Assembly: GCF_006345805.1 (NCBI RefSeq)
Contig: NC_043012.1
Span: forward strand, 57,350,001 to 57,414,000
DNA: 64,000 bases
Source of the DNA: Octopus sinensis
Taxonomy: Eukaryota
Direction: 5' to 3'
Numbering within the stretch: position 1 is the first letter of the stretch; the number at the start of each line of letters is the position of its first letter. Position numbers and translations under genes: made by a program. This document shows, piece after piece, positions 1 through 64,000 of this stretch. Under the pieces are notes generated by a model. That model saw nothing but the letters and a program-made list of their open reading frames with translations. It did no database searches and was not told the origin of the DNA.

Positions 1-770
1 ATGTGACATTAATAAAAACCTGTAAATATAAAACCATCCAGATTTCTGAGTACCTTATTTCTTCTAAGATATATACATATATATATATATGCATATACGT
101 GAATATTAACAAGTGAAACTGATCAGTACATAGCTAATCGTTTCTTATTTCGTATATTTTCATTTGTCTTGCTTATTTTTTACACTTTGGTTTTGTGCTG
201 AGTTTTTTCTTGAGAACACATTCTTTGTGGAAAATAGCGATTGTGACGTCTATATCTAGCATATTGACCGTCCACTTTTAGTGGTCAGCCCTTTAAATTT
301 TGTATATATATATATGTATGTATGTATGTATGATTGTATGTATGTATGTATGTATGTATATATCTGTGTGTGTGTGTCTATGTCTGTTCCCCCATCACTG
401 CTTGACAACCAGTGTTGGTGTGTTTACATCCCCATTATTTAGAATAAGTACTAGGCATAAAAGAATAAGTTCTGAGGTTGATTCGTTCAACTAAAATCCT
501 TTAAGGTTGTGTTCCAGCATGGCTGCAGTCAGATGGCTGGAACAAATAAGATGAAATAAATAAACGGAAAGACAGGATGGCCACGATCAGAATACTTTTA
601 ATCATAGATTTGTCATAATCAAGGTTGACCTGGGGCTAAACAACGAGAACTATAGTTTATTGCAAATGATATTCCTATGAATAACCTGCTATCTATTTCT
701 GACAGGAAGAAGAGACAGAAGCAACATAGAATAAGTTATTCTGTCTAGAAATACAATGAAATACCAACAG

Positions 771-842
771 CGGGAGGGAAGAGACTTGAACCCCTGACCT
801 GTACGGTAGACAGTCGAATGCCTTAGCCACTAAGCCATTTCA
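771..842 (-). pseudogene. tRNA-like sequence (pseudo-tRNA or SINE head, GTC in anticodon-like loop)
   Basis: Minus strand has A-box TGGCTTAGTGG and B-box GGTTCAAGTC with CTGTCTA between; acceptor and anticodon stems pair poorly. Confidence 0.45.
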
Positions 843-1126
843 AGTCTATATTGTCAACTGCAGTGATAGCTACAATAGTTGCTTTGTTATTGAGCATAGA
901 AAGCCAACCGGTAGTCTTCTGTTCTTGACAGTAATCAAACCAACAACAACATTTGATGGTCAAGAGGGCAGGGGGTTAGGAGAGACAGGTGGTGTGTGTT
1001 GGGTGGGTGGGTGGGTGCTGGGTCATTCCACTATATTAAAGACCTGGAATTTCACTTGAAGCAGAACATTTGAATGATGAAAGAGAAACTTTCTATTTTG
1101 TTATTAGTATCATTATTATTGGTATA

Positions 1127-1128
<2 letters not shown>

Positions 1129-1162
<34 letters not shown>

Positions 1163-1525
1163 GTATCTATGTATCTATCTATCTATCAACTATCTATCTA
1201 TTTGTCTATCAGTCTATCTATCTGTCTGTCTGTCCGTCCATCCATCTATCCGTCCATCCATCCATCTATCTATGTTTTATAAATGGATATATAAGTATGT
1301 GTATATGTATGTATATATATAAATTTATATACATGCATGTATATATAAATATATAAATGTATGAATAAATATATATATGCCTATATACATATATACATAT
1401 GCATATATATGTGTATGTGTGTGTGTGTGTATGCATGCATGTATGGGTGCGTGTACACATATTATATGTATACATGCATGTATATGTATGTGTATGCATG
1501 CATGTGTGTGTGTCTGTGTGTGTGT
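1129..1525. repeat. Compound (TATC)n/(TCCA)n/(TA,TG)n microsatellite
   Basis: Directly visible. Confidence 0.9.
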
Positions 1526-1749
1526 AATTAGAAAGTTAAGTATGGCTTTAGGAAGGGCATCCAGCCATAGAAACCATGCAAAGACAAACATTGGTTCTCA
1601 ATCCAGCCCTCTGACTTGTCAAAGCTTGTCAAACTGTCCAACCCATGCCAGTATACAATATGAGGATTAAATGATGATGATAATGAATTAGAAAATATAC
1701 CAAAAAATGTTCATGAGTAAAACAATTTCCATCATCATCATCATAAGCA

Positions 1750-1771
1750 TTATAATTATTATTATTATTAC

Positions 1772-1804
<33 letters not shown>

Positions 1805-1819
1805 TTTTATTATTATTAC

Positions 1820-1859
<40 letters not shown>

Positions 1860-2165
1860 GTTATTATTATTATTATTGTTCTATGTTTGACTTTTGCTTT
1901 ACATTTGTACAAGTTGGCTCCAAGTCTCACCCAGAGACCTCAAGAGACAAGTTGGAAGTTCAATTATTATTATTATTATTATTATATTATTATTATTATT
2001 ATATTATTATTATTATATATTATTATTATATTATAATTATAATTATTATTATTATTATTATAATTATAATTATATCATTATTATTATTATTATTATTATT
2101 ATAATTATAATTATTATTATTATTATTATAATTATATTATTATTATTATTATTATAATTATAATT

Positions 2166-2210
<45 letters not shown>

Positions 2211-2216
2211 ATTATA

Positions 2217-2247
<31 letters not shown>

Positions 2248-2270
2248 GTAGTAGTAGTAGTTGTAGTAGT
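1750..2270. repeat. (ATT)n microsatellite interrupted by a LINE tail
   Basis: Directly visible. Confidence 0.9.
1880..1962 (-). mobile_element. Dong/R4-like LINE 3' terminus embedded in (ATT)n
   Basis: Reverse complement of 41945-42026 (gaacttc...gtctcttgaggtctctgggtgagact...acttgtacaaat..aaagcaa), flanked by TAA repeats. Confidence 0.65.
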
Positions 2271-2531
2271 AGCTGCAATGGTGGTAGTGGTATTCTAGTT
2301 AACAAAGCCAAATGTGCTGGGCACATCTGGAACTGTTGATGTTAAAATCTGCAAATTTTAAAGAAATTATTTATTTCTATTAAGTGTAAGCTACACCTTA
2401 TTGTTTGAATTCATTCACAATGTATTTAATAACAAGGGAGAAATGTATTTCTTTGTCCGTCTCCTTCCCCCTCAAGGGACAGATCCTGAACTCTATTCAT
2501 TGTGAAAGGAGAGATCACCAGCTTTACAAGG

Positions 2532-2700
2532 GTAATATTAGATAAGGCACCAGTGTTTGCGAATGGGCTGAAGTACTGTGACCTCTGCTTCGCAGAGAAA
2601 CTTCATATTTTGCGCCACCCTGCTTCTAATGCTAAATAAAAGAAATTAATTTATTTCGACCTGCAGGCATACACACAATTTCTTCCTCATGAATTTCAAA
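2532..2700 (+). mobile_element. Penelope-like (Naiad-type) GIY-YIG C-terminal fragment, degenerate
   Basis: Manual translation VILDKAPVFANGLKYCDLCFAEKLHIL..(frameshift)LNKRN*FISTCRHTHNFFL matches the CxLC-EK / LNKR..CRH PLE terminus. Confidence 0.75.
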
Positions 2701-2947
2701 CACAGACCCTCCTGTTGTACAATGAATAACAATTGACATCAAAGACCCTGTGATTACTTGGAAGTGCAACGAACAATTTAAGCAAGTTATTACACATTTC
2801 TTCTCAATCCATACAAGCTGACCGAAAGGCAAACTGAATGAAAGCATGGTTTAGATAATATGTAATCCTGTTTTACTTATGTGTGAATAAAGACATTAAT
2901 CAATGCATTCAAAGTTATCATTACTCATAGAAGGAGGATACATATAG

Positions 2948-3171
2948 TTAACCCCTTTGTTACCATATTTCTGATGAAATACAATGCCATTATTTCAATT
3001 AATTTTGAAAATAATGATATAACTTTGTCATTATTAAGCTGGTGCTTGGAACATAAATTAGATTGTAATTTTGACGTGAGGTTTTAATTTAGAGCACTTT
3101 GAACGAGAAGTTTGCATCATAGATAGAACCAGGGGCAGTTGCAGGTGGTTTGTTGGCATTAAAAGGATTAA
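2948..3171. mobile_element. piggyBac-like MITE
   Basis: TTAA ends; ttaacccctttg / aaaaggattaa imperfect TIRs. Confidence 0.45.
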
Positions 3172-3350
3172 GAGGTATTTGTTCTATAATCTTCGTCATC
3201 AATATAGAATTTCTTCATTGAGGTAAGATTAGAACTTTTGAATTCACTCATGCTTTAGACAGCCACTTATTTCATCAACCTATGGGAGAAGGATGAACTT
3301 TAAATTAAAATTTATGGGGTTTTGATGTCTGAACTAAATAAATGGGTGTC

Positions 3351-3509
3351 AGAGTGGCTGTGTGGTAAGTAGCTTGCTTATGAACCACATGGTTCCGGGT
3401 TCAGTCCCACTGCATGGCACCTTGGGCAAGTGTCTTCTACTATAGCCTCGGGCTGACCAAAGCCTTGTGAGTGGATTTGGTAGACGGAAACTGAAAGAAG
3501 CCCATCATA

Positions 3510-3558
<49 letters not shown>

Positions 3559-3760
3559 GTGTATCAATATGTTTGTGTGTCACTTGACAACCGATGCTGG
3601 TGTGTTTACATCCCTGTAACTTAGTGGTTCAGCAAAAGATGCCAATAGAATAAGTACTAGGCTTACAAAGAATAAGTCCTGGGGTCGATTTGCTCGACTA
3701 AAGGTGGTGCTCCAGCATGGCCACAGTCAAATGACTGAAACAAGTAAAAGATTAAAAGAG
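3351..3760 (+). mobile_element. tRNA-derived SINE family A (octopus OR-like, CORE-like ccttgggcaagt), internal microsatellite
   Basis: A-box tggctgtgtggtaag, B-box ggttcagtccc; conserved tail ending gactgaaacaagtaaaag; >15 full or partial copies in window. Confidence 0.85.
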
Positions 3761-4058
3761 TCATGTAGCAATCAAGAATTCAGAGATTTAGCAAACCATA
3801 AAAGTTTTTGTTTTTTTCTTCCATTGAAATAAAAATTAAAAAAAAACATGCAGACATGAATTGATGCAAGTATGGTTGTGGGGTTAAGATGCTTGTTTTG
3901 TAACCGTGTTGTTGTCAGGTTCAGTCCCACTTCATGGCATCTTAGGCAAGTGTCTACTACTATACCCAAGCCAACCAATGCCTTGTGAATGAATTTGGTA
4001 AATGGAAACTGTGTGGAAGGCCATGATATATATTTGTGTGTGTATATGTATACAGGTA

Positions 4059-4570
4059 CAGGGTGGGCCAAAATTAGTAGCCCAAGTTGAATTTTTGGAA
4101 ATTGAATGATTTCGTAGGTGCTGATTGAGGAAGTTTCTTACACGTTTGTCATAATGAGAAGCTGTTCCATCTTGCACAAAGATTTTGGAATGATGGTATC
4201 AAAAACACAGCCAGATGATGTTTTCACACAACGCCAGGTAACGATCACCATTCATCGTCTCTCATTGAATATGGAATGCACAAATTCCTGAAGATGATAT
4301 CGCGACCCAAATGACAAAAGAAGGTGAATTGACATGCTTTTCTCAAACCACTTCAGGGTCGTCTTCTGAATAATAGAAGCAGTTATTGCGGTTGATGTGA
4401 TTGGAAAATGAGTCGGTCAAAAAACCTGGAAGCTCTGGCTTCTGCCAGAATTCTCTCACAAAATTCAATTTGTCGAATAATCAATGACATATAGAAATAA
4501 TATCAGTATGCATCAAGAAACTACAGAAATAATAGACACATATAACTGGGACACTAATTTTGGCCCACCC
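4059..4570 (-). mobile_element. Tc1/mariner (maT-like) internally deleted DNA transposon
   Basis: TIRs gggtgggccaaaattagt..ccc at both ends; minus-strand remnants INRNNCFYYSEDDP, MNGDRYL and QDGTASHYDKRVRNFLNQH. Confidence 0.8.
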
Positions 4571-4616
4571 ACTCTCTCCTCTATATATATATACATACAT
4601 ATGCATATACATATAC

Positions 4617-4687
<71 letters not shown>

Positions 4688-4689
<2 letters not shown>

Positions 4690-4967
4690 GAGGTACATGG
4701 CCTAGTGGTTAGAGCAGCAGACTCGCGGTCGAGGGATCACAGGTTTGAATCTCAGACCAGGCGATGTGTGTGTTTATGAGCGAAACACCTAAGCTCCATG
4801 TGGCTCTGGCAGAAGGTAATGGCGAACTTCTGCTGACTTTTTCGCCACAACTTTCTGCATTTTGCAGCTCACCTGCGACAGACTGGTGTCCCGTCCAGGC
4901 GGGGAACCTATACACCAAGGAAACTGGGAAACCGGCCCTTCTGAGCCAGGCATGGCTCAAGTAGGAA
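4688..4967 (+). mobile_element. tRNA-derived SINE family C
   Basis: tggcctagtggttagagc head, ggtttgaatc B-box; related to copies at 8667, 11757, 16324, 27808. Confidence 0.7.
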
Positions 4968-5100
4968 CAAACAATATGTATATATACACACATATATACA
5001 TATATATATAAGTGTTTATGTATGTATGTAAAGATTGACAAAATGCTGCTAAGCATTTTCCAGGCATGTTAACGATTCTGTCAGCTCGCTGCCTAAATAG

Positions 5101-5313
5101 TCTTTTCTATTCTAGGCACAAGGCCTGAAATTTTTAGGGAGGGGCTAGTTAATTAGATCAACCCCAGTATGCAACTAGTACTTAATTTATTGACCCCGAA
5201 AGGATGAAAGGCAAAGCTGACTTCAGCAGAATTTGAACTCAGAACATAAAGACAGACGAAATACCGCTAAGCATTTCATCTGGTGTGCTAACGTTTCTGC
5301 TAGCTCACTGCCT
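5101..5313 (-). mobile_element. tRNA-derived SINE family B (central domain resembles Meta/MESC SINE domain, from memory)
   Basis: gactttgcctttcatcctttcggggtcaataaattaagtac core on minus strand; several copies. Confidence 0.75.
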
Positions 5314-5544
5314 TCCATTGCATGTAAAAATTAACCAGTGTTTCAAATAGATTAAGAAGGGAGTAAAAAAGGTTAGCATCAGGAGGGGGGAATTTTGGCT
5401 GTAAATCATTTCCTTGAAAATCCTTGTCCAAGCCATGCCAGGAGAGCAAAGGAGTGAATGTAAACATTTTTGGGATGATGATATGGGATAGTTTTGATGA
5501 AAGGAAATGACGTCATAGGAAAACACGACAGAAAAATTTACAAT

Positions 5545-5895
5545 GTTGACTGGAAAAAGTCACAATGTTGTTTAGGAACAGCAATTTTGGTAAGAAGAAA
5601 AAATCACAATTTTGGTTAGGGAAAACAATTTTCGCAAGAAGGGAAGTTACAATTCTGGTTAGAAAGATCAATTTTGGCAAGAAGAAAAGTCACAATTTTG
5701 GTTAGGAAAAACAATTGTGGCAAGAAGAAAAGTTACAATTTATGCCATGAAAATGTGACAATTTTTGCTAGGAAAATACCACAATTTTGGCGAGAAGAAA
5801 ACTCATAATTTTAGCGAGGAAAACATCACAATTTTGGTGAGAAAAAAGTGACAATTTTGGGTAAGAAAAAGTCACAATAATGACTAGAAAAAAGT
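5545..5895. repeat. Minisatellite, ~19-20 bp subunit (caattttgg/aagaaaaagtca)
   Basis: Repeated acaattttgg..aagaagaaaa motif, about 17 degenerate units. Confidence 0.75.
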
Positions 5896-6406
5896 GAATT
5901 ATAGTTTTTTGGGGGGGGGGGGGGGGGCACAATATAAATGAAATTTAGGGAAAGTGATTACAGCAATCCCCAGTATTTCACTATCACTTTATTCTACAAA
6001 CGTAAACCAAAAGAAAGGATGAAAAACAAAGTTGACCTTGACAAGATTTGAACTCAGAGAAAATGTAAATGGCTCGCAGGCATTTTTGGTTTGATGCTCT
6101 AAGGACTCTGCCAATCGTACCACACATGAAGAAGCTGAATGTGGTTGAATTGAGTTGAACAGAGTCCAACTCTTCTCCTAGATACAGTTTATAAATGAAC
6201 TTATTTGAAGTAAAAGAATGTCTGTTGAACTTGTATAAGCTGCTCACTCAGGCAAGTGATTAGTACACAGTGGGGTTTTATTTATCTTCATTCAAATTTT
6301 CAGACTTTTAAGATGTGGGGGAAGGTTTTGATTGAAGGATTGCCATGATAACCAGGTCATCAACATGGCATGTATCTACAGAAAACGACTCCATTATCAT
6401 TAATAC

Positions 6407-6439
<33 letters not shown>

Positions 6440-6471
6440 GATCATCATCGTCATCACCATCATTATTATTA

Positions 6472-6518
<47 letters not shown>

Positions 6519-6769
6519 AACTATCTGATTTCCAAGAAGAACAAAAACATATTCTTCACTTGGTGTAGACCAATTTATTTCTTTTGTAACACATCCAAAA
6601 TCCCTTTTTGAAGTAAATTTGCAACACTTTATCCACTTTTACTCAATGTTCTAACTATAGCTTCTTGTTGTTGTTGTTGCTGTTGTTTAGCCACAGGTTA
6701 GCTGTGATCAAGCAGACCTATGATTAATGATATTCCAGCTGTAGTAGCAATCACATCTTTTCTTATTTC

Positions 6770-6994
6770 TTTACTGCCCACAAGGAGCTACACAAAGAGG
6801 GGACAAACAAGCACAGACAAACGGATTAAGTTGATTATATCGACCCCAGTGCGTAACTGGTATTTATTTAATCGACCCCGAAAGGATGAAAGGCAAAGTC
6901 GACCTCGGCGGAATTTGAACTCAGAACGTTGCGGCAGACAAAAAACCGCTAAGCATTTCACCCGGCAAGCTAACACTTCTGCCAGCTCGCCGCC
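6770..6994 (-). mobile_element. SINE family B
   Basis: Reverse complement of 13431-13661. Confidence 0.85.
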
Positions 6995-7250
6995 TTTCAC
7001 ATCTTTTCTACAACATATTTAATGCCTTCCCCACACCTTTTCTTTTAATACAATAGATGAGAAAAGGTGAGGACATTGGAGTAATTAGAGAGGAATTTGG
7101 CTGCTAGTTCTAGCAGTTACAGTGACTACATAGTAGCTTCCATGTGGGTTTAGTGTAGCTGATTTTTTTTGTGCATGGCAAATGAGAATTATATAAACTT
7201 ATCAAGACTTTGTTAAATCAAAGACATCATTCACAAGCAACAGTGTCTTG

Positions 7251-7464
7251 GATAGACAGATAGATAGACAGTTAGATAGACAGATAGAAAAATGGATGGA
7301 TGGATGGATGGATGGATAGATAGATAGATGGATAGATAGATGGATGGATAGATAGTTAGACAGATAGATGGATAGACAGGCAGACAGATGGGAGGATGGA
7401 CGAAAGGACGGACAGATAGATGGATAGATAGACAGATAGATAGATAGATAGTAGATAGATAGAC

Positions 7465-7526
<62 letters not shown>

Positions 7527-7540
7527 GTGGATGGGTAGAT
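7251..7540. repeat. (GATA)n/(GGAT)n/(GACA)n microsatellite
   Basis: Directly visible. Confidence 0.9.
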
Positions 7541-8558
7541 AAAGAGTACATGTTTATTTTCATCATTATCATTATCATCATTAAACGCCCCTTTTCTTTT
7601 CATGCTGGCATGGGTTGACATGAAGGGACAAGCAAAAGGACTATGCTCAGCTCCAAAGTCTGTTTTGGTATGGTTTCTATAATTGGATGCCCCTTCTAAT
7701 GCCAACTATTTTTGAGAGTGTGCTGGGTGCTTTATTTCATGACCTCAGGATTAGTAAGGTTACCAAATACTCACATGGCAAAGCCCCAACCTCACCCTCA
7801 GCTGAGTGGAGTAGAGTATAGAGGAACAGGAGCAAGTGTCTTGCTGAAGACATGAATGCCTGGTTTCCCCATATTTGGAAAGAGAGAGAGAGAGTGTGGG
7901 GAGAGAGACTGATGTGGGGGGTCAAGGTATAAAGTGAATATGAGAGAGAGAGAGAGTGAGAGAGAAAATAGGGATAGAGGGAGAGAAAAGATGTATGGAT
8001 GGGTAGGTACATGTACTTAGGTGAAAAGAGTACAAAAAATGATTAAAGGTAGGAACTGAGGTGGTTGAGGGAGGAGAATAAATTCATCCCTCTCTCTCTC
8101 TCTCTCTCTCCTCTTTGTCTTATGTTTTTTTTTTTTTTATCAAGGTTTGATAATTATGCATCAAGTCTTTGTTAATGTTTTCATTTTTTTTTTTTCACTT
8201 TTATTTTCCGAGATTTCAAATAGACTTAAATTGCATGACGCAGGAATTTGAATTGAATTGAAGAGTTTTTAAAAACTCAAATTGAAAATTAAAACCTCCC
8301 CATTTCAATAAAGCATAAAATAAATTCTAATCAATAAAATAGGGAGAAAACACACGTAAAACAAAACATAACACATAAAAACTATTGGTATCATATTGAA
8401 TTTCAATACTAGACTTATTTTCAACTATTTTCCAGTCCAAAATCTATAAAAATATCTCGGTTTTATTAATTTATGCTTTTAAAATAGAAATTATAATAGG
8501 GATAAGAATAACGAAAATATGAATTGGTTTTATGATTATTCTTACACACACACATATA

Positions 8559-8630
<72 letters not shown>

Positions 8631-8666
8631 ATATTATATATATTATATATATTACATATTACATGT

Positions 8667-8986
8667 GAAGGTGCATGGCTCAGTGGTTAGAGCGTCGAGC
8701 TTACGATTGTGAGGTTGTCAGTTCGAATCCCAGACAGGGCTATGTGTTGTGTTCTTCAGCAAGACACTTTATTTCACGTTGCTCCAGTTCACTCAGCTGT
8801 AGAAATGAGTTGCAATGTATCGGCCTCTTTGCCTTTCCCTTGGATAACATCCATGGGGAAGAGAGGGGAGGTTCGTATGCATGGGCGACTGGTGGTCTTC
8901 CATAAACAACCTTGCCCGGACTTGTGCCTGGGAGGGTAACTTTCTAGGTGCAATCCCATGGTCAGTCATGACCGAAGGGGGTCTCA
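8667..8986 (+). mobile_element. SINE family C
   Basis: tggctcagtggttagagc...gttcgaatcc head; homologous to 11757-12050. Confidence 0.8.
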
Positions 8987-9125
8987 GCAGTATATATATA
9001 TATATAATCATTTTACATAAACTTTGCATGTTGGCATGGGCAGGATGGTTGATGGTTCATCAGGCTTCAACATGCTGGAGGTCTGCAATTTCTTCCAATA
9101 AATTATGTATGTATAATATGTATCT

Positions 9126-9164
<39 letters not shown>

Positions 9165-10329
9165 GTACACACGTACACACACATATGTAAATCTATGCAT
9201 ATAGATAGACGTGTGTGTGTGTGTATACATATATATATATGAGTGTATGTATAAATACATATACATAAATATATATATGTTAGAGCTACACATGAACATT
9301 TATATACACACACATACAAATACACACAGACACATATATATCCATGATTACATACACACACATATATATATATATACACACACACACATTCTATCTTAGA
9401 ATGTATGTATATAGATATATCTTGATGATGATGATGATGATGATATATATACATACATATATATACATACATTCAAAGATAAATGTGTATGAAAGTGTGT
9501 GTGTGTGTATATATATAAATATATATATATATGTTTATAGAACTTTTTGTATGTTCAGTAATGATGGGGTGAGCGAGAGAAGAGAGAAACTAGGGGGCAA
9601 GCAGAGAGTGTTGTTTTGATATCTGTTCTCAAGCCACTTAACTGGTTGAGAGCATTCATTTTATTGTTGATATCATATTCATCTTGAATAAACAATGATT
9701 TATTCCACAACATATTTCCACCTTCAATTCTTTATTTATTCTGATATAATTCTGGGTCTGTATATGTTTAATCCATATGATGTGTGTCTATAAATATATA
9801 TATAAATACACACACACACATATAATATATATATATATATGTATATATACTACCTTCTTGTTGCTTCTTCATACATAATTCCTTAGGTTCTGCAACTACT
9901 ACTACCACTACCACCACCACCACCACTACCACTACTGCCACCAAGAACACATCACCTCATCCACCATCACCACCTCAACCACCACCACCATCATCATCAC
10001 CATCTCAAACCCCGCCACTTTCCACACCACCATCACCAACAACAACAACAACAACAACAACAACTTTGGTGTCTGTAAGCTATTCCTGAAGCCTTCAAGA
10101 TTGTGTTGCAAGATCTTTGTGATTTTTTCAAATTTTTTCTTCCAAATTTCTCCCCCATCACTCTCATTTTTTTCTTGTTGTTCTTATTGTTGTTCTTATT
10201 GTTTGTTTCCCATCTTGGTCTATTCCTGCATCTTAATATTTCATTTGCTTTCTCAAGCGATTAGTTGCTCTACCCCTCTCGCCTACCCCTCTATTATTAT
10301 AAGCAGGTTCATTAAAATATATAACTTAC

Positions 10330-10380
10330 ACAGACAGACAGAACACACACACATACATGGATTTATAGATATATATATAT

Positions 10381-10413
<33 letters not shown>

Positions 10414-11300
10414 CACACACACAAACATATATATATATACACACTCACACATATATATACATATATATATATACACACACATATATACATATATATAAAT
10501 TTATATACATATATTTATACATACATACATACATACACACACATATATATATATACACACCACACACATATAATATATATAACATATATATATATTATAC
10601 AACATATATATATATACACACACAATATTATATTATATACACACACATATGTATACATATGTATGCATATATATATATTTGATATATATATATATATATA
10701 TATACATATATAAAATTTATATACATATTTTATATATACATATATACACACTACATATATATACAACACATATATAATACACATATATATATACACATAT
10801 ATATATATATATATAATATATATATATACATACACACACACATGCATACATATAAATACTGTCATAGGTATAATGTATGTACACATACATATAATACTTA
10901 TATAATATGCATACATACATGCTTACAAATGTCCTTATATATATATATGCATAATACCTATACATACATATATACATATGTATCTATATGCACATATATA
11001 TTCTTATGTAATATACATACACACACAAACTCAAACATTCACAGACACATGTATGTAAATATATATATGTGTGTCTGTGTATATATATATGTATATGTAT
11101 GTGTGTATGTAAGTATGTATGTATACCTATATATTAGTTATATAATATACACACGCACGCAAACTCAAACACATATATATGTCAATATATATATGTTTGT
11201 GTCTGTGTGCGTGTGTATGTTTACATATATATTACTTATACATTATACATACACACACAAACTCAAACACACATGTATGTAAATATGTGTGTGTATGTAT
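10330..11300. repeat. Compound (TA)n/(CA)n microsatellite field
   Basis: Directly visible; source of Y/I/H/T-rich spurious ORFs. Confidence 0.9.
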
Positions 11301-11756
11301 ATAAACCAATTATTACCTCATGTAAACTTGTGTTGTATGTTATCAAAATATTATTAACCCAAATTAACTAAAGGTTGTCCTTTTAACTGTTTTCCATTAT
11401 TTCTCCCCACCCACCACCACCACCACTGCTGCCGCCACTAAACTCTTCTGTTATACAGACGTACCAAAAATATATACACTAATATTTTATATATCATTTA
11501 GGTTCTTACATAAACAATGGAAAAGTTGAAAACTAAAAGAAAATGAGGTTTTATTTATTTTTTTTTTACCATCTTTTATCTTTTATTTGTTTTAGTTTCT
11601 GCCAACCAATTCCACGCGTAAAGTTTTGGTCGGCCTAGAACACTCGTGTAAGACATTTTCCCAAGGTGTCACACACCTTGACCAAATGTGCTATATTTAT
11701 AGCAAGTATTTTGCCTAAACCAAGAAACTACATAGCCATGCCTACATACATACAGC

Positions 11757-12050
11757 GAAGATGCATGGCTCAGTGGTTAGAGCATTGGATCACAATCATG
11801 AGGTAGTGAGTTCGAATCCTGGACTGGGCTGTGTGTTGTGTTCTTGAGTAAGACACTTTATTTCAAGTTGCTCCAGTTCACTCAGCTGTAGAAATGAGAT
11901 GCAATGTCATTGGTGCCAAGCTGTATCAGCCTTGGCCTTTCCCTTGGATAATATTGGTGGCATGGAAAGGGGAGGCTGGTATGCATGGGTGACTGCTGGT
12001 CATCCATAAACAACCTTGCCCAGACTTGTGCATCAGAGCAGAACTCTCTA
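11757..12050 (+). mobile_element. SINE family C
   Basis: Homologous to 8667-8986. Confidence 0.8.
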
Positions 12051-12103
12051 GGGGGTCTTTACATACATATACCCATATCCAACAGGTTACACACTAACCA
12101 AAG

Positions 12104-12318
12104 TAGTGAGCTGGCAGAAACGTTAGCACGCTGGGTGAAATGCTTAGTAGTATTTTGTCTGTCTTTACATTCTGAGTTCAAATTCCACCAAGGTTGACTT
12201 TGCCTTTCATCCTTCCTGGATCGATAAATTAAGTACCAGTTGTATACTGGGGTCGAGCTAATTGACTGGTCCCCCCTCCCCCAAAATTTAGGGCCTTCTG
12301 ACAAGAGTAGAAAAGGAT
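12104..12318 (+). mobile_element. SINE family B
   Basis: gagctggcagaaacgttagc head and core domain. Confidence 0.8.
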
Positions 12319-12319
12319 A

Positions 12320-12545
12320 CGCACTAACCCATCTGGAACAAGGTATGGCTGAAATTGGGATCTTGAGGAAAGAATGCAAATCCTTAATTCATACTCTACA
12401 AATGATTATGATATCAGGGGCTATAAAGATCTGCAAGACCTTCTTAAGATTTAAAGGATGATGGTTAAAACAATATGCTTTCCTTCATAACCTTGCCACC
12501 AAGTCGGTGGCCAGTCAGAATTTACTCTGAGTTAAAAAGAGAAAG
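12320..12545 (+). mobile_element. RLE-type (R4/Dong-like) LINE C-terminal fragment
   Basis: HLEQGMAEIGILRKECKSLIHTLQMIMISGAIKICKTFLRF resembles the LQ...G...I.R..L end of RLE ORFs. Confidence 0.45.
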
Positions 12546-13430
12546 AGAAGAGAAGGAATGAACAAAGGAACATACTTATGTATGTACATACATGCATACA
12601 TATACATACACATATACATATATATATACATACATGTAATTTTTGGACTAATCGGTACATGTCAATTAGTATATCGAGTAAAGTGCAAACTGGTGGTCAC
12701 AGTTTGGACTACCACGTGGCATCCGCAGTTGGGATCTATGACAGGAATTCTGCAGTGTTACTTGATATATCTGATGAATTGACATCAGTTCCCTTCATCA
12801 ATTATTATACACACACATACACACACACATATATATGTGTGTGTGATGATTGTCTCAGCTTGGCAGATGATGGCCGTCTTACATCTAGCATGATTATTCT
12901 GATTTACTTTCATCCCTGTATGTGGCAATGATATGACTCTCATATCATGCATCCATCTTCATAGAACTAAACAAAATACAAAATGGATCAAGAAATGAAA
13001 TGATAGTGAAACATCTGTACATCACTGAATTTAAATGACAAAAGTTTGTACAACACTTCTGCCACTCTCTTGGTTGCCATTGCAGGTTCCAGTGACAAAC
13101 GTTATTAGATGACTAGTACTATTTTGACAAAAAGTTATATTCCAGAGTATCTTCTTCTAGAAGAGCTGCCTTTCCGGCAGCTTTGCCAATAATATTAGGA
13201 GCCTCCTCTACCCCTAGGGAATCTTGGAATTCATTCCTGATAAGACAGCTGATAGTGACCAATAAAATAGGTCTGTTTATTTATTGAAACTTACAGAAGA
13301 AAATGGAAAAAAAACAAAAAATGTATATCTAATAAGAGGCTGCCCTAAAACCCATAAAATGCCCAATAGAAGATTTGGGAGCCTTTTATCACAGTGTCAG
13401 TTTTGAACCCCCTAGTGTAGCTTGTGGGTG

Positions 13431-13661
13431 GGCGGCGAGCTGGCAGAAACGTTAGTGTGCCGGGCAAAATGCTTAGCAGTATATCGTCTGCCGTTATGTT
13501 CTGAGTTCAAATTCCGCTGAGGTCGACTTTGCCTTTCATTCTTTTGGGGTTGATAAACTAAGTACTAGTTACACACTGGGGTCGATGTAATCGACTCAAT
13601 CTCTTTGTCTGTCCTTGTTTGTCCTCTCTATGTTTAGCCCCTTGTGGGCAATAAAGAAATA
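13431..13661 (+). mobile_element. SINE family B
   Basis: ggcggcgagctggcagaaacgttag head, gagttcaaattcc B-box, core domain. Confidence 0.85.
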
Positions 13662-13855
13662 AGAGCAAGGGTGCTTATATGAGTTGGCACTTTTTGGTCA
13701 GTTATATAAGCCTGTATAGGCTTAAGGACCCAAGAGAGAGGGAGGAACCAACACAGGGGTTAACCCAGGTGGCACAGATTTTAACTAAATCACTGTTTGA
13801 ACCCCTCTAGAAATGTGTGTGTGTGTATATGTATATATATATATATATATATCTA

Positions 13856-14020
13856 CACTCTCGGAGTGGTTGGCGTTAGGAAGGGCATCCAGCTGTAGAA
13901 ACACTGCCAGATCTGACTGGCCTGGTGCAGCCTTCAGGCTCCCCAGACACCAGTTGAACCGTCCAACCCATGCTAGCATGGAAAGCGGACGTTAAATGAT
14001 GATGATGATGATGATGATGA
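13856..14020 (+). mobile_element. Retroposon tail family D ending in (GAT)n (RTE-related, tentative)
   Basis: ggttggcgttaggaagggcatccagctgtagaaa...ccaacccatgctagcatggaaagcggacgttaaatgatgatg; other copies near 1540, 7560(-), 21918, 27535(-), 49965(-), 53135, 62655. Confidence 0.75.
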
Positions 14021-14183
14021 TATCGTTTATGGATTTGGTTTGCAAGATTCTTTATGTGAGTTCATGTGTTGAAGCATATTCTGTTGTGTCTGTGAAAAGG
14101 CTGCAAGACACAGAAAAAACAACAACACCAGTACGTGGAACATGTAATGTATTATCAGATGCTCAGGAAAGGTAAAAAAGATG

Positions 14184-14217
14184 GTTTAACGTTTCAAGCA
14201 AAGTTCTTCTTCAGAAA
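14184..14217 (-). ncRNA. Minimal hammerhead ribozyme motif (PLE-type)
   Basis: uuuCUGAAGA-AGAAC uuu GCUU-GAAAC-GUU-aaa on minus strand; one mismatch in stem II. Confidence 0.55.
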
Positions 14218-14290
14218 TAGAGGAAAGTCCAAAAGAATGGAAGACGGAGGAAGAAAATCACCAACGATTCACATGTAGTTACATTTTGAA

Positions 14291-14321
<31 letters not shown>

Positions 14322-14690
14322 AGTTACTTATATAAATTTTCATTAAAGACTATTTGCCAACATAATGTGGCAGTCATGGATGGAATGAATGTTGGGAAAT
14401 AATCTTTACTTTAAAGTATTGTTACTGAATCTCTCTCTTTGAGAGATTTTGAAATAATAATGCTTCTATAAATTTTCATCTTTATCACTGATAGTATGTG
14501 AAAAATACAAAGAATTTCCTTTTTTACATCAAAAGGAATTAGGCAGATCTTGAGAAAATATATAAAATTGTTTATGATTAAGAAATTCTAAGTCAAATGA
14601 ATGTACAACATACTTTAAGACTCTTTTAGAATCTTGCAAATTTACTCACTCACTCTCTCCAATGTTGGTCTGATTCACTATATACATATA

Positions 14691-15136
14691 GGCGTAGGAG
14701 TGGCTGTGTGGTAAGTAGCTTGCTTACCAACCACATGGTTCCGGGTTCAATCCCACTGTGTGGCACCTTGGGCAAGTGTCTTCTACTATAGCTTCGGGCC
14801 GACCAAAGCCTTGTGAGTGGATTTGGTAGACGGAAACTGAAAGAAGTCCGTCGTATATATGTATATGTATGTGTGTGTGTGTGTGGTGTGTGTATGTGTG
14901 TGTGTGTTTGTGTGAGTGTGTTTGTCCTCTCCCTCACCCCAACATCGCTTGACAACCGATGCTGGTGTGTTTACATCCCTGTGACTTTGCAGTTCGGCAA
15001 AAGAGACCGATTAGAATAGGTACTAGGCTTACAAAGAATAAGTCCTGGGGTCGATTTCCTCGACTAAAGGCAGTGCTCCAGCATGGCCGCAGTCAAATGA
15101 CTGAAACAAGTAAAAGAGTAAAAGAGAGTAAAAGAG
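14691..15136 (+). mobile_element. SINE family A, full length
   Basis: Head, internal (TA/TG)n, tail ending in aaagagta repeats. Confidence 0.9.
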
Positions 15137-16599
15137 TATATCCCTGTAACTTGTGTACATCCCCATCTCGGCATCTCTTCACTATCTCTCTCTCTCTCTT
15201 GGCAGCCATATTCCTTCTCTGCTGCAAGACATTTTTTCTTTCCTTTAATACAATCCCCTTCAGTTGAAGGGTTTGGTGAACTCACTGATGTTGGTGCCAC
15301 ATAATAAAAGTACACCCTGTAAAGTGGCTGGCATTAGGAAAGGCATCCAGCTATAGAAACCATACCAAAGCACACAGCAGATCTTGATACTGTTCTTGGA
15401 TTTTTCATAGACATGGCATAAAAAAATAACCAATGTCTCAAGGAGTGAGTGTCATGGAGTTTAGTTACATCCCACAAACACTAAAGTTTTCCCCAAAATC
15501 CAGGGTTTTTCTAACCGCTCAACTTAACTTTAAAGAATTGAAATCACATAAAAATATTCTTTAACTAATTTTTGGAATTCCTATATGAGCAGTTATTTCA
15601 ACCAATGGGAAGACGACAATCATATTTCTTCGGCAATATGACATTACATCATATTGCCAGCTACCACAAATTGGCGGTACTATTTGAAAATAGCTACACA
15701 CTACACTGTCTTTTGAGACTCACCAGTTCCCATTGAACCATCCAACCCATGCCAGCACAGAAAACAGACATTAATTGATGATGATGATGACGACGATGGC
15801 GATAACGATGACTAAGAATATACCCACAAATGCTTATATTGCCAGTTTCCAGAACATAACCATGTCTGTCCTTACAGTTAATCTGTCAATATCTATACAG
15901 AAATGGTCGGGCATAATTCCTGCTGTAACCAATTACGAATGGAATGATATATAAATGCCTTAACTACCATAATGTTTGTAATTTAACAGCTGGGTTAATC
16001 CAATTCTTTAGCTTTTCAGCACATTTTTGCTCAATGATTAGGGTAATTTTCTATAGTTATGTCAATTATTATTAGATTATTATCGCTATCGCAGAAGTGT
16101 GGCTGTGCGACTGTTAAGCTTACTTCCCAACTAAGTGGTCCTGGGTTCAGTCCCACCGTGTGGCCCCTTGGGCGACTGTCTTCTACAACAGCTCTGAGTT
16201 TACTCAATGGAAACTGAAAGAAACCCATTATGTGTATGTGTGTATGGTGCTGTGTGTGTATGGTTCTGTGTGTGTGTGTGTATATATACATAAGTATGTA
16301 TGGTACTGTGTGTGTGTGTGTTGTGGAGACATATGGCTTAGTGGTTAGGGTGTTGGATTAATGATTGTAAGATTGTGGTTTCAATTCCTGGTCTGGGTGA
16401 CACGTTGTGTTCTTGAGCAAAACACTTCATTTCATGTTGCTCCAATGCACTCAGATGGCAGAAAGGAGCAACCTCACAATGGACTAGTGTCCCATCCAGG
16501 TGGAGAATATATATGCCATGGAAACTGGCCCTTATGAGTCAGTATGATTTGAGAAGGTAACCTTTACTTTACTTTTACTCTGTGTGCATGGAAAATAGA

Positions 16600-16900
16600 T
16601 ATGTATGAATGGTACTATGTGTGTGTATGTATGTATGGTACTGTGTGTGCGTGTATGTATAGTACAGTGTGTGTGTGTATGTATGGTACTGTGTATGTGT
16701 GCATGTATGTATGGTACTGTGTATGTGTGTGTGTATGGTACAGTGTGTGTGTGTATGTATGGTACTGCATGTGTGTGTGTATGTATGGTACTGTGTATGT
16801 GTATATATATGGTACTGTGTGTGTGTGTGTGTATATGTATATATGGTACTGTGTGTATGCATGTATAGTACACTGTGTGTGTATCTATGTCTGGTATGTC
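16600..16900. repeat. Minisatellite (gtatgtatggtactgtgtgtgt)n
   Basis: About 12 copies of an atggtactgt anchor separated by variable (GT)n. Confidence 0.8.
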
Positions 16901-17512
16901 TGTGTGTGCATGCATGCATGATGTGCGTATGTGTTTACGCCTGTTCTATTGTTCTAACATCACACTATGATTGTAAAAAGGGTAGCACCATCATACAAGG
17001 GATGTCTGGCCATGGGAAATATTACCCTTGCTTGGGAACAAGTAAAAGTTGGTAACAGGAAGGGCATCCAGCCACAGAAAATCTGTCAACATATTCTGTT
17101 TGACTGACGCAAGCATGAAAATGTGGATTGTAAATGATGATGCTGATGACGATGTCAATGACAACGATGATAACAATGATGATGATAACGATGACGATGA
17201 TGTTGATCATAATGAACATGATCATCATCATGATGACAGCAACGACAATGATGAGGATAATGATGATGATGATGATCACAATGATGATGATCATGATGAT
17301 AATGATGATGATGATGACAATAGAGTAGAACGTCATTATTATTATTAGCACTGACACACTGCTGAAGACTGGCTCTTCGGATTCAATTAATACCACACAT
17401 TTATCAAATAGATTCTGGCTAGGTTAATTCCTAGTTCTATTCCAAATATTCTTAAATAGTGTTGTTGTTGTTGTAAAACCAAAGTCAGTTTAAGTTTCTC
17501 TGCCATTGATAC

Positions 17513-17593
17513 CTTGAAGAATGCATTGCAAGGAAGTGATGCTAATTTTGCTTGTGGCCACTTGAAGGAAGTGCTAACCATCTTTCTGATAAG
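17513..17593 (-). CDS. Candidate internal coding exon LIRKMVSTSFKWPQAKLASLPCNAFFK (phase 0/0), gene unidentified
   Basis: Acceptor catttgtctccAG, donor AAG/GTatca, 81 nt, unique non-repetitive sequence; only one frame is open. Confidence 0.4.
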
Positions 17594-17704
17594 CTGGAGA
17601 CAAATGTTGTTATCTGGTTTACGATTGACTGCTGGTCAAGCTCTGGTTAAACAGATATAATGTCTAGTAATGACCATCCTGCCTTTTATTCTTCCCGATG
17701 TACT

Positions 17705-18065
17705 ATTTACTATTTTACTATTTTACTTGTTCCAGTCATTTGACTGTGGCCATGCTGGAGCACCGCCTTTAGTCGAGTAAATCGACCCCAGGACTTATTC
17801 TATCGGTCTCTTTTGCCGAACTGCTAGGTTACGGCGACGTAAACACCAGCATCGGTTGTCAAGCGATGTTGGGGGGGACAAACACAGACACACATATACA
17901 TACATACATATATATATACATATATACATGTATACGACGGGCTTTCAGTTTCCGTCTACCAAATCCACTCACAAGGCTTTGGTCAGTCCGAGGCTATAGC
18001 AGAAGACACTTGCCCAAGTTGCCACGCAGTAGGACTGAACCCGTAACCATGTGGTTGGTAAGCAA
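17705..18065 (-). mobile_element. SINE family A
   Basis: Reverse complement of the family consensus. Confidence 0.85.
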
Positions 18066-18567
18066 GCTCAGGGTACCACGTAGTGTGACTGAACCCGGAA
18101 CGATGCAGTTGGGAAGCCAGCTTCTTACCACATAGCCACGCCTGCACACTCTGAAGACAATAGTTTGGAGTGATTTCAGAGATATTTAGCTGCTATTACT
18201 AGCATGTTGAGTAACTAACGGCTTAGGAGTTTGCTCTTGTTGACATAAATAACTGTGGGTGCGGACTTTGGGATAAGATAGGGATCAAAGTAGGAATGGT
18301 ATGCGTGAGGTGGGTGGGGTGAAGATGTTGGGGATGATGTCGGGGTGGGGATGGTGGGGGCGGTGGTGGTGGTGCTGCTGCTGCTGCTGGGGAATATGTT
18401 CAGAAATCTAAATTCTGTTAGGAGGCAATAAATAGGAACTGGATGATGTTTTTTCAAAACATTTTTACTCCTTCAAATAAAGTGTGTGTATGTGTATGTG
18501 CGTGTATGTGGTGTGTGTGTGTGAATGCTTGTGTGTGTGTGGTGTGTGTGTGTGTGTGTGTGTGTGT

Positions 18568-18816
18568 GCATGTGTGAGCACAGGCAGGTGTGTGTGAGCA
18601 CAGGCAGGTGTGTGTGTGCCCATGTGTGCATGTGCATTTGTGTGCATGAGTGCGCAGGTATGTGTGTATGTATGTGTATATGTAAGATATGAAAGTAAAA
18701 GTTGTGTTTATGAGGGTGTGGCATGCTGTAGGCGTGTCAGATGGGTATCAAGAGTGCATGTGTATGTATGTGTATATGTGTGTGTGCGTATATGTCCCTG
18801 CGCTTGTATGTATGTA

Positions 18817-18853
<37 letters not shown>

Positions 18854-19080
18854 ATGTGTGAGCACAGGCAGGTGTGTATGTGTGCCCATGTGTGCATGTG
18901 CATTTGTGTGCATGAGTGCGCAGGTATGTGTGTATATGTAAGATATGAAAGTAAAAGTTGTGTTTATGAGGGTGTGGCATGGCTGTAGGCATGTCAGATG
19001 GGTATCAAGAGTGCATGTGTATGTGTGTGTGTGTGTGCGTATATGTCCCTGCGCTTGTATGTATGTATGTGTGTGTGTGT
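18568..19080. repeat. Tandem duplication, ~285-bp period, within a (GT)n field
   Basis: gcacaggcagg...gtaagatatgaaagtaaaagttgtgtttatgagggtgtggcatg...tatgtccctgcgcttg occurs twice (18568-18830 and 18852-19070). Confidence 0.85.
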
Positions 19081-20136
19081 GTGCACGTGTGAATATCAGA
19101 TTTAAGTGTATCAAGTGAGTGTGTATATATATGTGTGTATATATGTGTGTGTACATATGTGTATGTATATATTAAGTGTGGGTGTGTCTGATTATTATCA
19201 GTTATATCTGTACATGTTTGAATGTGTGTGTGTGTGAATGTAGGCATGTGTGTGAGAGAGAGTGTGTGATGTGAATGTCTCAGGTAAGTGTGTGTATGTA
19301 TATATGTGTATTAGTGTATGTAAGATGGATGTACATGTATGTGTGTTTGTGTGTGTGATGTGATTTGTCAGTTGAGTGTGTACGTGTGTATATGTGTGTG
19401 TGAGCGTGTGTGTGTGTGTGTCTTCGTGTCTCTGTGTCAGCTGTATACTAGTGACAACAGAAAATTTGCAATGAGTAATTAATTAAGCAAAGTGGAATGA
19501 GAAGGGGGTGGGGCAAGTGGAGTTTGAATGAGTCGAGTGAAGGAGAATGAGTGAAGCAGTGAAGAATGAGTTGAATTTAAGTAAAAGACAAATGACTCAA
19601 GATTAGTCTGTTGAATGTAAAAATGGTAACAGTTCTTAAAGGAGAAGGTGGACCGACAGAGGTGGTGAAACATCGAATAGATCATCATCATCGTTGACAT
19701 CAACACTGTTGTCATCATCATCATCATCATCACCATCACAGACCTGGATGTCATCGTCATCATCATTATTATCATCATTGTTGTTGTCAACATCATCATC
19801 ATCATCACTACCATCACCGTCATCAATATCATCCCCATTGTCATCACTAGCAACATTACTATCACCAGCAGCATCACAATTATCAGCATCATCATCCCAC
19901 CACCAACAACAACAACATCGTCATCAACTTCATCATTGATGTCATCACCATCATCGTTATCATCCTCATTATCATCACTATTAACAGCGTCATCACCATC
20001 CTACCACTACCACCGCCGCCGGTGAACTGCAAATAATTGCAACTGAATACTGCAAGACATTTTGTCCAATGCTCAATAACAACTTTGGTAACCCACTTCT
20101 CTTAAAAAGTGTAAATTAAAACATGTTAACTATTAT

Positions 20137-20306
20137 AGGCTTAGGAGTGGCTGAGTTGTAAGTAGCTTGCTTACCAACCACATGGTTCTGGGTTCAATCC
20201 CACTGTGTGGCACCTTGGATAAGTGTCTTCTACTATAGCCTCGGGCCAACCAAAGCCTTGTGAGTGGATTTGGTAGACAGAAACTGAAAGAAGCCCGTCG
20301 TATATA

Positions 20307-20354
<48 letters not shown>

Positions 20355-20561
20355 TGTGTGTCTGTGTTTGTTCCCCCAACATCGCTTGACAACCGATGCT
20401 GATGTGTTTACGTCCCCGTAACTTAGTGGTTCGGCAAAAGAGACCGATAGAATAAGTACTAGGCTTACAAAGAACAAGTTCTGGGGTTGATTTGCTTGAC
20501 TAAAGGCAGTGCTCCAGCATAGCCAGAATCAAATGACTGAAACAAGTAAAAGAGTAAAAGA
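20137..20561 (+). mobile_element. SINE family A, full length
   Basis: Matches other family A copies. Confidence 0.9.
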
Positions 20562-21200
20562 AGTATTGAGAAGTGTTAATTAATGAAAAAAGGATGTCCA
20601 CATTAAGAACTGCTAATTAGTAAAGGATACTAGCTCGTAAGAAACATGTACGTATGTGTGAATTTATTCATATATGATGACTGTCCACTTGTGCCAAAAT
20701 AAAACCATCACTGACCATTAACAACATTCAGGACTCAGACAAATTTATACTTTACACTTGTGGCTCTGCTGTTGACTAATGAGTCCAGCTCTTAATGAAC
20801 ATACAAGTCCATAGATATTGGCAGACCAAGCTTCTCCCATTCATTGCACTGGTGGTTTGTTTTCAAGTATCTCTGAAAAATGCATGTTTTATTGGAAATA
20901 TTCATTCCTTTTACTTGTTTCCTTCAAAGTTGGCGATGACAAGCAAAGCTTTCCCAATTGATCTCTCATATTTCACATGCTTTATACAATCCTTAAATAC
21001 ATACATAGATATATATATATATATAATAAATATTAGGGAATAAATCCAAATTTACAGGGAAAAAATCAGATTTAGGATTAAATCCAATTTTATAGTAAAA
21101 TATTATATAATATTAATTAGAGACAAAACCACTATTTTGCAAAACAAACAAGGAAAGACTTAATCAATACATAAAATTTTAATAAAAAGTAAAAAAACCG

Positions 21201-21243
21201 CCACTACAAATGTTTCATGTCTTGATTGACAATCTTCAGGTGG
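21201..21243 (-). ncRNA. Type I hammerhead ribozyme (left arm)
   Basis: CCAC-CUGAAGA-uUGUC aaucaa GACAu-GAAAC auuu GUA^GUGG. Confidence 0.75.
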
Positions 21244-21318
21244 ATTTCCGATTTTCAAGTCAGTTTCAAATTATGAAATTTGAAATTATAATTTGAAACT
21301 GACTTGAAAATCGGAAAT

Positions 21319-21361
21319 CCACCTGAAGATTGTCGATCAAGACATGAAACAATTGTAGTGG
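21319..21361 (+). ncRNA. Type I hammerhead ribozyme (right arm)
   Basis: Stem I CCAC/GUGG, core CUGAAGA, stem II UGUC/GACA, GAAA, palindromic stem III ACAAUUGU, cleavage after GUA (21357). Confidence 0.8.
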
Positions 21362-21460
21362 CGTTTTTTTACTTTTTATTAAAATTTTATGTATTGATTA
21401 AGTCTTTCCTTGTTTGTTTTGCAAAATAGTGGTTTTGTCTCTAATTAATATTATATATAT

Positions 21461-21502
<42 letters not shown>

Positions 21503-23077
21503 AATGAGAGAAAAAACATGGAGCATTAACTTGGTATTCATTCATTACTTCATTCACACATGTTTCTGTATCCGGTAATTGATTAACGATGTCACTCTAT
21601 CAATGCAATTCATAAATGCAGTTTATGGGGTACATAACGCTACTGAACATGTCCTTGGATGTTATAGATATATTAAAACTGCATAGAACCATATAATTTA
21701 TGGCATCACACAACGGAGGGATTTTAACTTGATTACTACTAAGAACTGCAACCAGAATGGTAAATTTGTCATGCGTTGTGCACATCCATTTCTACCATAT
21801 ATATATATCATCATCATCAACATCATCATCAACATCATCATCATCATCAGCTAGATGCCCTTCCTAATGCCACCCACTACACTCTCTGATGATGATGATG
21901 GTGATATTTATATATATCGGAGTGGTTGGCATTAGGAAGGGCATCCAGCTGTAGAAACTATGCCAGGTCGGATTGGAGCCTGGTGCAGCCTTCTGGCCCG
22001 CCGGTCCTCAGTCAAATCGTCCAACCCATGCTAGCATGGAAAGCAGACGTTAAACGATGATGATGATGATTATGATATATATATATATATGCTATATGTA
22101 TGTATTTATGTATATATCTACGTATATTTACAGATATTTGTGCAAGAGATTTTAACTTTACAAGAAATGCCATCTTAGAAAATTTAATGAACAAAAAATG
22201 TTGATATTTCTTATAAGTTAACTTCGAAGAAATGTTATAAGGAATGTTAGCTTAGAAGACAGTCAGGCTGAACATCAAATAGTTTAAGTGTGTGTCGTGT
22301 GTGTGTATTTATGTTTGTATATATGTGTATGTAGGTATGTACATTTGAGTATATGTGCTGAGTATATGTGCTTGTGTATGTGTGTATATATATATATTGA
22401 GTATGTATAATTGTGTTTGTATGTGTGTGTGTGTATAAAGAGAGGTCTTATGAAATGTAGGACATCTAAAAGTAGAATGACGTGATGGCGGCGATGGTTG
22501 TGGTGGTGAACGTCAGTGGAGGTTAGATGCATGTGTTGGTTGTAACAGCAGTGATGGTGGTTGGCATGGCAGTGGCGACGATAGTGGTGATGGCAATAAT
22601 GGTTGGCGATGGTGGTGGTGGCAGAAGGTCAAGTAAACAAAGATGCCAGAGAACGTAATTAGGAAGAATCTCTTAGAAGTTTACGTCTTCACGCAGATCA
22701 CATACCACCACTGAAATGAATGGAGAAAATCTTTACATGGCTGTTGATTTGTTTAACCCTGTTCCAATATGGATGAATGGACATTAAAATGTCAATGACA
22801 ATGACGAGCGATAGTGACGATGAAGACGACGACGGTGATGACGTTGATGATGACGATGATGATGACGGCGGCGGATGGTGGTTGCGATGGTAATGAAGAA
22901 GATAATAACGATGCTTTACATGCATATGACATCAGTTTTTCTAAACGAATCTGCATATATATACATATATTTGCATATATATATGTACGCTGAGGTGTAC
23001 GTGTATAATATATATACAGGTACACACACAAATATACACACATATATATACACACACAGGTATACACATACACACAG

Positions 23078-23551
<474 letters not shown>

Positions 23552-24527
23552 GTGTATATGTTTATATGTACGTGTGTGAGTATATACTCTGACTTTGCTA
23601 TATATGTGTTTCCACTCTGCCTTCGGTAGTCAAGCACTATTCAAAGAAAGTAAAAGACAAACAATGAGAAAGATAGAGACATTTGTATGTAGCCGTGTAT
23701 ACATGTATACGGTGGTCGCGACCCCTGTGTGTGCTTGTCTCTCTTTGTCCTGACAATACATAAAAGCTATAAATGACCATCACCATTATGCAAGCCATGT
23801 CATTCGTTTCTGATCTTTCTCGAAAAGAATGCCAGGCAATGAGGAAATATTAGTTTACATGGAAACAAGTGAAGGTTAGCCACAGGAAGAGCATCCAGCT
23901 GTAGAAAATCTGCCATGACAATATCTCCTCCACTGCAACATAACTGTGCTTGTCGCTCTTTTATTTCTTTTAGCTTTCAACACCTGACTTAAAGCTACCC
24001 ATCCTCTACCAAATACTGCTTCTTAGTGCTGGAAGCTTATCCACTTCTCCTTTTCTTTCATGGCCACCTCACTTGTGCTGACGGCATGTAAAAAGCACCC
24101 AGTGGACTCTGTAAAATGGTTGGCATTAGGAAGGACACCCAGTTATAGAAGCCATACCAAAGATGACACTGCAGCCTCACATGTACCTTTCACTCCTTAC
24201 AGTCGTTAGACTGCGGCCATGCTGGGGCACCACTTTGAAGAATTTTTAGTTGAATGAATTGATCTGTGACACACACACACAAACACACACACGAGAGTCT
24301 TCTTTCAGCTTTTTTTCAACCATATCCACTCACAGGGCTTTGGTCGGTCCAAGGCTATAGTAGAAGATACTTGCCCAAGGTATCATGCAGTATGCAGTGG
24401 GACTGAACATGGAGACATGTGTGTGTGTATATATATAGGGAGAATTCACAAAAAATACAAAAGACAAAGACAGGTGGTGTAGACAACAAACAGATGTATT
24501 AGTATAACGCTCGGGAAGTGAAAAAGT

Positions 24528-24562
24528 CTTTAACGTTTCGAGCCAACGCTCTTCCACAGAAA
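24528..24562 (-). ncRNA. Degenerate minimal hammerhead motif
   Basis: uuuCUGUGGA-aGAGC guug GCUC-GAAAC-GUU-aaag; core mutated relative to CUGAUGA. Confidence 0.45.
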
Positions 24563-24648
24563 GGAACACAGAAAGAAACAAGGAGAGAAAATAAAGAATG
24601 TGTAGTGGCTGGTGATCTATCATGTATATATATATATATATATATATA

Positions 24649-25016
24649 CTCTTTTACTTGTTTCAGTCATTTGACTGCAGCCATGCTGGAGCACTGACTT
24701 TAGTTGAGCAAATCGACCCCAGAACTTATTCTTTGAAAGCCTAGTACTTATTCTATCTCTCTTTTGCCGAACCGCTAAGTTACAGGGACGTAAACCAGCA
24801 TTGGTTGTCAAGCGATGTTCGGGGGGGGGGGGACAAATACAGACACACAAACATACATATATACGATGGGCTTCTTTCAGTTTCTGTCTACCAAATCACT
24901 CACAAGGCATTGGTCGGCCCTGAGGCTACAGTAGAAGACATTTGCCCAAGGTGACACACAGTGCAACTGAACCTGGAACCATATGGTTTGCAAGCAAGTT
25001 ACTTACTAAACAGCCA
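24649..25016 (-). mobile_element. SINE family A
   Basis: Reverse complement of the family consensus. Confidence 0.85.
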
Positions 25017-25598
25017 CATATATATATTTATTTATTATATCATACCTTGATACTGTATGAATTAAGTTCTCTGTTAACAGGCTGCTGGTATTTATAGAGC
25101 ATCAAACACTTTCAGTATGCAAATTAGGGACTCCTTCATAGAATAACTGCTGCATTTGTTGAGTATATATACAGTTTAGCTGCTTGCTTTTTTTTTGTGG
25201 AAACTATTAGAATGATGTGGATGTCTCTGATGAGAACCCAATAAGGTTTCAAAATTGATGAAGGTTGTTCATTTTTTTTTCAGTTTGCAGAGAAATGGCT
25301 AAAATTTGCCCTGTTTATAATCATGCCATATGTTACACACACACACAGACACACACACATGTATATATATGCCTTCGAAACATGCTTGAGTCTACTAGCG
25401 ACAGCTGATGACGGGGGTTTTTTCCTTGTGTAGCACGTCCTGTAACTGTTTTTTTGTGTTTTTGTTTTTTGTTTTTCCCGTTTCTAGCGTCATGTTGTGG
25501 TGTCCTGTACTCACGCATAATTATTTATATATGCATGTATATATACATGTAGATGTAGGTAAGTACATATATGTTTGTATGTATGCATATTTTTTATT

Positions 25599-25649
<51 letters not shown>

Positions 25650-26667
25650 TATATAGGTATATATGTATGTATAATGTGTATGTAAGTGTAGTTTTACTGA
25701 GTGTATTTTTTTCAACCCCTTTTTCCATTCCTCTATGTACAATAAACCAAAGGTACCCCTCCATACCATCCACTTCCTACCAAAAATAATGTGGCACACA
25801 ATATGTTAGCCCCTATTTATTATACGCATAATCAAACATACATCACCCACTTCACACTTTTAAACTAGGGACATGTTGAAAAGTCTGCAAAATAAACGAA
25901 AAACATATGGTGTGTGTGTTTGTGTGTGTGTGTGTATGTCCGTGCATGTAATGCCTCTGTGTGTGTGTATATGTGAGTGTGTGCATGCGTGTGTGTATGT
26001 GTGTATATGTTTGTGCATGTACATGCCTGCGTTGTGTGTGTGTTTGTGTGTTAGTGTATGTCTGTGTATGTACATGCTTCTGTGTGTGTATGTATGTGTG
26101 TGTGTGTTGAGTGTGTATGTCTATGCATGTATATGCTTCTGTGTGTGTATGTGTGTGTGTGTGAGTGTGTATGTCTGTGCATGTACATGCTTCTGTGTGT
26201 GTGTGTGTATGTTGTGTGTGTATGTCTGCATGTACATCATGCCTCTGTGTGTGTGTATATATGTGCAGGTGCATGCGTGTGTGTGTATGTGTATGTGTGT
26301 GTATGTGTATGTGTGTGTGGTATATGTGCGTGTTTGCATACGATTGCTTGTGTGTACACAGCAGGGTTTTATATGCATTTGATTCCTTGGCATCCTTTTG
26401 TCGCTGTAATCCAATTAAGAGAGAGCCTCGTTAAATTTAGAGTTCCCCAAACAATGTGGACCACTTGGCTTTGGTTAAAGTTTAATCAATGAAAACTGTT
26501 TGGAAACAAAGAACACTAAATGGATATGTGTGTGTGTGTGTATTTGTGTGTGTGTGCGTGTGTGAGTATGCGTGAGCATATATATAAATACATATATATA
26601 TATATATATGAATATAAATATATATACATACATATATATAAATATAAAAATATATACATACATATAC

Positions 26668-26702
<35 letters not shown>

Positions 26703-28032
26703 TCAATATATCTGCATTCAGATGCACACATATACACATGCAGGTGTGTATACATACACATACATAACTCAATATATATGTAGTCATATACACACAAAAC
26801 ACATCTATATACATATATATATACATACATATATATACATACACACACACACATATATATATATATAATTGTATATGTGTATATGAGCATACATATGCAT
26901 ATACACACACCCACACACACATAGATATACCACATATATGTACTTAGACATACCAGTATCTTTTTTGTATGTACATGTGTATGAATAAACATATACAGAC
27001 GGACAAGCACATACATACGCTCACAAGCACGTGTTTTCCATAGCAAAACAAAATAAAACATAACAACAACAACGATAAGAACAATAATAATAATAATAAT
27101 AATAATACACCAGCAACAAAGTGTGAGTCATATGAAGCCTGTGAACATTATATAATTAAAGTGTTAACACAGACACAATGAGAGTGCAAGTGAGGCATAT
27201 CATTAACTAGATTTCATTGCATGGTGGAACATGATGGAACATGATGGAATATGGCGGAAGATGGTGTCACATGGTGGAAGGGCAGGCACATGTTGCTGTT
27301 GTAATATGTTTCAATTAAGCCTTGTACGAAGGATAGTATAACTTTAACACGTACGTATGTTAAGCCCCGAAAGTCTAGGAAAGTTAATTGATAGCAGACA
27401 GCGTGTCAGACAAAATGGTTTCGTAAATGTATCTATCTTTTTTTATGTCTTTTACTTGTTTCAATCATTAGACTGGGGCCCATGCTGGGGCACTGTTTTG
27501 AAGTGTTTAGTCAAACAAGTCAAAATCATCATCATCATCATCGTCATCATCGTTTAATGTCCGTTTTCCATACTAGCATGGGTTGGATGGTTCAACCGGG
27601 GTCTGGGAAGCTAGGAGGCTGCATCTGACTCCAATCTGAACTGGCAGTGTTTCTACAGCTGGATGCCCTTCCTAACGCCAACCACTCCGTGAGTGTAGTG
27701 GGTGCTTTTTACACGCCACCGGCACAGGTGCCAGGGGAGTCTGGCAGTGGCCACGATTGGTTGGTGCTTTTTACATGCCACCGGCACGGTATCTATTTCA
27801 TTTTACATGGAGGTGCATGGCTTAGTGGTTAGAGTGTTCCGCTCATGATTGTAAGATTGTGGTTTCGATTCCTGGCCCAAGCAATGCATGGTATTCTTGA
27901 GCAAGTCAGTCCATTTCAAATTGCTCTAGGGAGGAATATTATATACACCAGAAAAACTAACCCTATCACTCCTCACTGAGCGATGTGGACTAAACACTTC
28001 TTTTAATGTTTATTGTTTTTTTTGGTTTTTTG

Positions 28033-28250
28033 TAACCCTATCGCATTTAGATGGCTCTGTTAAATGTAATGCTTATTTATTGACATTTTGAATTAATCAT
28101 GCATTATTGCGTAATTACAAAATTTTAACGATGTGATTGTTTTTAGTTTTAGAATAACATCATGTGGGATACCAGATCTAGCCAGTTTCACCATAAAACT
28201 AATAGAATATTTGAGCTCAATATAGAACAATCTACATGCCAAAGGGTTTA
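28033..28250. mobile_element. piggyBac-like MITE (same family as 48904-49141, opposite orientation)
   Basis: taaccctatcgcatt...atgccaaagggttta ends; internal similarity (ttaatcatgcattat). Confidence 0.55.
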
Positions 28251-28486
28251 AATCTGGTCCTTATTCTATTGGTCTCTTATCATAACACTCAGTTATGGTG
28301 ATGCAGTTTCTGTCAGTTTCTCTCTACCAAAACCACTCATAAGGCTTTGGCTAGTACAAGGCATGCCACGCAGGGGGACTGAACCCAGGACCATGTGTTT
28401 ACGAAGCAAACTTCTTACCATACAACCATACCTGCACTGAGTAATAATGCACATATATATAAATGTGTATATATATAAATGTGTGG

Positions 28487-28527
<41 letters not shown>

Positions 28528-28552
28528 TATCTTATATATAGATATATATATA

Positions 28553-28589
<37 letters not shown>

Positions 28590-28804
28590 GTATATTTATA
28601 TATATATGTACATACATACATACATTAAAAAACCAAGAGATTGATCTATATATATATATATATATATATATGTGCATATATGTAAATGCATAAATATATG
28701 TACATATATATAAATAAATATATATGCATATATATATCTATATGTATATAAGTGTTGTGTATATAATATATATATTATTATATATGTATATATGTGTGAG
28801 TATG

Positions 28805-28835
<31 letters not shown>

Positions 28836-29330
28836 CATAAACACGTATATATGTATATATGTATATATGCATACATGAGTGTATATAATAAGTATGCATG
28901 TATATATTTTTGTTAAAAAGCAGCACGAATCCTAAACATCCTGATAACCGATTCCTTTCAAAAGATAATTTATTGATGATATCCTGCAAAGAAAGTCCTC
29001 GTCTCTTATACATTGAACTTAAATAGGTTATCAAGTAGTAAAATAAGCTTGTCTGTTTGAGCTTTATAAACGAATTGTCAGATTTCTTTAGATTCAATAA
29101 TTCTGAACAGAAATTTCATGAGTGCTTCGCTGAAATAACTTTTAGCTGATGAGATTAGCATAACTTACATTGATACACTTACTAAATTAAATACATCTAT
29201 CAACACAAAGAAAGAATTCTGTGAAATGTTCATAGATCAATAGACAAGATTTTCTGCACTAAAAATAAGATAAAAAAACAATAATAAAAATGCTAAATAT
29301 AAAGACTTTTTTTTTTTAAATGTTGTAAGC

Positions 29331-29900
29331 AAGGCATAGCTGCGTGGTTAAGATGCTTACTTCCCAAATCGTGTGATTTTTGGGTTTAACCCCCACAGTG
29401 CAACACCTGGGGCAAGGGTTTTCTGCAATAACCCCAAACTGACTAAAGGCTTGTGAGTGCATGTGGTAGATGGAAACTAATTGAAGTCTATTGTATGTAT
29501 GTGTGTGTGTATGTTAGTCCCCCCTGTCACCACTGCTTGACAACCATTGTTGGTTTGTTTCTGTCCCTATACCTTAACACTTCAGCAAAAAAAGGCCAAT
29601 AGAATAAGTACCAGGATTTTTAAAAAAAAGTGTTTTTGTAGGGGGAGGGGGGCAAATTGTTTGAGTGAACCCTTTTAAGAAATGCTCTAACATGGCCATT
29701 GTCCAATAAGTGAAACAAGTAAAAGATAGATGTATTAGTTGCAATCATGGCTGTGTAGTTAAGAAGTTCACTTCCTAATCACATGGTTTCAGGTTCAGTC
29801 CCACTGCATGGCACCCTGAGCAAGTGTCTTCTACTATAGCCTTGGGCAGACCAAAGCCTTCTGTGTGGATTTGGTAGACAGAAACTGATAGAAGCCCATC
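29331..29900 (+). mobile_element. Diverged SINE family A copy followed by a second head
   Basis: Similarity to the family consensus. Confidence 0.7.
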
Positions 29901-30908
29901 ACATATATATGTCTACATGTGTGTGTGTTTCTGACCCCTTGTCTTGATGTTTGTGTGATAGTTGTAAATGAGGGTCACTGTCATAAAAGTGGGGTTGCCT
30001 TTGTTACTAATCTTGTGGTGAAAACATGACCAACCATGGGGAAATATTACTTTCCTTGAAACAGGTGAGGGCTGCTGACGCAAAGAACATCCAACCATAT
30101 AAAAGTCCACTGCAACAAATTCTGAACAGGAGAAAGTGGATGTTAAAATGATGATAATGATGATGAGGATGATGATGATAATGATAATTGTGATTTTAAC
30201 CTACTATGTAAATAAGCAGCATAAAACGTGTTAATGGAAAATCTGTTAACCCAGTGGGTATTGGGGACATGATTGACGACTTTGTTTTCATGTAGTGTAA
30301 TATAGTGAGTTTTCAAGTTCATTGTAATCCCTGTTATCATCAATATCTTCCAGTATACCACACCAAGTTTGCCATTTTCCTGGATGGTGTATTAAAGACA
30401 TATCTATGTTGATTGCATCTTAATTTGAAAGTGTTTGCTGTTAAACCTGTATTACATTTGTTGGCCACCTTTATGCAATAAATGATGGAATTTGCCAAAT
30501 AATTTTCATTTTAAAAGAAATGTTATTGTATAATTGCAGTGCTGTTGGTAATTGTTAAGGTTATATTTTTGACTATTGCTGTTAGTTGAATATGTAGCAA
30601 AATCTAATGTTGTGGCATAGCTGTCTTTAATACAATTTCTGTTAAAAGTTTTCTGTGTACCTGTGTTTTGAGAAAAATATGTCTATTAACTTCAAAAAGT
30701 TTTTGATTACACTACTGCTTACATGTATACTAAATTCTGTCCGATTTTACCGTTTTAAAATTGAATGAAATTTAATAGTATTTTAGAATATCTAATGGAA
30801 TTAGAAATTATTTTTATGCATTTGTGTACATTTAAACTAAGTAAATAATTAAATATTATTTTACAGAATAATAGAATTAAAATTTCTTTGATTAAAACCC
30901 TTTTTAAC

Positions 30909-31171
30909 ATGAAAGTATCCAAAGAGCATTTAAGGCACATAATGTTTTATGAGTTCAAAAAACAGAAACTCTGCAGCTGAAGCAACTCGAAACATACACT
31001 CAGTTTATGGGAAAGAATGCTTGAAGGAAAGAACTTGCAGAAGATGGTTTGCAAAATTCAGAAGTGAAGATTTTAGCCTTAAACATGAAAATCGAACAGG
31101 ACGTCCAGTTGAGTTTGATGATAAGCTCCTTGAGGCATTACTTGAAGAAAATCCTGCATTATCAGTTGAAG
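30909..31171 (+). pseudogene. mariner transposase N-terminal HTH fragment (frameshifted, truncated)
   Basis: MKVSKEHLRHIM..(frameshift)NSAAEATRNIHSVYGKECLKERTCRRWFAKFRSEDFSLKHENRTGRPVEFDDKLLEALLEENP, typical Mos1/Hsmar1-like HTH with GRP motif. Confidence 0.85.
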
Positions 31172-31227
31172 AATCTATATGTGTGTGTGTGTGTATAACA
31201 GGAGTTAGGGAATAGAGTAGAAAAGAC

Positions 31228-31315
31228 CTAGGCTACATATTTCATAGTAAGCAGAATGTTGGATGTGGTAAATATCCAAGCGAAGTGTATACTGCAGGTT
31301 ACTCATCAGGCCAAG
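31228..31315 (-). ncRNA. Degenerate hammerhead with extended stem II
   Basis: cuuGGC-CUGAUGA-GUAA..GCAG...CUGC UUAC uau-GAAA uau GUA^GCCuag. Confidence 0.5.
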
Positions 31316-31693
31316 AGTATCACAATTAAACGAAAGTTTACAATGTCACAAGGAGGCACATGTTAACACGTGGAAGATTTCATCAGAGCATGATCGATTC
31401 TTGTGTATACATACATACATATATATATTGATTGAAATGGTAAGACAACAAAAGAATGAAAGAGACCTCGATGTTATGTAAATAGAGGAATTTACATGGG
31501 TGCGTGATCGCGTATGTATAGGTATGGACATGCGTGCTTACGCGAATACTATGAACATTTTCACTCCCTTACCTTTACTCCCTCTCCTCACTTAGCGGTC
31601 ATTCTGATAGCTCTTTTGTCTTAATAACAGTCACTCACACAGTAATTTCCCTTTGTTTAACAGTCATTTTCATAGTATTTTTTCGATGGCCCA

Positions 31694-31752
31694 ATAACTG
31701 AAGAGATGGCGGCGTGAGTTTCCGCCCCAGCATCCGAAACTCAGAGTTTTAT
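31694..31752 (+). ncRNA. Hammerhead motif at a PLE-like 3' end
   Basis: AUAA-CUGAAGA-GAUG...CAUCc-GAAAC ucaga GUU^UUAU, followed by TA-rich microsatellite. Confidence 0.55.
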
Positions 31753-31865
31753 CATGGCTACCAAATAATTGTCACATATTATATTTACAGATATATATCT
31801 ATATATGTATGTATATATATGTATACCTATGTATGTATATATATATATATAAAATATATATATAT

Positions 31866-32505
31866 ATACTACAAAATTAGAGAATGGAGAAACATACTTA
31901 AATCAATAAAACATCAACTATCCGATGATACCCAATCAATACTTTAATACACCATTACATATGAGTAAAGGCATTATACAAAATGAGATATACAGTAATA
32001 GTAAAAAGATAAAGAGATATAAGTAAAAAATTTCAAATATAATATGCAATTAAATCAAAACTGACAGCTGTTTCGGCAGTGAGGGCAGTCATACCTCATT
32101 TAACCTCTAAGCCATAAAGGCAGGTATAATGAGGCATTAACAAGGATGCCCCACGGCCTCTTCAGAGAATTAAATTAAATTTGTTATAATTGTGAAAATA
32201 TATATATAACCATACATATAAATATAAAAATATATAAAAATGTAAAATATAAAAAACTTATACATCATAATGCTACACCAATATATATAATACTCATTGG
32301 TACAATAAGGAAGGTAAACAGAACAAAATAAAACAAAATATATATCAGTGTATATATTAATATTAATAAGTACCGATATATACATATTTGGCTAATAGTT
32401 TTTTTTAAAAAACTAACACATAGGGAGATGAAAAATAATAATTAAAACCATGGTTCAGTTCATAAAATTCTAAAGCTATGAAAGTTAATAAAAATTACTA
32501 TTAAT

Positions 32506-32557
<52 letters not shown>

Positions 32558-34423
32558 GATACAGTTAAGTTTGCACCAAGTCCATCCTTTCAAGATCGAA
32601 ATAACTATGAGTTTAGAAATGCTGACCACTAGGTAAAGAAAATTTAGATTAATTCGATTGGCTATTGGTTTGAAATTTAAATCACAAAAGAAAATTATAC
32701 GGTTGGTTAGTCAAGGAACGCCAATATTCACACACGCATCTACAGATCAATCGCACATACACACATAGTTATATGTATATACATACACTTATACACATAC
32801 ATAATCACAAGCAACAACTAGCACATAGATAAACAAAAAGGGAAGCAACTATGCTACCATTTAGCCTTCAAAATTATAACTGTGCCTCAAATAACGAAAA
32901 AAGAACCACCCATGCATTTCATAAAATATTTAATTTAGATATAAATATATTTTTAAATATCAGTATGTTACTAAGTCAGATAATTATTTCATGGGTAACT
33001 TAAAATTTTAACACCGGTTTGTTGCATAGTAAACATACGGTTGTTAGATTTATCGTGAGTTTGTTATGATTCCAAGTACGCTAAATTATAAAATATAAAA
33101 TATATATTAATTTATATATTATAAATAAATCACTATTTACTTAATAAATTAATGCCATAATATACCAGTTTAGGCATTAAAAAATAGAAGGGGAAGTACT
33201 AATGTAAACGCTTATGAGAACATCACAGAAATTTTAAAAAATTTATATTATAAATACTTAAGATAAAATGTGATAAGATAAATAAGAAGGAATAAATACG
33301 AAGGAATAAATACGGTTATACACATATTATAAGTACAAACCAGTATATATGTATTCATATATTATTAAAATTAAATAAAAATAAATGATAGATATGTATG
33401 TATAAAACTACCCTAGTATAAGTAAATAAGTAAAAAATAAAATAGATAACAAATAGATGACTTGATATGTATGTAAACATCTACACTTAAATAGGCAAAT
33501 AAATAAATAATTAGAAGACTAAATGCAGAGAGATGATAACATTACATAAAATAAAATAAAAATAAATAAAGTGAATATATATGTTATATTGTTGAAAGTA
33601 AATATGTATGGAAGGAGTAATTTAAAGTACAGATCCAGAGGACTATAGATATAAACTAAATATATAAGGCTGGGTAATATTATAAAGCCAAATGTATGTA
33701 AATGAGAAAATGAAAAAAATGAAAAAGGTTTATTAGTAGTAGCATAAGATACAAATTAAGGTGAGTACAAAGAAAGACCAAATATACAATAAAAACCTTC
33801 CAAATAAAACATACAAAAAACCTATATTCTCAACCTAAACACACCAAACTCATAAAAGGCTCTCATATATTACATATTATACAATATCATTACATTATCT
33901 AGAGCTAGGTATCTAACAAGATATACATATATACTATGCAATATACTATGCAATATTAGAAAACTTCAAAAATCACATATTACAAGGCAAATACCAAAAT
34001 GAATATGTTATTTCGTGTCATATTGCATTTCACTTAAAAAACAAACAAAAACCCACATACAAAAAACAAGAAACAAATAATACTAGACACATCTATTATT
34101 ATTATACAAATGTAGCTATAAAAAATTATAAATTATAAATTTATAAGTTGTATACTTAAGAATTATAGAAGACCACAGGTATAGTTAGTTAAAGAAGGGA
34201 GTTAAAAAATTAATAATAGTGAAGTGCTAAGTTCTATTTGAATCTAGAAATGGTGAACGGTAGCCTATGAATGCAAGAAAGGTTTTTTCATTAATGTTGT
34301 TAATAATTGCCGACCCGCTTTAATAATGAAAAAAATTTCATTAATACATAGAGAGCATTTTTTATTTTTCCATTATACACAGGTGCTGAAGTTAGTATTT
34401 CCAGTTTAACTAAAATCTAAGTT
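31866..34423 (-). repeat. Left arm of inverted repeat (ORF end plus ~2.4-kb 3' UTR/pLTR)
   Basis: Reverse complement of 36294-38867; differences mostly 1-nt indels and (AAT)n length. Confidence 0.95.
32059..32168 (-). ncRNA. Type I hammerhead with long stem II (left pLTR copy)
   Basis: Reverse complement of 38566-38675. Confidence 0.75.
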
Positions 34424-36293
34424 CTTACTTTTAAGTTCCCAAATGTATGCACTTAGCCCTGTAGAGTACATTCTATTTTTATTTCTAAAAGTATATCTGT
34501 GATAATTCAATCTTTGTTTTATGCTATTCATAGTTGCCCCGATATACACCCTACTACTCAATTGTGTATCTACAGTGTATTGGTAAACTACCTCCTTCCT
34601 GAGGCAATGATTACCAAATACACATTTATTTTTGTTTCTGAAATTACAAAGATTAACAGAATGAGGAAATCTAAGATTGGTCTCCACCCCTATACTACCA
34701 TTCACATTATAAGTGTTACAATTGTTATCATCATCCAAACCCAAAATCAACGAATGAGTTAATTTCACATTATCGGCTATATTCCTATCACTAGTACTAG
34801 TATTGGTAGTAGTAGTATGATCTATTACATTTATATTATCTCTGATAGGTACGGTGCACTCATTATTAGTAAGGGGGTTGTTCACATTCGTTCCAAGAAA
34901 GTTTCTGTTCCTATATTATTAAAGAGGGGCAAATTTCCCTGGTCTAAATTCAATTTCTATCCTTATAGAAGTGATCCAGTTTCCTGTTATTAAAAGAGGA
35001 GATAATGGTGGCTAGATTATGAGTAATGCTATATCCCACTCTAACAGTACTGTTGTTAATTAAAGGACTAAATTTATTCTTATCCTTACAAAATGCCTAA
35101 ATATAACATTATGCAAAGCTCTCACTATGTTTGTTTTAATCTGCATTGCATATGGGATAATCAACCATAGTGTATCCTTATCAGAATTAGGATTGCCTAT
35201 AGAATTATTGTTATTTGTAAAAATCCTATTCCTAGACCAACCCATAGGATTACTATTCTTACCACTGTCATTGTTATATCTATCATATCAATATTCCCAT
35301 GGTTATTGCGCAAGTAAACTTTACCATTATCATGTCTACCATAAGTTTTAATTTGTATATTATTATTAATATTACTACTATTACCCGTATGCTCAGATCT
35401 ATTTGAGCTACCGTTCACCTTCCGAGGTTAACATCACTTCTACATTTATTATAGGTGTTATCATATATTCTATTTTACTATTCTTATGTATATTGTTGCT
35501 ATCCTAAATCTGGTGTTGTTCCTGATAGTTCTACCTCCATTAGGAGGGTTCCCCTTAGGTATAAACCATATCTTACTTTTGTATCCTGCCTGAAGCAATG
35601 CTGCATTGTATCTATCACAATGCTTGTTAAAAATTTCCTCGTTAGAGGATAAACTAGAAATTCTGACTAATGCTACGCACTAGTGCATTTTTAATTTGAG
35701 GGGGGTTTGATTACTTGAACGGTTAATATATTAGGTTAATTAGGTTTAATATAGGGTTCATGTAAACCATTAGTAATGTTACAATTAACATCTAAATAAT
35801 TAGCAGAATAATTTTCACTTTCAATGATAATGGATAGGCCGAAACTTTTAAAAAATTTATTTATTCTTTTTTTCAGAAGATCTAATCTCCTATTTGATGT
35901 ATTCTTAACACAAAATAAGGCGTCATCCCTGTATAATCCACCTTTTAATTCAGGGAATTCCCTACTAAAGTTATCTAATAGATACATCCCAACTAGATCA
36001 GTCACCTCCGCCGAGTCCGGCGATCCCATTGTGATATCGAACAAGTTGGGTGTGTCCTTTCTAGCCAAAGTTTATTACAAACTCTATTAAAGTTTTCCTG
36101 GCTGTTAGTATAACCTTAATCTCCCCCATACTTAATTAGTGGTATTTTCTAGCAAAAATTAAGGACTTATTTAATATAATAGGGTTAATGGAAGTGTAAT
36201 AATTCTGTATATCAAATGGATAAATTTATTTCTATTATAGCTAAAGTTGTTACTGTCACAGACCTTAATGGCAGAAAACCAATCCAAAGCACC
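34234..36293 (-). pseudogene. PLE RT-thumb-GIY-YIG ORF, frameshifted and 5'-truncated
   Basis: LDWF..I, FDIQNYYTSI, RKTL, FDITMGSPDSAEVTDLVGMYLL, GLYRDD, NYLDV, YINRSSN.PP, CNFRNKNKCVFGNHCL, VVYQ..VYIGAT..KQRLNYH, STGLSAYIWELK, CSLCINE, CIH. Confidence 0.9.
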
Positions 36294-38157
36294 AACTTAG
36301 ATTTTAGATTAAACTGGAAAAATACTAACTTCAGCACCTGTGTATAATGGAAAAAATAAAAAATGCTCTCTATGTATTAATGAAATTTTTTTCATTATTA
36401 AAGCGGGTCGGCAAATTATAAAAACATTAATGAAAAAACTTCTTTTGCATTCATAGGCTACCGTTCACCTTTCTAGATTCAAATAGAACTTAGCACTTCC
36501 ACTATTATTAATTTTTTAACTCCCTTCTTTAACTAACTATACCTGTGGTCTTCTATAATTCTTAAGTATACAACTTATAAATTTATAATTTTATAATTTT
36601 TATAGCTACATTTGTATAATAATAATAGATGTGTCTAGTATTATTTGTTTCTTGTTTTTGTATGTGGGTTTTTGTTTGTTTTTTAAGTGAAATGCAATAT
36701 GACACGAAATAACATATTCATTTTGGTATTTGCCTTGTAATATGTGATTTTGAAAGTTTTCTAATATTGCATAGTATATTGCATAGTATATACGTATATC
36801 TTGGTTAGATACCTAGCTCTAGATAATGTAATGATATTGTATAATATGTAATATATGAGAGCCTTTATGAGTTTGGTGTGTTGTTGTGGTTTAGGTGAGA
36901 ATATAGGTTTTTTGTATGTGTTTATTTGGAAGGTTTTATTGTATATTTGGTCTTTCTTTGTACTCACCTTAATTTGTATCTTATGCTACTTACTAATAAA
37001 CCTTTTCATTTTTTCATTTTCTCATTTACATACATTTGGCTTTATAAATATTACCAGCCTTATATATTTAGTTTATATCTATAGTCCTCTGGATCTGTAC
37101 TTTAAATTATCCTTCCATACATATTTACTTTCAACAATATAAACAATATATTCACTTTATTTATTTTTTATTTTATTTTATTGTAATGTTATCAATCTCT
37201 GCATTTAGTCTTCTAATTATTATTTATTTGCCTATTTAAGTGTAGATGTTACATACATATCAAGTCATCTAATTTGTTATCTATTTATTTTTTACTTATT
37301 TACTATACTAGGGTAGTTTTATACATACATATCTATCATTTATTTTTATTTAATTTTAATAATATATGAATACATATATACTGGTTGGTACTTATAATAT
37401 GTGTATAACCGTATTTATTCTTCGTATTTATTCCTTCTTATTTATCTTATCACATTTTATCTTAAGTATTATAATATAAATTTTTTTAAAATTTCTGTGA
37501 TGTTCTCATAAGCGTTTACATTAGTACTTCCCCTTCTATTTTTTAATGCCTAAACTGGTATATTATGGCATTAAATTTATTAAGTAAATAAGTGATTTAT
37601 TTATAATATAAATTAATATATATTTTATATTTTATAATTTAGCGTACTTGGAATCATAACAAACTCACGATAAATCTAACAACCGTATGTTTACTATGCA
37701 ACAAACCGGTGTTATAAATTTTAAGTTACCATGAAATAATTATCTGACTTAGTAACATACTGATATTTAAAATATATTTATATCTAAATTAAATATTTTA
37801 TGAAATGCATGGGTGGTTCTTTTTCGTTATTTGAGGCACATTATAATTTTGAAGGACTAAATGGTAGCATAGTTGCTTCCCTTTTTGTTTATCTATGTGC
37901 TAGTTGTTGCTTGTGATTATGTATGTGTATAAGTGTATGTATATACATATAACTATGTGTGTATGTGCGATTGATCTGTAGATGCGTGTGTGAATATTGG
38001 CGTTCCTTGACTAACCAACCGTATAATTTTCTTTTGTGATTTAAATTTCAAACCAATAGCCAATCGAATTAATCTAAATTTTCTTTACCTAGTGGTCAGC
38101 ATTTCTAAACTCATAGTTATTCGATCTTGAAAGGATGGACTTGGTGCAAACTTAACT

Positions 38158-38211
<54 letters not shown>

Positions 38212-39040
38212 TATTATTATTATTAATATAATAGTAATTTTTATTAACTTTCATAGCTTTAGAATTTTATGAACTGAACCATGGTTTTAATTATTATTTT
38301 TCATCTCCCTATGTTGTTAGTTTTTTAAAAAAAACTATTAGCCAAATATGTATAATATCGGTACTTATTAATATTAATATATACACTGATATATATTTTG
38401 TTTTATTTGTTCTGTTTACCTTCCTTTATTGTACCAATGAGTATTATATTATATAAGTGTAGCATTATGATGTATAAGTTTTTATATTTTACATTTTTAT
38501 ATTTTTATATTTATATGTATATGGTTATATAATATTTTTCACAATTATAACAAATTAATTTAATTCTCTGAAGAGGCCGTGGGGCATCCTTGTTAATGCC
38601 TCATTTATACCTGCCTTTATGGCGCTTAGAGGTTAAATGAGGTATGACTGCCCTCACTGCCGAAACAGCTGTCAGTTTTGATTAATTGCATATTATATTT
38701 GAAATTTTTTACTTATATCTCTTTATCTTTTACTATTACTGTATATCTCATTTGTATAATGCCTTTACTCATATGTAATGGTGTATTAAGTATTGATTGG
38801 GTATCATCGGATAGTTGATGTTTTCATTGATTTAAGTATGTTTCTCCATTCTCTAATTTTGTAGTATTAATTTACGGTAATATTATTACCTTTACCCATA
38901 TAATACAATAGATGAACTGATTGTTTGACAATTTTTAACATCTATGTATTAATCTTGTTGGGTACCTATCTGGCAGTATATTGGATATATATTATCCCAT
39001 GGTGGGTTGAATTTTCAACCCCTATCTCATTTTATAACCT
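36294..39040 (+). repeat. Right arm of inverted repeat (second 3' copy; ~170 bp longer, ends in (TA)n)
   Basis: Starts aacttagattttag..ttaaactggaaa at the RT truncation point; pairs with the left arm up to 38867. Confidence 0.95.
38566..38675 (+). ncRNA. Type I hammerhead with ~87-nt stem II (right pLTR copy)
   Basis: cu-CUGAAGA-GGCcGUGGGGCA...AUGCCUCAUUUA...UAAAUGAGGUAU..UGCCCUCACuGCC-GAAAC AGCU GUC^AG. Confidence 0.78.
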
Positions 39041-41532
39041 ATATATATATATATATATACTCTTCTCTGGTCTGAGTGGAAAGAATAACTAGTATCATGA
39101 GTAGAAGAATGACTCATAGAACATCGTTGGTATGGACAACAGAATAGCAACAATATTGCAAGTAGTATTCAGTGGAAAGTTCATGCCAGACAGGGATGGG
39201 CTTAGAGAAGCTGAGAGGCCAGGTTTGTATCACAATGTGTTACCATGGGAAAGTTCCTACAAGATGAGGAGGTGACTTATAGATGTAAGAGATCTGACTT
39301 CTACCGCAATGTGTTTTCAATAAATGCTATATTTTTAGTGGAATTCCTAAGTTTGGTTAAGTTTGTGTGTCATAGTGAGGTGATGGTGGTGAGAGGGAAG
39401 AGAGGAATCTAATGTCTTGGGATTGAGAGGGAATAAAAAAATTGCTTTTCAACTTGAAGAATTTTCTTCTTCTCTCATCTGAAAGTTCAATTCAAAAATC
39501 TCAGATTCCTCTTTTCCCAAAGGTGTACAAACCTACCAAAAGTTATGAACTTCATCCATTTAATTTTTACCAATGCAAACCACGATCAATTCGTAAACCA
39601 ATAGGGAGGTTATGATTTGGCTGCATGATTTGCTAAAAATAGCATCTGAATTTTTCCCAGATTACGTTCCACTGACTTAGAAAAAAAAAATAAATAAAAA
39701 GACACATTGAATGGTGTAGTGTTGAGATCGCTGTGTAGGAATAACACAGGATGGTCATGGACAGAATACTTTTGATAATAGATCTGCTCAATTAGGGTTG
39801 ACCCAGAGCTAAACAATAACAAAAGCAACAATATATGTATATTCATGCATATTCATGCTTTACATTGGAACCTAAATGTGGCTGCCTGACGTGTTAGAAA
39901 TAGCAGCTCAATCTGCCGCCAATCACATCACACTGTCTTGAAAAGGTCACTTAGGATAATGTAAGTCTAGATTGTCTGCATTAAAATTTGAAACAAATAT
40001 TATCATCCTCTTCATGTGTACAGGTAAAATACCTGTACAGAGCCTTTTTTTGTGGTATGAAGAGTTTATCTCTTCTGGATCTTTGCTGAGGTATGCTAGC
40101 CCTGGTTTTAGATCAAGACGTGTTTCTTGGCATCTTCACTGCTGACCCTAAATGAAGGCGCTAATGCTGAGTTAAAGAACCATTTTCAGAGGAAGATTTA
40201 CCATATATATCACAATGATATGACCTCTCTCTTTTAAGACTGTGTACATAAGTAGTTTATATACCACTCTGAGAGAATAACAACTGTAGGATGTTATTTA
40301 CTTCTGTGAAAGGGACAAACACAAAAGTAATCTCTAAATTTTTCTTTGCTGACCCCAAGAAGGGTTTTGGCAGAGGATCACACTCCAGGATCTGGTAAAC
40401 ACTGAGAAATTTAAGGGTAAATGAACGAGTTATGGGGGCTGTTTCAAAACCCATATACAAGATGTTTATAACCAAAGTAAGGAATGGTATAAAATTTGGA
40501 ATGATGATACATGAATAAGCAATGTATAAGGTTGGTTGTAGTGCAAAATGAGAAGAAAAAAGTTTATTAATTCTTGGCATTATGGATAGAGGGAAAAAAA
40601 ATGGGCGTAAATTTAATGAGGGTTATGATGATGGTGATAATGATGAAGATGATGATGATGATGATGTGATGATGACGACGACGACGGCGACGATGACGAT
40701 GACGACGATGATGAAGATAGTGATGTAATCAAAGCACACTTCCGAAAACGGTCCTGATGTAGATGCTGATATGAAGGTTTGACATTCAAATATTGCTGCT
40801 CCAAATATTAAAAGAATTTGTAATTAAAAAAAAAAAGGAGTGGGGGGGGAGATAAAAAAATATATAAAATAAAATTATGTAAATCTAAACAAAAGCTAAA
40901 ATCTGAATCTGAAAATGTTAAAATGAAATATCTGTGACTAAGAAAATAAAAATAGCTGAAATTCTCACTGGAATTAAAGTTTCTTGTTACACAGAATTCT
41001 GAAAGAGTGTTTGTTACTTTTGATTTTAAATTTATTATCAAACAGTGGGATAAAAAAAAAAAAAAGAAAAGAAAGAAAATACCCCAAAAAAGTAAATGTA
41101 ATCTTTTACTTTCTGCTACATTGTATTTGTCATGGTACCAGTCATATAACGGTGCCATTTTAATTCACAGCATACTCAGTGACACTGCTAGTTTTACTTA
41201 ATAACGTTTGTTTCACATCCATTTTTCCATGCCAGTATGGATCAGATGAATACATTATTGAGGCATTGTTTCTCTAGCCAGACACCTTATCTGACATTAA
41301 CTCCTGCTTTCTTTCCAAGTAAGGGACCACATATTCCACACAGCCCTTGAAGGTACGAAGTGAGTGAATGATTTGTTGACAGGAGAAGCAGGCAACAACA
41401 TCGTGCATGCAGCACTTTTTACACAAGCGATTGCAGGTGTAAAGAAGCACACACTCTAGTGAATTACAGGTGTTTATATCATATCTCAGCCTTAAGAGTA
41501 ACTTATGAGCGACTCCCTCTTCCTTATTAATA

Positions 41533-41747
41533 AACCCTTCTAGTAAAGGCACAAAGACTGAAATTTTGGGGGAAGGGACTAGTCAATTACATCGACCCCA
41601 GTATGCAACTGGTACTTAATTTAGCGACCCTGAAAGGATTAAAGGCAAAGTTGACCTTGGCGGAATTTGAACTCAGGACATAAAGACAGACAAAATGCCA
41701 CTAAGCATTTTGCCCAATATTCTAACAATTCTGTCAGCTTGCCACCT
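41533..41747 (-). mobile_element. SINE family B
   Basis: Reverse complement of the family core. Confidence 0.8.
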
Positions 41748-41816
41748 TAAAAATAATAATAATGATGATGATGATGATGTTGACGATGATAACGACAAAG
41801 ACGTGACGATGACGAC

Positions 41817-42025
41817 AATATCCTACACAAAATACTTTCTATGTTATCTCAAATTTTAAAACAAATGCGTAATTTTCTTATGGTTTCTTAAACATTCTCT
41901 AGAACAACACCATGTACAAAACCAAATATATGGCACCCTAGGCATAACACAAACATGAACTTCTAACTTGTTGTCTCTTGAGGTCTCTGGGTGAGACTTT
42001 GTGCCAACTTGTACAAATACAAAGC

Positions 42026-42026
<1 letters not shown>
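41817..42026 (+). mobile_element. Dong/R4-like LINE 3' end followed by (TAA)n
   Basis: ILHKILSM resembles the ILRKxLS ORF end; 3' UTR runs directly into (AAT)n; second copy at 1880. Confidence 0.65.
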
Positions 42027-42084
<58 letters not shown>

Positions 42085-42367
42085 TGATAATGATAATGAT
42101 GATAATGATGATGATGATGACAATAATAATAACAATAATAATAATAATAATAATAATTTTTGTTATTAATCCTTTCTATTAATAGAAAGGATTAATAACA
42201 AAAATAATGTGAGATGAAGGGCATGCCTCAACAAAATTCTGTCCAACCCATGCAAGCACTGGAAAAATGGACATTAAGTTTTGAAGGTGGTGATGATGAT
42301 GACGATGATAATGATGATGATGATGATCATGATCATCATGATCATGATCATCATCATGATCATCATC

Positions 42368-42399
<32 letters not shown>

Positions 42400-42403
42400 G
42401 ATA

Positions 42404-42435
<32 letters not shown>

Positions 42436-43614
42436 AAAAAATAATAATATCATCGAGAGACATAACAATTTCAGAAATGGATTTTTGTGATGGAACAGTG
42501 ACCAATATCATTTCTAAAGAATGTAGGTTTTTCAACACATCAGTGCACACACACACACACACACACACATACACACACAGAGGTTTATATGTATAGTTAT
42601 ACATACAGACACCAACACATGCACATATACCCTCTACCTCTCACCACACACACACACAAGCAGTCTTATTTATGTGTATCTCTGACCATGGTAATTCTAA
42701 CTACAGCGCCAAATTTAGAAATCGGACAGAACAGTGCAACTTTTGTCTTGTCTTAGAGACAGTTGCCATGATAATCTGAGACATCAAGTCTGCTTGAATT
42801 CTAAACAAAAATGATTGAAGATTCCATTTCAATCTATTACCACATACCGAAATTTTTGTGCTCGAAATTCAGGAAAAGATCATGTTGAAGAATTTAATAC
42901 GAAGACAGACAGACATACAATATCATGATGTCTGTGAATGTCTAATGCATAAATTCTCAATATTCTTGAATTCCTGTAACATTGGAAATCAGACAAAAAA
43001 TTCCTGCTGCATTTTGCATCTTTTCTCATTTACTTGTTTCAATCATTGAAGTGTGACCATGCTGGGGCACCACCTTTAAAAGTTTGGTTGAGCAAATTGA
43101 TCCCAGAACAAATAGTTATCTTTTTATTAAATCAGGTACTTATTATTTTGGTGTTTTTGTTAGCTTACAGCTATAAACTCCAATGAAGCTACAGGGTGAT
43201 ACTCAAGCACTCAGCTATGAGTGCATTGCATCTAATAGCAGAAACAACTGTAAGCCAATGAAGCACATAATAAAATTGTATATTTCTTTTTCATCCTATT
43301 TTCTTATATAAACATACAAACAGACAGATAAAGGAAGAGCCAGAACATTGAAACACAAATTCACACAAACACAAAAATTGCACATAGCATATTTAAAGAC
43401 ATATAAGATGCATTGTTCCCTACCACCCAAAATGTCTCAAAATATCACCCACCACCCATCACCCACCGTCCTATGTCCAAAGTTGGGCTTCTCATAATCT
43501 CCAATACGCAAAAACACTTTTTCCCTGAACATGCACAGTTCAAAGTGAAAATGCATCTGATATTCCCGTGTGTTTTAAGCCATCATATACATTAATCACA
43601 TAAGTAGAACACAC

Positions 43615-43656
<42 letters not shown>

Positions 43657-44109
43657 AAATATAATGCGTACGCACATAAATGTATGCATCTCTGATATGA
43701 AAAAGTTTTGTTTACCTTGAATGCTTAAGATTATGTTGTGAAATAAAGACAACATTCCAATTAGTAAAACGTCCAATGGTCTTCAAGTGTGACAAATACA
43801 GGAACCGCAGGGTGAAGAAATTCAGGAATGAAAAAGAGAAAAAAAGAAAAAACGGAATGAAACAACGGCAAAACAAAGGCTAAGATCACACGAGATATAA
43901 TATATAATATGTAAGAATTTTAAATGATGAAGAAGATAAGCAGATGAATACATGTTCATGTGTGTATGTGTGTGTGTGATCATTTGATGTTTGTTTTCCA
44001 TGCAAGCATGGGTTAGAAGATTTTGCAGGAGTTGGCTAATCAGAAGATTGAACGAAGCTCTGCTGTGTCTGCTTCAGCATGGTTTCTATCACTGGATACA
44101 CTTCCTAAT

Positions 44110-44322
44110 GACAAACACAGACACACAAACACACACGCATATATATACATATACATATATACGACGGGCTTCTTTCAGTTTCCGTCTACCATATCTACTC
44201 ACAAGGCTTTGATTGGGCCGAGGCTATAGTAGAAGACACTTGCCCAAGGTGCCATGCAGTGGGACTGAACCTGGGAACATGTGGTTGGTAAGCAAGCTAC
44301 TTACCACACAGCCACTCCTGCA
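44110..44322 (-). mobile_element. SINE family A (head half)
   Basis: Matches the family consensus. Confidence 0.8.
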
Positions 44323-45106
44323 CCTTGTTTTGTTTTACCTTCATGTTTTGATAATGTTATTTTTAATCTAATAAAGGCTAATAAATGTGTTTGTTGTTGA
44401 TTATATAGTAAGATAAAATCATAGTGATAACAATACATCTCAGTTGTAAAATAAAGCATTTTGAAACTACATACACATGAACAACAAAAAAAGCTAGCTG
44501 TGGGCCCTATTTGAGAGGAATCGCATATAATTTGCACTTTTAGATGATGGTATAAAACCTCTTAATATATTGGAGACGGGGTAATTAACTCAGGTGAGTA
44601 ATTATCCCAAGGAGGTAATAGTCCTGATACAATCACTGATACATGTTAATGATAATCTTCAGTCAATGTAAGATAATAGGAAATATTTATGAAGGTACAA
44701 CAATTCTTTAAGATAAATATTGGGATCAGTCTCATACAATAACCAAATAAAAAATGAAAACTTTCATTCTATTGATGCAGTATTGAGTACTTCTCTTTCT
44801 TTAGTTCAATATACCAATGCATATGGATGCATGTGCATGGGAGTATAAGACACAAACACATGCCTTATTTTCTAGATACAAACATGAGACATGTATAAGA
44901 ATTCCCTCATGCATGCACAGTATGAAACACACACAGAGCTAAATGTATATGTATACACACATACACACTATTTAATAATCGTACACATACACACACACAC
45001 ACACATATTACATATATATATACACATATACATATATATATATGCGTACATATACAAACACACACACACATATATACATATGTACATATATATATATGTA
45101 TATATA

Positions 45107-45148
<42 letters not shown>

Positions 45149-46327
45149 ACACACTAAGATATACATCAGTTTGGAAGCCGGATGTTAAACGATGTTGATG
45201 ATTATGATATACATACATAGGTATACATACATACATACATACATACATATAGATAGATATATATATATCTACATACATAGATATACACATACATATATAT
45301 ATATACACACATATGTATGTATATATATATATATATATATACATATATATATAAGTATATATATATATATCTATATAGATAGATAGATAGATATATAGAT
45401 ATATATATCTATATACATGTATGTATATACATATATACATATATTGTCAATGACTAGTCTCACAGAGTTAAACCTCTTTTGATCCAAGGTAATCTTATTC
45501 ACAAGATCACCTAGGATCGAAACAGGATTATCTCCGTAAACTAGTCACCAATAAAAAAAAAAAAAAAATAAAAAATAAAAAATAAAAATAACAAACACAC
45601 AAAAATGGAATAAAATGACACACTCCACTTCATGAAGTATTCAGTGGTTACATTCGGTTATGTGAAAGCCTTGTTCTTAAAAACCACAAAACCATCCACA
45701 AAAACACACAGACACGTGTGTGTGTGTGCATGAACATGCATGTACGCACAAGTTTTTATAGATACAAATCCTCAAGCTACTGAACATAACAGCGCTGTAT
45801 AACGTCAGTTGGCATCTCAGTAGGGAGAGACTCTGTTAGGCTTTTCCTAAATCACGGTGACTGGTGTTCGACAACTGACGATGGCAATGACCCACAGCAG
45901 CAAAGCTAGCTGCATGCATCTATCACTCTCCCTCTCTCTTTCTCTCTCTCCTCCAACTCTTTCCCTCCCACACATCTCTCTCTCTCTCTCTAGCTCTGTC
46001 ATTCTTTCCCTGTTTGTCTTCATGTCCTTTTCTCTCTCTCTCTCTCTCTCTGTGTCTCACCGCCCCATCTCTTGCACACGCATATACAAACATGTGCGGA
46101 TATTACACTCACACATATGACGAGGTATTAGGGTTTTATAAATATGTATGTATATATGTAAGTATAAACACTGACTTCCTACATATAAACAGATATATGC
46201 ACACACACACACGTGTATGTCTATATGTGTATATCTATGCATGCATATATATATGTAAGGGTGCGTGTGTATATATATGTGTGTGTGTATCTATAGCCTT
46301 TACACACATGAAAGCTCCCATCCTTGG

Positions 46328-46407
<80 letters not shown>

Positions 46408-46414
<7 letters not shown>

Positions 46415-47290
46415 CAGTGAATAAACTGTCGGCTAAATTACACAAAAATGAAAAAAAAATTGAAAATAACACAGAAATCTCATTTTAACAGATATATTTA
46501 CCTCAATTACATTAAAATATTTTGAAATACTAAATAATAAATTCATTCAATAAAACAGCCATTGGCTTCAACCATGGCCTCCAGACTTTGGAATCTCCTG
46601 CAACTCTTCTGGATGGTCTCCTTGTTTTAAGTTGGTGAATGCTGCCATAATCCTTGCCTTAAGTCCATCTTTGGTGTTACAAGGAGTTTTGTTGGTTTCT
46701 CACTCCACTGTGCCCAACACATATTATTCAAGGGGATTGCAGTCTGAGGAGTTAGGTGGCCAGGTTTTAGGGGTGGTATGGTCGCAGAAATTGTCTGACC
46801 GCCATGACTGGGTTCTCCTGCTTGTGTGGCATGGTGCAGAGTCCTGTTGCCAGACATAGGGTCTTCCAGCAACCACCCTCTTGACTCAGGGCACCACTAC
46901 CTCCTCCAGGCACTTGATGTAAGCCCCCATGTCGAGTCTGTGGCCATGTGAGAAGACGAATGGAGGCATAATGTTACCATCACTAGTAATCACTCCAAAC
47001 ACCATGATGCTGACTGAATGTTTGATTTTTATCACTCTCTGTACATGTCCTCAGATTGAGACCGAAACACTCTGAAATGTTCATATTGGAGCTTCCTGTG
47101 TGAATGCAAAGCAGTACAGCTTGTCGTTTCCAAATTTTTCTCAGAATGAATTGCATTGTGGTGTTGCTTTTCTCACAGAGGGTGCTCAACTGACCCTACT
47201 ATACTGTGTAGTCAACAAAATCAAAAACAAACAATGTGCTTGCACAAAATTACAAATATAAAATGGCGACAATTTACCCATCGCACCCTG
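46408..47290 (-). mobile_element. Tc1/mariner maT-like internally deleted transposon
   Basis: TIRs cagggtgcgatgggtaaattgtcg / cagagtgcagtgaataaactgtcg; minus-strand YVWQQDSAPCHTSRRTQSW..WPPNSSDCNPL with 37 residues between the second D and the next acidic residue (E in this decayed copy). Confidence 0.85.
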
Positions 47291-47324
47291 TATGTATATG
47301 TGTATATGTATATATATATATATA

Positions 47325-47388
<64 letters not shown>

Positions 47389-48211
47389 ATATATATATAT
47401 ATATACACATATATATATATATATATATATGTATGTATATACACACACATATATATATGTATGTATATACACACACATAAGAACACCAAAAAGCCCATAT
47501 TGAATCCACAAAACTACATGTATATGTCTGTGTGTGCATACATAAGTATCTATATTTATTTTATGCTTATGTATTTATACACATTTATGCATACATAGTC
47601 ATTAAAATGTATGCACAGACAAACATACGCATATATTCACACACACACACACATCTGTATGTGTTAATATATATCTACTGGTAAGTTCACATATGATAAA
47701 TCAACTAAGAATATAAGTTAGCAAACAGAAATAAAATGATAGAAAGAGGTTAGAATTCACTTATTATTCACACGATGGTGTGTGTGGATGAGGAGCGGGG
47801 GTTTTTGCTTACATACATAACTACAAACTCATGCACACATACATACACACACACATATATATATAGAGAGAAACTGAAAGGGAGAAAAGAGAGAGAAAAA
47901 CTGAGGGCAAATGATAACCACACCTTAACCCCTAGCATAGACGATGAGGCTACCTGTCAGTATTCTTAGTTTGGCTAAATGGTTAGAGTTACTGTTTGCT
48001 CTGCAGAAATATGTAAGTAAATACACACATATACATACCTATACAGATACATACACATATACATTCGCATATACATATATATATATATATACACACATAC
48101 ACATTCATGCATACATATACACATAGATTCAGATACATACAAACATATATATATATTTAGAGAGAGAGAGATATGCATATGTATATATGTATATGTATAT
48201 GAAAGTAAAAA

Positions 48212-48257
<46 letters not shown>

Positions 48258-48307
48258 TGCACACACACACGTATATATACACATTCATAGATAGATAGAT
48301 TCATATG

Positions 48308-48351
<44 letters not shown>

Positions 48352-48903
48352 CACCTGTATATACATACATATGCACATACATTCATTCATGCAGACGTAC
48401 ACATATACATACACATACTTGGCAATTTGTGTAGACTCTAAGGTATCAACAGCAGGAATTGAATAGATATACATTGTATATGGTGAGTCATATGCAAAAC
48501 ATATTTGGTCTCAGTGTGAAATTCGACTCCACCACATTGTTGATAAATGATAGAATTGATTCCATTTATCTATTTAGTTATCTCACTAGGCAGTTTGGAT
48601 TAGATTCTTCCCCACGTCATGTAAACTTGTAGGGCCTGTTTCACCATCCAACCACCCACCCCGGTTTCCGTGGCACAAGTTTTCCTCCCTCCCCTACCCG
48701 CACCCCAAATGGATGAGGTGCCAGGGTCTGTTGCAGGATTACTCATTTTTACAAGTTGAGTGGAGTAAAGCAATGTGAAAAAAAAGTGAAGTGTTTCGCT
48801 CAAGAACATAACGTGCCGCCCCTATCCAGGAATTGAAACCACAATCTTACAGTCCTGCATCCAACACCCTAACCACAAAGCCAAATGCCTCCACCAGCTT
48901 GAA

Positions 48904-49141
48904 TTAACCATTTAGCATTTAAACTAGCCTTATCCGGCCATATCTAGCCCAAATATTCTACCTGCTTCATACTGAAACTGGGCAGATCCAGCCTCTCACA
49001 CTTACCTTACAATGTCATTCTAAAAATGAACAGTTATATTATCAAAATCTCACAGCAACGTGATAATGCATGATTAATAAAATTTAACGAGAATATGTAA
49101 CGATTACATTTGAACTAGTAATCTGAATGCTAAAGGGTTAA
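48904..49141. mobile_element. piggyBac-like MITE
   Basis: ttaaccatttagcatt / aatgctaaagggttaa TIRs with TTAA ends. Confidence 0.7.
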
Positions 49142-49494
49142 GCTATAATAAACCGTCTCCTATCTGTCCGGCACCAATGGGACTACAGAGTTGCTGGATA
49201 ATGGAATTTTCCGGATATCTGATCATCATTAATTTTTTTATTTGTAAATTACCATAACACCTTCCAATGACTCACTGAAGCTATGTATACATCAGGATTT
49301 GCCATTAATATTCTGAATACAATAGAAAGGGAAGAAAGAGGAAGATATTAGAAAAATGTAATTTAAGTAAAGAACAAGCTTTATTAACTTAATATAATAC
49401 AGGTGTTGGAAATGTAGTGAAATAAAATTCTTGCGCTGCTCTTTGAGAAACATTGATCCATTTTAGATACAGCAGAAACTTTCTTTCTTTTAAT

Positions 49495-49902
49495 GGCACA
49501 GGAGTGGCTGTGTGGTAAGTAGCTTGCTTACCAACCACATGGTTCCGGGTTCAGTCCCACTGCATGGCACCTTGGGCAAGTGTCTTCTACTATAACCTCG
49601 GGCCGACCAAAGCCTTGTGAGTGGATTTGGTAGATGAAAACTGAAAGAAGCCCGTCGTATATATGTATATATATACATGTGTGTGTGTGTGTGTATACGT
49701 TTGTGTGTCTTTGTCCTCCAACGTCGCTTGACAACTGATGGTGGTGTATTTACGTCCCCGTAACTTAGCAGTTCGGCAAAAGAGACCGATAGAATAAGTA
49801 CTAGGCTTCCAAAAGATGTCCTGGGGTTGATTTGATTGACTAAAGGCGGTGCTCCAGCATGGCCACAGTCAAATTACTGAAACAAGTAAATGAGTAAAGA
49901 GA
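49495..49902 (+). mobile_element. SINE family A, full length
   Basis: Matches the family consensus. Confidence 0.9.
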
Positions 49903-50166
49903 ATTAATTAAAAGAAAATTAGCACTAATTCTCTTGACTCTAATTGACATCATAGTCATCATCATCATCATCATCACCATCTTTTAACATCTGTTTTCCA
50001 TGCTGGCATGGGTTGGATGGTTTGACAGGAGCTGGCAAGCCAGAGGGCTGCACCAGACTCCAGTTGTCTGCTCTGGCATGGTTTCGATGGTTGGATGCCC
50101 TTCCTAATGCCAACCCCTGCTCTTATCTGTTCTGCTCATATACATTCTCTCCTCCTTGTTTTTCAG

Positions 50167-50239
50167 ACCCACATGAAATTTCAACCAAATCTCAACCACG
50201 GACATTCTTGTTAGCCATGCATTTGATGGAGAACTTAAT
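50167..50239 (+). pseudogene. Pseudo-exon paralogous to the signal-peptide exon at 56388-56460
   Basis: Same 73-nt length and splice sites (ttttcAG / AAT-GTgaga); reads PT*NFNQISTTDILVSHAFDGELN, so ATG lost and TGG changed to TGA. Confidence 0.65.
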
Positions 50240-53200
50240 GTGAGATCTGTTCAATTTTTTAAACCCTTATTTTCACACTGTGTGAGTGTGCGTGCGTGTC
50301 TGCATGCATGTGTGCATGTGTGTGTGCGTATGTGCTGCTCTTACAATGTCTGTTGACATTTTTTACTTGTCGTCATTTTGTCTGGTAGGTGGCTCCACGT
50401 TTTCCTGAACAAGTGGAATGGAAATTGCTTTATTTGAAAAGCAGACAGAGTTTAACGATACACGAAGGGTCAAAATGTTCTTCACAAACAAATGCAAAAC
50501 ATGTACAAACACAAGCATTTGTGTGTGAATGCATTCGTATGAATTTACATTTATACTGCTCAACAATCAGTACCGTGCGGTCTTGTAATTTGGCAGATTG
50601 ATAAATAAGGATCTTTAACTTGTTTCAGTCAAAGACTGTGACCATGCTGGGGGCAGCACCCAGAAGAATTTCTTTTAGCTGAATGAATCGACCCCAGTGC
50701 TTATGTTTAAGGCCTGGTACTTATTCTATCAGGTTTTTTTTTTGCCAAGCTGCTGAGTTATGGGGATATAAACATACCAACATTGGTTGTTAAGTGGTGG
50801 TGGTGGTAGTGACACAAACACACACATGCATATATACGATAGGCTTCTTTCAGTTTCCATCTATCAAATCCACTCAAGAAGGCGTTGGCCAGCCTGAAGC
50901 TACATTAGAAAACACTTGCCCATGGTACCACACAGTGGGACTGAACCCAGAACCATGTGATTGGCAAGCAAACTTCTTACCATACAACCACACTCTTTAA
51001 GGTTTCCATTTACCAGATCCAAATCCACTCACAAGTCTTTGGTTAGACTGAGGCTACAGGGGAAGACACTTGCCCAAGGTGCCATGCAGTGGGACTGAAC
51101 CTGGAAACATGTGGTTGGGAAGCAAACTTCTTACTACACAGCCATACATGCACCTCTATCTCAACAAAAAATAGTCCTAAACATGACCTTCCTCAACAAA
51201 AGATAGACTGGTGCATAAAACTGCTTCCTGTAGTTAAGGATAATGAAATTTTGAGTTGATGTATCTGATTTCTGCAGTAATAGGGTTAATGGTTACGTCA
51301 GCTTGCCACCTTTCATACAAAGCTGAATAATGAACTTGATTAGAAAGTCTCAATGTAGTACTTGAATTATTAGAAATAGCAACTAAACCCCTCAAAAATC
51401 ATACTCTGCTGTCTTAAAAAAAAAACCGAAAGAAAGAGGACACATTATATAATGTAGTTGTTGATAACCAGAAGCAGAAAGACAAGATGGTTGTAGTTAA
51501 AATGCTTTAGAACATAGGTCTGTTTGAGCAGAAATGATCTGGGGACCAAACAACAGCATTACAATATTGACAACAACATCAAGAATAATAACATCATCAG
51601 GCTAAGTAAATTCTTTGCTCATGGTTATCATAGCAAGAACAGGAAGTAATTAATGAAGGTCATATTATCAAAGGAACGATAATGCCCTCTTTAGAGATAA
51701 AACTGGTCCTACATGCAGTGAGTGTATATAAGACTGGTGAGCTTGTTAACATTCCTGAATGGGGCTTTTCAGACATGTGCAGACGATCTGACACAATTCT
51801 TCACTGATATCTTCAATTAGGTTCTTTTTGCAGCAAGCCCACAAGAGGAGTCTACTTGCAGTTACTCAACTTGCTAGAAATAGCAGCTAAATTGCTCACA
51901 AATCACATGTTATTGTCTTAGAAAAGTAACGCTGGATAATGTAGTCTTTGGGTTCCTACATATAAGAAAGAAAAAGATGGGTAAAGCCCGTCTTGATCTA
52001 CGTCTAAACACAGCTGATTAGATTCAAAGAGGAATGGAATACCAGAGAAAGTAAGTGCATAGGACGCTGTGATTTTCCTTTTCTTTTCTTGAGACAGTAG
52101 AATATGGTTTGCGGTGAGATGAAGGCGATTTGACTGTTGTTTTTAGCAGGCTGAGAAAAGGGAGAAAAGAGGGGGAAAAAGGGCAGGAAAAAAGTGGGTA
52201 AGAGAGAGAGAAGAATGGATTCTAGTATTAGAGTGATACTTTATCAGCCCCTGAAAGAAAAGAAGGTGAAGTTGACTTCATTGGGATTTGAACTCAGAGT
52301 ACTGAGTACAGGCAGAGTGGAGAATCAGTTGAAAACCCACACCACAAGACTTCTACTTGTTGCTCCAACAACCCTGTCGACTTACAGCCTTGAATACCTG
52401 GAAGGCAACGAAGCTTATTGTAAGACTTATGTCAACGTAAGAGGAAGTTCAGAGATTTCATGAACTTAGTTAATTCGTCTCAACTGAAGCATTAAATTCC
52501 AAGAATGGTAAAGCATCGTAGACATTCTCTTTCGTAATCCAAATAACATGATTTTGTTTGTGAAGAATGTCTGTGTGTCTTTAGGTACACAATGTAATAA
52601 ATTAACCTCGCTAGACGAGCTGCTGTCTCATTATATCATGGAGCTGTAATTGTGTTTTATCTTTTGATTTTTTTTTTTACTTGTTTCAATCTTTGGACTG
52701 TGGCCATGCTGGGGCACTGCCTTGAAGGGTTTAGTTGAACACATTGATTCATTTTGGTACTTATTTTGTAAGTCTGGTACTTATTCTATTGCAGAATGAC
52801 AAACATAAGGTGACATAAACAAACCAACACTGGTTATCAAATGGTGGTGAGGACTAACAGACAGACACACACGCACACACACACACACACACATATCTAA
52901 CTATCCACTATTTATCTATCTACCTGTCAGTCTGTGTATATCTTTCTCCTATCTATCAATCTCTTTCTCTCAAGAGAGAGGCAAAGTGGCCAAGTTCCTT
53001 GAGTGCTGGGCCTCACGGACGCAATAACCAAGACCTTTGGCATTATGTCGTGCTTGAGAAGAAGACCCATCAAGCCAAGCAGAATCGCAGTCATGGCAGA
53101 TACTGGTGTCACGCAAATGGCACCTGTGCCATTACACTCTCAGAGTGGTTGGTGTTAGGAAGGGCATCCAGCTGAAGAAAACCATGCCAAATTAGACAGG

Positions 53201-53488
53201 AGTCTAGTGCAGCCTTCCAGCTTACCAGCCCTGGTCAAACCATCTAAGCCATGCTAGCATGGACAACGGATGTTAAATGATGATGATGGTGATATGATGA
53301 TATATATATATTTATGTTTATGTTTATGTTTTCCAGTTTCAGCTCTTGAGCTTTGGCCATGCTGGGGCACCGCCATTTATATATATATATAGTCAATTCA
53401 AATAAACAAACAATAAAATTAAAAGCAATAGCAAACAAGATATGCACAAGGAATGTATTAGCTTGATGTTCAGTAAAAAGAAAGAATC

Positions 53489-53521
53489 ATTGACGCTTCG
53501 AGCATAGCTCTTCATCAGAAA
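53489..53521 (-). ncRNA. Minimal hammerhead motif
   Basis: uuuCUGAUGA-aGAGC uau GCUC-GAAGC-GUC^aau; same short family as 14184 and 24528. Confidence 0.55.
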
Positions 53522-54467
53522 GGAAAAAGGGAAAAGTCCAGAAAAGGAAAAGAAATCACCAACAAAACTCTGTGTGTGTGTGTGTGTATATATATACACA
53601 GACACACACACACACACACACACACATAGAGACACACATACACACACACATATATATGTACGCAATGGGCTTCTGCACAGTTTCCGTCAATCAAATTCAG
53701 TCACAAAGCATCACTCAGCCAGGGGCAATAGCAGAAAGACACTTGCCCAGGTTTTACTAATCTAGATATATTATTGCTATATGTACCACATTTACAGAAT
53801 AGTTAAGCTGTGATCCGGCATTTTGCAAGGAGTGACAGAGAAGTGTTGGTGACAGGAAGAGCATCCATCTTTAAAACACTGTCTCAGAAAAAACATCTGA
53901 TCCATGCCAGCATGGACAAGCAAACATAGAATACTGTTGCTGCTGAGGACATTGATGCCAATCTATAAAATATATATATATGTTGTTTGAAGATAAACCA
54001 GGATGGTCAAGGATGGAACAACTTCGATCAAAGCAGGTTTGATCATGAGCTAAGCAAGAACAATAGTTGTTTCTAAGACTACAGTATTAATTCTTTTAGT
54101 ATAATATATTTTTTACAAGAGTCTAAGATGTGATTTCAGGGTGATTTGGTAGCTGTTTTTAGCAAAGGGTCATGTAAAAAGCAGATAATCTCTCTAATAG
54201 CTTTGTATAGTGAAATACTTCTGTTCTGCCCATGTTAGTCTTTGATCAAGCAAATTTAAAACCAAAGGCATTCCAGCCATGACCATTTCATCTTAGATTT
54301 TCATTCAGTTTATGTCTTGGAACTGTATTATTAGGTATGGCTTTCGTTTTCTTTTCCCAAGATAGTAGGATATGATTTGAGGTCTTGAAGCGAAATGAAG
54401 TTAAAATTTGGCTGTAGAATCAAGTAAAAAAAGCAGAGATGCCGTCTTTTATAGATTGGCATAAGTG

Positions 54468-54714
54468 CTGTGGTTCTCAACCATTTTAACTAATGGACCC
54501 CTTTGATTCCTATTTTGCTCAGATGGACCCTCCTAGCCATTGAATGTTTAAAAAAATCCTATTATATTTCTATAAATAAATGTTATTAGGAACTGCATAA
54601 AAAATTAGATATATTTTACGTATTGTTGAAGTACAATCAATTTATTAGGTATAAATTTTAACAAAATCTGCGGACCCTGCCAAGGGTTATACAAACCCCA
54701 GTTGAGAACTACTG
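54468..54714. mobile_element. hAT (Charlie-like) MITE
   Basis: TIRs ctgtggttctcaac / gttgagaactactg; imperfect 8-bp TSD cataagtg / atatagtg. Confidence 0.7.
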
Positions 54715-55684
54715 ATATAGTGAAGTATTTGCTTTGTCTTGTGTTAGACCTGATTATGCAGATTTATGAGGAAAGTTGTTTCAACATTGACCATCCGTTC
54801 TTAGATTTTTATTGAATTATATTTTGGAACTATGTTGTTCACTGTGACTTTTTTTTTTCTTTTCTTGAAACAGTATGATGTGATTTGAGGTTTAGACTTA
54901 GGCTCTGAGGTGAGATGAAAGAGATTTGGTTGTTGTTTCTAGCAGGCTGAGAAATAAGGTAGAGGGATCCCTGATTGCTGTCGGTTCTAAGTAGGGTAGG
55001 TGATAGACATCTGAGTTGAGTGCATAGAAAATTACTTGCATTCCATTCCCGTCCATGGCGCGGGAAATTTAGCAGAGATATTTGTTATCTGCAGAAAGAG
55101 AGAGAGAGAGAGAGAGAGGAATGGAAGGAGGGTGGGAGGGAGAGGGAAAATATGGTCTGTTCACAGACAGTAGTCCCAACTTCCACACCACCTCATACAG
55201 ACTGTTTAACTTATGGGAATCATTAGATATAAAATAAATGCAGGCCCAATGTAACACTTTCCCAATGAACAGCTAATCAGGGAGAGAAATGTATGCAGTC
55301 AGTTGAATTGCTAGAAATAGAAAGTGATGCCCTACTGTCTTAAAGAAAGGAAAGGACGAATGTATGTTGGAGAGTGTAGTTGTAGTACAAAGTGTGGAAT
55401 GCTGTGATGGTTATAGATGTAAAGTTATTGATCATTCACAGACCTACTTTAGTATGTCTGACCTGGGGCTAAATGATCACAGCAAGACTCCATTATTAAT
55501 GAGTGCATGTGTGTGTATATATAGACATACATACATGTGTGTTTTATATATATATATATATGCATAGATATATGTATGTTTTACATACATATATACATAC
55601 ATATATATATATATATGCATAGATATATGTATGTTTTACATACATATATATATATATATTATATATATATATATACATACATAC

Positions 55685-55722
<38 letters not shown>

Positions 55723-55737
55723 AATATATATATATAT

Positions 55738-55782
<45 letters not shown>

Positions 55783-56104
55783 GATAGGTATGCACGCACG
55801 CACGCACACACACACACACAGTCATAATGTGGTGCCAAAGTTACAATACAGTCTTTATGGTAAATCTATAACTAACACTAACAGCATGCCAAACTTTGCA
55901 CTGCCATATACGTGCACATGTGTTTGCAAGTGTATGTGTGTGCATTTGTATAACAGACATGGATGTGTAGTCTGGAAGTGCAGGCATGTCTTTCTGGTGT
56001 TCTACAACAGTCTTCAGTTGACCAATATCTTGTGGGTGTATTTTAAGTCATAAACAGTACAAGCTCAGTGTGTGTATGTGTGTGTGTGTTTATATATGAT
56101 AATA

Positions 56105-56262
56105 ATCTTTTCTACTCTAGGTACAAGGTCTGAAATTTTGGGAGAGGAGGCCAGTCGATTAGATCAACCCCAGTATGCGACTGGTACTTAATTTATCAAC
56201 CCCGAAAGGGATGAAAGGCAAAGTCAACCTCTGTGGAATTTGAACTCAGAATGTAAAGACAG
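56105..56262 (-). mobile_element. SINE family B (5'-truncated)
   Basis: Core and tail match. Confidence 0.75.
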
Positions 56263-56388
56263 CTGTTTCGTAATCTTGTTGAAACAACTGTAAACAAATG
56301 GAATAAACAGCTACTCTTTCATCTCACTTCTCTTATCTATTCTATTTATATACATTCTGTCAACCGTTGTATCTCATGGATTTTCAGA

Positions 56389-56460
56389 ATGACATGGAAG
56401 CTCATTCTTATCTCAACCATAGTCATTCTTGTTAGCCATGTACTTGGTCGAGAACTTAAT
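56389..56460 (+). CDS. Probable first coding exon of a secreted or membrane protein: MTWKLILISTIVILVSHVLGRELN
   Basis: ttttcAG-a-ATG; basic N-region, hydrophobic core, VLG|R cleavage-like site; phase-0 donor GTgaga; has a dead paralog. Confidence 0.6.
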
Positions 56461-56874
56461 GTGAGATCTCTTTGATTCTTTAAATCCCTTAATTTTAACT
56501 CTGTGTGTGTGTGTGTGTGTGCGAGTCTGTGTGTCTGAATGAATGTGTATATCCTGTGCTGCTCTTAAAACATTTGTTCACATTTTCCCTGTCAGCAACT
56601 TGTCTGGTAGCTTGGAACTTTCATGTACAAGTGGAATGAATGCTGCTTTACATGAAAAGCATGTAAAGTTTAATGAAATGAAGACCGTCAATATGCATTC
56701 ATGTTACCCATGCCAGCATGGAAAAACAAATGTAAAACAAATGCACAAACACAAGTATTTGTGCATGTATGTGCTTACATTTATACCACTCAACAACCAG
56801 TATTGTTTGTGTGGTCTTGTAACTTAGCAGATTGACAAATAAAGATGGATAAAATAAATTATCAGGAATAAATA

Positions 56875-57093
56875 TATGAGGCAAGTATTGAAAGTTCCTG
56901 GCTTTAAGAGAATTGTGAAAGGCCTGACTGGAGGCCCAACCTTCTGAGTTCATTTACAAGGCTTAGAAAATCTGGAGGATCACAGCAATAAGTGTGTGAA
57001 TCTGAGAGACGAATATATTGAATAAAATCATAGCTAACTAATCTTCCTGTATTATCTTTTACCAAAGCCAGGTACTTTTCAGTAATCCTCGTA
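56875..57093 (+). mobile_element. mariner-derived MITE
   Basis: TIRs gag..tattgaaagttcctggcttt / aaagccaggtacttttcagtaatcctcgta; internal remnant resembling transposase end GLE.LEDHSNKCVNLRDEYIE*. Confidence 0.75.
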
Positions 57094-57114
57094 TGTAGTG
57101 GTGTGAATATCTCT

Positions 57115-57333
57115 TACTCTTTACTCTTTTACTTGTTTCAGTCATTTGACTGCGGCCATGCTGGAGCACCGCCTTTAGTCGAGCAAATCGACCCCAGGAC
57201 TTATTCTTTGTAAACCCAGTACTTATTCTATCGGTCTCTTTTGCCGAACCGCTAAGTGACAGGGATGTAAACACACCAGCATCAGTTGTCAAGCAATGCT
57301 CGGGGGACAAACACAGACACACAAACACACACA

Positions 57334-57388
<55 letters not shown>

Positions 57389-57570
57389 TATATATACACA
57401 CATATATACAACAGGCTTCTTTCAGTTTCCATCTACCAAATCCACTCACAAGGCATTGGTCGGCCCGGGGCTATAGCAGAAGACACTTGCCCAAGATGCG
57501 ACGCAGTGGGACTGAACCTGCGACCATGTGGTTGGTTAGCAAGCTACTTACCACACAGCCACTCCTGCAG
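57115..57570 (-). mobile_element. SINE family A, full length
   Basis: Matches the family consensus. Confidence 0.9.
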
Positions 57571-57954
57571 CCAACTAAACGCTTGAAAGTTTCGGTCTAC
57601 CAAAATACAAATCCATATCTAAATCCACTCCAAAGACTTTGGTTGGCCTGATGCTATATATAGAGCAGAAAATACTTCTCAAGATGCCACACAACTGGAT
57701 TGAAACTGAAATCATGTGAATGAGAAATGAACTTCATAAAGACACACAGCCACACCTGCACCTAAGTTAACCTCAGCAGTACTTGAGGTCACAGAGTTGA
57801 GCTGAGATTACAGAGAGTTGGAATGTATGCCTTCAGGCTTTTTATTTGAAGTGTTAATGACTTGGCTAATTCAGTGCCTCGAGTCAATTTGCTGATTTTT
57901 GCTGATCTACGCAAGCATACAAAAGGAAATGTTCAAACAATGATGAGGATGATA

Positions 57955-58119
57955 GGTGTGGCTGTATGGTAAGGAGTTTCATTCCCAACTACATGGTTCC
58001 GGGTTCAATCACACTGTGTGGCACCTTGGGCAAGTGTCTTCTACTAAAGCCTCGGGCCAACCAAAGCCTTGTGAGTAAATTTGGTTGACAGAAGCTGAAA
58101 GACTATTGTTTGTACATAC

Positions 58120-58151
<32 letters not shown>

Positions 58152-58173
58152 GAGTGTGTGAACATGCATGTAT

Positions 58174-58235
<62 letters not shown>

Positions 58236-58862
58236 ATGTGTGTGTGGGTGGATGTGAGTGTTAGTTCACCACCAAGCATCCCTGCAACTTGGTGGTTCTG
58301 CAAAAGAGGTCAAAAGAATAAGTATTAAGATTAAAAAAATAAATATTGGGGTTGATTTGTTTTACTAAACCGTTTAAGGTGTGCTCCAGCATGGACACAG
58401 TCCATGTCTGAAACAAGTAAAAGATTTTAAGATTTTATATATACATGATATATATAATATTTATATATATATATATATTATATATATATAATATATATAT
58501 ATGTATACATACATATTCTTTTATTTGTTTCAGTCATTGGACTGTAGCCATGCTGGGGCACATCCTTTAGTCGAACAAATTGACCTCAGGCCTTATTCTT
58601 TATAAGCCTAGTACTTATTCTATTAGACTCATTTGCCGAACAAGCGATGTTGTGGGGACAAACATATATACACAAACATATATAGATATATATATATACA
58701 CACACCATGGGCTTCTTTCAGTTTCCTTCTACCAAATCCACTCACAAGTCTTTGATCAGCCTGAGGCTATAGTAGAAGACACTCACCCAAGGTGCCACGC
58801 AGTGGAACTGAAACTAGAACCATGTGGTTGGGAAGCAAGCTACTAACCACACAGCCACTCCT
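57955..58862. mobile_element. Two SINE family A copies, tail-to-tail (57955-58425 +; 58517-58862 -)
   Basis: Match the family consensus; separated by (TA)n. Confidence 0.75.
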
Positions 58863-59683
58863 TATGATGATGATGATGATATATATATAGATACATACAT
58901 AGATATATGTATGTATATATATATATATATATCATCAATTAACATTCACTTTTCAATAACCCAAAGACATGCTCTCATGGAGGACACTTCTTCCATGATG
59001 TCAAGGTAAGGAGCCACATCACTCTCCTTATATTCACACATACACACGACAGGCTTCTTTCTGTTTCTGTCTACCAAATCCACTCACAAAGCTTTAATTG
59101 TCCCAGGGCTATATTAAAAGAAACTTTCTCAAGGTGCCACACAGTGTGACTGAACCTGGGAATACATGGGTAAGAAGAATACCTTTTACCAAACAACCAT
59201 GACTATATAAATATATATATAGTTCATTACCATCATTGTTTAACATCCACTTTTCCATGATGGTTGTCTAAAATTCCATTCCATGAGCCAGTAAAAATAG
59301 ACATTCTAAATTAGTTAATAAAATGGGTATATTATTTCTATAATTAATAGTAAATAATGTTATAATCTCATAACAACCAAATAGCCAATAGATTTTACAA
59401 CAGTTGAGAACCAACCCCAAAGATAATTCTTAACTACGAGTATGAAACTAATTGGCAATTTGGCTGTTATAGGACTATAATATCGTATAATATATATATA
59501 TGTATGTATGTGTATATATATATATACATGCATATAAATGCACTGACACCCACACAGAGATTTACAAGACAGAAAGAGAAATAGATTTTCAAGTATATGC
59601 AGTATATAAATACATGTGATACGAACAGCATTTTAAACGCATTATATATATACATATCTGTATGTATGTGCATGCATGGTATG

Positions 59684-59742
<59 letters not shown>

Positions 59743-59760
59743 TATATGTATGTATATATA

Positions 59761-60100
59761 CACACATGCTCATACATAAACACACTTCTGTAGATGTATA
59801 ATCAATATCATAAGGCAATGTAAAGGTGATATCGTACAGAAGAAATGATGTATGACACACCATATAATGAGGATAATAGAAAATGTCATATCAAAGCAAC
59901 TTCCAAATAGGTTAACTGTGAGCTTTTGTGTTGCAAAAATTTGTATATATATATGTATATATATATATATATATACGCTGTAATGTATACATAATATGGA
60001 GACACTTGTTTTGCATATAAAAGCATCAGGATAAATATTTGTCCATATATATGTCTACATAGATATACATACATACATATTTATATCTATCTATCTATAT

Positions 60101-60148
<48 letters not shown>

Positions 60149-60530
60149 ATATTATATATATACATATATATAATGTGTATATATATATATATATACACAC
60201 ATGCTCATACATAAACACACTTCTGTAGATGTATAATCAATATCATAAGGCAATGTAAAGGTGATATCGTACAGAAGAAATGATGTATGACACACCATAT
60301 AATGAGGATAATAGAAAATGTCATATCAAAGCAACTTCCAAATAGGTTAACTGTGAGCTTTTGTGTTGCAAAAATTTGTATATATATATGTATATATATA
60401 TATATATATATACGCTGTAATGTATACATAATATGGAGACACTTGTTTTGCATATAAAAGCATCAGGATAAATATTTGTCCATATATATGTCTACATAGA
60501 TATACATACATACATATTTATATCTATATA
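59761..60530. repeat. Near-perfect tandem duplication (~330-bp unique unit, ~435-bp period) bounded by (TA)n
   Basis: cacacatgctcatacataaacacacttctgtagatg...tatttatatctat at 59761 and 60196. Confidence 0.9.
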
Positions 60531-61403
60531 TATATATATATATATACGTACATACATAAGAGTGTGTATATAGAATATATGCGTGTGTGTGTGTGTGTGT
60601 GAGCATGAGTGTTTGTGCTTGTGTATGTCGAACACGACAAATTCCGTTTGATCTAATCTGAGGCATTGAGGCGTAATACCACAAAGTGCTCAATACATGA
60701 ATTAACAATAAATTACGATATTTAGAACTGCGACATTAGTCCCCATGATAAATATGGAGTGATGTTAAGCAACTAAGAAAAAAAAAAATTTATTGCATGG
60801 AACATACGCATGAAAATACCAATTTATAATATATATGTCCGTACATGTATGTAAATATGTCCATACACACATATAGATATATATATGTTGTTCACGTCTT
60901 TGTTCATTTTTACAGCCGTTTTTCCATAGAAGCGTTGGTTACAAGTATCATCATTAGATTCGTTTAATGTCTCCACTTTTCAATGCTTGCATGTGTCAGA
61001 CAGAATTTGCTGTGGTAAATTTTTTTCTTGTTTGTGTTTGTTTTTTACAGCTGGATGCTCTTCCTGTCTGTAACCCTCAACTGTTCCGAAGTAAGTAGAT
61101 ACTTTCCTTTTGGCTAGACATGTTTGTTTGCACAGAAGACTGGAATTGAAGGACAATAGCGGCATGTTGGTGAAACATGTTTTACACCTATTACACAATA
61201 TCAAGACAAGGTGACAAATGTACACATACATACATACATACATACATATAAATATATATAATATATATATATAATATATATATTATATATATATATATAT
61301 ATATATGTATAAATGCACACACACACACACATATTAAATTAATAATCACACATATATAGTTATTTTGAGGGAGAAAGTCAAAACAGGACTTATATATATA
61401 TAT

Positions 61404-61624
61404 TCTTTTACTCTTTTACTTGTTTCAGGCATTTGACTGTGGTCATGCTGGAGCACCGCCTTTTTTAGTCAAGCAAATCAACCCTAGGACTTATTCTTTG
61501 TAAGCCTAGTGCTTAATCTATCGGTCTCTTTTGCCGAACAGCTAAGTTACAGGGACGTAAACACACCAGCATCAGTTGTCAAGCGATGTTGGGAGGACAA
61601 ACACAGACACACAAACGTATATAT

Positions 61625-61660
<36 letters not shown>

Positions 61661-61788
61661 GATGGGCTTCTTTCAGCTTCTGTCTACCAAATCCATTCAC
61701 AAGACTTTGGTTGATCCGAGGCTATAGTAGAAACCCGGAACCAGGTGGTTCGTAAGCAAGCTACTTACCACACAGCCACTCCTACACC
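61404..61788 (-). mobile_element. SINE family A
   Basis: Matches consensus with an internal deletion in the head. Confidence 0.85.
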
Positions 61789-62330
61789 TATATTTACCAT
61801 ATACATACACATACACACACAAACACACACGATGATTGTCTCATCTCGTCAGATAACAGCCATCTCACATTCATCCCGAATGTTGTAATTTACTTTCATC
61901 TTTGAATGTGCAAGGATTATCCATCAACACATGACTTTATATCTAAAATACAAAATGGATCAAGAAATGAAATGAAAGTGAGACATTTGTTATGCAATGG
62001 ACAGAAGCTTGTACAAGACTTTTGCCACTCTCTTGGTCATCATAGTAGGTTCCAGTGACAAGCATTGCAAAAATGACTAGGACTATGTTGACTGCATGGC
62101 TTTGTCAAAATAAAGGGAGTCTCCTCTGGTTTTGGGAAATCTATTTATCCCAAAGGCAGGGCCCTGACAGGTGTTACTGTTTAGGGCCAGAACAAACCTG
62201 GGAGTCACAGTTATTAAGGAGTGACTCCATGCTCCTCAAAACTACAGAACTGCCAAGCTAGAACCTCATTACCGGATGCAGTTTAATGTGCTACCCAGAA
62301 CAACGTTTATCTGCCCTGGTTATTTATATA

Positions 62331-62525
62331 AATCTGGACAGGTTTCTATCTGAGATACCAGATGAACCTACATTGCGGCAGGAGACGCAAAGAAGAGCAG
62401 CTCCATCCAACTCGCTACTTCACCAAAAACAATATCAGAAACAACACTGAGTAACTACAGGTGGTGCACTACCATAACTTCAGCCCTGGGCTGAAACTAG
62501 TAAACGATAAAAGATAATGAAAGAT
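62331..62525 (+). mobile_element. CR1/L2-group LINE 3' fragment
   Basis: NLDRFLSEIPDEPTLRQETQRRAAPSNSLLHQ* (LD.FL..IPDEP..SNSL..Q terminus) plus hairpin tail. Confidence 0.7.
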
Positions 62526-62823
62526 ATATATGTATATATATATATATTGGCTCCTGTGCAAGTGGCATGTAAAAAAAAAACACCATTTGTGTGTGGCCGT
62601 TGCCAGTACCGCCTGACTGGCCCTCATGCCGGTGGCATGTAAAAGCACCCACTACACTCTCGGACTGGTTGGCATTAAGAAGGGCATCCAGCTGTAGAAA
62701 CTCTGCCAGATCAGATTGGAGCCTGGTGCAGCCATCTGGCTCACCAGTCCCCAGTCAAATCATCCAACCCATGCTAGCATGGAAAGTGGACGTTAAACGA
62801 TGATGATGATGATGATATATATG

Positions 62824-62862
<39 letters not shown>

Positions 62863-62876
62863 TATATATCACTAAC

Positions 62877-63089
62877 TATAAGGTAAAGCTGAAAAGTTCC
62901 TGGATTTGAGTAAAAGAAAGGATCAGTTAATAATGATTTTATTCAACATGTTCCCCTCTCAGATTCACACACTTATTGCAGCGATCCTTCAGTTTTTCAA
63001 AGCCCTGTAAAAGAATAAAAAAGGTTGGGTTTCCAACCAGGCCTTTTGTGATACCCTTAGAGCCAGGGACTTTTCAGCACTCCTTCATA
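62877..63089 (-). mobile_element. mariner-derived MITE (same family as 56875)
   Basis: gctgaaaagttcctgg / ccagggacttttcagc TIRs; internal sequence is the reverse complement of the 56875 copy. Confidence 0.75.
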
Positions 63090-63504
63090 GAACAAATATC
63101 ACACCACATTCTATTTGACACCTTAACAACTTAACTGAAACAAACCTCACCACCGCTGTCATTATAGCACTTTCTGTAGAATGAAGTGAAGAACACCATG
63201 TTTAACTTTCCCAGAAATAATTTTTGAAAATTCTGTAAAATGCAATTCAAGAATATCGTAGATTTAGATTAACCCCAACCGTGTGGGAATTAAGAATATA
63301 CAGTTCGAGTGCATGTGCACTTGAAAGACACAGGAACTGAGTTTGGCCTTTTAGCTGTGGAAAACGGTTTTATATTACAAATCTATCAGTTGTTGAGGAA
63401 TGTCATGTTTAAACCTTTTTTGTGTTGAGACATGTCAAGTTTATTGAGGCAATGTGACTTGCAGAAAATGCCAATTCTATTTTATGGTAGGTATTTAACA
63501 TCAT

Positions 63505-63704
63505 TACTCTTTACTCTTTTACTGTTTCAGTCACTTGACTGCGGCCATGCTGGAGCACCGCCTTTAATCGAGCAACTTGACCCCGGAACTTATTCTTTTG
63601 TAAGCCCAGTACTTATTCTATCGGTCTCTTTTGCCGAACCACTAAGTAACGGGGACATAAACACACCAGCATCAGTTGTCAAGCAATGTTAGGGGACAAA
63701 CACA

Positions 63705-63752
<48 letters not shown>

Positions 63753-63902
63753 TACGATGGGCCTCTTTCAGTTTCCGTCTACCAAATTCACTCACAAGGC
63801 TTTGGTCGGCCCGAGGCTATAGTAGAAGACACTTGCCCAAGGTGCCACGCAGCGGGACTGAACCCGGAACCATGTGGTTGGTAGACAAGCTACTTACCAC
63901 AC
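63505..63902 (-). mobile_element. SINE family A, full length
   Basis: Matches the family consensus. Confidence 0.9.
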
Positions 63903-64000
63903 AAGCCCTGATATTTAGCAACTGACTCGGTAGACATCCAGAATATTATCTACCATCTTTCCAACAACAAAATTCGGATATCTTTTAGAATTCCTTATGT

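Follow-up and report, generated by a model that had tools for sequence, protein, structure and literature searches.

A hammerhead-bearing palindrome in the window, the 64,000-nt stretch of Octopus sinensis DNA analysed here, most likely (at a probability of roughly 75%) represents the 5' leader of a Hydra-clade Penelope-like element (PLE), copied twice without its intron in head-to-head arrangement. The enzyme of this element likely cut a (TA)n target and primed twice on spliced RNA, and each copy likely ended by run-off at the RNA 5' end. The retention of introns through an RNA intermediate is a standing puzzle of PLEs, and its significance is called unknown in the accessible text of PMC8557442. 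In the octopus family, spliced copies are short and bounded by the inferred start site whereas unspliced copies are long, which leads to a testable model of intron retention. The copies map this start site, both priming sites and the non-use of the ribozyme from DNA alone. Tails, inverted arms and hammerheads on opposite strands have been described for PLEs before; what appears to be new is the class of intron-less leader copies, of which a search of the openly accessible literature, main texts only, found no report.

Between positions 21091 and 21471, the window contains an inverted repeat with 95.6% identity over 385 nt (Table 1), and both arms fold into a single duplex (-261 kcal/mol). When both strands of the 64 kb were searched for a type I core whose stems I and II can pair, exactly two matches appeared. 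Their CUGAAGA cores, at 21323 (plus strand) and 21239 (minus strand), lie one in each arm and read outward from the centre, each with a CCAC/GUGG stem I, GAAAC and a GUA site. Alignment, fold and two-strand scan thus confirm the original prediction of a palindrome with two divergent hammerheads and (TA)n flanks. One arm had also been described as longer at its 3' end; this is the left arm, with about 70 extra nucleotides. The spacer, given as 13 nt, measures 10 nt, and judging from its sequence it is likely a repair insertion. No target-site duplication is readable within (TA)n.

Table 1. Features of the palindrome in the window; signed numbers (+) refer to the PLE leader.
Feature	Position	Strand	Basis
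(TA)n target, left	21009-21025		Sequence; TA runs also flank other copies
3' tail, ~70 nt, left arm only	21023-21090	-	Longer of the family's two fixed 3' ends (~+257)
Left arm, exon 2 of the PLE leader (+28 to +257)	21023-21252	-	98.7% over 230 nt to L061, which has the intron, starting immediately past its AG acceptor
Left-arm minimal type I hammerhead	21201-21243	-	Loop III AUUU; loop II one change off the common variant
Left arm, exon 1 (+3 to +27), no intron before exon 2	21253-21277	-	25/25 nt identical to L061 3281-3305
Spacer, 10 nt, head-to-head joint	21278-21287		10-nt gap between arms; similar to exon 1 sequence close by
Right arm, exon 1 (+6 to +27), no intron before exon 2	21288-21309	+	22/22 nt identical to L061 and L041 exon 1
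Right arm, exon 2, tail-less 3' end (~+176 to +190)	21310-21457	+	99.3% over 149 nt to L061 and L041
Right-arm minimal type I hammerhead	21319-21361	+	Family's commonest variant; predicted cut after 21357
(TA)n target, right	21448-21500		Sequence

The hammerheads of the window are minimal and of the dimer type, with a 4-bp stem II, a 2-bp stem III and a palindromic loop (loop III is AAUU, mutated in the left arm). CUGANGA, GAAA, a UH cut site, helices I and II and the short palindromic helix III are all present. The 10.1-11.1 pair is U.U in most arms and U-A or A-U in variants, in contrast to the usual G-C, which is conserved in the motifs described in the available part of PMC4209133. Thus, of the complete type I hammerhead predicted for each arm, the core and stem I stand, but the motif is only minimal, with U.U at 10.1-11.1 and two base pairs in stem III. 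In RNAfold, neither window monomer folds as a hammerhead (z 0.10 and 0.71), and in Rfam, hammerhead families are absent among the best 150 of 297 matches at the palindrome. A 17-mer from the 5' side of the hammerhead has 247 exact matches in the genome and its reversed control has none, so the motif is not due to chance. Core and stems are constant across variants, as expected for a core conserved among homologs, and variation is found in loop II and N7; the right-arm motif recurs unchanged in 30 of 159 arms. Opposed minimal hammerheads 100-700 bp apart, with low cleavage, have been reported from Schistosoma and read as truncated PLEs (PMC4209133, available part). The octopus palindrome resembles these pairs in its two opposite-strand minimal type I motifs, the short palindromic helix III and the link to truncated PLEs; the splicing status of the Schistosoma pairs is unreported in that part of the source, whereas the octopus arms are spliced. 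The window copy is probably inert, a by-product in which each hammerhead would be occluded by pairing with the other arm: by its predicted fold, a read-through transcript would form a hairpin and bury the hammerhead inside the duplex.

The arm is not single-copy, in line with the original prediction: 1131 candidates were found in the octopus genome, and scoring of 40 among them yielded 71 matches, with 96-99% identity in those of full length. Some matches are paired at distances of 0.5-7 kb, and retrieval of such loci revealed a 5.6-kb element with reverse transcriptase (RT) and GIY-YIG endonuclease. In three copies (L064, L065 and L066) a single ORF encodes the RT followed by a C-terminal GIY-YIG domain, with GAPDS..A..L, YRDD and VYIGST recognised by eye in these broken copies. 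Further motifs of the parent ORF are RIKWK (an RWK motif), SDKT (with DKT in place of DKG), CTCRDKSKC (a CxCx5C linker) and VYIG, with CYLC (CxxC) and CRH (CxH) near the end. No intact ORF was found among the long copies read, and Pfam gave no significant match to the parent RT or endonuclease. Tandem units are present at L065 and L131, and the flanks of family copies indicate insertion into (TA)n. Together with an inverted arm truncated at its 5' end and a one-sided tail, such partial tandems make up the insertion architecture of endonuclease-bearing (EN+) PLEs, and the family shows all three. On the evidence of its motifs and TA targeting, compared with section 11 of PMC8557442, the parent is a Hydra-clade PLE. 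With the EN+ elements of this clade, as far as the accessible text describes them, it shares RWK-like and DKT motifs, the CxCx5C linker, GIY-YIG, the hammerhead and (TA)n targeting, as well as the inverted 5'-truncated arm and the tail at one end. It differs in its unit length of about 5.6 kb, against generally <3 kb, and in its tail of about 70 nt, against 30-40 nt. The octopus family also has a leader intron of about 1 kb and a large intron-less leader class, the latter unmentioned in the accessible text of PMC8557442. A sister subfamily (L130, L132, L137, L146, L153 and L164) is about 82% alike upstream; its promoter and exon 1 segment is doubled, about 1230 nt apart, before one hammerhead, which gives two donors and one acceptor. 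L042, L043 and L044 contain one and the same single-arm insertion within shared flanks, and L129 is similar at the joint; segmental duplication is the likely cause.

Two sequence contexts occur upstream of the hammerhead. Long copies read TTTTAG/ATCGG, and the short copies, including that of the window, read TTGAAA/ATCGG. The 25-27 nt that precede the joint in short copies are found about 1 kb upstream in long copies, followed there by GTATGT. The long copies thus have an intron of 1019-1206 nt with the donor TTGAAA/GTATGT and the acceptor TTTTAG/ATCGG. At L061, for example, the exon 1 segment that matches the left arm is followed by GTATGT and a 1038-nt intron, and both window arms pass from an exon 1 identical to that of L061 into exon 2 with nothing between. 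In each window arm, exon 1 of the leader (27 nt in full) runs directly into the hammerhead exon of the PLE, the intron being absent. Such precise removal of a GT-AG intron that the source copies still carry is what characterises processed retrocopies. Exact searches of the genome returned 126 spliced junctions, 83 acceptors and 124 donors, the last including the sister subfamily (controls: 0, 1 and 1). A variant of exon 1 that is 4 nt shorter is likewise spliced in short copies, and L174 shows it with its own GT donor and AG acceptor. Of 159 hammerhead arms, 117 are spliced, 35 retain the intron and 7 were left unclassed; 14-15 loci that duplicated or overlapped others had been removed ahead of the counts, and the first 30 loci (L001-L030) had been picked by likeness to the tailed arm, which favours tailed arms. 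Contigs of four sequencing runs guessed to be RNA covered parts of L065, and no joint across the intron was among those listed.

More than 100 exactly spliced copies indicate that sense, spliced RNA is a template in this Hydra-clade family. An antisense template with self-priming has been proposed for PLEs (PMC3846280, available part), and the exact splicing on the sense strand argues against such a template here. The leader organisation has parallels in flies. For Penelope of Drosophila virilis, a start site, a 46-nt first exon and a leader intron have been described, and most transcripts are spliced (PMC2377424, accessible text); the octopus leader is similar in its inferred start, its short first exon (27 against 46 nt) and its leader intron. 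The 3' end of the fly Penelope intron abuts helix I (PMC4209133, available part), and the octopus intron likewise ends 7-9 nt from it. Intron retention in D. virilis Penelope was credited to selection for expression, and intron-less genomic copies are unmentioned in the accessible text of PMC2377424.

The spliced arms share a 5' end. In 115 of 117, the arm starts within -11 to +18 of the A in TTTC-ACTT (starts at -1 to -6 are partly alignment artefacts), and the other two start at -68 and -75. None of the 117 reaches the ORF. Intron-bearing copies, collected as 67 donor rows of which one was unrelated, behave differently: none of the 66 family members starts at +1, and all continue upstream, the shortest to -48. 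A genome search had been expected to return either fixed ends or variable truncations joined to PLE ORFs; the short copies do have a fixed 5' end, and the second part fails for the spliced arms in that none is joined to an ORF. The copy ends alone suggest ACTTC as the transcription start. Of the 17 arms that begin at this point, 11 have a G directly before it, where the parents have C, against an opposite-strand background of G before A in 13 of 114. It may hint at a copied cap, although in 10 of these 11 cases the opposite arm continues with a G too and several joints recur, so that the binomial p of 2.7e-7 overstates the case. Two spliced copies, L025 (1422-1763) and L087 (770-1011), extend some 70 nt further upstream and possibly reflect a second start site. 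A retroviral parallel exists in strong-stop DNA, a short cDNA of fixed length that arises by run-off at the RNA 5' end. Copy starts near the hammerhead cut (+76) were found in none of 34 inner arms, and the templates were thus uncleaved; the anchors used would miss unpaired arms starting at the cut.

At their 3' ends the arms fall into two types, and 70 of 92 insertions are head-to-head pairs. A tailed arm (~+257) is paired with a tail-less arm (~+176 to +190) in 65 of the 70 palindromes, and the other five have two like ends. The arms within an insertion diverge by 0.7% (23 pairs) compared with 3.1% between insertions, so both arms derive from one source, likely one RNA; gene conversion could also maintain this likeness. 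Toward the 5' end the tailed arm reaches further in 19 palindromes, the tail-less arm in 16, and both are level in 30, in a sample whose first 30 loci favour tailed arms. Microhomology of at least 2 nt occurs at 13 of 34 joints against 23% by chance, a weak excess, and 16 of 34 joints have extra bases. At L068 (842-4073), a locus that would fit priming on both leaders, a spliced tailed arm is joined to an unspliced tail-less arm of 2.8 kb, and the two share their stem II variant. At L013 (1028-1494) and L009 (1244-1418 and 1771-1946), inverted stretches of 175-190 nt of the insertion's own flank lie between the arms, as if synthesis had switched from element to target flank.

Several other origins of the palindrome deserve consideration. 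A single priming event on the same spliced template might have yielded a cDNA that folded back and was copied into the second arm. Such snap-back would account for the near-identity of arms within one insertion; exon 1 holds short palindromes, joints such as TTATGA/CTTCAT recur, and self-priming has been proposed for rotifer PLEs (PMC3846280, available part). It would, however, make the second arm a subset of the first, which is contradicted in 16 palindromes where the tail-less arm has 5' sequence missing from the tailed arm and the tailed arm has the tail. It also conflicts with the combination of spliced and unspliced arms at L068. This origin is therefore improbable, and the presence of one tail per palindrome, together with the finding that either arm can be longer, favours two priming events over snap-back. 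A MITE, or a regulatory hairpin selected as a substrate for small RNAs or editing and bearing hammerheads by accident, is far less probable still. The near-perfect 180-bp hairpin and matches to microRNA hairpins in Rfam point in that direction, but these scores are sub-threshold, far under the gathering thresholds, and a microRNA hairpin was rejected as a generic hairpin score. The outer ends are unequal and the centres variable, contrary to a MITE; the 98-100% identity to a PLE leader and the arm divergence of about 1%, which points to a recent insertion, also speak against such an element, and the intron loss already largely refutes it.

A further alternative is a self-propagating non-autonomous family, comparable to SINEs or retrozymes, that lost its intron once, carries an internal promoter and uses the PLE enzyme in trans. 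The fixed 5' end and high identity would agree with a master copy. In addition, transcription of fly Penelope is driven by an internal promoter and persists in an intron-less construct (PMC2377424, accessible text), and some variants have spliced members only: two sampled stem II variants, with 10 and 7 arms, and a third with 12 spliced and 0 unspliced members at exact match, all three of them common. Most stem II variants are nevertheless present in both the spliced and the unspliced class, and the spliced arms are scattered among unspliced ones. In a tree of 142 exon 2 segments (134 columns), the spliced label changes 23 times against a shuffled mean of 27.5, and three sets of identical rows hold both classes. 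Supported branches force at least six label changes on this tree, which has few supported forks and a short alignment, and in none of 200 bootstrap trees do the spliced copies form one clade apart from the autonomous elements. This interleaving implies many sources and not a single master. A single intron loss is also hard to reconcile with the exact splicing of a second exon 1 variant, and the central joints vary between copies. Tandem arrays of short copies are absent from 89 loci. A master-copy origin thus appears unlikely, although some onward copying from short copies is possible, and the sequence comparisons indicate that spliced short copies are repeated by-products of many source elements. 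The original prediction had offered a truncated PLE or a non-autonomous element. Of these, the PLE origin holds (a parent with RT, GIY-YIG and Hydra-clade motifs), but random truncation is at odds with the precise intron loss and the fixed 5' point, and a separate non-autonomous family with the recurrent origin from different source lineages. Non-LTR retrozymes are likewise short, non-coding, hammerhead-bearing PLE derivatives (10.64898/2026.07.22.740005, available part). They are head-to-tail tandems, an arrangement absent from the loci examined here, whereas the octopus short copies are head-to-head or single, with ends off the ribozyme cut.

Under the favoured reading, two primings on spliced RNA, the element's enzyme would cut (TA)n and start both reverse transcripts there. 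Each cDNA would run off at the RNA 5' end, giving the fixed end at TTTC-ACTT, and end-joining repair may then have joined the two cDNAs at their 3' ends. The two 3' ends of the family would represent internal priming sites, by analogy with an anole element studied in vitro. In this element, Poseidon PAc, the tail is defined by a pair of neighbouring internal priming sites, AT-rich DNA is cut and extended on both strands, and uncleaved RNA serves as template (PMC11167929, accessible text). The ends of the octopus family fit such priming sites, two-strand extension and an uncleaved template. The octopus leader differs from PAc in that it is non-coding, with the ORF about 50-60 nt past the tail, and introns, spliced copies and the formation of palindromes are not treated in the accessible text of the PAc study. 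In L1 twin priming, inversions likewise arise from two primers on the same RNA. Unlike in L1, both primings in the octopus family appear to occur at defined internal sites and the same segment is copied, which results in a palindrome.

The position of priming might also explain why long copies keep the intron. A tandem source would give an RNA with one leader at its 5' end and a second one past the ORF. Priming on the spliced 5' leader would yield only a copy of about 260 nt, while priming on the downstream leader of a read-through RNA would produce long copies in which the intron is kept. The broader proposal that follows, for and against which we see even odds, is that PLE introns are kept through the position of priming and not through an antisense or unspliced template. 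Only the cap-proximal leader would be spliced, priming there would end in dead strong-stop hairpins, and long copies would be primed at the downstream leader. A dimeric enzyme would prime both ends of a double-strand cut, at the tailed and the tail-less site, and would even copy the cap. The short copies would then be a genome-wide fossil record.

The window contains a second PLE family. A 7-kb head-to-head insertion at 31865-38867 has 2.6-kb arms with 96% identity and is Hydra-like by its endonuclease. It also carries a motif that resembles a hammerhead and in which stem II is very long (CUGAAGA at 38568), and its family has 563 exact matches in the genome. Descent of the palindrome from this element was considered and rejected; the two belong to separate related families, with 41% identity over 88 aa of the endonuclease. 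In the 7-kb family, two 3' ends lie 33 nt apart and either arm can be longer. Arms start 437-454 nt before the hammerhead in about six sampled insertions, perhaps at the family's own start site. Among 30 of the 563 matches, truncation is variable and no spliced class was found, so a spliced class is not universal. Other repeats in the window include SINE-like dispersed sequences of 200-260 nt that adjoin microsatellites (44115-44319 and six more), further SINE-like pairs at 20301-20558 with 57120-57377 and at 6761-6994 with 13431-13664, and a 435-nt unit duplicated in tandem with 97% identity at 59685-60546.

What the first reader, a model, noticed from the sequence alone, without database searches (positions are those of the whole stretch)
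31866..39040. Naiad-like Penelope retroelement with 2.56-kb inverted pseudo-LTRs between (TA)n tracts
Seen: the minus-strand RT-GIY-YIG ORF is cut at 36293 and joined directly to an inverted copy of its own 3' end (36294-39040). Both 3' ends face outward into TA microsatellite, and the right copy is ~170 bp longer. Known: PLEs form direct or inverted pLTRs and carry hammerheads; the FDxTMGS..AE/GLYRDD and CNxR..C..CL motifs fit the C-terminal-endonuclease Naiad-like group. Inference: two reverse-transcription events primed on opposite strands of a TA tract. The ~2.4-kb 3' UTR is unusually long.
Basis: partly seen in the sequence, partly recalled or inferred. Interest (0 to 1): 0.75.

Follow-up and report, generated by a model that had tools for sequence, protein, structure and literature searches.

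The report
Hydra-clade Penelope with paired copying starts
This is a real, truncated, two-armed copy of a young Penelope-like jumping gene (Hydra group, not Naiad), and across the genome such copies nearly always have one short-ended and one long-ended arm, which likely means that each cut DNA strand starts copying the same RNA at its own fixed site.

Summary
The inverted structure is real: arms 34423-31866 (-) and 36294-38867 (+), a 1.87-kb unmirrored spacer, a 173-nt extension on the right arm only, and (TA)n on both sides. The clade call is wrong. Naiads have an N-terminal endonuclease and no canonical hammerhead. This family has the Hydra-clade features (C-terminal GIY-YIG, RWR, DKT, CxCx5C, no CCHH, hammerhead), but the unit is 5.6 kb against about 3 kb or less for the listed Hydra elements. 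Copies with a full 947-aa ORF exist elsewhere in G000; the window copy is 5'-truncated and frameshifted. Copies end at two fixed sites, short (S) and long (L), 173 nt apart and sharing a motif. Inverted insertions pair one S with one L: 22 of 22 chosen by RT and 67 of 70 chosen by one end, never S+S or L+L. Arms of one insertion are nearly identical and often truncated at the same point. Best reading (inferred): both nicked target strands prime cDNA on one RNA, one at each site, then join head to head. The layout and two start sites are published; earlier scan notes reached a similar reading on other DNA. No read spanned the junction.

The parts
31776..31865 (.). Left target: TA-rich microsatellite
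31866..36293 (-). Short-ended (S) arm, 4428 nt; unit positions 901-5430 of the 5.6-kb unit in L026
34234..36293 (-). 5'-truncated RT / Asn-rich linker / GIY-YIG coding remnant (from about residue 255 of 947), with 21 frameshifting indels against L026
34424..36293 (-). Unmirrored 1.87-kb spacer (part of the S arm absent from the L arm)
31866..34233 (-). 3' UTR of the S arm, 2.37 kb
32063..32165 (-). Type I hammerhead motif of the S arm (cleavage not tested)
36293..36294 (.). Head-to-head junction, blunt, no microhomology
   Evidence: no listed contig piece bridged it
36294..39040 (+). Long-ended (L) arm, 2747 nt; unit positions 2788-5600 (last ~190 nt of ORF, 3' UTR, tail)
38053..38132 (+). Two CCAAT words followed by the zone where 5' ends of short copies cluster (unit 4610-4660); possible RNA start, inferred
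38568..38673 (+). Type I hammerhead motif: CUGAAGA core, ~85-nt stem II, palindromic minimal stem III, GUC site, weak stem I (cleavage not tested)
38857..38874 (+). S-site motif TTTTRTA-N5-AATTTA, also present across the L end / 5' UTR joint in tandem copies
38868..39040 (+). 173-nt tail between the S and L ends, present on one arm only
39041..39060 (.). Right target: (TA)10, followed by single-copy flank

Best explanation
This is a 5'-truncated, two-armed insertion of a young Hydra-clade Penelope-like retrotransposon in a TA microsatellite, likely made when both nicked target strands primed reverse transcription on the same element RNA, one at the short site and one at the long site 173 nt apart, after which the two cDNAs were likely joined head to head. 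Shown: clade motifs, copy structure, two fixed ends, strict S+L pairing, near-identity of paired arms, a shared motif at both sites. Taken from PAc in vitro work (PMC11167929): both strands are nicked and extended, and RT starts at two internal RNA sites that bound the tail. Inferred: one RNA for both arms, one protomer of a dimer per site, and joining by a jump onto the other cDNA's 3' end or by end joining. The window copy is most likely inert; the protein would have come from a full-length copy such as those in L026 and L029.
For: (1) Intact 947-aa ORFs in L026 and L029 carry the Hydra motifs; the top structural matches of the model are telomerase RTs (pLDDT 75.5). (2) Ends fall at two places: 132 exact S+TA and 178 exact L+TA matches in G000, 0 for reversed controls. 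(3) Of 38 distinct RT-selected loci, 23 are inverted; 22 show both ends and all 22 are S+L, two of them fetched afterwards as a test. Of 100 loci anchored on one end, 70 are inverted: 67 S+L, 0 S+S, 0 L+L, 3 with a partner ending elsewhere. (4) Substitution distance within a pair has median 0.3% against 3.1% between insertions, lower in 35 of 35 testable pairs (32 of 67 had too little overlap); one search shows the same trend, the window pair being 2 of 678. (5) In 16 of 44 eligible pairs both arms stop within 15 nt of each other (permutation mean 1.2, maximum 7), as expected if both ran off one RNA end. (6) Either arm can reach further upstream (S 29, L 22 of 67), so neither is always a fold-back copy of the other. 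(7) S and L share 20 of 31 nt, matched by 0 of 2176 other positions. The tail is 89-92% conserved between subfamilies against about 75% for bulk 3' UTR. (8) Sister Hydra families at about 56% amino-acid identity also show two ends about 110-120 nt apart, with one of each in the three inverted pairs seen.
Against: No biochemistry and no raw RNA reads. One RNA cannot be told from two RNAs of the same source element in the 28 of 44 pairs with different 5' ends. Copying one RNA twice needs strand displacement, which is untested. In vitro, PAc showed no difference in start site between strands (PMC11167929), though that does not test pairing within one event. Of the 100 anchored loci, 30 show no mapped second arm (three of these have a tiny inverted stub by eye) and 3 have a partner ending at neither site. 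One of the 16 coincident pairs (L159) lies at a masked microsatellite. The 31-nt motif window was chosen after seeing the alignment; wider windows are weaker (29 of 65; 122 and 30 of 2176 as good). Junction microhomology in the 12 of 31 junctions that could be scored was no more than random (mean 0.92 against 0.85). Near-identity of arms could be inflated by gene conversion or cross-polishing in the assembly. Two tandem copies (L026, L039) extend upstream of the proposed RNA start, which needs longer, circular or switched templates.
Confidence: 0.68

Rival explanations
1. Same twin priming, but on two RNA molecules from one source element, one read from S and the other from L.
For: Explains S+L pairing, near-identical arms and long overlapping arms without strand displacement.
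Against: Does not readily explain 16 of 44 pairs stopping within 15 nt of each other at scattered positions.
Confidence: 0.18
2. One priming followed by fold-back or self-priming (cDNA snap-back, or self-priming on an antisense template as proposed in PMC3846280) makes the second arm.
For: 16 of 44 eligible pairs have near-palindromic centres; published as the reading of head-to-head palindromes.
Against: Snap-back of an L-primed cDNA cannot give an S arm that reaches further upstream (29 of 67, and the window itself: 901 against 2788). An S-primed cDNA does not contain the tail. It may still account for some of the palindromic cases.
Confidence: 0.08
3. Two independent insertions at one TA tract, later homogenised by gene conversion.
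For: TA tracts are hot targets; nested and neighbouring insertions occur (L052, L058).
Against: There is no TA between the arms. Independent events would give S+S and L+L about half of the time; 0 of 92 were seen.
Confidence: 0.03
4. Fold-back assembly artefact from long reads.
For: Arm differences are mostly 1-nt homopolymer indels, and no contig piece was listed across the junction.
Against: The spacer of 1.87 kb and the flanks are not mirrored, and the tail is on one arm only. The same S+L layout occurs at 89 loci, the window included, with different junctions. An artefact cannot add the family's tail to one arm.
Confidence: 0.03

Closest known systems
Hydra clade of C-terminal EN+ Penelope-like elements, incl. 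Hydra-1_Obim (2507 bp; protein run 709 characters) (Craig et al. 2021, PMC8557442)
   Same: Single ORF with RT then GIY-YIG; RW(K/R), DKT, FD.TMGS / GLYRDD, CxCx5C linker, CxxC and CxH around the conserved E and N, no CCHH, no IFD; type I hammerhead near the 3' end; (TA)n targets.
   Different: Unit 5.6 kb against 1.1-3.0 kb in their table; 947 aa with two disordered Asn-rich inserts (residues 505-629, 26% N; 711-805, 21% N); 2.6-kb 3' UTR; hammerhead stem II about 85 nt; tail 173 nt. By eye it is a different family from Hydra-1_Obim (no alignment to the published sequence was run).
PLE insertion unit with inverted 5'-truncated pLTR and one-sided tail (PMC8557442 Fig. 2; PMC3846280)
   Same: Partial tandems, inverted 5'-truncated copy, tail on one end only.
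   Different: Published tails are 30-40 bp; here 173 nt (about 110-120 nt in sister families). The papers say 'often' or 'optionally'; here the pairing is counted, 89 of 92 S+L and none S+S or L+L.
PAc (Poseidon of Anolis) in vitro mechanism (Frangieh et al. 2024, PMC11167929)
   Same: Two RT start sites bounding the tail; both target strands nicked and extended; AT-rich target; hammerhead nearby.
   Different: Different clade. PAc sites are adjacent and lie inside the ORF start; here they are 173 nt apart, upstream of the ORF, and are degenerate repeats of each other. Pairing of sites within one insertion was not addressed in the parts read.
Naiad clade (PMC8557442)
   Same: PLE RT, TA targets, inverted and tandem insertion layout.
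   Different: Naiads have an N-terminal EN, CxC linker, DKA, IFD, CCHH and no canonical hammerhead; none of this fits.
Twin priming of LINE-1 (recalled; no paper read)
   Same: Both target strands prime cDNA on one RNA, giving an inversion.
   Different: In L1 the second site is variable and the segments barely overlap; here both sites are fixed and the arms overlap for up to kilobases.
Asn-rich inserts in Adineta vaga Penelope ORFs (PMC3846280)
   Same: Long in-frame Asn-rich linker between RT and EN.
   Different: Another clade and host; the inserts here are shorter and split in two.

Membership tests
Penelope-like elements (EN+) | Telomerase-related RT with GIY-YIG EN in one ORF | tested here: met
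   947-aa ORF; best Foldseek hits are TERTs; VYQC..YIG at 829-845. The protein itself has no significant Pfam hit; 3 of 25 aligned relatives hit RVT_1 and 3 of 25 hit GIY-YIG.
Penelope-like elements (EN+) | Partial tandem / inverted pLTRs with one-sided tail | tested here: met
Hydra clade | C-terminal EN, no N-terminal CxC, no IFD | tested here: met
   EN at residues 809-947; RT3 (281) to RT4 (344) spacing is 63 aa, as in the Hydra rows by eye
Hydra clade | RWK present, GxKF/Y absent, DKG changed to DKT | tested here: met
   RWR at 37, DKT at 138, no GxK[FY], no DK[GA]
Hydra clade | CCHH absent; linker CxCx5C; CxxC and CxH flanking E and N | tested here: met
   CNCRNKNKC 809, CSLC 907, CIH 935; the second Cys is Phe in the window and many copies
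Hydra clade | Canonical hammerhead near the 3' end; (TA)n insertion | tested here: met
   Motif and fold z = -3.8; missed by Rfam; ends abut TA. Cleavage untested.
Hydra clade | Generally short, under 3 kb | tested here: not met
   Unit 5.6 kb. The paper gives this as a tendency, not a diagnostic.
Hydra clade | Groups with Hydra references in an RT phylogeny | not tested
   Named reference proteins were seen only in the paper's supplement and were compared by eye; no tree was built.
Naiad clade | N-terminal GIY-YIG EN with CCHH | tested here: not met
   EN is C-terminal and lacks CCHH
Naiad clade | CxC linker, DKA, IFD | tested here: not met
Naiad clade | No canonical hammerhead | tested here: not met
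   Hammerhead motif in each arm
Penelope/Poseidon, Neptune, Nematis | DKG motif and CCHH in the EN | tested here: not met

The most novel reading that the evidence does not exclude
The PLE tail is the spacer between two duplicated RNA start signals that a dimeric RT-endonuclease reads on one RNA, one signal per nicked target strand, so every two-armed insertion gets one short and one long end. This long-tailed Hydra subgroup (tails of about 110-173 nt, family-specific repeats at both sites) shows the rule in readable form and would settle how PLEs build their inverted insertions.
Probability: 0.4. Interest if true: 0.68.

Novelty: new variant of a known kind. Interest (0 to 1): 0.47.

Why it matters
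How Penelope-like elements, the closest relatives of telomerase, build inverted and tandem insertions is still open: the one in vitro study stops at first-strand initiation, and an earlier paper proposed antisense self-priming. A young family with full-length ORFs, hundreds of readable ends, a 173-nt tail and a strict one-short, one-long rule gives a direct genomic constraint and a ready substrate for a barcoded-RNA assay. It also roughly doubles the size range listed for the Hydra clade. The window copy itself is an ordinary dead insertion.

Tried and rejected
Naiad assignment: rejected on domain order and motifs. Rfam found no hammerhead, only TA-repeat miRNA noise; the motif was found by pattern. 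Pfam gave nothing for the window fragments and nothing significant for the full ORF; the PDB sequence search gave only E 0.14. Junction test: contigs of four public runs (X1-X4) gave no joint and no listed piece across 36293/36294, with most pieces not shown; inconclusive. Empty-site test: in X1, X2, X3 and X6 one contig each covers the right flank and none could be followed through the TA tract; inconclusive. No RNA holder listed. Hammerhead cut as the RNA 5' end: no cluster of 5' ends at unit 5220-5240 (3 of 100 insertions). Stalling of the L-primed cDNA at S: not evident. Junction microhomology: no excess in 12 scorable of 31 junctions. Hammerhead covariation is slight, 1 of 37 pairs with a two-sided change among 12 related copies. 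The bulged ACTC/GAGT hairpin of earlier scan notes is not clear here; the fold of the S-L region is not unusual (z -1.5). The S/L comparison used a wrong index and was redone; the identity profile and motif listing stand. The dimer was not modelled, so that step rests on the PAc prediction only. Literature searches found no paper on this family or on strict S+L pairing; subscription journals, Repbase and bioRxiv supplements were not searchable.
Full report
Observation. The window holds an inverted repeat whose arms are 34423-31866 on the minus strand and 36294-38867 on the plus strand: 2539 matches, 20 mismatches, 97 gap columns. The stretch 34424-36293 is not mirrored, the right arm continues 173 nt to 39040, and both outer ends meet (TA)n. 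The junction is blunt. Most arm differences are 1-nt gaps (57 of 66 events, 46 in homopolymers). The coding remnant has 21 frameshifting indels against an intact copy at 96.8% substitution identity. I infer unpolished long-read errors, but cannot exclude real decay.

Family. The window is G000:C16:57350001-57414000; the host was not determined. The RT piece gave 40 scored matches from 474 candidates, and the 3' end 40 from 2722; these are not copy numbers. L026 and L029 hold 960-codon stop-to-stop frames, 947 aa from the Met in L026. The unit in L026 is 5.6 kb: 138-nt 5' UTR, ORF at unit (u) 139-2982, 2.6-kb 3' UTR, hammerhead GUC at u5227, short end S near u5430, long end L at u5600. In tandem copies L runs straight into u1 with no TA (10 exact matches). 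The model (25-sequence alignment; pLDDT 75.5, pTM 0.74) has ordered RT and EN and two disordered Asn-rich inserts, and its best structural matches are telomerase RTs. Among the 24 relatives aligned from the best 150 hits, lengths are 696-911 aa.

Clade. From Craig et al. 2021 (PMC8557442) I read the abstract, passages, text parts 1, 2 and 4 of 9, and supplement parts 1, 2, 7 and 58 of 59. Naiads have an N-terminal EN, CxC, DKA, IFD and no canonical hammerhead. Hydra elements have a C-terminal EN, RWK, DKT, CxCx5C, no CCHH, CxxC and CxH, a hammerhead and TA targets. The L026 protein has RWR, DKT, CxCx5C, CSLC and CIH, and lacks GxK[FY] and DK[GA]. It is a Hydra-type element, not a Naiad. No tree with named references was built. 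The listed Hydra elements are 1.1-3.0 kb, so this family is about twice as long.

Hammerhead. Rfam missed it. A pattern search found one core in the unit, at 38568-38673 and 32165-32063 in the window: CUGAAGA, an ~85-nt stem II, a palindromic minimal stem III and a weak stem I. The region folds at z -3.8 and -3.4 and is 93-96% conserved between subfamilies. Covariation is slight and cleavage is untested.

Two ends, always one of each. Exact patterns give 132 S+TA and 178 L+TA ends, and 0 for reversed controls. The 40 RT hits are 38 distinct loci: 15 single-orientation, 1 inverted with an end off the contig, and 22 inverted with both ends seen, all S+L. Two of the 22 were fetched afterwards as a test and both fitted. 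I then took 60 of the 100 listed S ends and 40 of the 100 listed L ends, leaving out loci already held. Of these 100, 70 are inverted: 67 S+L, none S+S or L+L, and 3 with a partner ending elsewhere; 30 have no mapped second arm. An artefact or two independent insertions would not give this.

Same template. Within-pair substitution distance has median 0.3% against 3.1% between insertions, lower in 35 of 35 pairs with enough overlap; an earlier set of 30 pairs shows the same trend. In 16 of 44 eligible pairs both arms stop within 15 nt of each other, against a permutation mean of 1.2 and maximum of 7; one of the 16 sits at a masked repeat. The S arm reaches further upstream in 29 pairs and the L arm in 22, so a fold-back of one cDNA cannot be the general route.

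Start signal. S and L are degenerate repeats of each other: 20 of 31 nt, with none of 2176 other positions as good. That window was picked after inspection and wider ones are weaker. The motif TTTTRTA-N5-AATTTA occurs only at S and L in the L026 stretch examined and persists in a divergent subfamily. The tail is 89-92% conserved where bulk 3' UTR is about 75%. Sister Hydra families at about 56% identity have ends about 37 and 155 nt behind the hammerhead site, one of each in three inverted pairs, and by eye their own repeat at both ends. I looked for a shared signal because of earlier scan notes.

Mechanism. Frangieh et al. 2024 (PMC11167929; parts 1-2 of 4 read) showed that PAc nicks and extends both target strands and starts at two internal RNA sites that bound the tail, with a predicted dimer. 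Arkhipova et al. 2013 (PMC3846280; passages and Discussion) proposed antisense self-priming for head-to-head palindromes and described Asn-rich inserts. The counts here favour twin priming on one RNA, one strand at S and one at L, then head-to-head joining (0.68). Two RNAs from one source is the main rival (0.18). The single RNA, the dimer and the joining step are inferred. 5' ends cluster at u4610-4660 (10 of 100 insertions, against 13 in the preceding 410 nt) just behind two CCAAT words, which may mark the RNA start. Two tandem copies extend beyond it, which is unexplained.

Limits. No contig was seen across this junction or the empty site, and no RNA holder was listed. Five literature searches found no account of this family or of strict S+L pairing; bioRxiv 10.64898/2026.07.22.740005 was seen as abstract and outline only. 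Earlier scan notes reached similar readings on other DNA; none matched this family's RT by sequence. Verdict: a real insertion of known layout, from a new long variant of the Hydra clade, with a useful mechanistic constraint.

Noticed in passing
window 30943-31212 (+): Mariner (Mos1-type) transposase fragment, Pfam HTH_48 E 5e-14, cut off by a TG/TA repeat 0.7 kb left of the element.
   Followed up: partly
L222-L232 (e.g. G000:C17:13316500-13326499, C11:54578500-54588499): Several further long Hydra families at about 56% amino-acid identity, with open frames up to 1124 codons, hammerheads with extended stem II, and tails of about 110-120 nt.
   Followed up: partly
L058:2453-3493 (+): Decayed fragment of another Hydra family that by eye resembles the published Hydra-1_Obim linker; 26% identical over 62 aa to this family.
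   Followed up: partly
L044/L045 (G000:C15:16397108-16417107): A whole inverted insertion is repeated in tandem with a 5.7-kb period: local duplication or assembly duplication.
   Followed up: no
L048:4405-4593: Inverted arm made of the tail alone, with a 15-nt unit repeated three times at the junction, suggesting slippage during joining.
   Followed up: no
L130:7279-7727: Short copy that reads tail, u1-205, then jumps to u5329-S: an internal deletion or template switch.
   Followed up: no
window 34640-34670 (-): The second Cys of the CxCx5C linker is Phe in the window and many young copies and Cys in others.
   Followed up: no
window 3345-3562, 14690-14885, 17942-18068, 20152-20558, 44107-44325, 49499-49712, 57120-57566, 58658-58862, 63696-63912: A ~200-nt dispersed repeat in both orientations, often ending in (TA)n; looks like a SINE-type family.
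   Followed up: no
window 59685-60546: Two tandem copies of a 435-nt unit at 97% identity.
   Followed up: no
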